This document shows, piece by piece, positions 1 to 64,000 of a DNA stretch of 64,000 bases; position 1 is the first letter of the stretch; every line of letters starts with the position of its first letter. Made by a program: the position numbers and the translations under genes. Source of the stretch: Mantamonas sphyraenae STR306 (lineage: Eukaryota > Protista > CRuMs); NCBI GenBank assembly GCA_026936335.1, contig JAPMXV010000002.1:124001-188000 (forward strand), read 5' to 3'. The notes under the pieces were generated by a model. That model was not told where the DNA came from and searched no databases. It saw only the letters and a program-made list of their open reading frames with translations.

Positions 1-1088
1 GATCGCGGGGTCCGTTTCTGCAACATCAGGAACGGCTGCGCAATGGCCTGGACTCGAGTTTGATCAACACGGGTGCGCTGTTTGACATCATGGTGACGTC
101 GATGCAACGTGTGTTGTCAGACATGCACATCTACGCACAGGATGCCACCACACACCTGCGTGAAGATGTGCATGCCCTTCGTGCACTGTCCACCACCACC
201 ACCACCACCACCTCATCCTCCTCCTCCTCCTCGTTGTTGGAATCCCAAGCGGTGTGGAAGGACACACAGGCACAGCAACATTGCGCCGTCATGCTCGTCA
301 CGCTTTCCACCGTCATGCGAGGACTGCGTGCAGCCAGTGCAGCCGTCGCTGAGGACACACTGGCACAGGATCATTCCACAGGAAGCAGCAGCGCAAGTGG
401 TGTTGGCGCTGGTGAACAGAGTGGTGGTGGGCGTGTGGGTTCGTTGACAGATGCGAAACGGTCGAAACTGGAGGCCAGGATGATGGGAGGGCGACGGAGA
501 CGGACGGATGACACACAGGACAGGCAACGGCAATTGGAGTCACTATGCAGGCAAGTGGACGGGCTGGTCAACGACGTGGCGCTAATCCTGCTCTTTGCAG
601 CCCTTGGTACGGATCAGGTGGATGTGCTGTGGGAGTGGTGTGCACGCATGGCCCGGATGGACGTGTGGCGAACGGTGACGGAACGCACGCGCGTAGTGCG
701 GCAGCAGGACGAATCGTCGTCGCAGCAGGAGCTGATCACCTCAACCACCAACACCACCACCACCACCAACACAACAACAACAACGACAACGACAGTGCAG
801 GAAGAAGAGGAGGATTTGGAATCACTGTGGCCAGGGTATGCGTTGGTGCACGAGCTGTGGATCAAGTTGATGCTGTTGGGGGTGGTCAGGAGCAGCGGCA
901 TGGAGCGAGCGTTGCTACGCATGCTACAGGAAGCAGACAGCCACGAACGCACCGCTGTGGCTCACATGATCCTGGAATTGGTGGATCTGCACAGTGCCGA
1001 GGCCGACGTGCATGGTGGTGACGTGTTCCATCCGCTGCAGTTTGCTCGTGTGCGCCGCTTCGCCCAGCACATTTCCATCGGCCCATGA
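1..1088 (+). CDS. Hypothetical protein, 5'-partial (helical C-terminus with poly-Thr/Ser tracts)
   Basis: The frame is open from nt 3 to TGA at 1086-1088, so the gene starts upstream of the window. No recognisable family. Its stop overlaps the next ATG (ATGA). Confidence 0.7.
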   Translation, partial: SRGPFLQHQERLRNGLDSSLINTGALFDIMVTSMQRVLSDMHIYAQDATTHLREDVHALRALSTTTTTTTSSSSSSSLLESQAVWKDTQAQQHCAVMLVTLSTVMRGLRAASAAVAEDTLAQDHSTGSSSASGVGAGEQSGGGRVGSLTDAKRSKLEARMMGGRRRRTDDTQDRQRQLESLCRQVDGLVNDVALILLFAALGTDQVDVLWEWCARMARMDVWRTVTERTRVVRQQDESSSQQELITSTTNTTTTTNTTTTTTTTVQEEEEDLESLWPGYALVHELWIKLMLLGVVRSSGMERALLRMLQEADSHERTAVAHMILELVDLHSAEADVHGGDVFHPLQFARVRRFAQHISIGP

Positions 1089-1640
1089 GCACCAAGGCCA
1101 AGAAGAACTTTTTCCAGGTTGCTTCCCTGCTCAGCGAGGGCGGCGTTGGCCATCGAATGTACAGAACTTTGTGGAGTGGCCGCTACTCTGAGCCGTCGTA
1201 CTGGACTGTGACGCGCATCAAGCCCACCCAGGTCCGTTTCCTCTTTGCCCATTATCTCCACGGCCCCCGCACAGACGCACGCAACACGCACACACGCCGT
1301 AAACGTATCCATGGCCCACGCCATCTTGCAGAGACAACACACAAATGCGTGTGGTTGCCTGATCTGTATTCAGTGTGCCACACAACCGCGGGTTGGTCGT
1401 GGAGGCATGCGCAACCGCACGACACCAGCCGCTGACACACGACACACGACACACACACACACACACACACACACGTACCTCGCAACGGTGGACACATTAC
1501 AGGATGGCATGCATGGAAAGGCATGGGGTGTACTTACTTGGAGGGGCGCCGAGCTGGGCAAGGAGCAACGCATCCGCGGAGTGTTGAAGCGCGGCTGGCG
1601 ATTCCTGAAACCCGGCAGCGAAGGCGAAATGACAATGTGA
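1085..1640 (+). CDS. MRPS34: Mitochondrial ribosomal protein mS34, 94 aa, join(1085..1231,1503..1640)
   Basis: Spliced product KKNFFQVASLLSEGGVGHRMYRTLW...SYWTVTRIKPTQ|DGMHGKAWGVLTWRG...IRGVLKRGW matches mS34 motifs (G-x-G, YW-x-VT, HGKAWG). The GT..AG intron 1232-1502 (gctgac branch point) keeps the frame. Confidence 0.85.
1449..1474. repeat. (AC)13 microsatellite in the mS34 intron
   Basis: Read directly. Similar CA/GT runs occur in most introns of the window. Confidence 0.95.
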
Positions 1641-1728
1641 GCAAAAAGGGGATGAGAACAACACAGGGAATGCAATGCATTTTGTTGCACCACACCCTCG
1701 GCACAGGGCAACATCATCATCATCACGA

Positions 1729-4700
1729 TCAAATCACATTCTCCTGGTGCACGTGACCAAAGTACAGGCGGAAACGCGGCTCGCGCTCCAATCCCTGCAC
1801 GTAGGCATGCAGATCGGCCAGCAGGGTCATTGCACATGGCACTGTCTGTCTCTCATCTGCATCCTTGTCGTCTTGGCCCAGCAGCAGCCCCTGATACTCG
1901 ATGTACGGGGCAAGAAACGGCGGCGTTTCCTGATCACTGTCGCCACACCCATCGCTCACCTCCTCCAAACCTGGCACCTGCGCGGCAAAACCGGGGAGGA
2001 CGGCATCGTAGAGGGCAGCATGTGCGAGCAGATCGTCACGCACGAGCTGGATGGCTGTGTGGAACACCTGCTGCGTGGGTTGCATGGCATGAGCCCTGCA
2101 GTGGGACCACAACAGACCGTAGTTGGGGTCGGTGTTGATGCACAGACGCACGAGGTGCCCCAAATCCGCGTCGAGGCCGTCGGTGAGCAACTCCAGACGC
2201 ACGGCCTCGATGAGCGAGTCGCCGTACTGCGGCGTGAAGTGCAGTGCGTAGTCCAAGCAGCGGCGGGCACGCTCCAGGTCAAAGTAGGGCGAGCACGGGT
2301 CCATAAACAGCCGCGCAGCCTCGCAAAAGATTTCGCCCGACTTGGGACAGCCAAGCAGGGCTTCCTTGAACAGACGCATCTGCGCCTGCGGCTGACCTGC
2401 GTGCAGCTGGATGCACACCGCCCACAGGCGACCCGTGTGCGGATGGGCCTCGAGGGCGGCCTGCGCCAGCGCCACCGCGCGCGTGTTGTCGCCCGCACGC
2501 ATCTCCAGCAGCACCGACTCCATGTGCAGCTTCCACTCGCGGTCGCCGTGGCTCTCGCGCGCCTTGGTCAACACCTCGCGTGCCTGTGCCGTCTCACCCA
2601 CAAACTCCAGCATGCGTGACTGTTCCAACAGCACGGCGGTGCGCAGCTTGCGTGGCACCTCGGCCATCGCTCGTTCCACCAGCAGCGCCGCCTCGCGCGC
2701 GTTGCCAAACAGCAATTCCGTCTTGGCACCGCCCAGGTACACCTTCCAGCGCAGGTTTTCCGCAGCCGCACGCACCGCCTCCACGTACGCCCCCTGCGCG
2801 CGTTCCAGCTCTCCTGCACGCGCCCACACCTGTGCCATCTCAAAGTGCACCCGCCACACCAGTTCCCGGGAAATCTGCGCCAGCGCCGCAGACTCCACCG
2901 CTTCCAGGGCCTCCATCCCTCCGGGGTCCTTTGTGTACACCGGTTGTCCGCAACAGCTGCTGCTGCTGCTCCTGCTCCTGCTGTCCTCGATGTCCTCGTG
3001 CTCCGCCTGTTCCTGCGCTTGTTCATCATCAGCTGCTGCTGCCGCTGCTGCCTCCAGCATCAACTTCTCGCGCAGACGCAAGGCGGCAAACCACAGGGGA
3101 CCGTACCGGGGCACGGTGTCGAGTGCAGCCATGCACTGGTCCAGGGCCGCGGCGTGGTTTTCCCACTTTTCCTCCCACTTGACGCTGTCCAGGTGGATGG
3201 GCGCATACCAACCCACCTGGGTGGCCAGAAACGCAAACACGGCGCGTGCCGTGTCACGCTGACCTGCACGTGCCTCCATCTGGGCCCCCTCCAGCAGCAC
3301 CTTCCAGCACGAGTCCACCTCTTCGTTGCGCAGGCCGGCCAGCAGCGCACGTGCTCCGCCGTGGTTCTGCAGCCGCTCCTCCAGCCGGATGGAGCGCACC
3401 AGCAGCGCCTCGTTCAGGGGACAGTACCGCAGGCCGCGAGCCAGCGTGGCACGGCACGCCACAAACCTGCCCGAATCCTCCTCCATCTTGGCACGTTCCA
3501 TCCACACCTTGGACGCATACGGCTGCAGGGCCTCGATGCGATCAAACAGACCCCACACCGCGTCCATGTTGGATTCCCGCCGTTCCAGATCCGCAAGCTC
3601 CAACAGGATGCGCCAGTGCGTCTTGTCTGGCATCTGAGTCAGCTCCTCCTCTGCATACGCACGTGCCTCTCCACTCTCCACCTGCCTGCGAGCTCGAAAC
3701 TCGCGCAGGAAGCCCTTGAGCTTGTCCTTGGAACGCGGCGTTTCTTGCAACTGGCGCAGACGAGGCGAATCCAACGTGGAGCTGCCAATGCCGTCGTCGT
3801 CCTCCCCATCCTCACTCTCCGGGTGCACCTCGCACGAGGACGAGGACGAGGAAGAAGGGGAAGATGGCACAGAATCCTCAGACACATCTTCACTGCTGCT
3901 CGCATACGACGTGCTCCAGTGTCCAGTGCCCTGCAAGGGCAATGACGTGGAAAGGGACGAAGAGGACGAGCTGTTGGGAAGCACTGCCACGCCGACAATC
4001 ATGCCCGGTGGCGCCATTGCAACTGCACGGCTGCCACCAACCAGAGCTGGCTTGCCTGCAGAAGGAGGACTGAACAGTCGCACGCGTGCATACTCTTCTT
4101 GAGCAGGGACATACATGCGAGTGCGTACCACCTGGCCTGAAGGCGTGAGAGGCGGCGGCGGACCGAGCAGCGATTTCGATGATTTTGAACCGCCGCTCTT
4201 GTTGCCGTTGCCCACTTTTGGCGCCAACGTCTCGGCAGAGCTGGCCATGATCACGTTCTGCTGCGTCATGCTGCGAGGTTGGAGCACCTGTGATGCGGAT
4301 GCCTGGTTGAAATTCAGCACCTGCACATGCACTTGCGTTCCATTGTTCTCGTCCTGCTCTGCGTCGTCGCTGCGGTTCGCGCTCGACGATGAAAACGACA
4401 TCTGCGGGAAAAGCTGCACATCGAACAGCTGCTGCGTAATCGGCTGCATGCGCACATGTGAGTCCTGGCTGCCATCAGACGATGTCTGACTGCCATTCAT
4501 CAGCCCATGCTCGTTTCCGTAGCTGCTTCCTTCATCCTTGCTTCGCTTGCTGCTTTGCCGCTGGTGACCCGGTGTGCGGCGGAAGATCCGCGACGGACTC
4601 GGCCGCTTGATGGCGCTGCTGCTGCGCAGCTGCACCACAGGCGACGTGAACCCGCCTCCGTTCAGCATTTGCTGCTGTTGGTCATACGACAAAGTTGATG

Positions 4701-4737
4701 ATGATGATGATGATGATGATGATGACAAGGAGGTCAT
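1729..4737 (-). CDS. HAT/TPR-repeat protein related to the C-terminal part of PRP6; Ser-rich disordered N-terminus
   Basis: Repeated W-x3-A-x2-E helical motifs; C-terminus PKSGEIFCEAARL...FTPQYGDS...CINTDPNYGLLW resembles the PRP6 end. Start placed at ATG 4737 because ORF-track starts further upstream overlap the neighbouring gene. Confidence 0.7.
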   Translation of the reverse strand: MTSLSSSSSSSSSSTLSYDQQQQMLNGGGFTSPVVQLRSSSAIKRPSPSRIFRRTPGHQRQSSKRSKDEGSSYGNEHGLMNGSQTSSDGSQDSHVRMQPITQQLFDVQLFPQMSFSSSSANRSDDAEQDENNGTQVHVQVLNFNQASASQVLQPRSMTQQNVIMASSAETLAPKVGNGNKSGGSKSSKSLLGPPPPLTPSGQVVRTRMYVPAQEEYARVRLFSPPSAGKPALVGGSRAVAMAPPGMIVGVAVLPNSSSSSSLSTSLPLQGTGHWSTSYASSSEDVSEDSVPSSPSSSSSSSCEVHPESEDGEDDDGIGSSTLDSPRLRQLQETPRSKDKLKGFLREFRARRQVESGEARAYAEEELTQMPDKTHWRILLELADLERRESNMDAVWGLFDRIEALQPYASKVWMERAKMEEDSGRFVACRATLARGLRYCPLNEALLVRSIRLEERLQNHGGARALLAGLRNEEVDSCWKVLLEGAQMEARAGQRDTARAVFAFLATQVGWYAPIHLDSVKWEEKWENHAAALDQCMAALDTVPRYGPLWFAALRLREKLMLEAAAAAAADDEQAQEQAEHEDIEDSRSRSSSSSCCGQPVYTKDPGGMEALEAVESAALAQISRELVWRVHFEMAQVWARAGELERAQGAYVEAVRAAAENLRWKVYLGGAKTELLFGNAREAALLVERAMAEVPRKLRTAVLLEQSRMLEFVGETAQAREVLTKARESHGDREWKLHMESVLLEMRAGDNTRAVALAQAALEAHPHTGRLWAVCIQLHAGQPQAQMRLFKEALLGCPKSGEIFCEAARLFMDPCSPYFDLERARRCLDYALHFTPQYGDSLIEAVRLELLTDGLDADLGHLVRLCINTDPNYGLLWSHCRAHAMQPTQQVFHTAIQLVRDDLLAHAALYDAVLPGFAAQVPGLEEVSDGCGDSDQETPPFLAPYIEYQGLLLGQDDKDADERQTVPCAMTLLADLHAYVQGLEREPRFRLYFGHVHQENVI
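4697..4723. repeat. (GAT)9 trinucleotide repeat encoding poly-Ser on the minus strand
   Basis: Read directly. One of many coding trinucleotide runs (others near 190, 750, 25830, 33460-33555, 38380, 51940). Confidence 0.9.
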
Positions 4738-4765
4738 TCGATGCTTCTTTTTTTTGGTTGGCTCC

Positions 4766-7765
4766 TCACCCGCTGCTCGCCTCATGCAGCACAATGTGTG
4801 GCACTCCAGCTGCCTGCTGTTCCTCGCTTTCATCCTCACTCGACGATTCCCACTCGTCCTCGTCCTCGTCCTCGTCTCCGTCATCATCTGCACTCAGAAG
4901 GGGCATCCTGTACTCGACAAGTCCATCGTCAAATCTCAGAGTGCGCTGTGCATGTCCCTGTGTGCCATCCACATTCTCGTCGTCCTGTGTCTTCTCTTTG
5001 GTGCTCTGCTGTTGCTTCACCTTCATCATCATCTTCTTCTTCTTCTTACCCCCCTCCAGCTTGCTGCCCTTCTTCTTGCTTCCCTTGCGTCCACGCTTTG
5101 CGGATGACCCTCTCCTCTTTGTGCCGCTGCGGCTTTTGCTCCGTCCAATGGGCTTCATGGGTGTGGGGGACGGCTGTGTGTCCCACATCGCGTCAAAGGA
5201 GCCCAGGAAGGCCTTGCCGTATATCAGCTGGATGACGCGTTCGCGTGTCATCAACTTGTCGATCACCTGAGCTCTTTGCTCCGCCGTCATGGCCAACACG
5301 AGCTCACTGTCCGTCACAAAGGCCCCACTGCCCAACACGGTGCTGCCGCGCCGCGACGACGCCCCTGTGGACGGTCCGGGCGACAGCGACAGCTGCGTGC
5401 TCCTGCGTGACGATGCACTCGACGGTCGTCTCGACAGAAGTGCAGACGAGCCAGGTGATGACAGTGACACCGAACCACGCTTAGGTGTGCCCGGGGAACG
5501 AGGCACGGCCGGAGACGACGACGCAGAGATGGATCCCGAACGGATCCCCTGCATGCGTCGCCGGTGCTCCACAGCCGATTGCTCTTTGCGTGCCTGCTCC
5601 AACTCGCTCTGCACGTCTTCCAGCGCTTGCTTCAGCAGCAGTTGCAGCTCGTTCTTCTGGTCTCGCTCATGCGCCAACTCTCGCTTCAATCGCCGGTTCA
5701 GCTCCTTCTCCTGACCCATGATCTCTCGCAACCTCGCCATGTCCTCCTTTAGCATGTGTACACTGCGTCCCGAGAACGCCGTTGCTTCCCCGCCGTTCCC
5801 ATTCCCGTTCCCGTTCCCGTTTCCGCTTCCGCGTCGGCTGTTCGACTCCACGCTGCCCGCTGGAGACGGGGGTACGGGCGTGTGCCCATACCCCAGCGTA
5901 CTGCGTCGCTTGCCCGCCATCGCTTGCCGTGCCACCAGACTCAGCCGCGTCGGTGACGCAGGTGTCGTTTCGTCCCGCACACCATTTCCTCGCGACTCGC
6001 CGCCGCCATTCGCTCGACTCTCCGCCACCTCTGCCTCCAATGCACTCATTCGTTCCCGCATGGCTGCGTTTGTGGTTTGCATGATGGACAGCTCCGAGCG
6101 CAGCCGACGCACCTCTTCGCGAGCTTCGTTCATCTGCCGCGACACGTGCTGGTCGTGGATGGCGGTGAATCCATCGTCGATTCGCATGCGTCTCTTCTCA
6201 TCCATCAAGTTCTTGCGCATTTCCTTGTACCGCAGTGCCTCCTTGCGTGCAGTGGTGGCACTGGCACTCAGCAGCTTGTTCTTTGCCTCCCATTTGGCCT
6301 TCCATGCCTCCTGGTTGGTGGCCTGTGTTGCCAGTTGCTCCTTCATCGCGTGCATGTCGCCCATCACCCGTTTGAACACCCTTGCGTCCCTGTTCACGCG
6401 CATCTGTTGCAACTCCCCTATTTTCTCGTGGATTTTCGTCTGCATGCTCTGCAGTGTTTGCACATGCATGGTGTAATCCACCTCAAACTGCTCCCGGATG
6501 ATCTCATGGTCCATCATGGCGTCGTTGTACTCCTCCTCCATCCGTTTCAGCGCCCTTTTCCGTTCGCTCAACTTGGCCAGCTGTTCCTTCACCACCGCCG
6601 ACCCCTTGAAATCCGTCCCCTGCCGTTTCAACAGCTCCCTCTTCCGTTGCACCTCTTCAATCTCCTTCTGCAACTGTTCTTTGGTCCATTCACGCCGCGC
6701 AATCCCCACCAGCTTCCGCAGCCGGTCACGTTCCTCCGCCGCTGCCGACTCGCGCCTCTGGTACGACGCCAACCGCTTCTCTGCCTCCACGCGCATCTCA
6801 TCCAGCCGCGTGTGTAGCTTTTCGTTCTCATCGTGCAATCGTCTCAACGCGTCGCCCTGCTGCCTGACCAGGCGCGAACCCTTTGTGGATCGACGGATGA
6901 GCGATTGAACCCACGTTTCCAGGTCCACCTCGTCCTCCTCGTCGCTGTGTGTCCCATCGCCTGCTCCTCGCATGGCCACCGCCAATGCACTGTCCTTGTT
7001 CAGCATCAGTTCGTCGCGTTCAATCTCCGTCACCAGCGACGATGGACGACGCCCTCTGCCGTCGCCGCCGTCACGCCCCGCGTCGTCGCCCGCCACACTC
7101 GCTCGTCGTGACGACCTTTTGTTGGCTGCCTGCAGGATTTCGTTCAACAGTTGCGTGTGGCTGCTTCGACGCTGCTTCTCCTGCGTCAGCGAGGTCCTCC
7201 TGCGTGCCGCGGTGGCGATTTCGCTCAGCAGAAGCGACCGTTGTGTCTTGTTGTCTGCGCCCCTCCCTCCTCGTCCCTTGCCGCCCCTTCCACCTCCTCC
7301 TCTCATCTTGCGCATGCTTGCCTCGTTCAGAGCCCGCATTAAAATCCGCGCTGCCACTGCCCCTTCCTCCTCGTGATCCCCTTCTTCGTCGCTCTCCTCC
7401 TCCCCGGCTGCCTCTCCCAGCGACTTGATTTCCTCCATCAGACTGCTGTGAGCATGGGATGCCACATTCGTCGTGCGCCCTTTTGCCCTCCCACCTTTGC
7501 CCTCTCGTCCCAGCTGCCCTTTTGCTCGCGGGCTTCCTCCTCCCCTTCCATTGCGCTCCTCCAGCGACGAGATGTCCAGCAGCACCTGGCTCTGCATCGC
7601 TTTTACACGCGCTCGTGCACTCAGATCCGTTTCCTTGGGAGGAGGAGGCGCAGGCGGAGGTGCACTGTGTGAAGTTCCACCCTGCAAGCCCCTGTCCGTG
7701 TCATGTGTCAGACTGCTCGGTGGGGCAGGTGGCGGCGGCGGAGGCGGCGCCGCGGACGTCGACAT
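4766..7765 (-). CDS. Proline-rich, long coiled-coil protein (possible BBOF1/CFAP157-like C-terminus)
   Basis: ~1000-aa ORF with polyproline N-terminus and ~400 aa of heptad-rich sequence. ELQLLLKQALEDVQSEL and MTAEQRAQVIDKLMTRERVIQLIYGKAF resemble basal-body coiled-coil proteins. A small upstream exon from ATG 7870 (GTACGC...GCGCAG intron) is possible and stays in frame. Confidence 0.7.
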   Translation of the reverse strand: MSTSAAPPPPPPPAPPSSLTHDTDRGLQGGTSHSAPPPAPPPPKETDLSARARVKAMQSQVLLDISSLEERNGRGGGSPRAKGQLGREGKGGRAKGRTTNVASHAHSSLMEEIKSLGEAAGEEESDEEGDHEEEGAVAARILMRALNEASMRKMRGGGGRGGKGRGGRGADNKTQRSLLLSEIATAARRRTSLTQEKQRRSSHTQLLNEILQAANKRSSRRASVAGDDAGRDGGDGRGRRPSSLVTEIERDELMLNKDSALAVAMRGAGDGTHSDEEDEVDLETWVQSLIRRSTKGSRLVRQQGDALRRLHDENEKLHTRLDEMRVEAEKRLASYQRRESAAAEERDRLRKLVGIARREWTKEQLQKEIEEVQRKRELLKRQGTDFKGSAVVKEQLAKLSERKRALKRMEEEYNDAMMDHEIIREQFEVDYTMHVQTLQSMQTKIHEKIGELQQMRVNRDARVFKRVMGDMHAMKEQLATQATNQEAWKAKWEAKNKLLSASATTARKEALRYKEMRKNLMDEKRRMRIDDGFTAIHDQHVSRQMNEAREEVRRLRSELSIMQTTNAAMRERMSALEAEVAESRANGGGESRGNGVRDETTPASPTRLSLVARQAMAGKRRSTLGYGHTPVPPSPAGSVESNSRRGSGNGNGNGNGNGGEATAFSGRSVHMLKEDMARLREIMGQEKELNRRLKRELAHERDQKNELQLLLKQALEDVQSELEQARKEQSAVEHRRRMQGIRSGSISASSSPAVPRSPGTPKRGSVSLSSPGSSALLSRRPSSASSRRSTQLSLSPGPSTGASSRRGSTVLGSGAFVTDSELVLAMTAEQRAQVIDKLMTRERVIQLIYGKAFLGSFDAMWDTQPSPTPMKPIGRSKSRSGTKRRGSSAKRGRKGSKKKGSKLEGGKKKKKMMMKVKQQQSTKEKTQDDENVDGTQGHAQRTLRFDDGLVEYRMPLLSADDDGDEDEDEDEWESSSEDESEEQQAAGVPHIVLHEASSG

Positions 7766-7933
7766 GTCGATGGTTTGCCTCGTCCTGCGCACCCACCCAC
7801 CCACCCACCCACACACACACACACACATGTCGATCATCCGACATCGTACCAAGCGTACATGATTGGCATGTTGCATGTTGAGGATGGATGCAGCGCCGGC
7901 GGAGGCAGGCAAAGTTTGACTCCGGGGGGGAAA

Positions 7934-10192
7934 ATGTTTGCACGAGCGTCGGGCTTGAGGACAGCCGGCCGGGTGCAACCGATGTGTACACAGCAGTGGC
8001 AGAGAGCATTTGGCACACATGGGATGACAGGCGAACGGATGATGATGCGTGACGGAAGCGAGGCGAGGGCAAACACCAGCCAACCGCCGGTTCCGACGAA
8101 TCTCCGGCCGCAGAGTGAGGGGTTTGTGGGCCTGGGAGTCAGCACACCACAAGAGCTGGCTGCCCTGTGTAGCGAGGCACAGGTGGAAGTGGCACGGATG
8201 GCGTCTCGAGTGAAGCAACACGCACAGAAGGGCAGCGTGGAGGTGTTGGAACTGATGGATTCGATTTCAAACACAGCGTGCGTGGTGGCCGACGCATGTC
8301 ACTTTTGCCGCAACATCCACTCGAATGAAGAGTGGGTGCAAGTGTCCAGCAGGGCATTGGAACAGCTGTTGCACCAATTGGGCGAATTGAACGCCGACGT
8401 CGCCCTGCGGGATGCCTTGCAAGCCATGCTCTCCGACCCGGAATGCATGGCCCAGCTGGACGAGGACCAGCGTGCAACTGCATCATTGCTCATGGATGAT
8501 TTCATCAAGAATGGCATCCATTTGCCCAATGCCCAGCGTGCCAAGGTGGTGGAGCTCACCAACGACATTGAACACCTCAGCGCCGCCTTTCAGACCAACC
8601 TGGCCAGACCCGCTTCCCAAATCAGCATGCATGTGAACAATACGGAACGTGCCTATGGACTCGTCAATCGCAGTTCCGAGGATGCAAACGGAGGAGCGTC
8701 GCAGTTGTCATCACCACCACCACCACCATCACCACCGAAGCTGCCCATGGGTGTGCGATGGCGAACTCCAGGCGACCCCACCGACCCCATGCTGCACATA
8801 GACTTGCCACACATGCGTGTGAGCCACGAAGACTACCGACAGATCCCGTGGTTGCGCAGTGTGGTGTTTCGTGCCATGCAACGTGCACGTGTGGAGGCCA
8901 ACCAGCCCGTGCTTGCCCAATTGCTGGACCTGCGTCGCGAACGCGCAAAGATCATTGGATACGAGAGCAGCGTGCACATGGAGTTGAAGAACTCGTACAT
9001 GCAATCGCCGGCCGAGGTGATGAGCATGCTGAAGCAGTACACGTTGGCCAACCAGGAGCCTCTGCAAGAGGAACTGGCCCTCATGCGTGCGTATGTGAAC
9101 GGCGACAGTGGCGGTGGACCCCACCACCACCACCAACAGCACCAGCAGCCTCTTCGTGACTTTGACGAGAATTGGATGACTCGGATGGCACAGTCAGCCG
9201 TGCTGGCAAGGGATCAATCGCGCCCGTTGCAATTTACAGTGCACAGTGCCCTGGAGGCTGTCAAGAGGCTGTTTGACATGCTGTTTGGCATCCAATTGAA
9301 ACAGGTGGAGGCCAGCATGCCCGAAACCTGGCATCCCAGCGTGACCAAGTACGAGGTGGTGGACGAAAACGAAGGCATCATCGGCTTGCTCTACGTCGAC
9401 CTGCTGCATCGGCCGGGCAAGTACAACCACGCCGGCATGTTTACACTGCGTGGCTCCAAGATGATCAGCGATCGCGAGTACCAGTTGCCCACGGTGGCCA
9501 TGGTCATGGGCATTCCGGGCACCTCCCACGCCACTGCCATCGATTTTGACCAAACCTCCACCATCTTGCACGAGTTTGGCCATGTCATGCACGCGGTGAT
9601 GGGACGCACGCGCTATCAACATGTGTCTGGGACGCGCACAAGCCTCGATTTTGTGGAGGCCCCGTCCACCCTCATGGAAAACATGCTTCGGGACTACGAC
9701 GCCGCGAGCACACTGTTTGATGAGGTGCGTGCGTTGGAAAGGTCCAGCTTTGACACCATCATGGAAGCCACCACGATGTTCAGCACGGTCGATCGGCAGC
9801 TGCAGGTCAACCTGGCCATGCTCGACCAGCGCTTGCACACCAGCGAGACGCAGTTTTATCCCGTACGACACACACCCACAGAGGATGACCACCTCTACGA
9901 CCCTATGGCCGAGATTTGCAACGAGGTGTACAGCGAGTTTAGCCCCTTTGGCTATGGCGACCACCAATACCACACCCAGTTTGCCCATCTGGCAAACTAT
10001 GGCGGTAGCTATTATTCCTATCTGCTGTGTCGCCACATCAGCACCACCATCTGGAACGAGAAGTTTGCCCACGCGCCCCTTGACCGCGCTGTAGGCATGG
10101 AGTATCGCGACAAAGTCCTTCGTCACGGCGGCGGCAAGCATCCTCGTGATATCATGGCTGACTACGTCCCTGTCGAAATGCCCCACATGTGA
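7934..10192 (+). CDS. MIPEP: Mitochondrial intermediate peptidase (M3A metallopeptidase, Oct1)
   Basis: Zinc motif TILHEFGHVMHAVMGRTRYQHVSGTRTSLDFVEAPS, plus YVDLLHRPGK, FAHLANYGGSYYSY and VLRHGGGKHP. Arg-rich presequence MFARASGLRTAGR at ATG 7934. Confidence 0.93.
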   Translation: MFARASGLRTAGRVQPMCTQQWQRAFGTHGMTGERMMMRDGSEARANTSQPPVPTNLRPQSEGFVGLGVSTPQELAALCSEAQVEVARMASRVKQHAQKGSVEVLELMDSISNTACVVADACHFCRNIHSNEEWVQVSSRALEQLLHQLGELNADVALRDALQAMLSDPECMAQLDEDQRATASLLMDDFIKNGIHLPNAQRAKVVELTNDIEHLSAAFQTNLARPASQISMHVNNTERAYGLVNRSSEDANGGASQLSSPPPPPSPPKLPMGVRWRTPGDPTDPMLHIDLPHMRVSHEDYRQIPWLRSVVFRAMQRARVEANQPVLAQLLDLRRERAKIIGYESSVHMELKNSYMQSPAEVMSMLKQYTLANQEPLQEELALMRAYVNGDSGGGPHHHHQQHQQPLRDFDENWMTRMAQSAVLARDQSRPLQFTVHSALEAVKRLFDMLFGIQLKQVEASMPETWHPSVTKYEVVDENEGIIGLLYVDLLHRPGKYNHAGMFTLRGSKMISDREYQLPTVAMVMGIPGTSHATAIDFDQTSTILHEFGHVMHAVMGRTRYQHVSGTRTSLDFVEAPSTLMENMLRDYDAASTLFDEVRALERSSFDTIMEATTMFSTVDRQLQVNLAMLDQRLHTSETQFYPVRHTPTEDDHLYDPMAEICNEVYSEFSPFGYGDHQYHTQFAHLANYGGSYYSYLLCRHISTTIWNEKFAHAPLDRAVGMEYRDKVLRHGGGKHPRDIMADYVPVEMPHM

Positions 10193-10256
10193 AGCCGATG
10201 TGGGGCGGCGTCTGCGCTTGGCAAGCCAGGAAAAAACACCGACGACATCCGAGCGA

Positions 10257-11579
10257 ATGGTGAGCCGTCCCCGAAATGCAAATGACCCTGTCCTTGTGTG
10301 TGTGTGTGTGCTCGTGTCTTCCAGAGATTAATTGCGTATTGTTGGAAGTCTTCTGTGTGCATGCGTGTGATTAGGATGCCCGTGGTGTACACTTTTTGCA
10401 GTGCAGCCTTGGTCGGTTCTCGGGAACTCGACATGAAATGAAGACAATCGCTCACCTTGACCACGCACGGGGACGCATGCACAGAGCACAACGGCAACGA
10501 CAAAGGCTTCGAATGGCTTCACCATTGTCGAGGCCACTGGTTTGGTGCTACAGATGTTTGTGGAGAAGCTGCATTGGCCGCAGCGTGGGAGCCCTGATCC
10601 CGAGTTTGCTTCCCCACCCAGCTCGACCACACGCGTTCACGTCGTCCTCCTCGCCTCCATCCATTCCATCTCGGGCGAATTCTTTATTCCTACACACGCT
10701 CTATGTCTCCTCGACCTGTACATGAGCAAGAGTGAGGTGCCGCCACACTGGTACAACAACGAGCTCGTGCGGCTCAAACGCTGGCCAGCGGCCCTTCTCA
10801 AGAACTTGCTTGTGGATCCCACTCTCAAGAGCGCCTGTTTCAAGTCTGAGGTGGATGCCATGCGATCGAGCGATGTCCTTGCTGTCGAATGCTGGCATGG
10901 ACGCCGCTCGACGTTTGCTCGTCTCTCGGGCAAGCGAGGGGACGATCAGTACCACATGGACCGCGTGCGCGAGTGTTTCAGCCGCGTGCGCGACGGAGAC
11001 ATGAGTATGCTCAGCCCCATGCAACACGGACACTGCAGTCTCAATCAAGTGCGAGCCATGCTTGCCGAGAACAGGCAGGAGCAAAGCATCATGCTGGAAC
11101 GCATGTGCTCCTTCTTTCTCGAGCAGATGAGCATCAAGGAGGCTTCACATCGCCAGAACATGATGCGTCTCATCGGCAATCTGCTCGTGGAGGACGACGG
11201 TGAGCAGGAGGCAGCCAACAACCAGGTGGATGTGTCGCATGATGGGCATGCACACGACAATGACAGCCACTTGGTGGCCAAACAGCTCGACGACATCCTT
11301 CATGCGCAGCCGCAGCTGGTACAGTCCATCCTCACCGACGTGTCACCGCAACACAAACGCAAGAACACAAACGAGCACGACCACGTTCGCGACCAGTCGC
11401 ATGCAAGTCCATCACAGGTCAAGTTCAAGCATCCCAGGCCGCACAACCGTGCCACGTCGACCACAGAGTCCACCAAACGATCCCTGGAGGACGTGTATGA
11501 GTTCAACGACGACGACGACGGCGATCTGACGGAGCAACCGATCAAGCGGCAGCGAGTTGCGCCAGCGGCCGCCCAATGA
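10257..11579 (+). CDS. Hypothetical nuclear protein, tentative join(10257..10259,10325..10354,10485..11579)
   Basis: Main exon open from 10485 to 11579, with a C-terminal NLS-like PIKRQRV. The upstream microexons are inferred from GT..AG pairs that keep the frame, so the 5' structure is uncertain. Confidence 0.6.
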
Positions 11580-14500
11580 AAACCATCTTCTGCTCTCTGC
11601 TTGCACTGGTGCTCCTTCTCAACTCTCTGTGTGGGGTCACACGGGCTGCCGTCTCGCTGGACGCCGGCATGTACAACGGCGTCCACGTGGACCTGCCCAA
11701 ACCCAGAGCAGTCGTCGAACCCGACTGGGAGGAGCACCTCGTGCAAACGGGACTCAAGCACCCAGAGGCCGCCCGTTTGCCACGCAATGTGCAAGGAGTG
11801 CCTGTGCTGGAGTACAACATGCCGTACGCCAAAGTGCTTGCGGAACGACACGCGCTGCAGGCCTTTCGAAACGCAAGCGAACGCGGCTGCTCCATAGGTT
11901 GGCAGAACGTCCACTGGCACCACCCATGCCATTGTCAATGGACAGGCATTGGATGCAACGTGCCCAGTGTCAACTCGGGCACCACTCAATTCGGTACGTG
12001 CGTGTTTGGTGTGCCACGCCCGTGTGAAACACGCTTGTGTCGCTGACCTCCAACCCGACCCCACACACACAGCCAACCAGTGCAATCCGACCACGTGCCA
12101 CAATTGCACTGTCGTTGGAATAGGCATCCAGGACAGCAACGTGCACATCCCCAACACCAACGAGCCCATCACGCCCCTCCTCTCGGGTCTCCCGAATCTG
12201 CTCCTGTTCGACGTGAGCACAGCCCTGAACTACGGCACTTCAAGCAACCAAACCCGGTACGACGAACTCACGAACCTCCTCGCCGCATCTCGATGCCCCT
12301 TTGGCATGTCCAGCGTGCCCTGGAACGCCGTGCTCAGCCACCCGTCCCTCGCCGTCTTCCGAAAGTGGCCCTCCGTGTACGACATGAAACCCACTGTCAG
12401 CGATAGCGATCTGCCCGTGTCCACCTCACTGGTGGAAATCAACCTGAGAGACGTCCAGGCATACCTGAGCAGGACGTTCTTCTCGCGAATGCCCAACCTC
12501 CAGATCCTGCGCCTGGGTCAGGCACAGTATGACAGTCCAATGCCATCGGACATGTTCGTAAGCATTCCCAATCTCCGCGCCTTTGACTTCTCCGGCGGCG
12601 AGAAACTTCCATCGCGAGCAGGAATCACGGGCCAGCTCCCGGATTCCATCCGCTCCCTCACCAAATTGGCGGAATTTCAGATCACCTTTACGGGCATCTC
12701 CATCTGGTCGGGGTTGGTCTCTCTTCAAACCATGTGCCTCATCCCTGCTCTACCTGGATCTGCGCACAAACAACTTGCGCGGAGATTTTAGTCGAGATCT
12801 CGACTCGTCATTCACCGTGCTCAACACACTGGTGCTGGCCAACAACCACCTTCGTGGTGAAATGCCCTGGAGTATCATCTCCGGTTGGACCTCGATGTCC
12901 AGTCTGGCCTTATCGCTGAACAACCTCCACGGATCGTTGGATCTCAACGCGCTGAGCAAGCTCAAGAGCTTGGAAGAGGTGTACATGCAGTTCAATGGCT
13001 TGCGTGGCATTGACGGAGACCCAGCCTTGTTGGCGACCATGCCCAGACTGGGATCGCTCAAGCTTGACGGCAACAACTTTGACGGCGGCATCGACTTTGC
13101 CCCGTTGTGTGCCATCCCATCGCTTCGGATCCTGGGGTTGGGTCTCAATCACATTGGCACCTCGTTGGAGGACAACCATTTTGAATGTCTGCTGAAGAAG
13201 ACCACCATGGAGCAGCTGTTCCTGTCCTCCACCGGATTGTCTGGCAACCTGCCCACCGATGTAGACATGTCCAACTCGCGCATGGGAGTCCTGGACATCT
13301 CCACTTGTCAGCTCACGGGTCCGCTGCCCGAGTGGATCATGCGTGGATGGGCCGCTTCCAAGACGATTCTGCTGCGTGGCAACAGGTTCGAGGGACCCAT
13401 CCCCGATGTCGACAGCACACTTGTCACTCTGGATCTGTCGCAAAACTTTCTCACCGGGCCCATTCCATCAAAGGTGTTCTCTCCTCGTCTGATCTCCCTG
13501 GAAATCAACTCCAACCAGCTCACCGGGGCCCTCGATTGGCAGGCGATCCATCGTGCACCCTTCCTCACCCGCTTGTCGCTGGCGGACAACCAGCTTACGG
13601 GCGGTGTCAACACCACTGCACTTTCCACCCACCGGTCCCTGGTCTCTGTGATTCTGTCCAACAACCCTCTGGGAGGCACCCTGGATCTTGTTCCCTTGCT
13701 CACCTCCAAAACACCCCTCAGGTACAAAGAGATGTCCCTGTCCAACGTACAGCTCACCGGCGTGTTGGACCTCACCATGTCCGACAACTTTCGCTTCATT
13801 TGGGCCAAGCTGGACCTGAGCAAGAACCAGTTCACAGGCGGCATCAAGGCATCGCGCCTTGTGTCCCATTCCACCTCGCTGACTTTGGACGACAATCCCA
13901 TGCTGCGCTTCAACGTTTCCGACATCGACCTCGACCAATCTGGCATCAGGAGCATCATGGAGTTGCACGCCTCCAACTGTGGACTCGAGGGCGAGCTCGA
14001 TCCACGCACGTTTCAGGTGCTTCCCTCCCTCACCGACCTTGACCTCAGTCACAACAAGCTCACGGGCGCCATTCCCGCCAGTTTGGGCCTGTTGACCGAT
14101 TTGATCACGTTGGATTTGTCCAACAACAGCTTCACCAGTGGATTGCCACCGGTGATGATTTCCCTTGCCTCCTTGCAGGTCATCGATTTGTCCAGCAATC
14201 CCCTCAACATGCCCGTGGAGACGGCCATTTCGTCGCTCGTGTCCTTTTCCGTCTCGTCCGTCTTCTCCATCGCATACACGGGCGGCTTCAACGGCGACAA
14301 GCAAAAGTCGCTCAGCATGCAGCGGTTGGCCCTTTCCAACTGTGGCCTCACGGGACGTTTGGACTCGCTCTCACTCACCTCGTTGGCCAACGTGACCCAC
14401 ATTGACCTGAGCCACAACCAGATCAGCGACCAGCTGCCCTCGTTTGAGGATCGAGTGGTCCTCGGCAGCGAAGTCAACCAGGTCATCGTCGTCCGCTTCC

Positions 14501-16305
14501 CAGCCACCACCATTGTCAATCTCGACGTGTCACACAATCCACTCATCACGGGCTCCCTGCCTACCTCCTACGCAACCGTACGCTCCCTGCAGAATGTGGA
14601 CGTTCGCGGCACCGGCCTGCGTGTCACGCGCATCCCATCCTTCCTCAAGCCATCCGCTTCGGAATCCTTTGCCGTACCACACCTGAACCTCACCTGCAGC
14701 ACCCTCGTGGCCACCCAGACTGGCATGCGCCTCTCTTCCGACGCCACCTTTGTCGAATATGCTAATTGCGAGTGCACCGCAGGGTTCTTTGGGCATGCGA
14801 GTGACAGAAGCACCTGTTCCGATTGCTCCCGTGTGCCCGGATGCAACTGCCGCGGCGCAGGGCGCATTTCGGGATGCTACCCACAACCAAAGAAGATCAA
14901 CAGCAGCAACAGCACCAGCAGCAGTGCCTCTTCGACGACCTCCACAGCGGCGGCTGTCAACGGCTACGACCTTTTGGTGTGTCCCGTGCAAAGTGCATGC
15001 AATCCTGACGAGACGGTGCCCTTCACGTGCCGTCAGGGCTACACCGGACGCCTGTGTTCCCAGTGTGCTTCGTCGTACTACGCCAAGGACCGACAGTGCA
15101 TCAAGTGTGCAGAGGGCTCCATTGTCCTGCTGATCGTACTCTTTGCGGTGGGGTTCATGGCAGCCGTGTTCTTTGCCTACCGCTTCCAGATGAAGAGCAA
15201 GGACGGCAAATCCAAGATCTTTGTGTTTTTCGTGCAAACCTTGTCCGTCCTCCAGGGAAGTGGACTGACGTGGAGTGAGAGTGGCGTGGCAGCGGCCATG
15301 TTCCAAGGAGCCAGCCACACCACCAGCACGTTCAACTTCTCCCTGGCCAATCTGCAGTGTCTGTCCACAGACACCTTTTTGGACTTTAAACTCACCATGT
15401 CGGTTCCCCTGCTCATTATCGCCTCTGCACTCATCCTATACGCCATTGTGCGAGCGCACCATCGTCGCCTGCCATACGGACGGGCGCCGAGCAGACAGGA
15501 AGACGTCATCCGCTGCTTCTACGTCGCCATCTTTCTGTTCTTCACATTCTACAACCAGGCAATTGTGACATCGCTGTCCATCATGAGCTGCACGCTGGTG
15601 ACGTCAAATGCCACCTTTCTGAACGCGTACCCGTGGGTGCAGTGTGCTCCTGTGGTGCCTGGCAGCGAGTATGAGGGTGTGCTCGTTGTGGGCATTCTGG
15701 GCTTCCTCATCTATGTTGTGGGCATTCCCCTCTTTGTGGTCTTTCTCATGTTCCGTTTGCGCGATGGCCAACCCGACAACGCCATCATTGTCTACCTTTC
15801 GTCAGCGTACAAGGAGGAGTTTTTCTGGTTTGAAATGGTCATCCTGGCACGCAAGCTGCTACTCGCCGTAATGGTTGTGGTGGTGCCCTTCTACGACGTC
15901 ATTGCGAGCGCCCTCGGCGTCATCATCGTGCTCCAACTCTCCATCCTCCTCAACTCACGCCTGCAGCCCTACAAGAACCATTGGGACAACGAGCTGGACA
16001 ACATATCACTCTATGTGCTGCTGTTCACCTATCTGGTTGGGTTGATGTTCTCCATGTCGCCCGTGGGTACGCTGGACGACACCCTGCTGAACACGGTGAC
16101 GATTGTGGTCATCATTGTGCAGCTTGCTGTCGCCGCCGTTCTCGTCTACTTCATTGCCACCGCAAAGCTGGAGAAGGCCGGTCAAGTGTTTCAGAAGCTG
16201 CGCGACCTGGCTGCCGACCGCAGCAGCTCCAGCTTGCTCAACGCGCGACGCACTCCGTTGCTCCACGAGGAGGACGAGAACGACGTTGCGGGACGTGGGT
16301 TTTAG
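11576..16305 (+). CDS. LRR-ectodomain, Cys-rich, multi-pass membrane receptor-like protein; intron 11994-12072; frame break near 12703
   Basis: Signal peptide MKTIFCSLLALVLLLNSLCG; plant-type LRR N-cap CHCQWTGIGC; more than 20 LxxLDLSxNxLTG repeats; CxxGYTGRLCSQC module; 7-9 hydrophobic segments. Two frames must be joined near 12703. Confidence 0.85.
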
Positions 16306-16348
16306 GCATTGCACAGTGTTTCTTGTAAACGATGATGTGATCAGTTGT

Positions 16349-18647
16349 TCATTGCTCGCCACTGGCAACCACAATGCTGCGTGCCAGGTTGCGTGTGAGT
16401 GCAAACTGGACGAGTTGCCATTCCTCGGCGTCATCGCCCGACTGTTGGTGCTCGCTTGTCACCTCTTGCAGACAGCCCATGAGGGCGTAGGTGTCCTGGA
16501 CGCCAAACACCAGTTGGTTCTGTTCCAGCATGGGCATGGACATGTTGAGCAGTCGCTTGCGAAGGACGCCGGGCAATTGGCCGTCGCGCACCAAATCCAG
16601 CAGCATTTGGCCAGCCTCTTCGTACAACTCCTCCTCACACAGCACCTGGTACTCGTGCAACTTGTACACGAAACTGAGCCACGCAGAGACGCCGTGGCTG
16701 CGATTGATGCGTGCGGACAGCACCTGGACGTCGTCCATCTCGCCATGCTCCAGCAGCTGTTGGCACGCCAGATCCACGCGTGCACTGTCCTTGGCCTTCA
16801 GAAACCACACAATGGCGTCCACGTAGCGGCCTGCCTTGAGCCTCTGCTGTCCCAACACACGGTGGATGCCCTGTGCCGTGTCGTGGAGGGTAAACTCTTC
16901 GCACACGCGCAGCAGCTTGAACGCGGTGCGTTCGGTGTCCACGCGCTGCCTCTCCACACACGCTTGGATGTACTGGCGACCCACGGTGGGGCATGCCGCG
17001 TAGTAGCGCACCGCAAGGGTCCACATGTTTGTGTCACCGCTGAGCGCATCTGCGTACTGCAGCAGAAAGTACTCGTGGAGGTTCAATCCAATGCCCAGTT
17101 GCATGTCTTCCAACACCCCGGCGTGGTGCAACAGGTCGCCCAGGTGTGCCACCATCCACCAGTCGCTAAACACATCCGTGCACATGCGCAGTGCCTCGCC
17201 CAGCTCGAAATCCAGCACATGCAGCACAATCTGGTCCTCAAAACTCACCGAGTCGGCGTTGTGCCCGTACACACGCAGACACTCGGTGGTGTAAAAGTGC
17301 ACGTCGCTACTGCTGCTGTTGGGATACCAGTAGCGCATCTGCGCCACGAGCATCATTCAGCCAGCTTTCACACACCGACTCTTCCTCCTGCTCCTGCTCC
17401 TGCTCCTGCCCCTCATCACCATCATGATCATTATCATTCTGACTGGCATCACCCACCTTGCGGCTGGCCAGCTCCTCCAGGACCTCGCGGTCGCCGCTGA
17501 GGATGCGAAAGATGAGCACAAAGTCCTTCTGCATGAAGGTCTCCTCCAGGATCTTGCGACAGTCGTCCTGCCACTTGCGCCACGATTGCAGAAACTCGGC
17601 CACGCGCTGGCCTGCAAACACGGGCATCTCCATCAGCACGGTTTCGGTGAGTGCAAACACATTCTTGCTCGGCTCCGTGTTGCTTGCCTGCGGACGCATC
17701 GAGTGTGCTGCAAGCAGATCCATTGTCTGCTCAAAGTTGCCCATCATCACAAGACGATACACAGTGGGCCAATACCACGCATGCTTCTCCACCGCCCCAC
17801 GCACCTCCAGCAGTTCGTTCACACGCTCCAACACAGGCTGTCCAAAGTGCTCCTGGTACCACACTGCCATCTCGCTCACAATCACATTCGAAGGCTGCAG
17901 GTGCACCAATTCAATCAGATGCCACAGCCGCTGCGTGGCACTCAGGCTGGCCAGCTCTCGTGCGATGCCCGCTCGTGCCTCTTCCTCCGCCTCGGCCTCC
18001 TCCGCTTCTTCCTCCTCCCCCATGTCCACACCCTCGGCATTCCGCTGCGCCTCTGTCTGCTGCAATCGCCTGTACTCCAGGTCTAGAATCGCCCTGTAGG
18101 TCACTGAAAATTGCAACAGGTCCACTGCCCCCAGCGACGATTTGTTGTTGTTGCGTCCGGCCCCGCGCCTTCCGCGACGAATCCCGCTCAGTCCGGCCTC
18201 GGCAGAAGCTTCCAACAGTTCAAGGCGTTTCTGCATGGCTGCAAACACTTGGAAGGACTCGTAGATGGCCTGTGTGTCCGCGTAGCGAGTTGTCCTCTGT
18301 GTCAGCTGCGCCTGATCGGGAACATGCGCGCTTCTTTCCCACAAAAGGTGCCCAAATGGCACATGTGGGGCGACTGATGCGACCACACATCGCCACCGCA
18401 GTCGATATCTGGTGTTTATGGATGCACCTACCCCACGTCGCTTCTGTGTAAAGATGGTGTTGTCGTTGTACACACCCAGAGTTTGGCTCCCTGTCGGCTG
18501 CTTGGTTCGCCTGCGTGACGGCTCTTCGCCACACACACCCAGTAGCAATGAGTTGCCAAGCGAAAAGCTAATGGTCATCTTGCGGTCCTTGAGCAGAGGG
18601 ACCTGCACATTGGCTGCTTCGGGAACCTCGTCTGAGTTGTTGCTCAT
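16349..18647 (-). CDS. NUP85: Nucleoporin Nup85 (Y-complex); probable in-frame intron starting at 18431; frame break near 17357
   Basis: Motifs LWHLIEL, HAWYWPTVYRLVMMG, WRKWQDDC, ILSGD, WWMVAHLGDLL, LHEYFLLQYA, WTLAVRYYAAC, AFKLLRVC. Two ORFs join at ESWL|MMLVAQMRYWYP. Confidence 0.85.
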
Positions 18648-18841
18648 TGAAACTTTGCACAAGCTGTCGCGTGGAGAACTGGTGGAAGCAATTGTACATG
18701 ACGAATGGAGACGACAGTGTCCGTGATGTGTGGGCCAGGGCAGCATCGCCAAGAGCGGTGGGGTGTCTTGCAGCAGAGAAAGAGAGGGAGAAAGAGATCA
18801 TTCGCGTTGAACCACCTGCCACACCCAATCTCACCCCATTC

Positions 18842-21800
18842 TCACGCAACCATTAACGCCACGCCAAGGGCAAACCACTTCTTGGGCTCGTCCTCAGCGC
18901 GTTTGGCAACCTTGATGGAAAACAGCAAGTCGGAACGCTCTGCGTTGAAGTAGACGGGCAGGACCATGTACTCTGCGTTGTCGCTGTCGTTGGTGTTCCC
19001 ATCGTTCTTGGGTACCCAGGAAAGGGAGCAGGCGTCCATTTGGACGCCAAGGCTGTCTGTGGGCACGAGGACGCCGTCCTGCAGCTGTGCTCCTTGCATG
19101 CGCAGGCCACTGACGTTGCCCGACCCACTCACGTCTAACCTGAGTTCCAACATTTCCAGGCTCCAACCGTTGCTTTGGGCCACCGACTGGCGCAGTGCGG
19201 TGACGTAGGCCTCGGGGAAGAAGAGGGCACCCAGCCACAACTCCGCTTGTGCTCCACTGCTGTTCAGCCTCTGCTCCAGTTCGCCAAACTGATGCATGCG
19301 ACGCACCAGTTCACGCATCCACTCGCCCACCGCAACCAAGTCGCTGACCCTGCCAAACTGACGCCACACCGATGGCACGGCTTCGGCACGCAGCTCAGCA
19401 CAAAGCTTCCGCAGACGGTTCGTCATCTTGGCCTCGCCCTCCACCACACCCACCACCTCCTCCATGTCCCTGCGCACCACTTGCAACATCTCTCTGGCCA
19501 CGGACACCTCCCGCTCAAAGCAGCGGAAGATGGGGTCTCCAATCTTTTCTGCCGTCCTTTCCATCGCTGCCATCTCCTCTGGCAATGCAGCCAGCCACTC
19601 GCTGCATCTCGCCGCAAGTCCCGCCATCTGCGAACCCTCTGCCACACGTGCGGCCTCGTCCTCGTCCACGTCACCCACAAGCACCGGCCCGTCCTCAGTG
19701 TCGCCATCTTCGTCTCCCACGCCGCCGTGTTCAATGCTCCACAGCTTGCGCAGGCTGCGCATCATGCTCATGCCCCTGTGTGTGGCCAGCAGCACATCTG
19801 CGTTGCTCTGCAACCCAATCCAGCGGGGTGACTGCTCGGTGCTCTCCAGCGCGTCACACCACGTCTCAAACGCTTCCTTGTTGCTGCCTGCGGGGCTGTC
19901 CAGCACGCCTTGCACCAACTGGAAGCTGCGCTCAAAGCTGGACTCCACAAACACCTCCTCGAGGACGCTCTTGAGCAGGCGGTGGTCGAATTCGTTGTCG
20001 ATCTTGCCGCCGTAGATCGACTCGCCAAGCAAGGCACGCAGGGCAGGCCACGGGATATCAGCAGGACTCACGTTTGTTCGCTCGCCTGCAACACGGTCCA
20101 ACCATGCGTCGATGGCTTCCAGGGCACAGCGACGGTCGGTATCGTTGAACTCGTAGCGTTTCGTCCAGCCGACCGGTGCGTAGCGTACACGCTCCTGCAC
20201 AACCGCGTGGAACCAAGCCAGCAGGAAGAACATGCGTGCACGTTCGCGCGGCTGTGCGTTCATCCTCTCCTCGCTCACGCTGGCCATGCTCTGCATGAGG
20301 TTTGCGCGAATGCCCGGCGCGGGCTCAAACACAACCAAGCTTGCCTGGCGGATGAGCGACCCCGGCACCGCCGGGCTGATTTCCATCGTCATAAACAGAC
20401 GGAAGTCTGCGTGGGCCTTGCTCACACGGAGCCGCAGTCTCTTTTCAAATTCGCTCAGCCAGCCCGGCGCGAGGTGCACGTTCTTGAGCATGACCCAGAC
20501 GCCCTGGCGTGCCGCAGACGTGATTGCATTCTCCGCAGCCGCAAACGACTCCTTTGTGCCCACCGCAATGCTCTCCAGACGCGCTCCGGCCTCGCTGGCC
20601 AACTCATCCACCTTTCCCGATGCGTCAAATCCGGGGGCACTTGCAAACAACAACACCTTGCGCAACGCACTCTCCTGCGTCACCACATGACGCAGCGGAC
20701 GCATGTTTGCTTCGCGCACCGCATCTGCTCCCAACACCTCACGCACGACGCCTTCCACGGCACTGGGGAACAGATCGGCACGCAGCGCGCGCACTACGAT
20801 CAGCTCCTGCATCTGGCTGCGCACGCCATCCTTCTGCTGTTGTTGCCAGCCTCCGGGCATGGCCAGTGAGGCATCTTGGTCATTGTTGGCATCCTTTGAC
20901 GTCAGCCAAGCCTTCCAAGCCTCATTGTTGGCACCCATGTGTGCCACCAGTGCCTCACCCAACTCGGGCAGCTCCACACACAGTGCTCGCAGCGAGCGCT
21001 GCTGCGACTCGTCCAGACCCAGTCCAGTTGCAACATCCGCATCCACCAATGCCGACGACGATGACGATGACGACGCGGCAGTGGATGTACGCACTGTTTT
21101 GCCAGTCCCATGCCCGCTGCTGCTGCTGTCGCTCACGTCGGCTCCGCGCACCAAAAAGTCCACTTCGGCATGGTTAACCTCGCCTGGCCCTCCACCAGCA
21201 GCCATCACGCGTGCATCGACTCGAGCACGTGTCAGCAGCAATCCAAACAGACCCTTGTGTTCCTGCAACAGCGCACGGCTAACGCGCGCATACACCTCTC
21301 CAAAGATGCGATCCACAAGCTCCAGCACACGTTTGGGTCCCCCGCCCTCCTTTGCACCCTGTGCACCCTCACCACCACCACTGCTGCTGCTGCTGCTGCC
21401 GCCACCCCCACCGCCGTTGCCAGTTTCCAACAGACCAATGGTGCTCATCACATCAAAGAGCAACTCCAGCGAGAATTGGTACAAATGATGCACGTGCTGC
21501 ATCTGCTGCATCACATGGTACACCTGGGCACACGCCACGGCCACGGGAACGTACACACCGCTCTGCTTGTTCACGGCTGCCATCAGCTCCTCCTTGCGAG
21601 CCAGCGTCTGCACAAGCGTCGACGCCTCACCCTTGACGTTCTCCAGCGTGCCCAGCACCTGTTCGTCATCCAGTAGGTTTGTCGTCTTGGACCCTGCCAA
21701 CACGTCCAGCAGCTTCTGCTCAAGTTCAAACAGCTTCACTTTCATCGCCTGCGTCTCCCGCAGCGCCTCCTTACGCTGTGTCGCCGTCTCTGGCATCTCG

Positions 21801-24800
21801 GCTTGCAACACTTGCGACAGGCATTGGCTCTGCAGCGACGTCAGCGTCACCGTAAAGTTCACAAACGTCACGCGCGAACACAGATCCGGAGTGAAGTTCA
21901 CACTCGGGTCACGCGTGGCCAGGAACATCACAAACGTGGGTGAAAAGTCGATTTCCTTGTCTCCCAGACGAATGAGCACACGGCCACCTGCACGATGTGT
22001 CTCTCGATTCAGCACAGGATTCAGAATCGGGTCGATGAACTCGACGTCTTCCACCAGGATCGGCGTGCCGAAACGCAAGGCGCCTTCCAGCTGCTTGATG
22101 AAGCCCGGGTCCAGGAAGCTCGTCTTTTTGATGTCTCGGTCCGCATACTTGGCCATTAGGTATTCGCTGCCCTGGTTTGCAGGGTCGATCAGCAGCGGGA
22201 AGCGATTGAAGCGCTCCATCATGATTGCGTTCTCCACACACAGCTGGTCCATGGGTAGACCCATGCCCTCCCACGCAGCACGCTGCTCTGCGTTGCTCAA
22301 AAAGTCACCCAGTGCCGCGCCGGTCTCCATGTCCTCGCTGTACCACACATTCACCATGTCCAACCAGTTCAGCCAGCTACGCAGCAGCTGTTCGCGGTAC
22401 TTCTGGTCAAAGTAGCCCATGTACGTGAGGTATCCCGCGCCAATCAGCGCATCGCCCACCAGCCGCGTCATGCTGTTCTCAAACCCTGCTTGGCCTTCGT
22501 TCCAGCGCACTCTTTCGTCGCCCAAACTGTGCAGGAACCTGTCTGCACGCTCCATACGCTCGCGCACCACTTTGATTTCGCTCTCCACTTCCTTTGCCTC
22601 CTCCTTCATCGAGGTGTACCGCTCCTCCAACGACCCAATACGTTCCTCCAACTGCGCAATGGTCCCCTCCAGTTCGTCCCGTTGCCTCTCCATGTCCACA
22701 GCCAGCTGCTCCAGGTTGCGCACCTCTTCTCGCAGTGGTTCCACCTGCTCCACAATCGCACTGTAGTCCAATTGCGCTCGAATCCACTTGAACAGCGCAC
22801 CCGCGGCCACAAACGCCTTTTGCACCGTCTCTGCGTTAAACTTCTCGTGGCTCATGTACTTCTTCTCAATGACCTGACGCACCTTGGGCGACAGCGTTTC
22901 GCTGTCAAAGTTGATCATGCTGGCAATGAAATCGCTCTGGCGCATCTGCTGCCGCACGTCCTTCCACTCCAACTTCTTCCCCGTCAGCATCATGCACACC
23001 ACCTCCATGGTCATTTGCACAAGTTCCGGCGGGCTACGCAGCTGACGTACGTCGTCCAGTTGACTCTTCTTCAGGCCACTCACCGCCGCCTTTGCCTCCT
23101 CCACCGCCGGTTCTGCTTTGGCCAAGTGTGTGTATGCACCTGCCTTGCGCTCTTCGATTTCCACAGTCTGCTCCTCCAGGCGCTCTTGCAGCTGCTTCGA
23201 CGCCTCGTGCTTCTTCTGGGCCTCCTGCTGCTCCACCATGATCACCTTGAGCAGCTCTTGGCCTCTTTGTTCTTGGCCTGCAACACCGGTTCTTTCTCTT
23301 GCAGCACGCGGCGGTATTCGTCGACATCCGCGTGCGTGGAGTGCAGCGTGCGCAGGCCGTTGTTCAGATGGGCCTGTTTCAGCGTCAGCTCCTGTCGCTT
23401 GTCTTCGTACACCTGTTCAAAGTGTGCAATCAGATCCAAAAAGTGTCTTGGGGTGACGTAGTTCTGCCTGTTTTCGCTCTCCACCAGACGGCGGTTGATT
23501 CGGTCCACGCTCTTGTGCACTTGCACAAGCGATTTGACCACGGCCGTCTTCAGCGTGATACGTTCGTCGGCGTCAAACGGCTCCTGCAGGTCGTCCACCG
23601 GCACGGGAAAGCTCAGGGGCGCGTCGTATGCAGCCGTCAGTGTTTTGGGCAGCAGATGTTCGGCCACACGTGTCAACGCCTCGTCGCTCCAATCGCCAAA
23701 CCAGTCCACCACGCAGCGGTTGAACAGCGCAGGCGACGTGGCCGTGCGGTTGTGAAACTCGGGGTTGGACGGGTTCATGGTGAACACAACGTGCAGGTTG
23801 CGCTGTACCTGTGTGGTGAACCACCTGTACGTCTCCTCGGACGTCTCAAGCTGTTCGCCTGCACGGCGTGCCGCCTCTCTTGCCTCGTTCATCACATTCT
23901 TGTATGTCTCCTCGTCAAACAAGCCGGGCACCTCGCCGCTGGCCAGGAGCGAGTTCATGCGCTCCAGGAAGCTTGTGTCCAGAATGTTGCTCTCGTCAAA
24001 AATGAAGCAGATCGATTCGCCCTGGCAGCCTGCACGCACCATCAGTCCACGCAAGTCTTCGTCAAAGTCTGCGCTGGTGTAGTTGCGATTCACCTTGATG
24101 GTGAAGACCGAATAGCCGCGAATGAACGCCACCAGCTTGCTGATCAGCGTCTTGCCTGCGCCACTCACACCGATCAGCAGACTGTGGCCCTTGGGCTGGG
24201 ACATCACACGGTTAATGCGCAGGATGTGCTGCAAGACGTCGTCAAACAGGACCACGTCCACGTCCATCTCCTCGGCGCGGAACTGCTTCAGCTTCTTGCG
24301 CACCTCACGCATCACCTTGGCCTTGCTCAGCGATTCGTACTGGCCGCTGAACAAGCTGGTGAACAGAAGCGGTTCCTGGAGAGCCGTGCCATGGTCGATG
24401 GCCGGGAAGTGCTGTGTGATGAGCTCCTGCAGGCGATCCCACGTCCAATCTCGCTCCGCCTGTGTCACCAGCCTGTCCTGGAACAGACGCAGCGCCTCGT
24501 GCGCAAACAGGCGCACCAGATCCTCGATAGAGCAACCGGCCATGTCCACCATGGCCTCGTGCATGGCCCGGCACCAGCGGCTAAGCTCGCGTGGACTGTA
24601 CACGTAGTGGACGTGCTGGTCGGCTGTGAAATGCTTCTGGTTGGCTTGGTAGAACGCCACCATGGCGTGTGTAAACTCGTCAGCGTACGCGCGGTGGTCG
24701 GGCGTCAGCTTGAAAAGGGCCCTGTTGAATGTGCCGTAGATTTGTCGCAGCGACTCGGCCGACGGGTAGTCCACAAGCACCACTGGCGCGTGGCGCAGGA

Positions 24801-27800
24801 AACGGTGGCTGAGAGCCGTACGACCTGCGTCCGTGGGCGGGTTTGCGGCCGCCACAAACTGGATGCGCTCGAGACGCACGTGCACCCACGTCTCGCCATC
24901 GTTGCTAAGCTGCCAAAAGCCACCCTGGTCCACCAGCTGGCGCATGAACGTGATCACGCGCTGTGTGCCGTACTGGTCGCTGCTGGGAAGGTTGACCTCG
25001 TCGCAAAACACAACCAAACGACGTCCACGCTGGCGCGGACGCAGCACCCCACCTGTGGGTGTCACAACTTGCTCGCAATGCTGACCCAGCAGTTTCAGGA
25101 GGTGCTGCGGCGATGTGCTGCTGCTAAAGTTGAGCGATACCACGTCTGCGTCATCATACGCACGCAGGGTGGAGAACAGCGTCATGGTCTTGCCCGATCC
25201 CGGGGGACCGCACAGAATCAGAGGTTTGTTCGCTGCAATCAGAGCAGAGATCACCTCTTCGTGGCGCATGGTGTCCACTGTGGGGATCACCACATCGTGT
25301 GCGGCCACCTGATGGCTGCCGACTTCGGTCTGTGGCACCTGTTCGCTCCACAATTGCCACTCGCCACTCGGCAGGGTCACGTGGAAATCGATCAGCGATG
25401 CGTGGTCGTCTCCTGCGTCTCGCACCTCGCTGGGCACGTCCACATCAGCCATTCCGGCCACAAAGGCGCCCAGCGCCTGGCGCTGTGTCAGTGTAAGCAT
25501 TCCTGAAAACGCCCACACCACGTCGACCAGCAGTCGCTTGACAATCACGTCCTGGATGGCATCGGTGCGCATGGGAAAGTCAAAGTGGGCTGTGTTGTAC
25601 TCGTGGATACGCTCCATCGAGTGTCGAACCATGGCAAAAAGGGAATCCAGCGCCGCGATCCGTGTAAAGTCCATCACGTGTCCACTCTGTTTCTCCGCCC
25701 ACTGAAGGGCGCGGTCCACCAGGCCGTCCTTGGCCATGTAACTCGCAAGCACCTCTGCGCATTCGCGCTCAATGCGCAGCGCGGGTGACAGTTGGTCCTC
25801 GGCATTGGCCGTAGTCTTGTTGGCCGCATCACCACCACCACCACCACCACCACTGCTGCTGCTGCTGCTGCTGGGCATGTCTGCATCTGTGTCTCCTACG
25901 GGCATGGAAGAAGCAGGCAGCACCTCTGTGTCTGGCTGCTTGCCCAGCGATTGCACAAAATGCGACAGAATCATGGACGCATGCACTGTGTCTGCGGAAA
26001 ACCACACCATGCCACATCGCGACACAGTGGCCAGTGTGGCCCACTTCAGCGTGTCGACCTCAAACACAAAACGCACATTGGGTGGCACGCTGAGGCGCTC
26101 GCCGTTGGGCAGGGTCAACAACTTGTTGTCGTCCAACACGCTGTTCAGGTTCTCCACCCATTCGGGGTCCACGTCGCCGTCGAGAATGATCCAGTGCATG
26201 CGTTCGCTCTCGCCTCGCTCGTTGGCAATGATGCGCCGCAACAGGTACGTAAACAGACCGTCTGTCCACTCGTGCGTGGCCTTGTCCAGCCGGCCAAACA
26301 GTTCGTTCTTGCTCAACGACTTTGGGTCAAGCACGTGCACGCTGTACTTGCGCTGTTCCACCTCCTCCAGCGCTGCAATCAGCGTCTGCCACGCCGCTGT
26401 CTTGCCGCTTCCACTGGGCCCCACCACCATCAAGCCGTGGTGGATGTGTTGGATCTCGTACAGCTGAATCACCTTTTCGCGCCAGTTGCCTGCAAATTCC
26501 AGTGCTTGCGATGCACACACGCGCTCCAGAGCCGCCTCCAATGCGTCCATCTCAATGCGTTGGTACTCTACGGCCGGGAACACGTCTGCCATGAGCGACT
26601 GCAGCAACGGGATGTCCTGTGCCACCAGCTTGGGAATCACGGTCTCGCAAATGCTTCGCACGAGAATCTGCTGTTCCAAATGCAGCACATCGTCGACGGC
26701 GTCGTTGGTCTCACCCTCGTCGCCCTTGCTCCTGTTCAGCATGGCGCGCTTCAAGTTGCCTGCGCTCGTGAGCACGCTCTTCAGCGCACGCAGGCCAAAG
26801 TCGTAGTGAGACTGATTGCTGAGCTGTTCTTTGCACAGCTTAAACAGAGGTACGACTTTTCCAGCCAACACCTCGCCTGACTGGAACCCTTGCGAAAACA
26901 GGAGCACCTGAGCGATCAGCTCGCGGTCGGGGCTGATCATGGCAATGCTGCGAAACAGCTGCTTGAGGTTGTCCGGCAGATTGGATCGTCCTGCATACCC
27001 GGGGTTCATGGTGATAAAGATGCCCATGTCTGGGTTGAGCTGCACCTCGCGGCCAAGCATCTTGACCGCGGGTTGTTGCGCACGCAGACCCATCTGGATG
27101 GTTTGGATCTGCTGCGAAACCGCACTCAGCATGCGCTCCTCCAGTCGGTTGAACTCGTCGAAGCAGCCCCATGCGCCGCACTGGCACAGTCCCACAAAGA
27201 TGCGCGTCATTGCGTGGAAGTCAAACGTTTCGTCGCAGTTGAACACCAGCACAAAGCGACCCAACTGTGCGCCAAGTGCCTTGACGCTCTCGGTCTTGCC
27301 CGTGCCTGCCGGCCCAAACGGGTTGCCGCCAAAGCGTGTGGACAACGCCTGTGTAAGCGTCAAGTAGCACCTGTCCGTGAGCGGCGTTTGCACAAGGCGT
27401 TCGCCCACGCCCTGGTACTCGAATCCGTAGTGGAAGTCTGCGTCGGCAATCTTGACGTGCAGACGCCGCTGCACCTCCTCTTCCTGCGGATTCCAGTGGA
27501 AGCGCAAGTTGATGAGCCAGTCAAAGTCATCGGCCTGTGACACTCCACTTGATTGCAGCACACGCACCACGTCGCGCTGGTGAACGAGCTCCGTAATGAG
27601 GTGTTCGTACTTCTTGCGCACATCTGTGGGCAGCTCGTGCAACACGGCGTCTGCCAACACGCGCAACGTGGCGTTGACAGTGTCAAGCACCTGCGCAAGC
27701 GTCTCTGCACCCGTGGCCGCGTCGGCCTGGCCACTGAGCACTGCCTGCACCATGCTGCACCACAACACCTGCGCACCCACAACCACCATTTGTGCAGGAA

Positions 27801-30800
27801 ACTGCGAGGCCCACTGCAGGTAGGCCTGGCCGTCGATTTGTCCAGCTCCGCCAAAACTATCCAGCTGTTGCACAGCGTGTGCGAGCGCAGTGGCCAGTGA
27901 CATACGCATTTGCCCCTCCACCTCGTGCAGGTAGGCAATGATGTCTGGTGTCTCTGCCGTGTCCACGCCCTGCACAAAAGGCACGACCTCGCCTTCCTTG
28001 CTCTGCATTCCTGTGAACACCTTGTGGTTGTCGTCCAGGCACAGCACGTGGATGCCTGCAAACATCTTGCTGAAGTGCTTCTGGATCTTGACAAGGTCCT
28101 TGCTGTTGCCAATGAGCTCGAGCAGGTCCTCGTCGCCGATGAAGTAGAAGCGAGGGAACGCACTGCGCTGGTTCTCCAAATAGTCGCCCAGGGCCTTTTG
28201 GATCGTCACCATGTTGTCCAGCACGGTGTCGAGCTTGTCTTGGATGCCCTCAAATGCGCTGACCTTGATCACCAGCGGATCCTTGGCAACCCTGATCATC
28301 AGGTCGCGGAACTCCTTGTTGGTGCGCTCAAACTTGCGTGTGGCGTTGGGCAGCTTCTTCATGTCTGCGTTGCCAGTGAAGATGCCGCCCAGGTACAGCC
28401 AGCGCTTCTGCACGTCGATCCAGCTGTCAAACAACACCTGCAGCTGGTTGAGCTTGTCCTCCCACTTGCGTGCCTCCTGCTCGAAAAAGTGATAGTGAGG
28501 CGATGAGGACATGGCACCCAGCGCGCCGCTGTGTTCGCTCAACAACGCCAGCATGTCGTCCCAGCCCCGAATGAGCGGGCATCCGTTGCGTGCTTGAGTG
28601 AGCTCGAGCTCGTACAGAGTCCATGTTTCGGAGATGTCGCTGATGTACTTGGCCAGCGCCGCCTCTGCCGACGCTTGTGCGCTCGTGTCACGGATGGCCA
28701 CCGCGTGTGTGCGCAGCTGCGTGTCCCACAGATCGCCCAGCGTGCGCTCGTTGGGCGCCTTGTCCAAACGCAGCTCTGCATCCAGCACCTTCCAGTGGCG
28801 CGGCTGCAACGCTTCGTTCTTCAGCTCGACGAGCAATTTGTAGTCATCCATGTATCCGTGGATGCGTGCAACAAGCGTCTCGGCGGCTGCGTAGTTGCTA
28901 CACAGTGCCGGAAACGCATCGGTCTGGCCCAGAAGCTGTCTCAGGGTGGCCATCAGCTCTTGCGTGTCCACACGAGACCACAGTGTCATGTGCAGCGCCT
29001 GCAGCTCGTTCCACACGGGCTGCACACAGTTCCACACCTTTGCCAAGTCTTCCATGCTGCTGCGCATCTGGGCAAACGGGTCCTTGCTGTCTGCACTCGC
29101 ACCCGCCATGAGCAGCTTCTCCTTTGCGTCCTGCAGCGCTGTGTGCTCTAGAGAGAGCGCCTCCATTTGGCTCTGGTATCCGTGGATGACCGTCAGGGCG
29201 ATGGCGGGCGACAACGAGCCGTCGTTGGGGATGTTTTCGCCCCACTCGCGCTTCAGTGCATCGATGCGGCCCATGAGCGCTGTTTCATCTTCGGTCAGCT
29301 GCTGCTGATAAATGCCTCGCTTTTCCTCCACGTCTGCGCTCTCGCTGGCCACGAGACTGCTGAGCTGCGCATACAGGCTGTCCAGACGGCTGATCTGCAC
29401 CCAGTTGTCCGGGTAGGTGTACGCGACGTTTGCAGACGAGTCATAGATGTGCAGGAGGTCGTCGCACGCCTGCAGCCACTGCAACGTGGTCTTCCACTTG
29501 GGTGCCTCGCGTTCAGCCAGCTCGATCTGGGCGATCTTGCGCCGGATCTCCTTGGCTCCGCTCTGCTGGCTCAGCTGCTCCAACTGCTCCTTGCTTTGTT
29601 CCATGGCGTGCATGAGCTGCGTGACATCCGCCTCGATGTGGCCTGCAAACACGGGCACGAGCACTTGGTGCCACTGCTGCAGTTTGCTGTTGATTTCCTT
29701 CTGCACTTCGGTGTAGTCGAGAGTGAACGGGCCCACACTTGCGGTATCTACGCGTGTGAGTTCTCGGAACAACAGGCGCTGCTCGTTCAGTTCCTGCATG
29801 CCATGCAGCCACTGCTCGAGATCGTCACCCCACCGCTGTGCTTGAGTGGTGGCGTCGACCGCATACAGGTTGCCATACTTGAGGAACGGAGCCGTCAGGG
29901 CGTCCACACGCGCCACAATGTCTTGGATGAGCGTGTAGGCTGCCTGCAGCGTCGCAACGTCGACGAGGCCCGTGAGCCCGCGGAAAGTACTGCGTGTCGC
30001 AAAGTCGGCCTGAGTGGCGTCCACGCCGATGCGCTGTTGCAAGCAGATGACCGCCATGCTGCTCTGCAGATTGGCCATGAGCAGGGCGCGCACGTTTGCC
30101 AGCCCAGGTCGCAGGAACACGCCTTTGCGCGAGATGTGCACTTGCAGCGTCACGTCGAGGGCTTCTTCAGGGTTCCAGACAGCCGCATCCATGGCATCGT
30201 GTACGTCGTCCGTGTGCTGCACGTCTGCTGCATCGCTGGCGCTTGCGGCGTTTGTTTGCGCGGCAAAGTATGCATGCCATTGCACGACGATGTGCTGCAG
30301 GCGTTTGGCAAGGATGGCGTCGAGGTCTGCGTTGAGGGCATCGAGCCAGGCGGCATAGTTGCTGACGCCCTTGATTTCGACTTTGAGGGCCAGTTTGCGC
30401 ACCGTCTCGAGCTTAGCACGCAAGGCATCGTTGGAGAGGAAGCGGGCCGTGGCGAGGGCGAACAGTGTGTCGTCGATTTCGCGCAGGAGCAATTTGATCT
30501 GGCTGCTCTTCTGGTCCAACGTACGCACGCTTGCGCTGAGCTTGTTCATGTACGTGCGCAAGGCGACGCTGTTGGGCGACGATCCCCAGCTTTGCGAGGC
30601 ACCCTGCACGAGTTTTCCCTGGACGTCGCGCTGGTAGGCTCCGACCAGGGAGGCATCGACGGCGATGCGGTGAGCGTTGACCACAACCGCCTGAGTGTCA
30701 GTCGACTGCGAAGGATGATCCCACATCTGGGCCACGTGATAGTACATGGACGTGGCGTGTTGCAGCACATTGACCATGGGAAGGAAGTTGCGAGCGCGGA

Positions 30801-33283
30801 CGAGGGCGCGTGCGATGCGATCCTGCGGGTTCTCCTGGTCAAAGGGGATGTCAAACTGGAACTTCATGCGCTCCAGGTTGCGGTATTCCTTAAGCCAGCC
30901 CGGGATGCGCGGGTCACAGTGCACGGTGACGCGTCCTTGCACACAGGTGATGAGTGGCCCGCTGAAGAAGCTGCTCTCCTGCTTTGCCGTGCGACGGCGA
31001 GCCTCACGCAGCTTGGCAATGAGCCTCTCGTACATGGATTGTTCGCCGACGGCGGCTGTGATCTGCTTTTGCAGATTGCGAATGTCCTCTGTCTGTTCGC
31101 TCTGCTCCCACTCTGCGTCCAGAATCATCTCGATGCGGTCGCTCTGGTTCTGCAGGACACGTCGCAGCTGGCGTGCAAACACGACACGCTCTGTGACGCC
31201 CTGGATGTCCATGAGAATGACGGGCTGTCGCTCCAACGACGAGTCGCGCACCTTGTTGACCCAATTCTTGGCGCGTGCGAGCAGATCCATGTGGTCCTGC
31301 TCAATCTTTGCCAGCAGCCGATCGGCGTTGTCCGAAAAGACCTTTTTCACCGTGCGGCGCGAAAAGATGGAGCGGTATCGCTCGGCCAGGGACATGATGC
31401 CTTCGATGTCCAGGTTCTCCATTTCTGAGCGCAGATGCGAGGCAATGGCCGTCTCGATCTGCGACACGGCTTGGGCATACTCCTTGCTGACGTTGGTCCA
31501 GGTCTGAGCAGAGACGGTGAGGACGTCAAGGCGCACCACCTGGCGGTAGATGCGTTCGAGGAACTGGACGGCGGTTTCTTCGTTGGTGCGGTCGACCTGC
31601 ACGGCAGGAAGCTGCTCAATGACACTCTGCAGGTTGGCGTGCTCGATACGAAACGTGCAGACCAGCGGGAAGCGGTCGCGCAGGTCCTTAAGAGGTGTGA
31701 TGGAGGTGGTCATGCGTGAGCGCACCTTTTTCGCCTCGGGATTCTTTGCGATGGCAGCTTTGACGCGCTGGTTGCGCACGTGCAGAGCGGTCATCAACTT
31801 TTCTGCCTGAGCGCGGATTTGGTCAAATTCGCTTCGGTCCACTTGCATGTAGTGCTTGGTGTCCAAGAAGCGCACGATTGCGCGCGTGCCGCTGCACAGC
31901 ACGGTGAACCACAGGTTGTACCAGGGGATACCACTTGCGTCTGCATACTGCGACAACGCGTGCATAAACGCCTCTTCGGCGCGGTCAAACAGATCCACCA
32001 GCTCGGCGTTGGCGCTTGCGCGGCTGAGCGGTTCTGCAGGCAAGGCAGCGGTGATGCCTTGGATCAGCGCCGTCTTGTTGATTTGCAGTTCCAGTTGCTC
32101 AACCTCTTCACCAAAGGTGGCCAGCAGTTGCTGTGCGTCGTCGGTGCCGGTGTTGGCGACGAGTTGCTGCAACGCTTTGCTGCGTGCGCCCAGAGCCGCC
32201 TCCTGCAACTCCACAAGACTCTCGTGTGCATTCTCCCAGTAGGTGGTCTCTTCCAACAGCGAGTCTGCAGGGTGTTCCTTGTCGAGCTCGCGAGCCTGGG
32301 TGAGGACGGAGCACCAATCACGAAGCGTACTCAAAGGCTCGTCGCCGTCGCTGGCGGCGCTCTGCATGCACTGCACAAGTTGTTCCACAGAAGCCTCTTC
32401 GCCAAGAGCCTGGCATGCCAGCTGCGTGGCTGGAGGCAGCTGTAAGGAGCCAACCTTGCTGCCGGAAGAGTAGCGCATCGTGTCGAGGGCCGATTGCACT
32501 TCTTGCATAGATTCTGCGCACATGGGAGGGATGATGTGAGACGAGGGTGCACTGGTGACGTGCGGCAAAATGGGAAAGCAATGGAAAGCGCAAACGGGTG
32601 GTAAAACGCACCGACGACGGAGCGGCTGAGGGTGTTCAGCTGGACCTGGCGCTGTTCGGCGGTGGAAAGCGCTTTGGAGGCTGCCGCAGAGGCTGAGGAG
32701 GCGGAGATGCCGGTTGTGGGCTGGTGAAAGTGCACAAAGGGCATCATGATGTTGATGTACGGGTGAAGGGAGCGGAAAGGGTCGGCATTGTCGAGCTGGA
32801 GGACGCGTAGCTGCTGCGCGACGGGCTTGGTGTGATCGATGACCAACGCCGTCTTGACAAACGCCAAGGAGAGGGATTGGGAATGCGGCTCTGCGTCCAG
32901 CCACTGTGTCGACAAGCTGTACTGCACGTCTGCGGGGTGGGCATTTGGAGTTGGAATGAGGATGCAGGGAGGGCCGGGAGGGCCGGAAGGTGTCAGGTTC
33001 CTGATCAGTGCGGGGCGCGAGCGAGAAATCCCTCTTGCGCACCTTGCACCGCATCCAGGTCGCCCCGTGCAGTAAAGATGAGCAGCGGGGTGCTTCGTGT
33101 GTTGGACAATGCCACAAGCATGTCCTGCACCTCGCTACACTCCATCAAGGCTTCCCACGAGCGGCTTGTTTGCACAGTGCCGAGAGTGGCCTCGACAGGT
33201 GCATCCGTGTCGCCTGTTTCGTGCAGACCGAGAAGGACTTTGCACGTGGCCACCACAAACTCTTTCAATGGGCCTGTGCTCAT
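18842..33283 (-). CDS. DYNC1H1: Cytoplasmic dynein-1 heavy chain, ~4740 aa; exons 33283-33043, 32929-32612, 32513-18842; 1-nt frame break near 23258
   Basis: P-loops GPAGTGKTESVKALG, GPSGSGKT, GPPGSGKTMTL, GVSGAGKT; WGCFDEFNRL, HYDFGLRALK, DGDVDPEWVENLNSVLDDNK. The N-terminal SLAFVKTALVIDHTKPVAQQLRVL is typical of dynein-1. Two GT..AG introns restore the frame. Confidence 0.96.
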
Positions 33284-33353
33284 GGATGCAGGAAACGTGG
33301 GTTGATTTCGTTGCCACCGGAGGCGGCTGCGCGGCGCAACGGTTTCATTCCGT

Positions 33354-36300
33354 TTATCGAGAGGCAGCTGATTCGAGGCCACCAAAGAGAGACTTTGGCA
33401 CGTGTGTTTCCAACGCCATGCCGGAACCGTCCTGGGCTGAGCCAGTGGCATCGTTATCGTCGTCGTCGTCGTCGTCGTCGTCATCGTCATCTCCTTCCCC
33501 GTCGTCATCACCACTGTCCTCGTCCTCGTCATCATCATCATCATCATCATCGTCATCAATGTCGATTGCGTCTGGGTTGATCTGTGCGACTGCCTGTTGC
33601 TTGTCTGCTTGTCCCTTGGCCTTGGCCTTTCCCTTGGCAAAGTCCTGCTCGGCAGCAGCCTCCTTGGCAGCGAGTTCCTCCTCGGCCTTGGCCTGTTCCA
33701 AGGCCTCCATTTTGGACTGTTCGGTGGAGGGCACAAACGGCTGGATGTCGTCCTCCTCATCCTCGTCTGCGCCGATGCTTGCTTCGAGGTTGAACTTGGC
33801 CAGCACCGAACGCTGGATGCGCAGAAACTCCTTGTAGGTGTCTTCGTTGCCGTAACGAAACTCAAACGCTTCCCAAATCTTCCAGTACTTGGGCATCTTG
33901 CGCGGATTGCAGTACTGGGAGCCGTGTGTGAGGATGTAGCGCGCGCGGTCAATCTCGCCCAGTCGGATCTCCAGACGAGCGTACTCGACACACAGATCGC
34001 CCAGGAACTTGTCGGGCACCTTTTCAATGGCCTCCTGGTAAATGTCGCGTGTGGCGGTGGCGCCGAAATACTCTGCGGTTTTGCGGATGTACAAGCGATA
34101 CATGTCGGCCATGTCGAGGATGGGCACGGCGGCGGTGGCCCTGTGCAGGACGCGCAGAGAATTGCGTGCCACGCTGTACTGCTCCTCCAGGTAGGCATAC
34201 ATGAGGTAGAGGGGTTTGGCCTGATCGGCGGGAGCTGCGGCAATGGCTTGCTCAAACATGTCGCGCGCACGCTCGAGCTTGTCGCCCTCGTAGCGACGCA
34301 CAAACTTGGTGAGGTAGGTGAGCCAGATGTCCTTGACGTGCGGGTACTTGAACAAGGCCACGCCCTTTTCGTAGATTTGGAAGCTCTCCTCAAAGTATGC
34401 GTTCTCCTCCATCATGGCGGCGTAGTTGAGGATGATGCGTGGTGTGGCCACCTTGAGTTCGATGATGCGTTCGTAGACGGCCTTGGCCGAGGCCAGGGTG
34501 CCCAGGTTCTCCTCCAGGTCGGCGTACAGGGACCACAGGCGTGTGCTCATGTGCAGGCGGTCATGCACAGAGAGAGACTCGTCCCAGTACTCTGTGCGAC
34601 GCAGAGCACGTGCGGTGGGCTTTGTGGCGCGCTGACACAAAGCCAGGGCTTGGCGGTAGTGTGCGTTGCGCAGGTGCATCTCGATAAACTCGCACCAGAC
34701 GTCGGTGAGCTCGTCCACAGATTTGTGCGGCGCCTTGACGGCGTCCTCCATGACGGCCACGGCTGCGTCGTAGTCGCCTTGCCTTTCGTGGAACTTGGCC
34801 CATTCGATCCAAAGGGTGGCAAAACGGCCTGTGGCCTTGCGCGGGTTGACCTTGACCACAGCCTGGCGGTACGTTTCAGCGACGGCGCGTGCGTTGTGTG
34901 CAAACAGACGAGCACGCATGAGCCACTCGTGGACATTGTGTGGATTCTGACGCAGGAGGACAGAGTTGACCAGGAGGGGACGGCGGTCGGCGAGATCGGA
35001 GATGCGACTGAAACGCATCTCCAGGTCGATGTCCAGCGTGTCGACGTCGCCATCGCCAGCTGCCGCAGCGTCCTCCTTCATCTGCAGTTGTGCAGTGAGC
35101 ACCGACTCTTCAAAGGTGGAGTACGCGTCAAAGACCTGTGAAAAGTCGCGCACGGTGTGCACGGAGAGCATGGCCTCTTCAAACACGTCCCTGGCCTGCT
35201 CAAACTGGCTTCCACGAATAAAATAGTCGGCCAGTGCACACCAAAGCGTGCCTGCCTCGTCGCTGTACCGTTCCAACCCCGATCGGATGACTGCCTCGCT
35301 GTCCACCGAGCTGATCTTGCCCGGATTCCGAGCCAGCAGCTCGCACAGTTCCACCCACAGGTCATGCTTCGTGCGACTGTACATGGAAGCAAACTGGAGG
35401 GAACGCACGTGCACAGTATGTGTGTGTGTGTGTGTGTGTCAGTGTCAGCGTCGGTGGCAACAGCGAGGCACACATGTCAGTCCAGCCTACCTTTTCGTCG
35501 TTGGCAGCCTGCAGCAGCATCGTGGCAGCCTCGTCGAGGCGGTCCGCTGTGCGTGCAAAGGCGATGAAATCCTCGATTTTGTGTGGGTAGATCTGATGGG
35601 TGGGGGGGTGGAGACGGGGCAGTGCCGGGTGAGGTGTGAGCGGAAGATGGGCCGGGCCGTCGCATGTTTGTGGGTTTTTTGGCGCGTAGTGTGTATGCGT
35701 GGGAAAGAGGGGCAAGGGGGACGGGCAACACACCTGGATGTAGCGTCGAAAGACGCGGATGGCTGTCTCTGTGGGCACGTGTGGCTGGGAGACAAAGGGA
35801 ATGTACAAGGCCCAGATGCGGTGGTGCTGGGTGATGGGCAGGGCAGTGAGGGCACGATCAAAGGTGTGTCGCGTACGCGTGATCCAGTGGCGATGGATGA
35901 GAAGGAGACGAAGGTAGAGCTCCCACACCTTTGGCATCTTGTTGAGAAAGAGTAGGGCATGCTCAAACAGGTCCAGGGTGCGCTTGTAGCTGGGATGACT
36001 CAGCGGCAGGCGAGGCTGCCCATGAGGCAACTCGGCAAGCGAAGCGTCGCCAGAGGACGCAGACGCAGAGGCGGAGGACGAAGAGGACGAGGAGGACGAG
36101 TCCCCCACGAGGTCAAAGCCCAGCTGGTGATAGAGACGCTCGCTCAGGTAGGCATACCAAAGCTTGTAGGAGCCGGGCAGGACCTTGAGGGCGCGCTCGA
36201 AAACAACGAAGCGCTTGGAGACGGACGCAGTCTTGAGGAAGGTGATGTAAGCCCACCAGGGGCGCACTGCGTATGGGTTCTTGGCAACGTCTTCCTCAAA

Positions 36301-36472
36301 CTGCAGCGAGTCCTGTGGACGAGAAAGACACAGCAAAGCGGAAGGAGCAGGGAGAATGCAACAAGGCGGGGGTGAGCGATGAGCATCGGCGCTCAGGAAC
36401 CAGGAACGAGGGGGAAGGGGAGGGGGAGGGGCGGGAGGGGCGGGAGGACGGGATGGGCGAGTGTTGAGGGCG

Positions 36473-36508
<36 letters not shown>

Positions 36509-36518
36509 TGCGTACCAT
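33354..36518 (-). CDS. SYF1: Pre-mRNA splicing factor SYF1/XAB2, ~907 aa; exons 36518-36516, 36312-35734, 35592-35491, 35393-33354
   Basis: FEEDVAKNP, ERALKVLPGSYKLW, RHTFDRALTALPITQHHRIW, LLVNSVLLRQNPHNVHEW, LWSLYADLEE, KLERARDMFEQA, LGEIDRAR, YGNEDTYKEFLRIQRSV. Three canonical introns. Confidence 0.95.
36475..36506. repeat. (GT)16 microsatellite in SYF1 intron 1
   Basis: Read directly. Confidence 0.95.
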
Positions 36519-36567
36519 TGTGGGATGATGGGTTGGCGGCGCCCTCGCAACCAACCTCACGACGACG
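36519..36567. promoter_or_regulatory. 49-nt divergent (bidirectional) promoter/UTR region between SYF1 and the LARP4-like gene
   Basis: Head-to-head ATGs at 36518 (-) and 36568 (+). Promoter function is inferred from geometry only. Confidence 0.55.
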
Positions 36568-38515
36568 ATGTCCACGACGAGCATTGCGGATCGGCTGAAC
36601 GCGATCATGGTGCGGTTCAACCTGCTGGACAACTACGATTTGCTGGAGGCCATGGATGAGGAATACTGGGTGAGCGTGGAGACGCTGGTGAAGCTGGACA
36701 GCAGCCTGGCAGAGTTGAGCCAAGGCGAGGGCGCTCGCGTGGCAGAGGCGCTGGGCAGCGAGGGCACGCCGTTGGTGGAGGTCAAACGCGAAACCAACAC
36801 AAAGGAGGGATCGGAGGAGGAGACGGAGGAGGAGAAACAACAAAGCGTGCTGGTGCGTCCGCGAGACGTGTGCAGGAACACGCTGATTCTGCGAGACATT
36901 GCCCACTCTGCCTCCGAGGAGGCTGTCCGTGCGCTGTTTACGCCCAACGAAGCCGGTGAGGCGTGTCCGGGCACTCCGCTGTTTCTGCGCGGCGACATTG
37001 GCGACAATTGGTTTGTAACGTAAGTGCAACAGGGCGTGTGGGCGGCGTGTGCAGTCCGGCCAAAATGAGGGCTGCGCGAACGCACAGCTGGCAATTCCAC
37101 CGCGGGGCCGTCACGTGCGCCACACACTCGCATGCGAGTGTGTAGGGCGTCCATGTGCATCCCCGCGTACGGGGGAGGTGTGAGAGCCCGGTGTGCATGT
37201 GCGAGCAAAGGCATGGCGAGGTGCGGGTCGCCGGAAGTGTGCGTGCATGCATGGGCCAAGGGTGGCCCGGTGACCTGTTTCCTGTGTACGGACGTGAGGG
37301 CACACAGCGACCCATGTGGCAGGTTGGGTGGCACCCCAGGGGCGTGGGGGCATGGTTTGTGGAGACCTTTGACTGACCCGTGTGTGCTTGCACTGGCCAT
37401 CGGCGGCAAACTCGCATGTCTGTGATCTCTTGGGCTGGGATCGGGAAATCCGGCCCGGGTTGCGTAGCTTGGAGTCTGCGGACGCAGCCACGGACACGCT
37501 GTTCTTCCTTCGACAGCACAAGACATTTGAAGGCGAGTCGGTGGCATGTGCAGTGCGGTCGGAAAAGTCGCTGCATCGCTCGCTGGCAGACGTGCTGCAC
37601 CAGTTGAGTGTGCAACAGCGCAACGCCGAGGTGGCTGCAGCCAGCCACAATGGCACCAACGCAAACGCACCTGCTTTCAATCCGTATGCACACGGCATGC
37701 AAGGAGGCCAGTACGTGGCCATGGGTGCCGGCATGGGTGCAGGAGGAGCATGGAATGGCAAGCGCGGCCAAGGATTCCGTGCTGCCGGAGGCAAGCAGAA
37801 CGCAGGCGGACGCAGGAATAACAAGCAAAATGGCAATCAGAGCTACAACGGTGCCGAGGAGGGGACAACGGGCGGCAGCAAGCGCAGGAGGAAAAAGAAG
37901 AACCGAGGGCGCAACAACAACGGCGGCGGCGGTGGCGGCGGCGGTGGTGGCGGTGACGGAGGAGGCGCAAACAACGGCAACAACGGCTTCTTTGGATCCA
38001 GCAGCGCACAAACACAGCCTGCCAAGACGGTGGTACTGTCCGAGTCGGACTTTCCCAACCTGGACGGCGAGGAGGTGGACGGCACGAGCAACAGCAACAG
38101 CAACAGCGCAAGCGCAAACACGGGAGCGTGGGGCTCGGGTGCAGGCATGAAGCGTGTACTGCAAGGAGGAGGAGGAGGAAGCAACGGCACAGGTGCGGGC
38201 GGCAAGAAGCAACAGCAGACAAAGAGCAATGGCAAACAACAGCAGCAGCAGCAGAAGCTGCAGCAAAGCACTGGCACCACAATGGACGGCAGCAGCAACA
38301 GTGGAAGCGCAAGCGCAAGCGAGAGCAAGTCTTCTCCAGGCGGCACACAGCAGTCCACTGCAAACAGCAATAGCAACAGCAACAGCAGCAGCAGCAGCAG
38401 CAACAGCAACGAAGGAAGCGTAAGCCAGACCGCTCAGGAGGAGCAGACATCATCAGCAGGCGCCCAAGAAGGAGACAACAAGCCGTTTGTGTGGCGTGAC
38501 CTGCTCAGCAAGTGA
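36568..38515 (+). CDS. La-related RNA-binding protein, LARP4-like (La motif + RRM, low-complexity tail), join(36568..37019,37468..38515), 499 aa
   Basis: NLLDNYDLLEAMDEEYWVSV (La motif); RNTLILRDI...VRALF...DNWFVT|LESADAA...KTFEGESV (LARP4-type RRM). PAM2-like NANAPAFNP and LSESDFPNL motifs. GTAAGT..TAG intron. Confidence 0.78.
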
Positions 38516-39002
38516 AAAACAGGAGGTTGGTGAGTGGAGGAGAGGGGTGAGGATGAAATGGAGGCCCCAACGCGGCGGATTTTTGTGATGACCATGTGTT
38601 CATTCTTTGCACATCCTGTCTGCTGCACTCGCTGCAACTCCATGTGCACACTCTCGCAGGCACTGTTGTGTGGGGTGGCGGTGGCGACACTCGTCTGCAC
38701 AGCGACGCGGTACACACACACGACCGCATCCGTGCACCACCGAGTTTCCTTCGGTGGCCCAGTTGTTGTGTAGTTTTGGGAATGGTTGTTGTTGACGATG
38801 TTTGTAGTTTGTGTCGAAAGTGATGGTGTCCAAGGGGTTGCCGGGACAGAAGCCCAGCTGCAGAAAGTCTGTCGTTGCCAGACACACACAGGCACAAACG
38901 GCGAGAGGCGTGAATCAGGAAGCGCCAACGCGAGCCAGCGGCAAAGAGGCTGCGCAAAAGGGGCCCACATGGCCAGTGGGTGGGTGGGTCCGCACACCGA
39001 CC

Positions 39003-42000
39003 TTACTCGGTGATCTGCTCGGCGGCACAGACGTAGCGCACGCCACGGAGGGTGACGATCTGACCCGGGTAGCACATGCGGCGCACCGACTTGGGGCACG
39101 TACGCATGGCAACGCGCGCAGAGACGAGGAACTTGCTCTTGAGCGTCTTCTCCACGGCGGCGGTCTTTTGGTCCTGGGCAAGCTGCATCTGCATCTTGAG
39201 CTCGTTGGCAAACTCGGACCACTTCTTGGGCAGCACCGACTTGAAGGTCGAGTCGAAGCGGCTCATGTAGCGCTCGATGCGGTCGATGCCCTGGTAGGCA
39301 AGGAAGCGCAGCTTGTGGGCGCGAATGACCACGTCGGCGGTCAGCTTCTCGCGCACGAGCTTGACGTACTCCTCGACGTTGTTCTCCAGCTGCATGAGCT
39401 GCTTGAGGATCTCGTCCTTGACGTACGACGGGTACGTGGGGTTGGCACGGTCCAGGCCGTCGTTGGCCTTCATGCGTGCCTCGCGCAGGGTGCGGCCCAC
39501 GTAGATCTGGAAGCGCTTGCCAAAGGCCTTGGTGCCGGCCTTGGTCATCTTGGCCATGTCGGCCTTGAGCTCGTCGTAGTCGTACACAATGTCCTTGATG
39601 GCCTGTGTGGTGCGCTGAGCCTTGGTGGCCTTGCGCAGGATGACGTCGAGCTTGAAGAGCTCCGTGGCCGCGGTCTTGAACTGTTCGCGCAGCTTCATCT
39701 CCTTGACGCTGACGACGTTCTTGACCTTGGGGCGCACGACCTTGGTGCCCTTGGGCAGGTGCTTGTTGAAGTAGGTGATCTCCTTCTCGATGGCAGCCTT
39801 CTCGGCGCCACGCTTGGCCTTCTCCTTGAGGGCGTTGGTGGAGCGCCACTGGCGCCACTTCTGCTTCCAGCCCTCGGTGATCTTGCCGCTGGTCTCGCTG
39901 AACGCCTTGGTGAAGCGGCCGAGGTGCACGGTCTTGCCCTGGTGCACAATCTTGCCAAACGACTCGACGGCCTTGTCCAGGGTGATCTTCTTGGCCTTGA
40001 AGGCGGCGCGCAGGGCCATTGCGTCCTTGAGCTTGTTGGTAAACTCGACGCCCCAGCTGTCCTTGAGCTTCTTCAGGGTGGCGCCGGCCACCTTGCCCGA
40101 GATCTTGCCCGTGACAAAGTCCTTCTTGACCTTGGCGAGCTGAGCGCGGCTCTTCTTCCACTGCTCGGCGGTCTCGCTGTTGCGGTGGAAGCGGAAGAAG
40201 CCCCAGCCCTTGCCGTTGTACTTCTTGACCTGCTCGGCGTACTCGAGGGGCGAGTCGTCGCCGCCGTTGCCGCCGAGGTCACGCTTGAGCTCGGCCAGCT
40301 TGAAGCGGTACGAGTTGAACATGGGCACGGCCTTGGGGTCGACGTGCGGCGAAGCGACGGCTGCGTCGAGGGCCTTCTTGATGTCGCCGAGGATCTTGGG
40401 CGACGGGTTGTAGCCCTGGTTGAGGACGCGACGCAGGTAGGCGTAGCGCTTGACCTCGTGCTTGTGGGCGTTCCTGAACACCACATACTTGGCCCAGAGG
40501 GCGGACCAGTGTGCGTTGACGGTGGCCTTGCCGCGGATGGTCATCTCGAGGCCGTGGAGACGGCGCGAAGTGTATCGCTTGGGGAACTTGCCGAGGACCT
40601 TGGCGCGGTGCTGGCGGAACTCCTTAAAGTTCTTGAACTGCCACTTGTACTTCTTCTCGCGGAAGCGCTTGTCCTTCTTGGCGACCTGATCGCGCATGGC
40701 AGTCCACAGCTTGTGGGCCTTCTCCATGTCGAGGTCGATGGCGCTCTCGGCACCCGTGGGGTTGAGCTTGAGTTGGTGCAGGTCCTTGGGCTTGGCGCAG
40801 GCGCAAGTGGGGCAGCCCGTGTTCTTGTCGTACGCATAACCGTACACGCAGTTGAGCTTGCAGGTAAACTTGGGGCAAGGCTTGAGCTGAGCGCCGGGCT
40901 TGCCGTACCACTTGGGCACGCCAAAGTTGCGCTGGTGGCCGTGGGTGGCGTTGACGAAACGTGTGCGCCACTTTCCGCGGAACCAGGTGCCCGGGAAGAA
41001 CGGGTAGAGGATCTCCTTGTTGTCTTCGAGGCCACGAGGGGCGTGGTTGGCCCACTTCTCAAACATGGGACCGTAGGCGGCGACCATCTTGCCAGCAAAG
41101 TTGGCGTCCGTCTGCATCTTCTTGTAGTTCTTGCGCAGGGTGGCGGCAGTGAAGGCGCGCTTGACACGCTGGGCCTTGCGCCAGGCGCGGTGGTCCGGGT
41201 TCTTGTAGCGCCAGGTGGCGTCGTGGTACATGAAGCGCCAGTAGCGGATAAAGGCCAGGCGCTGACGGCGCCAGCGCAGGGTGCGGCGACGGTAACGCAT
41301 GGCAGCCTTGCGTGCGGCGGCAGCGGCACGGGCCTTGGCACGGTAGGTGTTGAAGGCAGTGAAGATCTTGTGGAGCGAGACCTTGCAGGCGCGCAGGCGG
41401 TCCTGGATGGCGTTGGCCTGCTTGCGCTTGGCAGTGAGGGTCTTGGAGCCGGCCTCGGTGCCCTCGAGGGCCATGACGGCGCCGCGAGCCTTGTTGTACT
41501 GGTTGTTCAGCAGGCTGCACTTGGAGCGGCTGCGCCTGAGGACGGCGAGGCGCTTGGCGACGGCGTTCTTGAGCGCACGAAGCTGCTGCTTGTAGAGAAG
41601 CTTGGCGTTCTTGATGGCGTTGCGGTCCTGGCGGCGACGGATGCGCTGGCGCAGGGCGCGAGCCTTCTGCTTCTTGCGCAGAGCGGCCTTCTTCTTCTTG
41701 AGGGCGGCGAGGCGAGCGCGGCGCTTGGCACGGCGGGCGATGCCCTTGGCACGCTTCATGTCGTCGCGCTTGAGCTGCTTGGCGGCAGCGGCGCAACCGT
41801 GCTTCTGCGTGCCGCGCTTGCACTTGGCAAGGAAGCGACGCAGGCGGTTGTCATAGGAGCGGCGGTGACGACGCACGATGGCGACGTACTTGCGCGACTT
41901 GCGCTGCAGGGCCTTGACGCGCATGTTGATGCGTGCGTAGCGAGTGTTGTACACGCTGGCGCGGGTCTTGACGATCGACAGCTTGGCGTTGAACTTCTTG

Positions 42001-45000
42001 ATGAGGCTGGCCTTGACGTTCATCTTGGGCAGAGAGCGCTGGACAGCGTTGGCAAGGCGCAGGTGGCGGTTGGCGATGCGCTGCTTGCGCTGAACGGCGC
42101 GCAGAGAGCGCACGAGAACACGCAGGCGGCGGCGCACATGGCGCTGCTTGCGCACGTACTCGCCGTTGATGCGCGAGCGGATGCCACGGCCCTCGAGGAC
42201 GAGGCTGTAGCGAGCCTTGCCCGAGAGCTTGGCGTTGGCCAGGGCCTTTGCGATGACGGTCAGGCGGCGGATGCGCAGCTTGGCGAGGAGGCTTTCCTGC
42301 TTGCGAGCGGTGCGCTTGAGGGAAGCACGCTTGACGCGGTTTGCGCGCAGGCGCTTCTTGAGCACGGGCTGGAAGGTGCAGGCCTCGTCACCCTTCTTGG
42401 AGTCGGAGTCCTTGATGCCGAGAGCCTTCTTGGTCTTGGCCAGGAGCTTCTTCTCGCGTGCGAGCTGCTGCTTGAGGCTGAGCTTGCGCTTCTTGTAGCC
42501 GCAGTGCTTGCGCAGACGCTTGTAGGCGTAGGCGGTACGTGCGACCTGGATGCGGTTGACGCTCTGGGCCTTGCGCGTGCGCAGGAGAGCCAGGACAAGA
42601 GTGCGCTCACCGCGCGAAAAGGTGACCTTGTTGGCGGCGACGAGGGCAAGCTTCTTGGTGAGGCGTGCCTCGACAGACTCGCGGAAAGCCTGGCCGGCAA
42701 GGACCCAGCGGCGGTGGGCGCGTGCAGCAGAGCGCTTGCAGGCTGCGCTGAGGCGCAGGGTGCTGTTGAGCTTGATGACGGTGCGGTTCTTTGCGTCCTT
42801 CTGGTGCTTGGTGGGCAGCTTCTTGCTCAGCCAGACGATGTGCTGCAGGCGCTTGGCGATGGAGGCGCAGCGACGGCGCATCTTGCGCTTGGCGTTGCGT
42901 GCGTTGCGCAGGACAGTGCGAGCGTGCTTGATGACACCACGCAGGCGCTTGACGCTGAGCTTGGCCATCTTGTTGATGCGTGCTGCGCGACGGGCCATAA
43001 AGGCGGCGCTGCGGGCCTTGGCGGCACGAGCACGAGCGCGCTTGACATCAAAGGCAGCCTTGCGTGCGGCCTGGCGACGAGCGCGCTCCTTGCGGATCTG
43101 GGCCTGGGCCTTGCGGTATGCAGAGGCGCGGTTCTTGGCGAGCAGATAGAGGCGAGCGACGGCGTCGGCGTTGCGTGCGATGGCGCGCAGGCGGCGAGCA
43201 GCCTTGACCTGGCGCCAGTAGGCGGCGGTGGCCTTCTTGAGCTGGGCCTGGGCCTTGCGCAGCTGGGCGCGCGCAACGTGCACATCCTTGGCCTTCTTCT
43301 CGGCGTTGGCGGCGGCGGCAGAGGCAGAGGCGTCGGCAGAAGCCTTGGCCTTGCCCGAGGCCTCGGCGGCCATGGTGCGTGCATCCTTGGCAGCCTCGGC
43401 GGCGTCCTTGGCGGCCTGCTGGGCGAGGTGCAGCTCGCGCTTGGCCTTGCTGACCAGGGTGAACTGAGCGGTGCGCTTGGCAAGCAGCGCCTTGGCCTTC
43501 TTCTGGGCCTTGACGGCGTTGGCGCGCTTCTTGGCGGCGATGGCGCGGTACTTCTTGAGGTCCTCCTTGCGCTTGGCCTCCTTGGCCTCGGCAATGAGCT
43601 TGTTCAAGATGCGGCGGTCCACATTGCAACTGTCCGGCCACTTGAGGCAGATCGGGTCGATCTTGCCGTTCTGGAGGTACGCACCCTTGGAGTACTTGGG
43701 GCGGCGGCGGATCTTGCGACCCTTGCGACCCTTGCGACCCTTGCGACCCTTGCGACCCTTGCGACCCTTGCGACCCTTGCGACCCTTGCGACCCTTGCGA
43801 CCCTTGCGACCCTTGCGACCCTTGCGACCCTTGCGACCCTTGCGACCCTTGCGGCGACGCACACGGCGAACAGCCTTGCGGACACGACGGCGCACACGGC
43901 GAACAGCCTTGCGCACACGGCGCACGGGGTTCTTGCGCACACGGCGCACGGGGTTCTTCTTGCTGCGGATGTACGAGTTGTAACGCGTGCGGACGCAGCG
44001 GAAGAACAGGTACGGGTTCTTCTTGTAGCGGCGCTGGCAGTAGCTGCGAGTGCTGTTGCGCACGCGCGAGTTGCGGATGCGGCGCAGGAGCTGGTTGGCG
44101 CTGCGAGTGTACTTGCGGTTCTTGGCCTGGGACTTGCGCACGTCCTTGAGGTAGTAGACACGCATGCAGGCGGTGTACGAACGCACGCGCTTGCGGTAGT
44201 GCTTGTTGCAGGCGCGAGCGGCCTGGCGCTTGATGGCGGCGTGGCGGATGCGCTTGTAGTAGGCGCGGCCCTGGTTGCGGATACGCTGGATGACCTTGCG
44301 GTCGTTGGCGCGGAACGCAGCCAGCTGGCGCGAGGCGCAGCTGCGGTAGCTGACGGCACGCTTGACCGTCTTGGCACCACGCAGGATGCGGCCGCACACG
44401 CGGTGAGCGGTGTTGCGGCGCGACCCGTTGCGGATGCGGTTGATCATGCGGCGAGCCTGCTGCACAATCTTGCGGTAACCGTGCTGAGTGTCCAGCCAGC
44501 GGCGGTAGCTGTTGTACTGCGCGTTGTAGCACAGGTACAGGTTGCGCGGGCTGTTGCGAGCGTAGCGGCAGCGCTTGACGGCCGCGTTGCGGCGAGCGCG
44601 GTTGCGGATGCCGGCGAGGCGTGCGGCGGCCAGGCGACGGTAGCGACGGTTTTGGTTAGCCTTGTTCGTGGCCACTGCCTTGCGCCAGATGTTGTAGCGT
44701 TGACGCACGCAGTTGAAATACTTGACGTGCTGCTTGATCTGACGGCGGCAGACGCGACGTGCGGCGTTGGCCGTGCCACGCGGCATGCGGCGCAGCAAAA
44801 GTGCGGCCTGGCGCATCGACTGCTTCTTCTGAGCGTTGAAGAACGCACGCCACTGGTTGGTGGCGCAGCGGTAGTACTGCTGGGGCACGCGCAGCTGGCG
44901 GCGGCAGGCGCCGATGGCACGCTGGCGAGTGGCGTTGGGGCGGATGCCGTTGAACATGCGACGGGCACGGTTCAGCCACAAGCGGTTCTTGTTGGCGGCC

Positions 45001-48000
45001 TTGGTCTTGCCACAGCGCACGCGCTGCTGCTGCGCACACTTGAAGTAGCGGTGGTAGCGGTTGGCGGCGCGGCTGCGCAGGAATGCAGCGCATCGGCGCT
45101 TGGCCAGCGTGCGTGCACGGTGGTTGCGGATCGCACGGAAGTGAGCATGGGCCAGCCTGAGCAGCGTCTTGTTGCGGCGCGCGTAGTCGGCCTTCCACAG
45201 GTTGTAGCTGCGACGGGCGCAGCGGTAGAACCTCGAGTACTTGCGCTGGCGGCGCAGAGACAGGCAGCGGCGCGTGTAGTTGATGCGGTGCTTCTTCTCC
45301 AGGATGCGAGCCAGGTAGTTGTTACCGCGCACAAGCAGCGAGCGGCCCAGGTTCTTGGTCTTGTTCCATGCGTTGAAGCGGCCAAGGATGCACTTGTAGT
45401 AGGCGTGTCCTCGCGCGGTGCTGTGCAGACGGCGGCAGGCACCGAGGGCGGCCCAGCGCGCACGCTTGTTGGTGATGCGCTTGGCCAACTTGGAACCTGC
45501 AGCGAGCCAGCGCTTGCCAGAAACGATGATGCGCTTGTAGCTCAGGTAGTGCTTGCGAATGCAGTTGTAGTACCTGCGTCCGTGACGTGCGCGCAGTCGG
45601 CGGCAGCCACGTGCGGCCTTGTTGCGACGCGACGTGTGCTTGATGGCACGCAGGAGCGACGCACCGGCCTTCTGCCAACGCTGGTTCTGGTTCTTGTGCT
45701 GGGTCCAGCGCACAAAGTAGCCGTGGATGCACGTGTAGTACAGCTTGGCGTTGCGCACGCGCTTGCGTCGGCATGCGTTCTGTGCGGTACGGCGCGTGGC
45801 CGCGTTGCGGATGCGGCGCAGCAGCGACGCGGCGAGCTTGTAGTAGCGCGTGTTGGCGTTGTTCTTGGTGCAGGCACGGAAGTGTGCACGGATGCACAGG
45901 TAGTATGCACGCGGGTTGCGTCCACGCTTGCGTGCGCACGCCCTGCTGGCACGGCGGCGACGGGCCACGTTCTTGATGCTGCGCAGAAGAGCGGCAGCCG
46001 ACGTGAGCCAGCGGCGGTTGTTGTTGCGCACAGACCTGAGCCAGGCGGCGTACTTGCTGTTGATGCAGTTGTAGTACGCGCGGCCCTGGCGAGCGCGGTA
46101 GCGGCGGCAGCGAGTAAGCGCGTTGAAGCGCGTCTTGCGGTTGCGGATCTTGTTGGCCACAGCCACGGCACGCTTGACCCACACGCGGTTGGTGCTTCCG
46201 CAGCGCTTGACGTACGCACGCTGCTGGGCGCGGATGCAGTTGTAGTACGATTGGCCGTTGCGCGGGTTGAAGCGACGGCAGGCACCGGCTGCACGCTGAC
46301 GGATCTTGCGGTTGCCGATGCGGCGCAAGATGGCGGCAGCCAGCTTAAGGTAGCGCGTGTTCTTGGCCGAAGCGACGCGGTAGTGGTTGTACTGGCTCAT
46401 GGCGCAGCGGTAGTAGTTGAAGGCGCTGCGGCGGTGACGCGCGCAGGCACGGCGAGCGCGAGCACGGTACTGGCGCGCAGTGCGGTTCAGGTAGCGGGTA
46501 GCCAGGTTGCGGTAGCGACGAGCACGTGCGGCGGCGGCCTTCTTGGCGTTGCGCTTCCAGCTGGCGTAGCGCGAGTTGCAGCAGCTGTAGTAGGCGCGCG
46601 CGTTGCGGCGCTGACGGCTGCAGGCACGTGCGGCGGCAGAGCGCGCACGGCCGTTGGTGATGCCACGCAGGCGAGCGGCTGCCAAGATGCGGTAGCGGCG
46701 GTCGCGCTTGGTGCGCACGGCCTTGCCCTTGCAGGCACGCAGGTACGTGTTGTAGTGTGCGTTGATGCAGCGGTAGTAGCGGACAGCGTTGCGGCGCTGG
46801 CGGCTGCAGGCACGTGCGGCGGCAGAGCGCTTGCGGCCGTTGCGGATACCACGAAGCTTGGACGATGCCATGCCGCGGTAGCGACGGTCGCGAGCGGCAC
46901 GCTGGCGAGCAAGGCGCTGCTTGCGCAGGAGTGCAGCACGTCGGCGCTTGGCCAGAATGGCGTCACGGCGAGCAGCACGCACGTAGGCATGGTAGCGGCT
47001 GCGTGCGCAGCTGCTGTAGGCGCACGGGTTGCGGATGCGGTGGCGGCCACAGGCACGGTTGGCCTGGGCTCGGTAGCGTCCACGGATGCGGCCCATCCAC
47101 GAGTTGCCCGAGCGGCGGCATGCGGCGTTGCGACGACGAGCACGTGCAAGTCGGGCGGCGCGGATGCGAGCCAGACGAGCGGCACGGCGGCGAGCAGCGG
47201 CCAGGCGGCGAGCGCGCGCGAGACGAGCAGCACGCGCACGAGCGGCGCGGATGCGTGCCTGGCGAGCACGGATGGCACGCAGACGAGCCTGACGAGCACG
47301 CAGAGCACGGATGCGAGCGGCACGCGCACGAGCGGCACGCAGAGCACGCAAACGAGCAAGGCGAGCAGCACGACGGCGAGCGGCGGCAGCACGCGCACGA
47401 GCACGCGCAATGGCACGACGGCGGGCAGCGGCAGCACGGCGTGCAGCAGCGGCACGAGCACGCGCACGGCGCGCGGCAGCAGCACGGCGAGCCGCAAGGA
47501 TGCGGCGGCGACGAGCGGCAGCGCGAGCGCGGGCGGCGCGGATGGCACGCGCACGAGCAAGAGCACGCGCACGAGCGATGGCCGCAGCACGCGCACGAGC
47601 ACGGGCCAAAGCACGCGCACGCGCACGCGCACGAGCGGCAGCAGCTGCACGAGCACGAGCAAGAGCACGCGCACGGGCGGCACGGCGGCGAGCCGCAGCG
47701 GCACGAGCACGAGCACGAGCAGCCGCACGACGGCGAGCTGCGGCACGAGCACGGGCAGCAGCAGCACGACGAGCAGCAGCAGCACGACGGCGAGCTGCAG
47801 CACGACGAGCGGCGGCACGACGACGCGCAGCGGCGGCACGACGAGCAGCGGCACGGCGAGCGGCAGCGGCACGACGGCGAGCTGCAGCGGCACGACGGCG
47901 GGCAGCGGCACGAGCACGTGCAGCTGCACGGCGACGAGCTGCCCAGTTGATGCGGCGGCGACGGCGACGGCGCTCTTCGGCATCCTGTACCGAGACTGTG

Positions 48001-48820
48001 GGAAGCGAAGGGGGGGGAAATCGCACGAGGTGAGGATGCACGAAAGCGTCGGGCCAACCGTGTCAGCTTCTTGGCCACATATGAGGAGACACACAGAGAG
48101 GAACACGCAGCCACACGTGTCACGCAGCCACACGTGTATGCACGCGCGCGTCTCAGCCACGGTTCGGTGCGCAGCGGCACTTTGCGGACTTTGCGAAGCG
48201 CACGACGCGCAAAGGCGTGGAAAAAGCCCTCCCGCAAATTTCACACGCACGGCCCGCACTACCCGGCACACGCACGCACACACACACGCATCGGCCTATG
48301 GCGTGCGTTTGCTGCTCTGCTCACGCATGGTTGACCCACGGCGCGCCGCAGGCGCTGTGTGTGTGGCGAGAGACGCGTTTGGGGTCGAACGGAAACGAGG
48401 CGAAAAAAAGCGGCGGTGGCGATTCGAAAAAAAAAAGCACCCGCGCACACTCAGGCCGCACACAGGGCGCACACACGTGCAAAACCTACCCGACTCGTCA
48501 TCGTCGACCTTGCTGTCCGACTCGCTAGTCGACTCGCTGGTCTTTTGCGATGCCTCAGCGTCCGACTGGCTCTGCACAGAGGCCTCCACAGCGGCCGTCT
48601 TCTTCTCAAGAGCGACGCGCTGCTCCTCCAGGTCGCCTGCACTCTCGTCAGACGACGACACCTCCTCCAGCGACTGGTCCTCAGTGCTGTCGAGGTCGTT
48701 CAGCAGATTGTCAATCTGGGAAAGCACACCGACTTCCTCCAGATCGTCTGCAGCGGCAAAGCTGCTCGTGAATGTAATCACGAGCAACCCCACCAGGAAA
48801 AGAAAAGCCGATTTCTGCAT
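39003..48820 (-). CDS. Giant (~3107 aa) secreted, extremely basic Arg/Ala/Lys-rich repeat protein; exons 48820-48490 and 47995-39003
   Basis: Exon 1 encodes signal peptide [24 protein letters not shown] and an acidic segment. A phase-1 GTAGGT..CACAG intron joins it in frame to a 9-kb exon with strong codon bias (AAG, GCC, CGC, AAC, CTC). Confidence 0.88.
43713..43853. repeat. Perfect 9-bp tandem repeat (CTTGCGACC)x15 encoding (GRK)15 on the minus strand
   Basis: Read directly; no synonymous variation between units. Confidence 0.95.
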
Positions 48821-49134
48821 GGTTCGATCCTTAGAAAACAGGCTTGGGGGGTGTTGGGTGATTCTTGACCTCCTTTGCAAAACTTGGTGTGTGTGTGTGT
48901 GTGTTTTGAGTGTCACGTTTCTCGTGCCACGCAGTTTGCAGGGAAGGAAAAGAAAACGGGTTTGGTTGCTGGCGTTTGCGGCGGCGCAGCACACCACCGA
49001 AACCATGCGTTGTCACATTCGCAGACACACACACACACACACAGACACACACCTCCTATCACACACATGTGCCACATGTGCTCAATCCATTTCATCCCAC
49101 TCACACGTCCAACACAACACACCTCCCCAAAACG

Positions 49135-50241
49135 ATGATGATGCGTGGCGGAGGCCTTGTGCGACGCAAGGCCTCATCCTCCACAACACCATCGTCATCG
49201 AGTGGCGTCCAGTCTGCATCTCAACAGGAGCAGCAGACGTGGATTGGCCAGGAAAGCGGCGTCGGCGCATTGGTGCTCGAGTCCACCAAACGAACGCGTC
49301 CATACTCTCCCACAGAAGCACCGTCGCCGGCCAGCAAGCGCCAGCGCGTGGAACGTGATACAGCGGAGCATGTACAGGCCCACGAGGGCGAACAACCGCA
49401 GCAAGAGAATGTCAGCGACAGCGCACGTTTTGACGCGGAATTTGGCACCGATCTGGGCGAGGTGGCGTACTGGAATGACACCATGACGGCGCTACAGAGC
49501 CTGAGGGACGCCTATCGCTCGAACGGCATGCAAGGAACGGGATTTGTGCTCAAACACCAGCTGTTCACCATGGTGGAGGACCCCACCGTCGTGGAACGGG
49601 AACTGGAGGAGCTCATGGCACGGGGACGCATACGCATATTCAAACTCATGCTGGGCACAGACGACTACGCCATCGTCAGCACCGACGAGTACCTGGGGGC
49701 CATCGCACGCGCACGTGCACGCCTGGACGAAGAGGCGGACAAGGCGGCCCTGGACGCCTTTGTCAAGAGGTTACTGCCCGTGTGTGGCGACATCAGCGTG
49801 AGCCGTCGCCTGGTGCTCAGTGCCGTCCTTGGCGATGGCTCCCAGCAGTTTCTGGAGGAGGAGCTGGACGCAGGACAGGTTTCACGCGTGTTGCGAGTGC
49901 TCATGAACGCGGGCCTGCTGGTGCACAAGGACACCCACACGTTCTGGCTGGCCATCCCTGGCGCAGGTACGGTGCTCACCCACTGTCGCGCTGGTCGACG
50001 TGAACTCCTCGGCATCCTGCGCCGGAAAAAGTTCCGCGAGATGCTGCTCAAGGATCTCGTTCAGCGCAGGCTCAAACGCTCCTCCCTTGGCATCATGTTC
50101 CATGTCCGCGACCTCGTGGGCAGTTCTGTTGCCACACGCACCTCGACAGTGCAAGGTGACCTCATCCGTCTGGCTGCCAAGGCCGACGCCTCCTCCTCCA
50201 CCTCCTCTATCTCGTCAAGACGCATCCAATGGGGCGCCTAG
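49135..50241 (+). CDS. STK19: STK19-like tandem winged-helix protein (transcription-coupled repair factor)
   Basis: DTMTALQSL, VLKHQLFTMVEDPTVVERELEEL, IRIFKL, LMNAGLL, FWLAIPGAG, GRRELLGILRRKKFRE, SSLGIMFHVRDLVG. Start at ATG 49135. Confidence 0.88.
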   Translation: MMMRGGGLVRRKASSSTTPSSSSGVQSASQQEQQTWIGQESGVGALVLESTKRTRPYSPTEAPSPASKRQRVERDTAEHVQAHEGEQPQQENVSDSARFDAEFGTDLGEVAYWNDTMTALQSLRDAYRSNGMQGTGFVLKHQLFTMVEDPTVVERELEELMARGRIRIFKLMLGTDDYAIVSTDEYLGAIARARARLDEEADKAALDAFVKRLLPVCGDISVSRRLVLSAVLGDGSQQFLEEELDAGQVSRVLRVLMNAGLLVHKDTHTFWLAIPGAGTVLTHCRAGRRELLGILRRKKFREMLLKDLVQRRLKRSSLGIMFHVRDLVGSSVATRTSTVQGDLIRLAAKADASSSTSSISSRRIQWGA

Positions 50242-50281
50242 CTAGCTGTGTACAATCAAATCAACAATCCCATGTTCCAAC

Positions 50282-50999
50282 TCACATGCCCATCAGCATC
50301 GACTGTTGTGCCGTCTTGCGAGACGACGACGACGACGACGACGTTGATTTGCTCTTCTTCTTTGCACTCTTTGTCGCCCCGTATCCATATCCACTGCTGA
50401 CCCCGCTCCCACTCGTGCCGCGGCTGCGTCGTCCGCTGCCGTTCTCTTTTTGCTTCTGTGTGCAAGGTTGGAGGCACTTGTGTCAGGCGCCCAACCCTGA
50501 CGTGTGCCGGTGGCCGTTGACGCGCCAAAAATCCGCCAAAAAAGAAAATCCGCACCCGTCAAGTCCACCCGTCGGCCTCACACACACACACACACACACC
50601 ACCTACCTCTCCCTGCCAGTTCTGGTTCGTCAGCTTGTCCTGATGGTCGCGCATCTGGGAAAACACGTTGATCCACAGCTGGAGCAGCTTGTCCGTTTTG
50701 TCCACCGTCTCGCTCATGTGCGCCATGTTGTCGCGCATCGACACCAACGACCCGTTGATCGCCTGCACGCTCTGGTCGCACGCCAGAATGAACTGAAGCT
50801 CCCTTTGCAGCGCGGCATCTTCTGCACTCACGCTCTCCTCCTCCTCCTCCTCCTCCTCGTCTTCGTCTTCCACCTCGACGGCGCTGTCGTCCAGCTCCTT
50901 TGCCACCAGCTCCTGTTCCTGCGCGCTCAGCTCCACAGAGCTCTCATCCAAGTCAAGATCCACATCCAATGCGTCGACAAGGGCCTTGGTATCACTCAT
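50282..50999 (-). CDS. DUO1: DASH/Dam1 kinetochore complex subunit Duo1, exons 50999-50607 and 50455-50282, 188 aa
   Basis: AALQREL...INGSLVSMRDNMAHMSETVDKTDKLLQLWINVFSQ...KLTNQNWQG fits the Duo1 pattern (L-x2-EL...TV-x5-LL-x2-W-x3-SQ...L-x4-W-x-G). Acidic N-terminus and basic Ser/Gly tail; GTAGGT..CACAG intron. Confidence 0.8.
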
Positions 51000-51074
51000 G
51001 GTCTTGTGTAGTGTGGTCAGATTTCGTTTGGCAACAACCGCGCCCGCCAAACAAATTCCCCCCCTCTCTCTTCA
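51000..51074. promoter_or_regulatory. 75-nt bidirectional promoter between Duo1 and p1, with an E2F-like site (CCCGCCAAA, 51043-51051)
   Basis: Head-to-head ATGs; the motif reads TTTGGCGGG on the minus strand. Confidence 0.5.
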
Positions 51075-52043
51075 ATGTCCGCTCAGCAGCAGCCGCGCTC
51101 CATCAACGACCCCGTGCGGCAGCTTATCCGCAGCTGCGACTCAAAGTCCCTGTGGAACTACACACTGAGCCCAGGCTGGACCGACGAGGAGATTGAGGTT
51201 TTGCGTGCCTGCATCATGAAGTTTGGCGTTGGCGCTTGGGCTACCATCACCAATGGCGGCTACCTGCCCGAAAAGACACGTGCACAGTTGAACCTGCAGA
51301 CACAACGCCTTGTGGGCCAGCAGAGTCTTGGAGGTCGGTTGGCAGAGCCGCAGAACTGGCAAGCGCGCCAAACACACGCGCACACGCGCACGATCGCTCA
51401 CTTTCCCCTTCTGTGCCCCCAATGCATGCACTCCTGCTCATACGCTCCCCACACACAGAGTTTTCTGGCATCAAACTCGACCCGCTTGCTGTGCTCGAGC
51501 ACAACCGAGCACGCACAAACGTCAAGCGCAAGAACGGGATGGTGATCAACACAGGACGTGAGTGTTCTCGCCTCGCCAACCTCTCTCTCCTCGCCATGCC
51601 ATACACCCTCACTCACTCACACACACACTCAACGCATCCATGCAACAGGTAACCCCAAGCCAGAGGTGCGCAAGCGAAAACGAGAAGAGAACCAGAAGCG
51701 ATGGGGCCTTAGCGAGGAGGAGGCGGCCAAGGTGGAAATCCCAAAGTTGGCCGCGCCAACCTCTACGGTGGAAGGCACCGTGCTCACCATCGACACAGAA
51801 GTCAAACGCAAACAAATGGACGAACTTATCGCCCTCAAAAAGCTGTTTGCTCGGATACAGGAGCAAATCGACATCAAGCGTGGCCGCGAACCGGCCTCCA
51901 CCACCTCCTCAACCACCTCCACATCCTCCTCCTCATCCACAACAACAACAACAACAACAACAACCGATGCAGGCACCACCAAGCGCACTCGTCCGGAAGA
52001 GTCAGACTCGAATTCAGGCGATGCCAAGAGGCAGAAAGTCTGA
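51075..52043 (+). CDS. p1 (AMTP1) subunit of the MTA1c/AMT1 DNA N6-adenine methyltransferase complex, Myb/HTH-like; join(51075..51333,51459..51557,51649..52043), 250 aa
   Basis: SKSLWNYTLSPGWTDEEIEVL...FGVGAW...LPEKT...QTQRLVGQQSLGEFSG...RKNGMVINTGRNP...ENQKRWGLS closely matches ciliate p1 as I recall it. Two canonical introns restore the frame. Confidence 0.85.
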
Positions 52044-52674
52044 CGATGCGAAGCAGCCCCGCATCTGCCAACCAATCAAAACGTACGCAATTTCATCAAT
52101 CCCTTCCTTCTCCCGCACCTGTGTTGTGTGGACAGTGGGGATGACGACTAGAACAGTGGTTGCCTCTCAGCACCGGTATGTTGGCCACACGGCCGTGCTC
52201 AGCACATGCGCAAAATTCCCGAGGCCCATTTTTGCATGCGCTCGCCCTTCGCGTCCGCCGTGCTGCACACACACCTCCTTGACTTTCCCAACCACGCACA
52301 CCTGCTGTACACACAAGGCACTAACCCGTTGCCCCACCTACAGACTGTCCTACGCTTCGTCGTCCCGCTGCAGAGCCGCAGAACCTGCACGTGCCACTTG
52401 GCCTCTGCCCTCTCGCCACTTGGTCGTGCTTCTCCTGCGTCCCTCCTCGCCACACAACACCCTACGCACAATGCCTCTGCCCGTTTCCCCTTCTCCACAC
52501 ACGTGCCCGCACGTACGCCGTGTCCGTGTCTGCACACGAGTCACTGCACACGTGTACACGCACCCAGCACCAAATCAGCATGTGCCCCCCATCCTAATTT
52601 CCCCCCTTCCCTCCCTTGTCGCCTCCCTTCCTCTCACACGAATCTCCTCAACTATTCCATACCCGTAGTTCCAA

Positions 52675-52752
52675 ATGCGTGCCAAGTGGAGAAAGAAGCG
52701 TCAGCGACGCCTCAAGCGCAAGCGACGACTTATGCGAAAGAAGTCGAAATGA
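52675..52752 (+). CDS. RPL41: Ribosomal protein eL41 (eS32), 25 aa
   Basis: Translates to MRAKWRKKRQRRLKRKRRLMRKKSK*, nearly the canonical eL41. Too short to appear in the ORF track. Confidence 0.95.
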   Translation: MRAKWRKKRQRRLKRKRRLMRKKSK

Positions 52753-52941
52753 TCGGTGCAACCGGTTGCGGCTTCCGCGTGAGAGCTCACGAGGCGGTGA
52801 CACGACACGTGCACTCCGCTTCTCGTCTGTCTGGTTGAGACCAAGTGTCAGAAGCAGCGCATGCGAGGGGTAGCAAAATGGACGTTGTTGGTTTCCTCTC
52901 CTCTCCCCCTCTCCCCTCCCAAACACAATCCACTCTTGGCC

Positions 52942-55900
52942 ATGTCCACCCTCTCCTCTGGGAAACAACCCCACGATGATGATGAAGATGTCTCCTGGGA
53001 CCCGTTCAACGCCTCGGACACCGACGACCACGCACTGTCCATCCTCACCGACTTTGTCAGCGTTGATCCGTCCTTTCTTCTCCAGAACCTCCCTCAGCCC
53101 GACCTCTCCGACGACGACGACGAACTGGAACTCCCACCACCCTACCACAATCTCCTCGGACGCTTCCACACCCTTTGGATCAGGCTTCGCTCCATGCATC
53201 GCAACTGCCAGCCTATGCGGGCCTCGAAAACAACCAGTGCCTCCATCCTCAATCTTGTTCGCGAGACGTGTGCACGCAATCACCGCCCAACTCTTCCCAC
53301 ATTCCTCCTCAACGCCTGGTCCTCCTTGCTTCTCTCCTATCACCACGCTGTGATGCCTCTGGACAGCGTTGGCTTGGCCATGCAAGCCTTTTGCCGAGCA
53401 CGGGCAATCCTCATCGCAAAACCGCTCCCGCAGGACTCCTTCTTGTTCAAGAGTGCAGCCTCCCTCACCATTCTCATTGCCCACAACCTTCTCAGTCGCC
53501 CAATTTTTCACGACATGGACGAGTGCAATGACTGGCTCACGCAAAGTGTCGTCAACGCTTTCCCCACCGTGCACCCCTCCCACTCGCTCCCTACCCTCAT
53601 GGATCGCCAGCTCAACATGCGCCTCTACACTTTCTTCGCAGAGGCTGTCGGCTCTCTGTCAGGACCCGCCCTCGAACAGTGCGTCGACTTCCACTGCTAC
53701 CTCCACGACCACGCCATCCGCCCGGACGACCCAGCCCACCACCTCGACGCTCTCAAGGCCCAGGCTTTCCTCCTCCGCAGTCTTGATGTGAGGAAAGACG
53801 AGTGTCCCCTGTCTCCCGAGCGCTGCGTCGCCCTCCTGAACGCAGAGACGCGCGCAATGGCCACAACCTCTGAAATGCCCTCGCACAAATATCTTCATGG
53901 ACCTGCTCTGGCCACTGCTTCCATCATCCTGCGTATCAGTGCGATGTGCTACTGCAACAGGGTCGATTCAGGCGCATTGTCCCAAGTCATTTCGTCCCTG
54001 AACCACGCCACCGCCTCCCATCCCACTTCTGTGCCCGACTTCCTCCTCGACATCCTGCACTTGCGCGTCGAAGATTCTGGGGTCGAGACAGTGGAAGAGC
54101 ACTACGCCTTTCTGCGCATGCAGGACACCGTATGGCGATTCTACTACTATTGGACGATGTGTTCCGTGGTGCATGATCCCCTCCACCCCGATGTTCTCTC
54201 TCTTCTGCGCGACTGGCTTCACCGCATGCACACCCACAAGGGCGTTGTCGACCTGCTCTTTCCCGCAAACGCTCTCCTGCAGGCCCTGTTTTCCCTCGAT
54301 GCCCACCTGTGGACCGAGAACACACTCCTTGAAATCATCCGGCTCATTGAAGTCTTCATCCAACCCTATCCCGACACGTACATGGAAGTGTTGCGAGACC
54401 TTCTCCGCTTTCTAGGGGACATCGTGGACGATGACGACGATCCCCGTTCGTCGTTTGTCCTCGCACGCACCATTGCCAGCTATGAGGTGGAGCTCGCATG
54501 TACACACATTGCAGCCGAAATCCAACGTGACCAATCCAATACTCTGTCCTCCGACGTGATTGATCTCCTCCAATCCGCCTGGGATCGCCTCAGCCTCATC
54601 CTCCACATCGACGCAGACCACCAAAGCAGCACGTTGATCCACGATCACGAAGCCCCACCTTTTGCAGAGTCCCACAGGGTGATTGCCCATGCCCTCACCG
54701 CGTTCATCACCCTTCCCAATCCAAAGCTGGACGCTGCCGCTGACCAACTCCGTGACTTGATTCGTCACTACATTCAGCAGCCCCAGATCGACCACGTCAA
54801 TCTCCACGCCACGCTCCGCCACATCTACACCTCTATTGTCAGTTTATCCAACGATGGAGACACCCATGAGGCACAGAAATGCCTTCTGGAACACGCACCC
54901 TTTCTGTTTGACTCGCAGGAAGAACATCTCATCGCCGCCTTTGTTGCAAACTCTCCCGACGTGCCCCAGGCCGCACAGACGCGCACCATGTGGATTCGTT
55001 GCGTCCTATTCCGACTCGTTTACCACTTGCGTGAGGGAAACTGGGCCGAGCTGCAGCAAACGGCCGCGTGCATCATCAACGTCCACGCACATGCTGCACG
55101 CCAGCGCCAGGTCCCCACCGACTGCCTCTACGACCTTTCTCAGTCCCAAATCAACGAACTTGTCCCATTCTTGGAACAAGACGGCTCTGTGTACGCGTGG
55201 GAGGGCAAACTTCAAACCCTGATCTGCTCCAGCTCCCCTGAGCAGCGGGTCCACATTTTCTCGGCCCTCCACGCCGCCCTCGTTGCCACAAACCTCATCG
55301 CTTTGGACACGTCCGAGCAACAACACGTGAATCATGGCGTCCACTTTACACGCGTCGGCACCGCCATCATCTTCCTTGCCTGGCTCGCACAAAGTCTCGA
55401 CGAACTCGACAACGACCACGACGCCGTGCACATCCTCCCACACCACGTCGACGTCTTTCTCTACGACATCTTTCGCGCGCGCATCCACAGCCGCCCCTTG
55501 CAGTCGCTCATCCAGGCCATCAATGACAGTTGTCTAACCCTCGAGGTCGAGGGTTCTGCCATCGGCTTTGTCCTGATCACCAAACTCACTTGGCTCTGTG
55601 CCGTCATTCCTGGTCGCATCACCATCGATCCCGAACTCCTCTTCATCCCAGAATTCACCATTGTCCCCGACAGGGAAGAGCAGGCCCAGCGAGAGAGGCA
55701 CGAACACTCCCTCGCCTCGGGATACCAGCTATGGCCAACTTGCATGCGCCCTTGTGCCCCAATTTTTCACTTCTGACACTCCATCCCTCACTATGCCCAT
55801 GTACGCGTGTGCAGCAAACCTGTACACAGCTGCATGCGCAAGCACGGGCGGCTTATACGAGTCCCAAGCACGCCAGTACCTTGCTCAGGGTGTTCAAATG

Positions 55901-57139
55901 CTCCACTCTTTACTCCACAGTGAGCTTTACCGCGTCCGACCCACCTGTATCATCGACATCATTGATCTGACCGACCTTGCCATCCGTGTCCTCATCCAAG
56001 AGTCCCTCACAAAGCGCTTGCCCATGCTCTCCGACGCCCTCGTGAAACTCAACGCCTTCCGCTGCAATTCAACGCTCGATCCTCATGCCCTGGCCATCAC
56101 CATGGTGAAAGAAGCCACAAACACCGTCGACGAGAAGAGGATCCAAGTCGATGCAACCCTGCTTCAGCTCGCGCCGGCGGAGTACGTCTACGCCGTCTGG
56201 TCTGACATGCGCTCCATCCTCAATGAGTGGGGCGACAGCTACACTGCTGCGCTTGCCCTGTTCCACAGCCAGCAGTTTGACCAGGCTCTGGAGCTCTCCT
56301 CCAGCACCATCCGCGAGATCCAAGCTTACGTCGAGGACCCAATGGCCACAAAGCACCATGGCAACGAGGACTACTACGAGATCTTTTGGCCCACCGTCAC
56401 ACAGAACATCCTCCCCGTGTTCATTCAACTGGTTTGCCGGTGTCTGCGATCTCTCCAGCGCTACGAAGACGTCTTCGATCGCTTAACAGCCTTCCGCCAC
56501 TATGCTCAAGAGCAAGAGTTGCCACTCATCGGCGACGTCGCCTTGTACGAGCTCGCCGTCACCTATCGTTCGGTATGGCGGCTGGACGAAGCAGAAAGCA
56601 GCTTCCAGGATCTCATCGTCCGCTTGGGGAAGCCTGACGACGACGAGTACGCCAAGCTGTGCCTCGAAGTCCTCTCTTTGTCTGTCATCGATCTCAAGCT
56701 CAAGATCAACGAAATCGGAACAGAACGAAGACGCGTGGCGGACCGAGATCGAAACCCACGCATGGCTGCCAAGTTTCTCTCCCGCATGCGCCTCCTGGAT
56801 TGGAGGCCCGACACGCACTATCGCTGGCCAAAGCCCGTGCGAGACGTCATTTTCACAGTTCTTGCCATGCACAGCCGCGACGAAATCGTCCACGACCAGC
56901 CCTTCCAATGGCAATTGCTTCCCGAGGAGATCCTCCACCGCATCTTTGCATGGACTGGCATCTATCTCTACGACTGGCAACCCGACCACATCTCCCTCCG
57001 CGTGGACACAGATTCCAGCAACGATCGTGGTGACGAGACGGCGCACGTGTCCCCCGTTGTTGACAAGGCTTCAAGAACGGAACTCAGCGGTCGGCGCATG
57101 GTGCGACGAAGACGCAAGAAAGACAGAGCGAGAGGATGA
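52942..57139 (+). CDS. Large alpha-helical/TPR-like protein with a C-terminal F-box-like motif; frame break near 55731
   Basis: Two overlapping long ORFs (52861-55776 and 55598-57139) with matching codon style. TPR-like ALYELAVTYRSVWRLDEAESSF; tail WRPDTHYRWP...WQLLPEEILHRIF. It could alternatively be two genes. Confidence 0.62.
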
Positions 57140-57179
57140 TTCGATCGCAGGAGGACTCCATTCACATGCTCACCACCGC

Positions 57180-60100
57180 TCACTCCAGCTCCAGCTCGTC
57201 CAGCAGCGCCTTCTTCTTGTTTCTCCGCTCCTTCCTGCGAGCTCGCTTTTCGTCCTTGATGCGATCCAGCTCGGCCTGCTTCTTGGCCTCCTGCTCGCGC
57301 TGTTCCTCCTCCCGTTGCTCTTCGATCACGCTGTCAAATGTACTTTCCTCGTCCACATGTTCGTCCACCTGTGCACGCAACCAGCCTCCCACCACCGTGT
57401 CAAACATGCTTGTCTCGATGTCGCCGCTGTTTGCATCCATCACAACCTTGGTCAGCAAACCGTAGTCTGCCTCCTCCAGGTATGCGTCTTCGTCGTCGTC
57501 CATGTACTTCTCCACCACGTCCATCGCCAGATCCACCTGTTCCTCCGAGCCCTCGGGCTCGTTGCGGAATTGCTTCACTTCTTGCAACACGTCGTACTCC
57601 CGCATCATGCCCTGGTCCAGGAGAGCACATTCCACCAGCTCTTGCACCTCCTTGTCCGTAAACACAAGCTCCGCATCCTTCCACTTGTGCAGCATCCACG
57701 CCTTGCCGCTGTCAAAGTCTTCTCGTGTGCGCGACTCCAACTCCACGTCCTTGCCCATCCTCTCCATCAGCACCTTCATGTTCACCGTTCCCGCGCGTGC
57801 TCGCAGACGCATCGCGGTTTCCATGTCTGTCTCCTCTGCTCCTGAGTGGTCGTCCGTGCTCGTCGATCGCGGCGTGCTCAAGCTCGATTCCAACCCAACC
57901 ACCTCGGCCTTGGGAGGCGTGCGCTTCACACCTCCGCCCGCACCGCCTGCCGCACCGCCTGCAAACGCGAGTCCGGACGCCACGTCCATGGCCTCGTCCT
58001 GGCCGTCCTTCAGCTGCACCTTGCGTGTGCCGCTGCCGCCGTAGATGGCCAGCAGCGTGCGCTTCATGTCACCCATGTGCTTGTTGCGTTGCGCAATCAG
58101 CAGCACCTGACGCACAATGTACACGATAAACACGGACACCACCACGGCGTTCAAAATGATCAGCAGCACACTCAGAGACGTCGACGTAAAGTCGTCGATC
58201 TCCCGGCTGTAGAACAGAATCCCCGTGAGCAGCGTTACGCATGTCGTCGCGAGCGACAAACTCTCCAGATTGGTGCTGCTCGGGTTGGCAAACGGACGTG
58301 CGTACACGTGCAGCACAAACGCTCCCAGCACCATCCACAAGCCACTGTAAAGCTGCGTCAGCGGTCGTTCGCTGAAAAACGTCAGCAATGCAACCACTGC
58401 CAGCTTGCGCACCATAATCACAAGTTCCCAGAAGAAGCGCTTGCGTTGGTAGCCGTCGTACAGGAAGCGGTAGCGCGCAACCACCGTCAGGTCGTCCAGG
58501 CGGTTGCGGTTGCGGTACAGAATCGAAAAGCCCGCCACCAGCACGCCACAGCAGTACACAATCAGCATGAAGTAGCCAAAGGTGTTGACATAGTACAGAT
58601 GCTCCGACGTGTAGCACTCCACCGTCATGTCCTCCTGTAGGTATGTGCCTCCGCCGCTGAATGACTTGCAGTTGAACAACTGGAACATCACCTTGGACAC
58701 AATCGGATGTGCAAGAAAAAGAGTCACCAACAGCGTCAGGATGTACAGGTTCGTCATCTTCAGACGCCACTGAGCCTCGTGCGAGCGTTCGCCGCGGTCT
58801 CGGTTCATGTCTTCGATCGACCACTGCACGCGCACGTGCTCCGCAGGCGTCAGCATGTCCAGCGTGAAGCCACCCATGTTGCCTGCACGTCGCTGCAGAC
58901 GCAGCTTCTCCTTGGCCTCCCTCTTCTCCTGCCTGTTCATCTTCTTCAGGGCTTCCCTCTGCTCGCGCATCTTCTTTGCCAGAATGTCTTTCAGCAGCTT
59001 GCTGAGCACCACCTCCCGTTCCGCCTCGATTTGTTTCTCTGTGCGCGCCGCAATGTACACGCCAAACACAGGGAGCAGCAAACCGGCCACAATGTACGTG
59101 AGCAGGTACAGCACAAACGGCACCGAGATCAGAAGCGCCGGCAGAATCATGTACGCGTTGTAGCGGTCGAAAAAGTTGAGCCCCATTGCACAGTCCACCG
59201 GGTGGAGGTTCAGCGAGAACAACGAGAGCGATGCAACCGAAAAGTAGTTGGTTGTGCTCGACTCCCACTGTAGACGGAACTCGCCGATGAACGCAATCAC
59301 TTGCAGATAGTTCAGCAAGATCTTGATGACAATCGACGTCTCACTCTTTTCACCCGTAGCGGTGCGCACAAGGAAGACCAGCATAAAGACAAGGCCGCCT
59401 GCAATCACGCCCACCAGCGTCCAGTTCTCCTGTTCATCGCCGCAGATCAGACACTGCGTGCCAAACTTGCCGTATCCGGGTGCACACACGCTGCACAGCG
59501 GACCCGTGTAGCCAATGCTGCACGTGGAGTTGGGTCCTCCCAGGCATGCCTCTTCACGCGGGCACGGATACATCGTCGACTCGCGGTTGTTGAAGCGGAA
59601 GAACCCGGGCAGCGGACGGATTTCCGAGCCTTGGTTGCACAATCCTCCCTCTGTGCAGCGGCGACACGTCTTGTTCTCGCGATCATTGAAGAAACCCTCC
59701 AGGCACACGCATGCGTCGGCGCTTGTCGACGCCTCCAGATTCACAGTGTCCATAAAGGCAGGGCACTTTTCACACTCCACCTGGCCCTCCTTGTTTTGGT
59801 ACGCGCCGTTTGGACAGGGTGTGCATGGCAAATCGGGCGTGGCCGAAAAGTACCCGGCCTGACACAGGCATACGTAGCCACCGGGGCCGGGCGACTTGAA
59901 CTCGGGACACGATTCCATGGTGATGCCTCCAGGCAGCGACACACGCTGTTGTGGAAGGCCAGTCATACCCAAGCCCGTCAGTTCGACCAGCAGGCTGTAT
60001 GTCTTGCCGTACTCGCCCTCCACACGCATGCTGGTGTAGTTGCTGAGGCCGTTCTCCACACGCTCGATGGAGTCGCTAAGGACACGCACAGCCGGCGAGG

Positions 60101-63100
60101 TGGTGATTGTCGTAAAGATGGAACCGTGGCGCGTTGCCCGGTTGCCCATGTCATCGACCACCTCGAGGACAAACTGTGTGGCCAGCGGCACCGTACGTTG
60201 CGAGATGCTCGATGCGTTGCGCAGCACGCGTACTGTGTATGGCGGCCCACTGATGAGACGCACGCGCATGCACACGCCCACCACGTCGAGCGAACACATG
60301 CACAACGCATAGTCGCCGGTGACCGCGGGCAAACGCACGCCCTGGAAGTTGCCCACGCCGTCTGCGAACCACGACATCCATGTGCTGCTATCCGCCAGCT
60401 CCGTACCATTGGCAAAGATCTGTGACGTGCAGCCACGGTTTGTGTTCACAGGCACGGGTGCACCTGCGCTCGGCAGCCGCGTCAACGAGCTCAGCAGCAT
60501 CACACGCGGATCCTTGTTCAACACCTGGTTGCCTCCGCTGTCCACCGTGTACACTTGGATGTCCGGAACCTGCGCGTAGCCCAGCATGTTGCCTGTGTAC
60601 ACTGCCTCCAGCGTGGTGTTGGGCGTCACCAACCGGTTGGGATCACCCGGGATGATGCGCACTGGCAGCGTGGCCGTCTGCAGCGCATTGGTGCGGAACT
60701 CGATGATGTGCACGCCAGCACGTGGAAACACCACGCGAATGTCCGGTACCGTCGCCGCACCTTGCGATGACACGACCACGGTCGCCGTCAGCTCCGCCGT
60801 GCTCACACTCTGCTCCTGCGCATTCAACCCGCCAGGCGACACGCCCATGCGAGTCACAATCTGACGCGGAATCGTGTCGCGGAAGCTGACAAAGTTGTCG
60901 CCAGCGTCGTTCACGTGCACCGTCACGGGTTCAATCACCACCGACAGCGAGCATGACTTGATCAGCGCGTACGTCGGCGACGCTACCACAAGCTTCGACG
61001 GCGCACCCACGAGCACCTCCAGCTGCACACTTGTGCTCAGCAAGCCCGATGCACTCAGAGACAGCGTGTACACCGCCGCCTTTGGACCGCTCATGATCAG
61101 GGCGTCGTATACACTGGTGCCATTGACAAGATTGGCTGCCTGGCCGTTCAGTCCACTGCCCGTGCTAGGAGATACCTGCAGCTGCAACGCACGCGTCGCA
61201 ACGTCGGTTTCCCCAACCGCGTTATCGCCTGCGTCGTACCCAGTCACCAGGATGGACGGCACCGACGTCGAAGCAAGGCTGCTCACCTTGGTGGTGGCAA
61301 TCGTGGCACCCAGCTTGTACACAGGCCCACGCACCACCGTCACGTTGATGTGTGCCGTGACCAAGCCTGCCGACGCCACCTGAAGCACATACGTGCCCAC
61401 GCGTGGCGTCTTGAGCTGTACAGCGTCCAAGTGCACCACGCCGTGTTGTCAAAGGCGTACGACAACGAGCCAACGGCCATGCCGGGGTGCTGGAGAACCG
61501 ACACGGTGGCATTGGCTGTGACCTGTGTCGTGTTGCCCATGCCAGCGTCCAACGCCTGCAGACGCATTGTGGGCACGTCTGTGGTCAGCCGCGAAGGCAG
61601 CGTCGACGCCACGCTCTGCAGCACGCGCATCGACACCGCGGGACCCGGGGTCACGGTAACAGACACACTGACACCCAACACACCGACACGGGTCACCTGC
61701 ACCACGTGCACACCCTGCGTGGGTGCCAACAAGCGCACAGCACTCAGAGTTGCCACACCGCTGCTCATCACCAGGTCATTGACATTGGTGGACAGGGTTG
61801 CCGTTGCACAGGATACAGACAGGGTCGCCTGGCCATCGGTTCCGGCTACAAAGTTGTCGCCAATGTCGTTGGCTCGCAAGCCGATGGCGTTGAGAAGCAC
61901 CGAGCTCGTGGACGGGTGTGTCTGCGAGCCAGCGGACGTGAGGAGCATACGGTACGGCACGCCAATTGTGATGCGCACCGTGGTGAGCACACTCGCCAAT
62001 CCGTCCACAGCAAAGCCCAGATCGTACAGCCCTGCGGTGGGGCGAGCCACGCTGAGGTTGCCAAAGACAGCAGTGCCGTTGCGCATGCTGGTCACAAGGT
62101 CGCCTGTGAGCAGTGTGTTGTTCACCACACGCACCGTGCGCACCGTCGTATCGGAGGCACCCACAAAGGTGGCACCTGCGTCCAAAGCGTGCACGCGGAT
62201 GGTGGCCAGCCGCACCTCGGCTGCACTGCGTTCCTCCTGTGCCGCCCCCGAGGCAATCACCAGCTGTGTAGGCGCACCCACGGTCATGCTCACGTTGATG
62301 CGCACACTCTCCAGCCCATCTGCACGGAACTCCACCGTGTACAGTCCCACCGGTGCTGCTTCCATCGCAAGGCCATCCATGTCCACCAGACCGTTCGTCA
62401 TGTTCTTTTCCAACGTACCACGCAGCACCGTCGTCACGTTGGCTGTGACCCCAGCACCTCCACCGCCTCCGCCTCCGCCGCCATCACCGCCGCCGCCACC
62501 AGGCAAGATTCCGCCTCCGTCCCCACCTGGCAACCCTCCATTATTGTCGTTGGTTCCGCCGCCTCCCGACGGCGTCGACGACGCGTTGGACGCCTCCACA
62601 ATCTGGACGGCGGTGATGAGGCGTACAGCAGCATCGGCTTCACCGAGCTGGTTGCCTCCGGGATCCAGGGCCACGAGGCGCACGGGGTCGAGCAAACGCA
62701 GCGCCGACGCGTTGTACGTAACCGTGACCGGCGTGAGCACAGTGAGTTGTGACGCACTGCCCACACGCACCGCAAAGTGAGTGTGGTCACCCAACAGGCC
62801 GGCCGCGGCAAAGGCCAAACGGTATGTGTCTGCACGCGGTCGTTGCAGCGCCAGTTGGTGCAGAACAGCGATTCCCGAAACCATGGACACGGTTTGCGTG
62901 CCCGTGAGCACCGAGGCAGTGCCGTTGACCGACACCGACACCTGCAGACCCACGCTGCTGCGTGTAGTGAGAGTGCCGCCTGCATCCTTGGCCAGCACCG
63001 TGACGTCGTTCAACGGCGTGCTGACATTCGACGGGTGTGGTCCACCCACGTAGGGCACCACACTGAGACTGTGAGCAGGCCCCACGGCCACGGTGGCTCC

Positions 63101-64000
63101 CAGGCTTGTGTTGCTCATGCCAGCCGTGCCAAACTCCAACACGTAGCTGCCGTTGCGTGCGGCGACAAAGGCCAGCGCCTCCCAACGCACCACGCCGAAA
63201 CGCATGGTTGCTTGACGCGTGCTGTTGCCCAACACGTCTTCCGGTGTGCAACGCACCTCCACCGTGCGGTTGGCGCTGTCAGTGTTGCCCACCAGCAATC
63301 CGCCGCTATCGTACGCCACCACTTCAATCAAGGGCAACGCATCGTACACCACCGAATCGCGCTGCAGCGTCGCCGTCGGCGTGCGCACCTCCAGTCGCAC
63401 CGGCGGCCCAATGCGAATGGCCACAGTCACGTTGGTCGCTGCCAATCCCGCGCTGGTCACATCCAACACGTACTCGCCTGCTCTCGGCGCCGCCAGGGTG
63501 ATGTGAAACTGGGCACGTGCTGCCCCTGCAGCCTTGGTCACCTCTGTTGCGCCACCCAGCAGCGGCGTATGTGTGGCGTTGCGCATGGCAATCGTCACAT
63601 TGCGTTGCAACGCAAGAGCCCCACCACCAGATTGGCCGCCGCGTCGCGCGACTGGATCTCCACCACAGGCACCTGCACGGATGCCACCGAGGGAAGAGGC
63701 CCCACATACGGCGTTACCGCCTGCAGCGAAACCGCAAAGCCCGGCTCCACAACAAACGCAATCGTCACCGGCACCATCGACGACGCCGTAAAGATCAGTG
63801 TGTACGTACCGTTGGCCGGCGAGGACACGTGCAGGCCGCTGATGCGAGCACGTCCTGCATCTAGTGTCACTGTGGTGGTGCCTTGCAGACTGAGCGAGGC
63901 GTTCAGGCTGGCTGCAGTCACTGCTTGGCCCGTCGCGCCGGGAACAAAGTTGCCGCTGACGTCGTAGGCAGCCACGTCCACGTCAGCAAGGGTCACTGAC
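57180..64000 (-). CDS. Giant cell-surface protein, 5'-partial: tandem Ig/invasin-like beta repeats, Cys-rich (ephrin-receptor-like) repeats, multi-TM domain, RGS-like cytosolic tail; frame breaks near 61443 and 63632
   Basis: ~100-aa repeats with D-x-G-x-N-x-VG, G-x-Y-x-L-x-F and V-x2-G-x-P; CPNGAYQNKEGQVECEKCP; CSIGYTGPLCSVC; IKILLNYLQV; YRFLYDGYQRKRFFWELVIMVRK; ARPF. The frame is open to the window edge. Confidence 0.85.

Follow-up and report, generated by a model that had tools for sequence, protein, structure and literature searches.

What kind of protein is encoded on the minus strand between positions 48820 and 39003 of the window, i.e., the whole stretch of 64 kb of DNA analysed here, and to which known system, if any, does it belong? 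The initial annotation had described a single gene for a giant secreted polycationic precursor and had proposed that its product is processed at a polyarginine tract, is highly expressed, and serves in an extrusome or granule, a cell coat, an adhesive, prey killing or silica binding. As an observation, this description is confirmed as a whole. The interpretation attached to it is partly supported, with cleavage at RRRRRRR, high expression and the proposed roles being conjecture.

Gene Structure and Coding Strand

The start codon is located at position 48820 and the stop codon at 39005-39003, so that the coordinates given previously for a single minus-strand gene are exact. Exon 1 comprises 331 nt (48820-48490) and exon 2 comprises 8,993 nt (47995-39003), adding up to 9,324 nt or 3,107 codons plus the stop codon. 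The predicted junction, with its donor at 48490/48489 and its acceptor at 47996/47995, is of phase 1 and in frame, and the GTAGG donor is also found in the independently supported intron (35394-35490) of the neighbouring gene SYF1. The first in-frame ATG of exon 2 occurs only at residue ~302. The exons were analysed one by one, and homology searches were carried out with the exon-2 protein, which has 2,996 residues, a mass of 349 kDa, a pI of about 12 and a net charge of +779, or with segments thereof. Provided that splicing proceeds as predicted, the locus would be a genuine two-exon, protein-coding minus-strand gene, the product of which is a pre-pro-protein of ~3,107 residues entering the secretory pathway. 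The predicted features are compiled in Table 1.

Table 1: Predicted features of the locus, listed from the N- to the C-terminus of the product; positions refer to the window.
Feature	Position	Strand	Basis and remarks
Start codon and signal peptide (23 residues)	48752..48820	-	Translation, hydrophobicity
Acidic, Ser-rich pro-region (remainder of exon 1)	48490..48751	-	Runs on for 7 residues into exon 2
Predicted GT-AG intron, 494 nt	47996..48489	-	Donor G/GTAGGT; polypyrimidine tract, then CAG/
RRRRRRR tract	47952..47972	-	Putative convertase site
Arg/Ala region, about 285 residues	47094..47951	-	Composition (~40% R, ~50% A, net +110)
18 tandem repeats of ~57 residues	43947..47129	-	Profile, AlphaFold2; two invariant Cys and about +17 each
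NPVRRVRK and 11-residue-motif repeats	43854..43958	-	Repeat finding, translation
(GRK)15.7	43713..43853	-	Perfect 9-nt tandem repeat, 100% matches (Tandem Repeats Finder)
K/R/A-rich helix-prone region, about 820 residues	41124..43586	-	Composition; amphipathic
Single antistasin-type six-Cys knot (27 residues)	40797..40877	-	Within aromatic-rich segment 40767-41126
C-terminal region, 587 residues, and stop codon	39003..40766	-	Moderately basic, pI 10.2; predicted mostly helical

Codon usage in the exon-2 frame is strongly biased, with a GC3 of 0.82-0.92 and an effective number of codons (ENC) of 28-32, versus an ENC of 38-48 in eight neighbouring genes. Lys is encoded by AAG in all 310 cases; C- and T-ending codons are increased at the expense of G-ending ones; and within the Arg/Ala region CGT (75) and GCT (74) predominate, while the rest of the gene uses CGC and GCC. 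The earlier claim of a codon bias exceeding that of the neighbours is valid for exon 2, but does not extend to exon 1, where the ENC is 43 and 45% of the fourfold-degenerate third positions carry G. The preference for pyrimidine-ending codons suggests that the protein may be made in large amounts.

The plus strand is open as well and contains an ORF of 3,515 residues (38811-49358). As a true gene it was rejected, given its antisense codon signature (GC1 0.78, mirror pattern) and the lack of any Pfam match. Its openness follows from the minus-strand gene, in which the codons TTA, CTA, and TCA are not used at all.

The N-Terminal Signal Peptide and Pro-Region

The signal peptide, which was called from hydrophobicity and by eye, is the sole hydrophobic segment of the protein. 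Its 19-residue Kyte-Doolittle mean is 2.17, the maximum within exon 2 amounts to 0.87, and no other segment exceeds a value of 1.6. Judged from the hydrophobicity of the protein, there is neither a C-terminal anchor or GPI-type tail nor any transmembrane segment. The adjoining pro-region of 87 residues contains 13 Asp, 14 Glu and 17 Ser, but only four Lys and one Arg, which results in a pI of 4.05 and a charge of about -22. The succession of signal peptide, acidic propiece and polycationic body described at the outset is thereby borne out. Since a charge of about -22 offsets only a small fraction of +779, a function of the pro-region as a global charge mask is less plausible; more plausibly, it would act as a translocation or topology spacer in combination with a local mask.

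Regarding proteolytic maturation, 246 dibasic sites are present. The RRRRRRR tract is for this reason not a unique convertase site, and a kexin- or furin-type protease would not be specific for it. Routing of the product into the secretory pathway is supported independently by the predicted signal peptide, by the conserved Cys pairs of the repeats and by the disulfide knot of the antistasin type, with the invariant Cys pairs and the six-Cys knot pointing to an oxidising compartment.

The Cationic Body

Directly downstream of RRRRRRR, the Arg/Ala region, for which about 280 residues had been announced, was recovered at close to that length. Its DNA repeats are imperfect, with 65-75% matching, and the tract keeps its codon structure (CGY/GCN) and passes smoothly into the next domain. 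Acidic residues are scarce, in line with the handful over some 1400 residues noted before: there are seven Asp and one Glu across residues 16-1400 of exon 2, and one run of 467 residues is completely devoid of them.

The VRR repeats and the (GRK)15 tract of the initial annotation are both present, the latter as (GRK)15.7 and perfect at the DNA level. It is this tract alone that causes a formal match to the Pfam family Collagen (PF01391; 29.1 and 35.7 bits, cut-off 27.2). Collagen triple helices are formed by unbroken Gly-X-Y triplets which are rich in Pro/Hyp or charge-paired. The match was set aside as a probable artefact of the (GRK)n tract, which is free of Pro, carries positive charge only and is encoded by a perfect 9-nt repeat.

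What had been called a long K/R/A coiled coil is indeed a K/R/A-rich and helix-prone region (Gly+Pro 2.6%; net charge +225 for the overlapping span 1430-2290); a coiled coil, which is marked by a heptad (a/d) periodicity sustained over long stretches, is no more than a possibility here, with a hydrophobic periodicity of 3.5-3.6 residues that is modest (z = 4.3, residues 1470-2290) and patchy in 56-residue windows. No Pfam match was obtained for this region. Helicity of the C-terminus is retained as a prediction of secondary structure. The AlphaFold2 model of the C-terminal 707 residues, calculated without alignment, has a pLDDT of 40, so that its secondary structure alone is usable. BLASTP self-comparison of the last 1,560 residues did not reveal internal repeats.

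The 57-Residue Repeat

A profile built from 17 of the repeats finds 18 out of 18, in agreement with the approximately 18 basic Cys-pair repeats described originally; the 17 building copies score E-values of 1e-12 to 1e-18 and the left-out copy 6.6e-7. Further copies elsewhere in the 64-kb window were not detected with this profile. Among the 17 aligned repeats mean identity is 39%, with both Cys residues invariant; the Tyr content is 7-10%, and the boundaries are stereotyped, often with an Asn preceding a start of the type R/K-R-W/Y. AlphaFold2, supplied with the repeat alignment, yielded a model with a pLDDT of 94.1 and helices at positions 2-13, 17-33, and 35-55, according to which each repeat is predicted, with high confidence, to fold as a three-helix bundle. 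The invariant Cys residues at positions 27 (helix 2) and 41 (helix 3) appear to be placed in the model so as to staple the bundle by a disulfide.

No counterpart of this fold was found. Compared one by one with Pfam, the repeats gave no match, SapB included; the repeat profile retrieved no PDB sequence at E <= 10; and a Foldseek search of the model against the PDB returned nothing at E <= 0.001, the best match, C5a, having an E-value of 4.4 amid insignificant helical-bundle matches. By these comparisons, the cationic repeat with its predicted three-helix fold is a module not described before.

The Antistasin-Type Knot and the Search for Relatives

The antistasin-like motif claimed for the aromatic-rich segment is confirmed by Pfam PF02822, with 27.4 bits for the whole protein and 32.8 bits for a 120-residue segment at a gathering cut-off of 21.2. 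All six Cys residues are intact, with the spacing C-x4-C-x3-C-x11-C-x2-C-x-C. In BLASTP, the knot matches the antistasin-like protein P0002 of Naegleria lovaniensis with an E-value of 8e-11 and is 42-56% identical to modules of that protein. On the basis of these comparisons, membership in PF02822 is genuine for one 27-residue module, not for the whole protein. The antistasin domain is reportedly nearly confined to Metazoa, choanoflagellates, ichthyosporeans, Naegleria, and Willaertia, and 86% of the antistasin-domain proteins of Naegleria possess signal peptides (PMC12482156). The knot described here adds another non-animal occurrence.

Apart from this module and the formal Collagen match, Pfam searches with the whole protein, single repeats and segments yielded nothing. 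No relatives were retrieved with the C-terminal 707 residues from 1.84 billion representative proteins, with the whole exon-2 protein as scored on residues 300-1370, or with a 281-residue piece spanning five repeats, nor were any found in metagenome or viral contigs; the C-terminus did not match any PDB sequence. A metagenome scan with the neighbour SYF1, which would be able to catch a syntenic orthologue, was likewise negative, the best protein matches of SYF1 itself (animals, Capsaspora) being at most 52% identical. There is no tRNA or Rfam match within the window, and in the literature on such sequences and on polyarginine or extrusome proteins no description of a comparable protein was found. 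The earlier statement that no family is recognised thus holds, the searches having produced no full-length match to a characterised family; as far as can be judged at the sequence level, no described family fits, and the antistasin knot is the only recognisable part.

Proposed Function and Alternative Explanations

Positive charge beside a signal sequence hinders export. The acidic stretch following the signal peptide would for this reason allow translocation to start despite the poly-Arg tract, and it might additionally mask the N-terminal Arg/Ala helix until it is removed by a protease at or near RRRRRRR. The mature protein would work by electrostatics rather than by catalysis: as an extended multivalent polycation, it would bind a polyanion and condense it, candidates being polyphosphate, glycans that are acidic or sulfated, acidic proteins, nucleic acid and anionic surfaces. 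The setting would most likely be a secretory organelle of the regulated type, a cell coat or an adhesive, for which the protein would provide the matrix or cement after the fashion of complex coacervates. This explanation as a whole, i.e., a secreted giant polycation forming a polyanion-condensing matrix, coat or adhesive, is the favoured reading, put forward with somewhat less than even confidence. A more far-reaching proposal, which is possible yet rather doubtful, is that with this protein a hitherto unknown class of giant polycations of secretory organelles or the extracellular matrix is founded. A rod of disulfide-stapled cationic three-helix modules, with poly-Arg/Ala and (GRK)n tracts on its flanks, would then condense a polyanion (polyphosphate, acidic glycan or DNA, for instance) within a secretory compartment and, once released, bring about adhesion, prey capture or a rapid expansion, in a eukaryotic lineage without a close relative in the protein collections searched.

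The main rival explanation is that the product is a polyprotein from which cationic peptides with antimicrobial or prey-killing activity are released. Upon delivery to phagosomes or secretion, the precursor would be cut at Asn-rich linkers or basic sites, setting free 18 disulfide-stapled helical modules as well as poly-Arg/Ala helices that permeabilise bacterial envelopes. The extreme Arg/Lys content, the amphipathic helices and the stereotyped repeat boundaries, with Asn often preceding R/K-R-W/Y, would be compatible with it, a bulk function in feeding would suit the strong codon bias, and the combination of an acidic propiece with a toxic cationic product follows the logic of proMBP-1 (PMC11483036). 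Yet the boundary Asn is equally well explained by helix capping, selective cutting is not possible with 246 dibasic sites, and this reading leaves the helical region of 820 residues, the antistasin knot and the 587 C-terminal residues without an explanation. In the absence, too, of similarity to known antimicrobial peptide families or saposin-like pore formers, a precursor of this kind is considered unlikely. Polycations also precipitate silica and polyphosphate, and silaffin- and cingulin-type proteins are associated with biosilica, their Lys/Ser-rich modified peptides being released at RXL sites. The polybasic low-complexity tracts together with the signal peptide could accordingly be taken for a template or scaffold for mineral or polyphosphate (silica scales, a lorica, polyphosphate granules), on which (GRK)15, the R/A and the K-rich tracts would precipitate silicic acid or bind polyphosphate in the way of diatom silaffins. 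The protein is, however, Arg-rich rather than Lys/Ser-rich, and there is no silicon-transporter or related gene within the window, which makes such a role quite improbable.

The remaining alternatives question the gene model itself. Very basic repeats of K/R/A composition are a typical feature of proteins that bind chromatin or microtubules, and this resemblance, in addition to the ordinary codon usage of exon 1, which is unlike that of exon 2, would agree with a product that is not secreted at all; exon 1 would then be a small ORF of no relation to the gene, with translation beginning only at the internal Met at exon-2 residue ~302, and the product would be a very large basic protein that is nuclear or nucleolar or binds to microtubules. 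There is little probability in this, since the 285-residue R/A tract keeps its codon structure and grades into the next domain, the junction is phase-compatible with a donor matching the local consensus, and the invariant Cys pairs and the antistasin knot indicate an oxidising compartment. That there is no functional gene, either because of a runaway expansion of low-complexity sequence or a pseudogene or because the plus-strand ORF of 3,515 residues is the real one, is hardly credible. It is true that an open frame runs along either strand for about 9-10 kb, and that much of the sequence is repetitive and without relatives in any search; against this, the codon-position signal and the bias reside in the minus frame, the plus-strand ORF is antisense, domain-free and has its openness explained, the repeats, despite a divergence down to 39% identity, have kept both Cys residues and a foldable core, and the antistasin knot is intact.

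If made as predicted, the secreted polycation favoured here would carry a charge of ~+780 on roughly 3,100 residues; to our knowledge, no more than a few secretory proteins are this highly charged. It would raise the questions of how the ER translocates and traffics such a polycation, which polyanion balances its charge and what the 18 modules build. The ~57-residue module, with its putative disulfide and a charge of about +17, might be of interest as a unit from which polyanion binders or coacervates could be built, and through the gene a secretory organelle, coat or adhesive of a poorly sampled eukaryotic lineage may become accessible at the molecular level.

Comparison with Known Systems

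Protamines are small Arg-rich nuclear proteins without a signal peptide, which condense a polyanion. The long Arg-rich and Arg/Ala-rich tracts are reminiscent of them and of other sperm nuclear basic proteins; affiliation with this class is ruled out by the signal peptide, the length of ~3,107 residues, the disulfide-type modules and the extracellular-type knot. Precursors of saposin-like proteins (amoebapores, naegleriapores) consist of repeated ~80-residue modules that contain six Cys and adopt the SapB fold. A saposin-like polyprotein was likewise rejected, for each repeat has two Cys and is predicted to form three helices, and none of them matches SapB. The antistasins characterised so far are small inhibitors of serine proteases, rich in Cys, with a reactive-site loop and usually with tandem domains. 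With the antistasin-like proteins (PF02822/IPR004094) the present protein shares one module of the same spacing, scoring above the cut-off; in contrast to their tandem arrangement, this module is single and accounts for 27 of ~3,107 residues, and protease inhibition is putative.

In eosinophil proMBP-1, an acidic propiece, to which a protection of the cell in transit is ascribed, is joined to a basic protein that is stored in secretory granules (PMC11483036). The architecture of proMBP-1/PRG2, namely, a signal peptide, an acidic propiece of ~90 residues and a very basic mature part, is similar to that described here. MBP-1, however, is a C-type lectin domain of 117 residues with a net charge of +15, whereas the mature part here extends over 2,996 residues with a net charge of +779 and lacks a lectin domain, neither Lectin_C nor any other lectin being found in Pfam at E <= 0.1; the propiece is unable to balance the charge, and there is no relationship in sequence or fold.

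In the sandcastle worm, polycationic proteins are charge-balanced by polyanionic partners in secretory granules, from which a coacervate cement is formed (PMC11277488). Like the proteins Pc1 and Pc4 of this animal and the mussel foot proteins, the predicted product is secreted, very basic, Tyr-containing, and repetitive. The animal proteins are short, Gly/Lys/Tyr-rich, and largely unfolded, whereas the present one, from a protist-like genome and without homology to them, is giant and Arg/Ala-rich, with predicted helical modules.

Tandem three-helix bundles are known from staphylococcal protein A domains, GA and FIVAR modules, and spectrin-type repeats. In the architecture of these proteins and in the model obtained here, three-helix bundles of ~55-60 residues would be lined up to give an extended rod. 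No Pfam, PDB-sequence or Foldseek match connects them to the present repeat, which is distinguished by a charge of ~+17 per module and by its Cys pair.

Coding strand and gene model

Two very long open reading frames overlap at the locus of the polycationic precursor (the target gene), one of 3,012 codons on the minus strand (39003-48041) and one of 3,515 codons on the plus strand. Codon statistics settle that the minus strand is the coding one. Across the minus frame as a whole, GC3 reaches 0.82, rising to 0.84-0.92 once the Arg/Ala tract is set aside; ENC lies at 28-32, compared with 38-48 in eight neighbouring genes; lysine is encoded by AAG in 310 of 310 cases; and fourfold-degenerate codons end in C or T in 75-86% of cases, versus 38-71% in the neighbours. 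The plus-strand frame, whose product is a string rich in Leu, Ala, Gly, Val and Thr, carries the mirror image of this signature (GC1 0.78); together with the lack of a Pfam match this speaks against its being a gene. It has no internal stops because the target gene never employs the codons TTA, CTA and TCA, whose reverse complements are the three stops; gene callers of the prokaryotic kind could wrongly annotate it.

The first in-frame ATG of exon 2 is found only at residue ~302. Upstream of this exon, the ATG at 48820 starts a 110-codon stretch running to the donor G/GTAGGT (48490/48489), and a polypyrimidine tract and CAG form the acceptor at 47996/47995. Across this predicted phase-1 junction, exon 1 leads into the frame of exon 2; exon lengths of 331 and 8,993 nt add up to 9,324 nt, that is, 3,107 codons and a stop. 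The minus-strand translation is indeed the ~3100-residue protein of the initial annotation. An intron of 97 nt in the neighbouring SYF1 gene, where strong Pfam matches flank a frame break on either side, served as local reference; it is of phase 0, with the phase agreeing on its two sides, and runs from a GTAGGC donor to a CAG acceptor, with a CTGAC-like branch motif and a (CA)n run between them. The predicted target junction fits the local splicing signals, since both introns have a GTAGG donor and a CAG acceptor. The products of exons 1 and 2 were analysed and searched as separate sequences. The intergenic region from which the target gene and a Stk19-like gene diverge may be a bidirectional promoter common to both.

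The stronger codon bias claimed for this gene holds for exon 2, whereas exon 1 shows ordinary usage (ENC 43). Within exon 2, the Arg/Ala tract mainly uses CGT and GCT (GC3 0.43) and the remainder (39006-47093, minus strand) CGC and GCC; the former choice may avoid near-100% GC in DNA and RNA while retaining codons of the same inosine tRNAs. The shift towards pyrimidine-ending codons, and not simply towards GC, looks like translational selection and suggests abundant synthesis of the protein, as judged from an exon-2 bias that is uncalibrated in its own genome and absent from exon 1.

Features of the target gene and its surroundings (residues are numbered in the exon-2 product)
Feature	Position	Strand	Remarks
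Exon 1	48820-48490	-	
Exon 2	47995-39003	-	
Predicted signal peptide	exon 1 start	-	23 residues; sole strongly hydrophobic segment
Acidic Ser-rich pro-region	87 residues after signal peptide	-	D13, E14, S17; pI 4.05
R7 (RRRRRRR)	residues 8-14	-	translation
Arg/Ala tract	up to residue ~300 (47094-47951)	-	40% R, 50% A
18 tandem repeats, ~57 residues each	residues ~289-1349	-	repeat detection
VRR repeats (NPVRRVRK and an 11-residue form)	after the 18 Cys-pair repeats	-	translation
(GRK)15.7	after the VRR repeats	-	perfect 9-nt DNA repeat
K/R/A-rich helix-prone region	~820 residues after (GRK)15.7	-	composition
Aromatic segment	120 residues after K/R/A region	-	contains the 27-residue antistasin-type module
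C-terminal region	last 587 residues	-	moderately basic, predicted mostly helical
Antisense ORF	38811-49358	+	3,515 codons
Divergent intergenic region	48821-49131		~310 nt; (CA)n/(GT)n runs
Stk19-like gene	probable ATG near 49132	+	
SYF1 intron	35394-35490	-	
Low-complexity ORF	37382-38515	+	377 codons; Asn/Gly/Gln-rich; GC3 0.68
Dynein heavy chain	18842-33117	-	ORFs 23242-33117 and 18842-23245
ORF with ephrin-receptor-like, DUF7630 and TRP-channel domains	57180-61439	-	
Val/Ala/Gly/Thr-rich repeat ORF	61340-63610	-	many N-x-S/T sequons

Protein anatomy and the Cys-pair repeat

The order of parts agrees with that initially described, from signal peptide and acidic propiece through RRRRRRR, ~280 residues of Arg/Ala and about 18 basic Cys-pair repeats to (GRK)15. 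The Kyte-Doolittle value is 2.17 in the predicted signal peptide and at most 0.87 elsewhere, and neither a transmembrane segment nor a C-terminal anchor is found in the protein. The exon-2 product comprises 2,996 residues (349 kDa, pI ~12; R587, K310, D59, E59) with a net charge of +779. The handful of acidic residues claimed for some 1400 positions amounts to 7 Asp and 1 Glu in residues 16-1400, with none in residues 432-898.

When 17 repeats are aligned, column identity averages 39%, and the cysteines at positions 27 and 41 are invariant; the resulting profile recovers 18 of 18 copies, among them the first, which was left out when it was built (E 6.6e-7), and no further copies elsewhere in the 64-kb window. 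Supplied with the aligned repeats, AlphaFold2 models a three-helix bundle (helices 2-13, 17-33 and 35-55; pLDDT 94.1). The cysteines fall in predicted helices 2 and 3, similarly far from the connecting turn on either side, which in this model is the placement that a stapling disulfide would need. No repeat is matched in Pfam, no PDB sequence matches the profile at E <= 10, and a Foldseek search of the PDB with the model gave nothing at E <= 0.001, the best being C5a (E 4.4). By sequence, the repeat is a new module and the target protein an orphan.

Recognisable domains and relatives

Pfam recognises two families only in the target protein. The Collagen match was discounted, being produced wholly by the (GRK)n tract; Antistasin (PF02822; 27.4 and 32.8 bits, cut-off 21.2) shows the exact six-Cys spacing, which substantiates the antistasin-like motif noted earlier. 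Outside Metazoa, choanoflagellates, ichthyosporeans, Naegleria and Willaertia, this domain is reported to be nearly absent (PMC12482156); the module is 42-56% identical to those of one Naegleria lovaniensis protein. Searched against 1.84 billion representative proteins without length filter, the C-terminal 707 residues returned antistasin modules only. Among 5.8 billion protein clusters, the repeat region had zero matches in proteins of 1,650-5,240 residues and of ~155-490 residues, and scans of metagenome and viral contigs yielded no relative. Apart from the antistasin module, the statement that no family is recognisable is upheld, and no full-length match to a characterised family was found in the protein collections and Pfam. 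Since the self-match is also absent, the source genome is not in the searched collections.

The neighbours are ordinary eukaryotic genes, namely those for a dynein heavy chain, SYF1, Nup85, an M3 peptidase and Stk19, besides LRR protein(s) and ephrin-receptor-like/TRP protein(s), in a genome of ~60% GC with few, short introns as judged from the window; the organism is called flagellated because a dynein heavy chain is encoded. SYF1 has its best matches in animals and Capsaspora (44-52% identity), with nothing above 52% and no self-match among the 5.8 billion clusters, and no relative in JGI metagenome contigs; the protein-cluster and JGI collections searched seem to lack the source lineage. 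This ranking and the reported distribution of the antistasin domain both hint at a holozoan-like affinity. No tRNA or Rfam family was detected within the window. The dynein frame breaks at ~23240-23260 without intron signals and reads as a single-base frameshift within the stalk region, which may reflect either an indel of the assembly, pointing to long-read errors in the contig, or a real lesion. The low-complexity ORF occupies part of the interval separating SYF1 from the 3' end of the target gene and is convergent with this gene. The adjacent ORFs at 57180-63610, the Val/Ala/Gly/Thr-rich one having no Pfam match, could together encode a single, very large membrane protein.

Secretory routing and possible function

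Three independent features assign the protein to the secretory pathway: the predicted signal peptide, the conserved Cys pairs in every repeat and the disulfide knot, of a type typical of secreted proteins. The Arg/Ala tract shows codon structure, the junction is compatible in phase and the modules are of the disulfide type, all of which makes a non-secreted product translated from an internal Met unlikely. Non-functional sequence is likewise improbable, given the frame-specific codon bias, repeats that have diverged yet are foldable, and an intact knot.

Positive charge adjoining a signal sequence hinders export, and the acidic spacer would plausibly let translocation begin before poly-Arg emerges; it may also mask the Arg/Ala helix locally until its removal near R7, but it cannot neutralise the +779 of the body. 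A protein of such charge would have to be transported and stored together with a polyanion. Multivalent Arg/Lys, together with 7-10% Tyr in the repeats and folded, rod-like modules, would suit a protein that condenses, cements or forms coacervates in a granule, a coat or an adhesive. The main competing explanation, a polyprotein precursor of cationic antimicrobial peptides, draws on stereotyped repeat boundaries, many of them ending in Asn, but leaves half of the protein without explanation, and the processing is conjectural; templating of mineral or polyphosphate is possible, though without specific support.

Of the initial interpretation as a giant secreted polycationic precursor of a possible extrusome or extracellular system, the descriptive half is borne out by the anatomy, codon and domain results. 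While a member of no family, the protein resembles known secreted polycationic pro-proteins in its layout: the propiece logic of its acidic stretch has a precedent in proMBP-1 (PMC11483036), and the proposed storage of the polycation has one in the charge-balanced granules of sandcastle-worm glue (PMC11277488).
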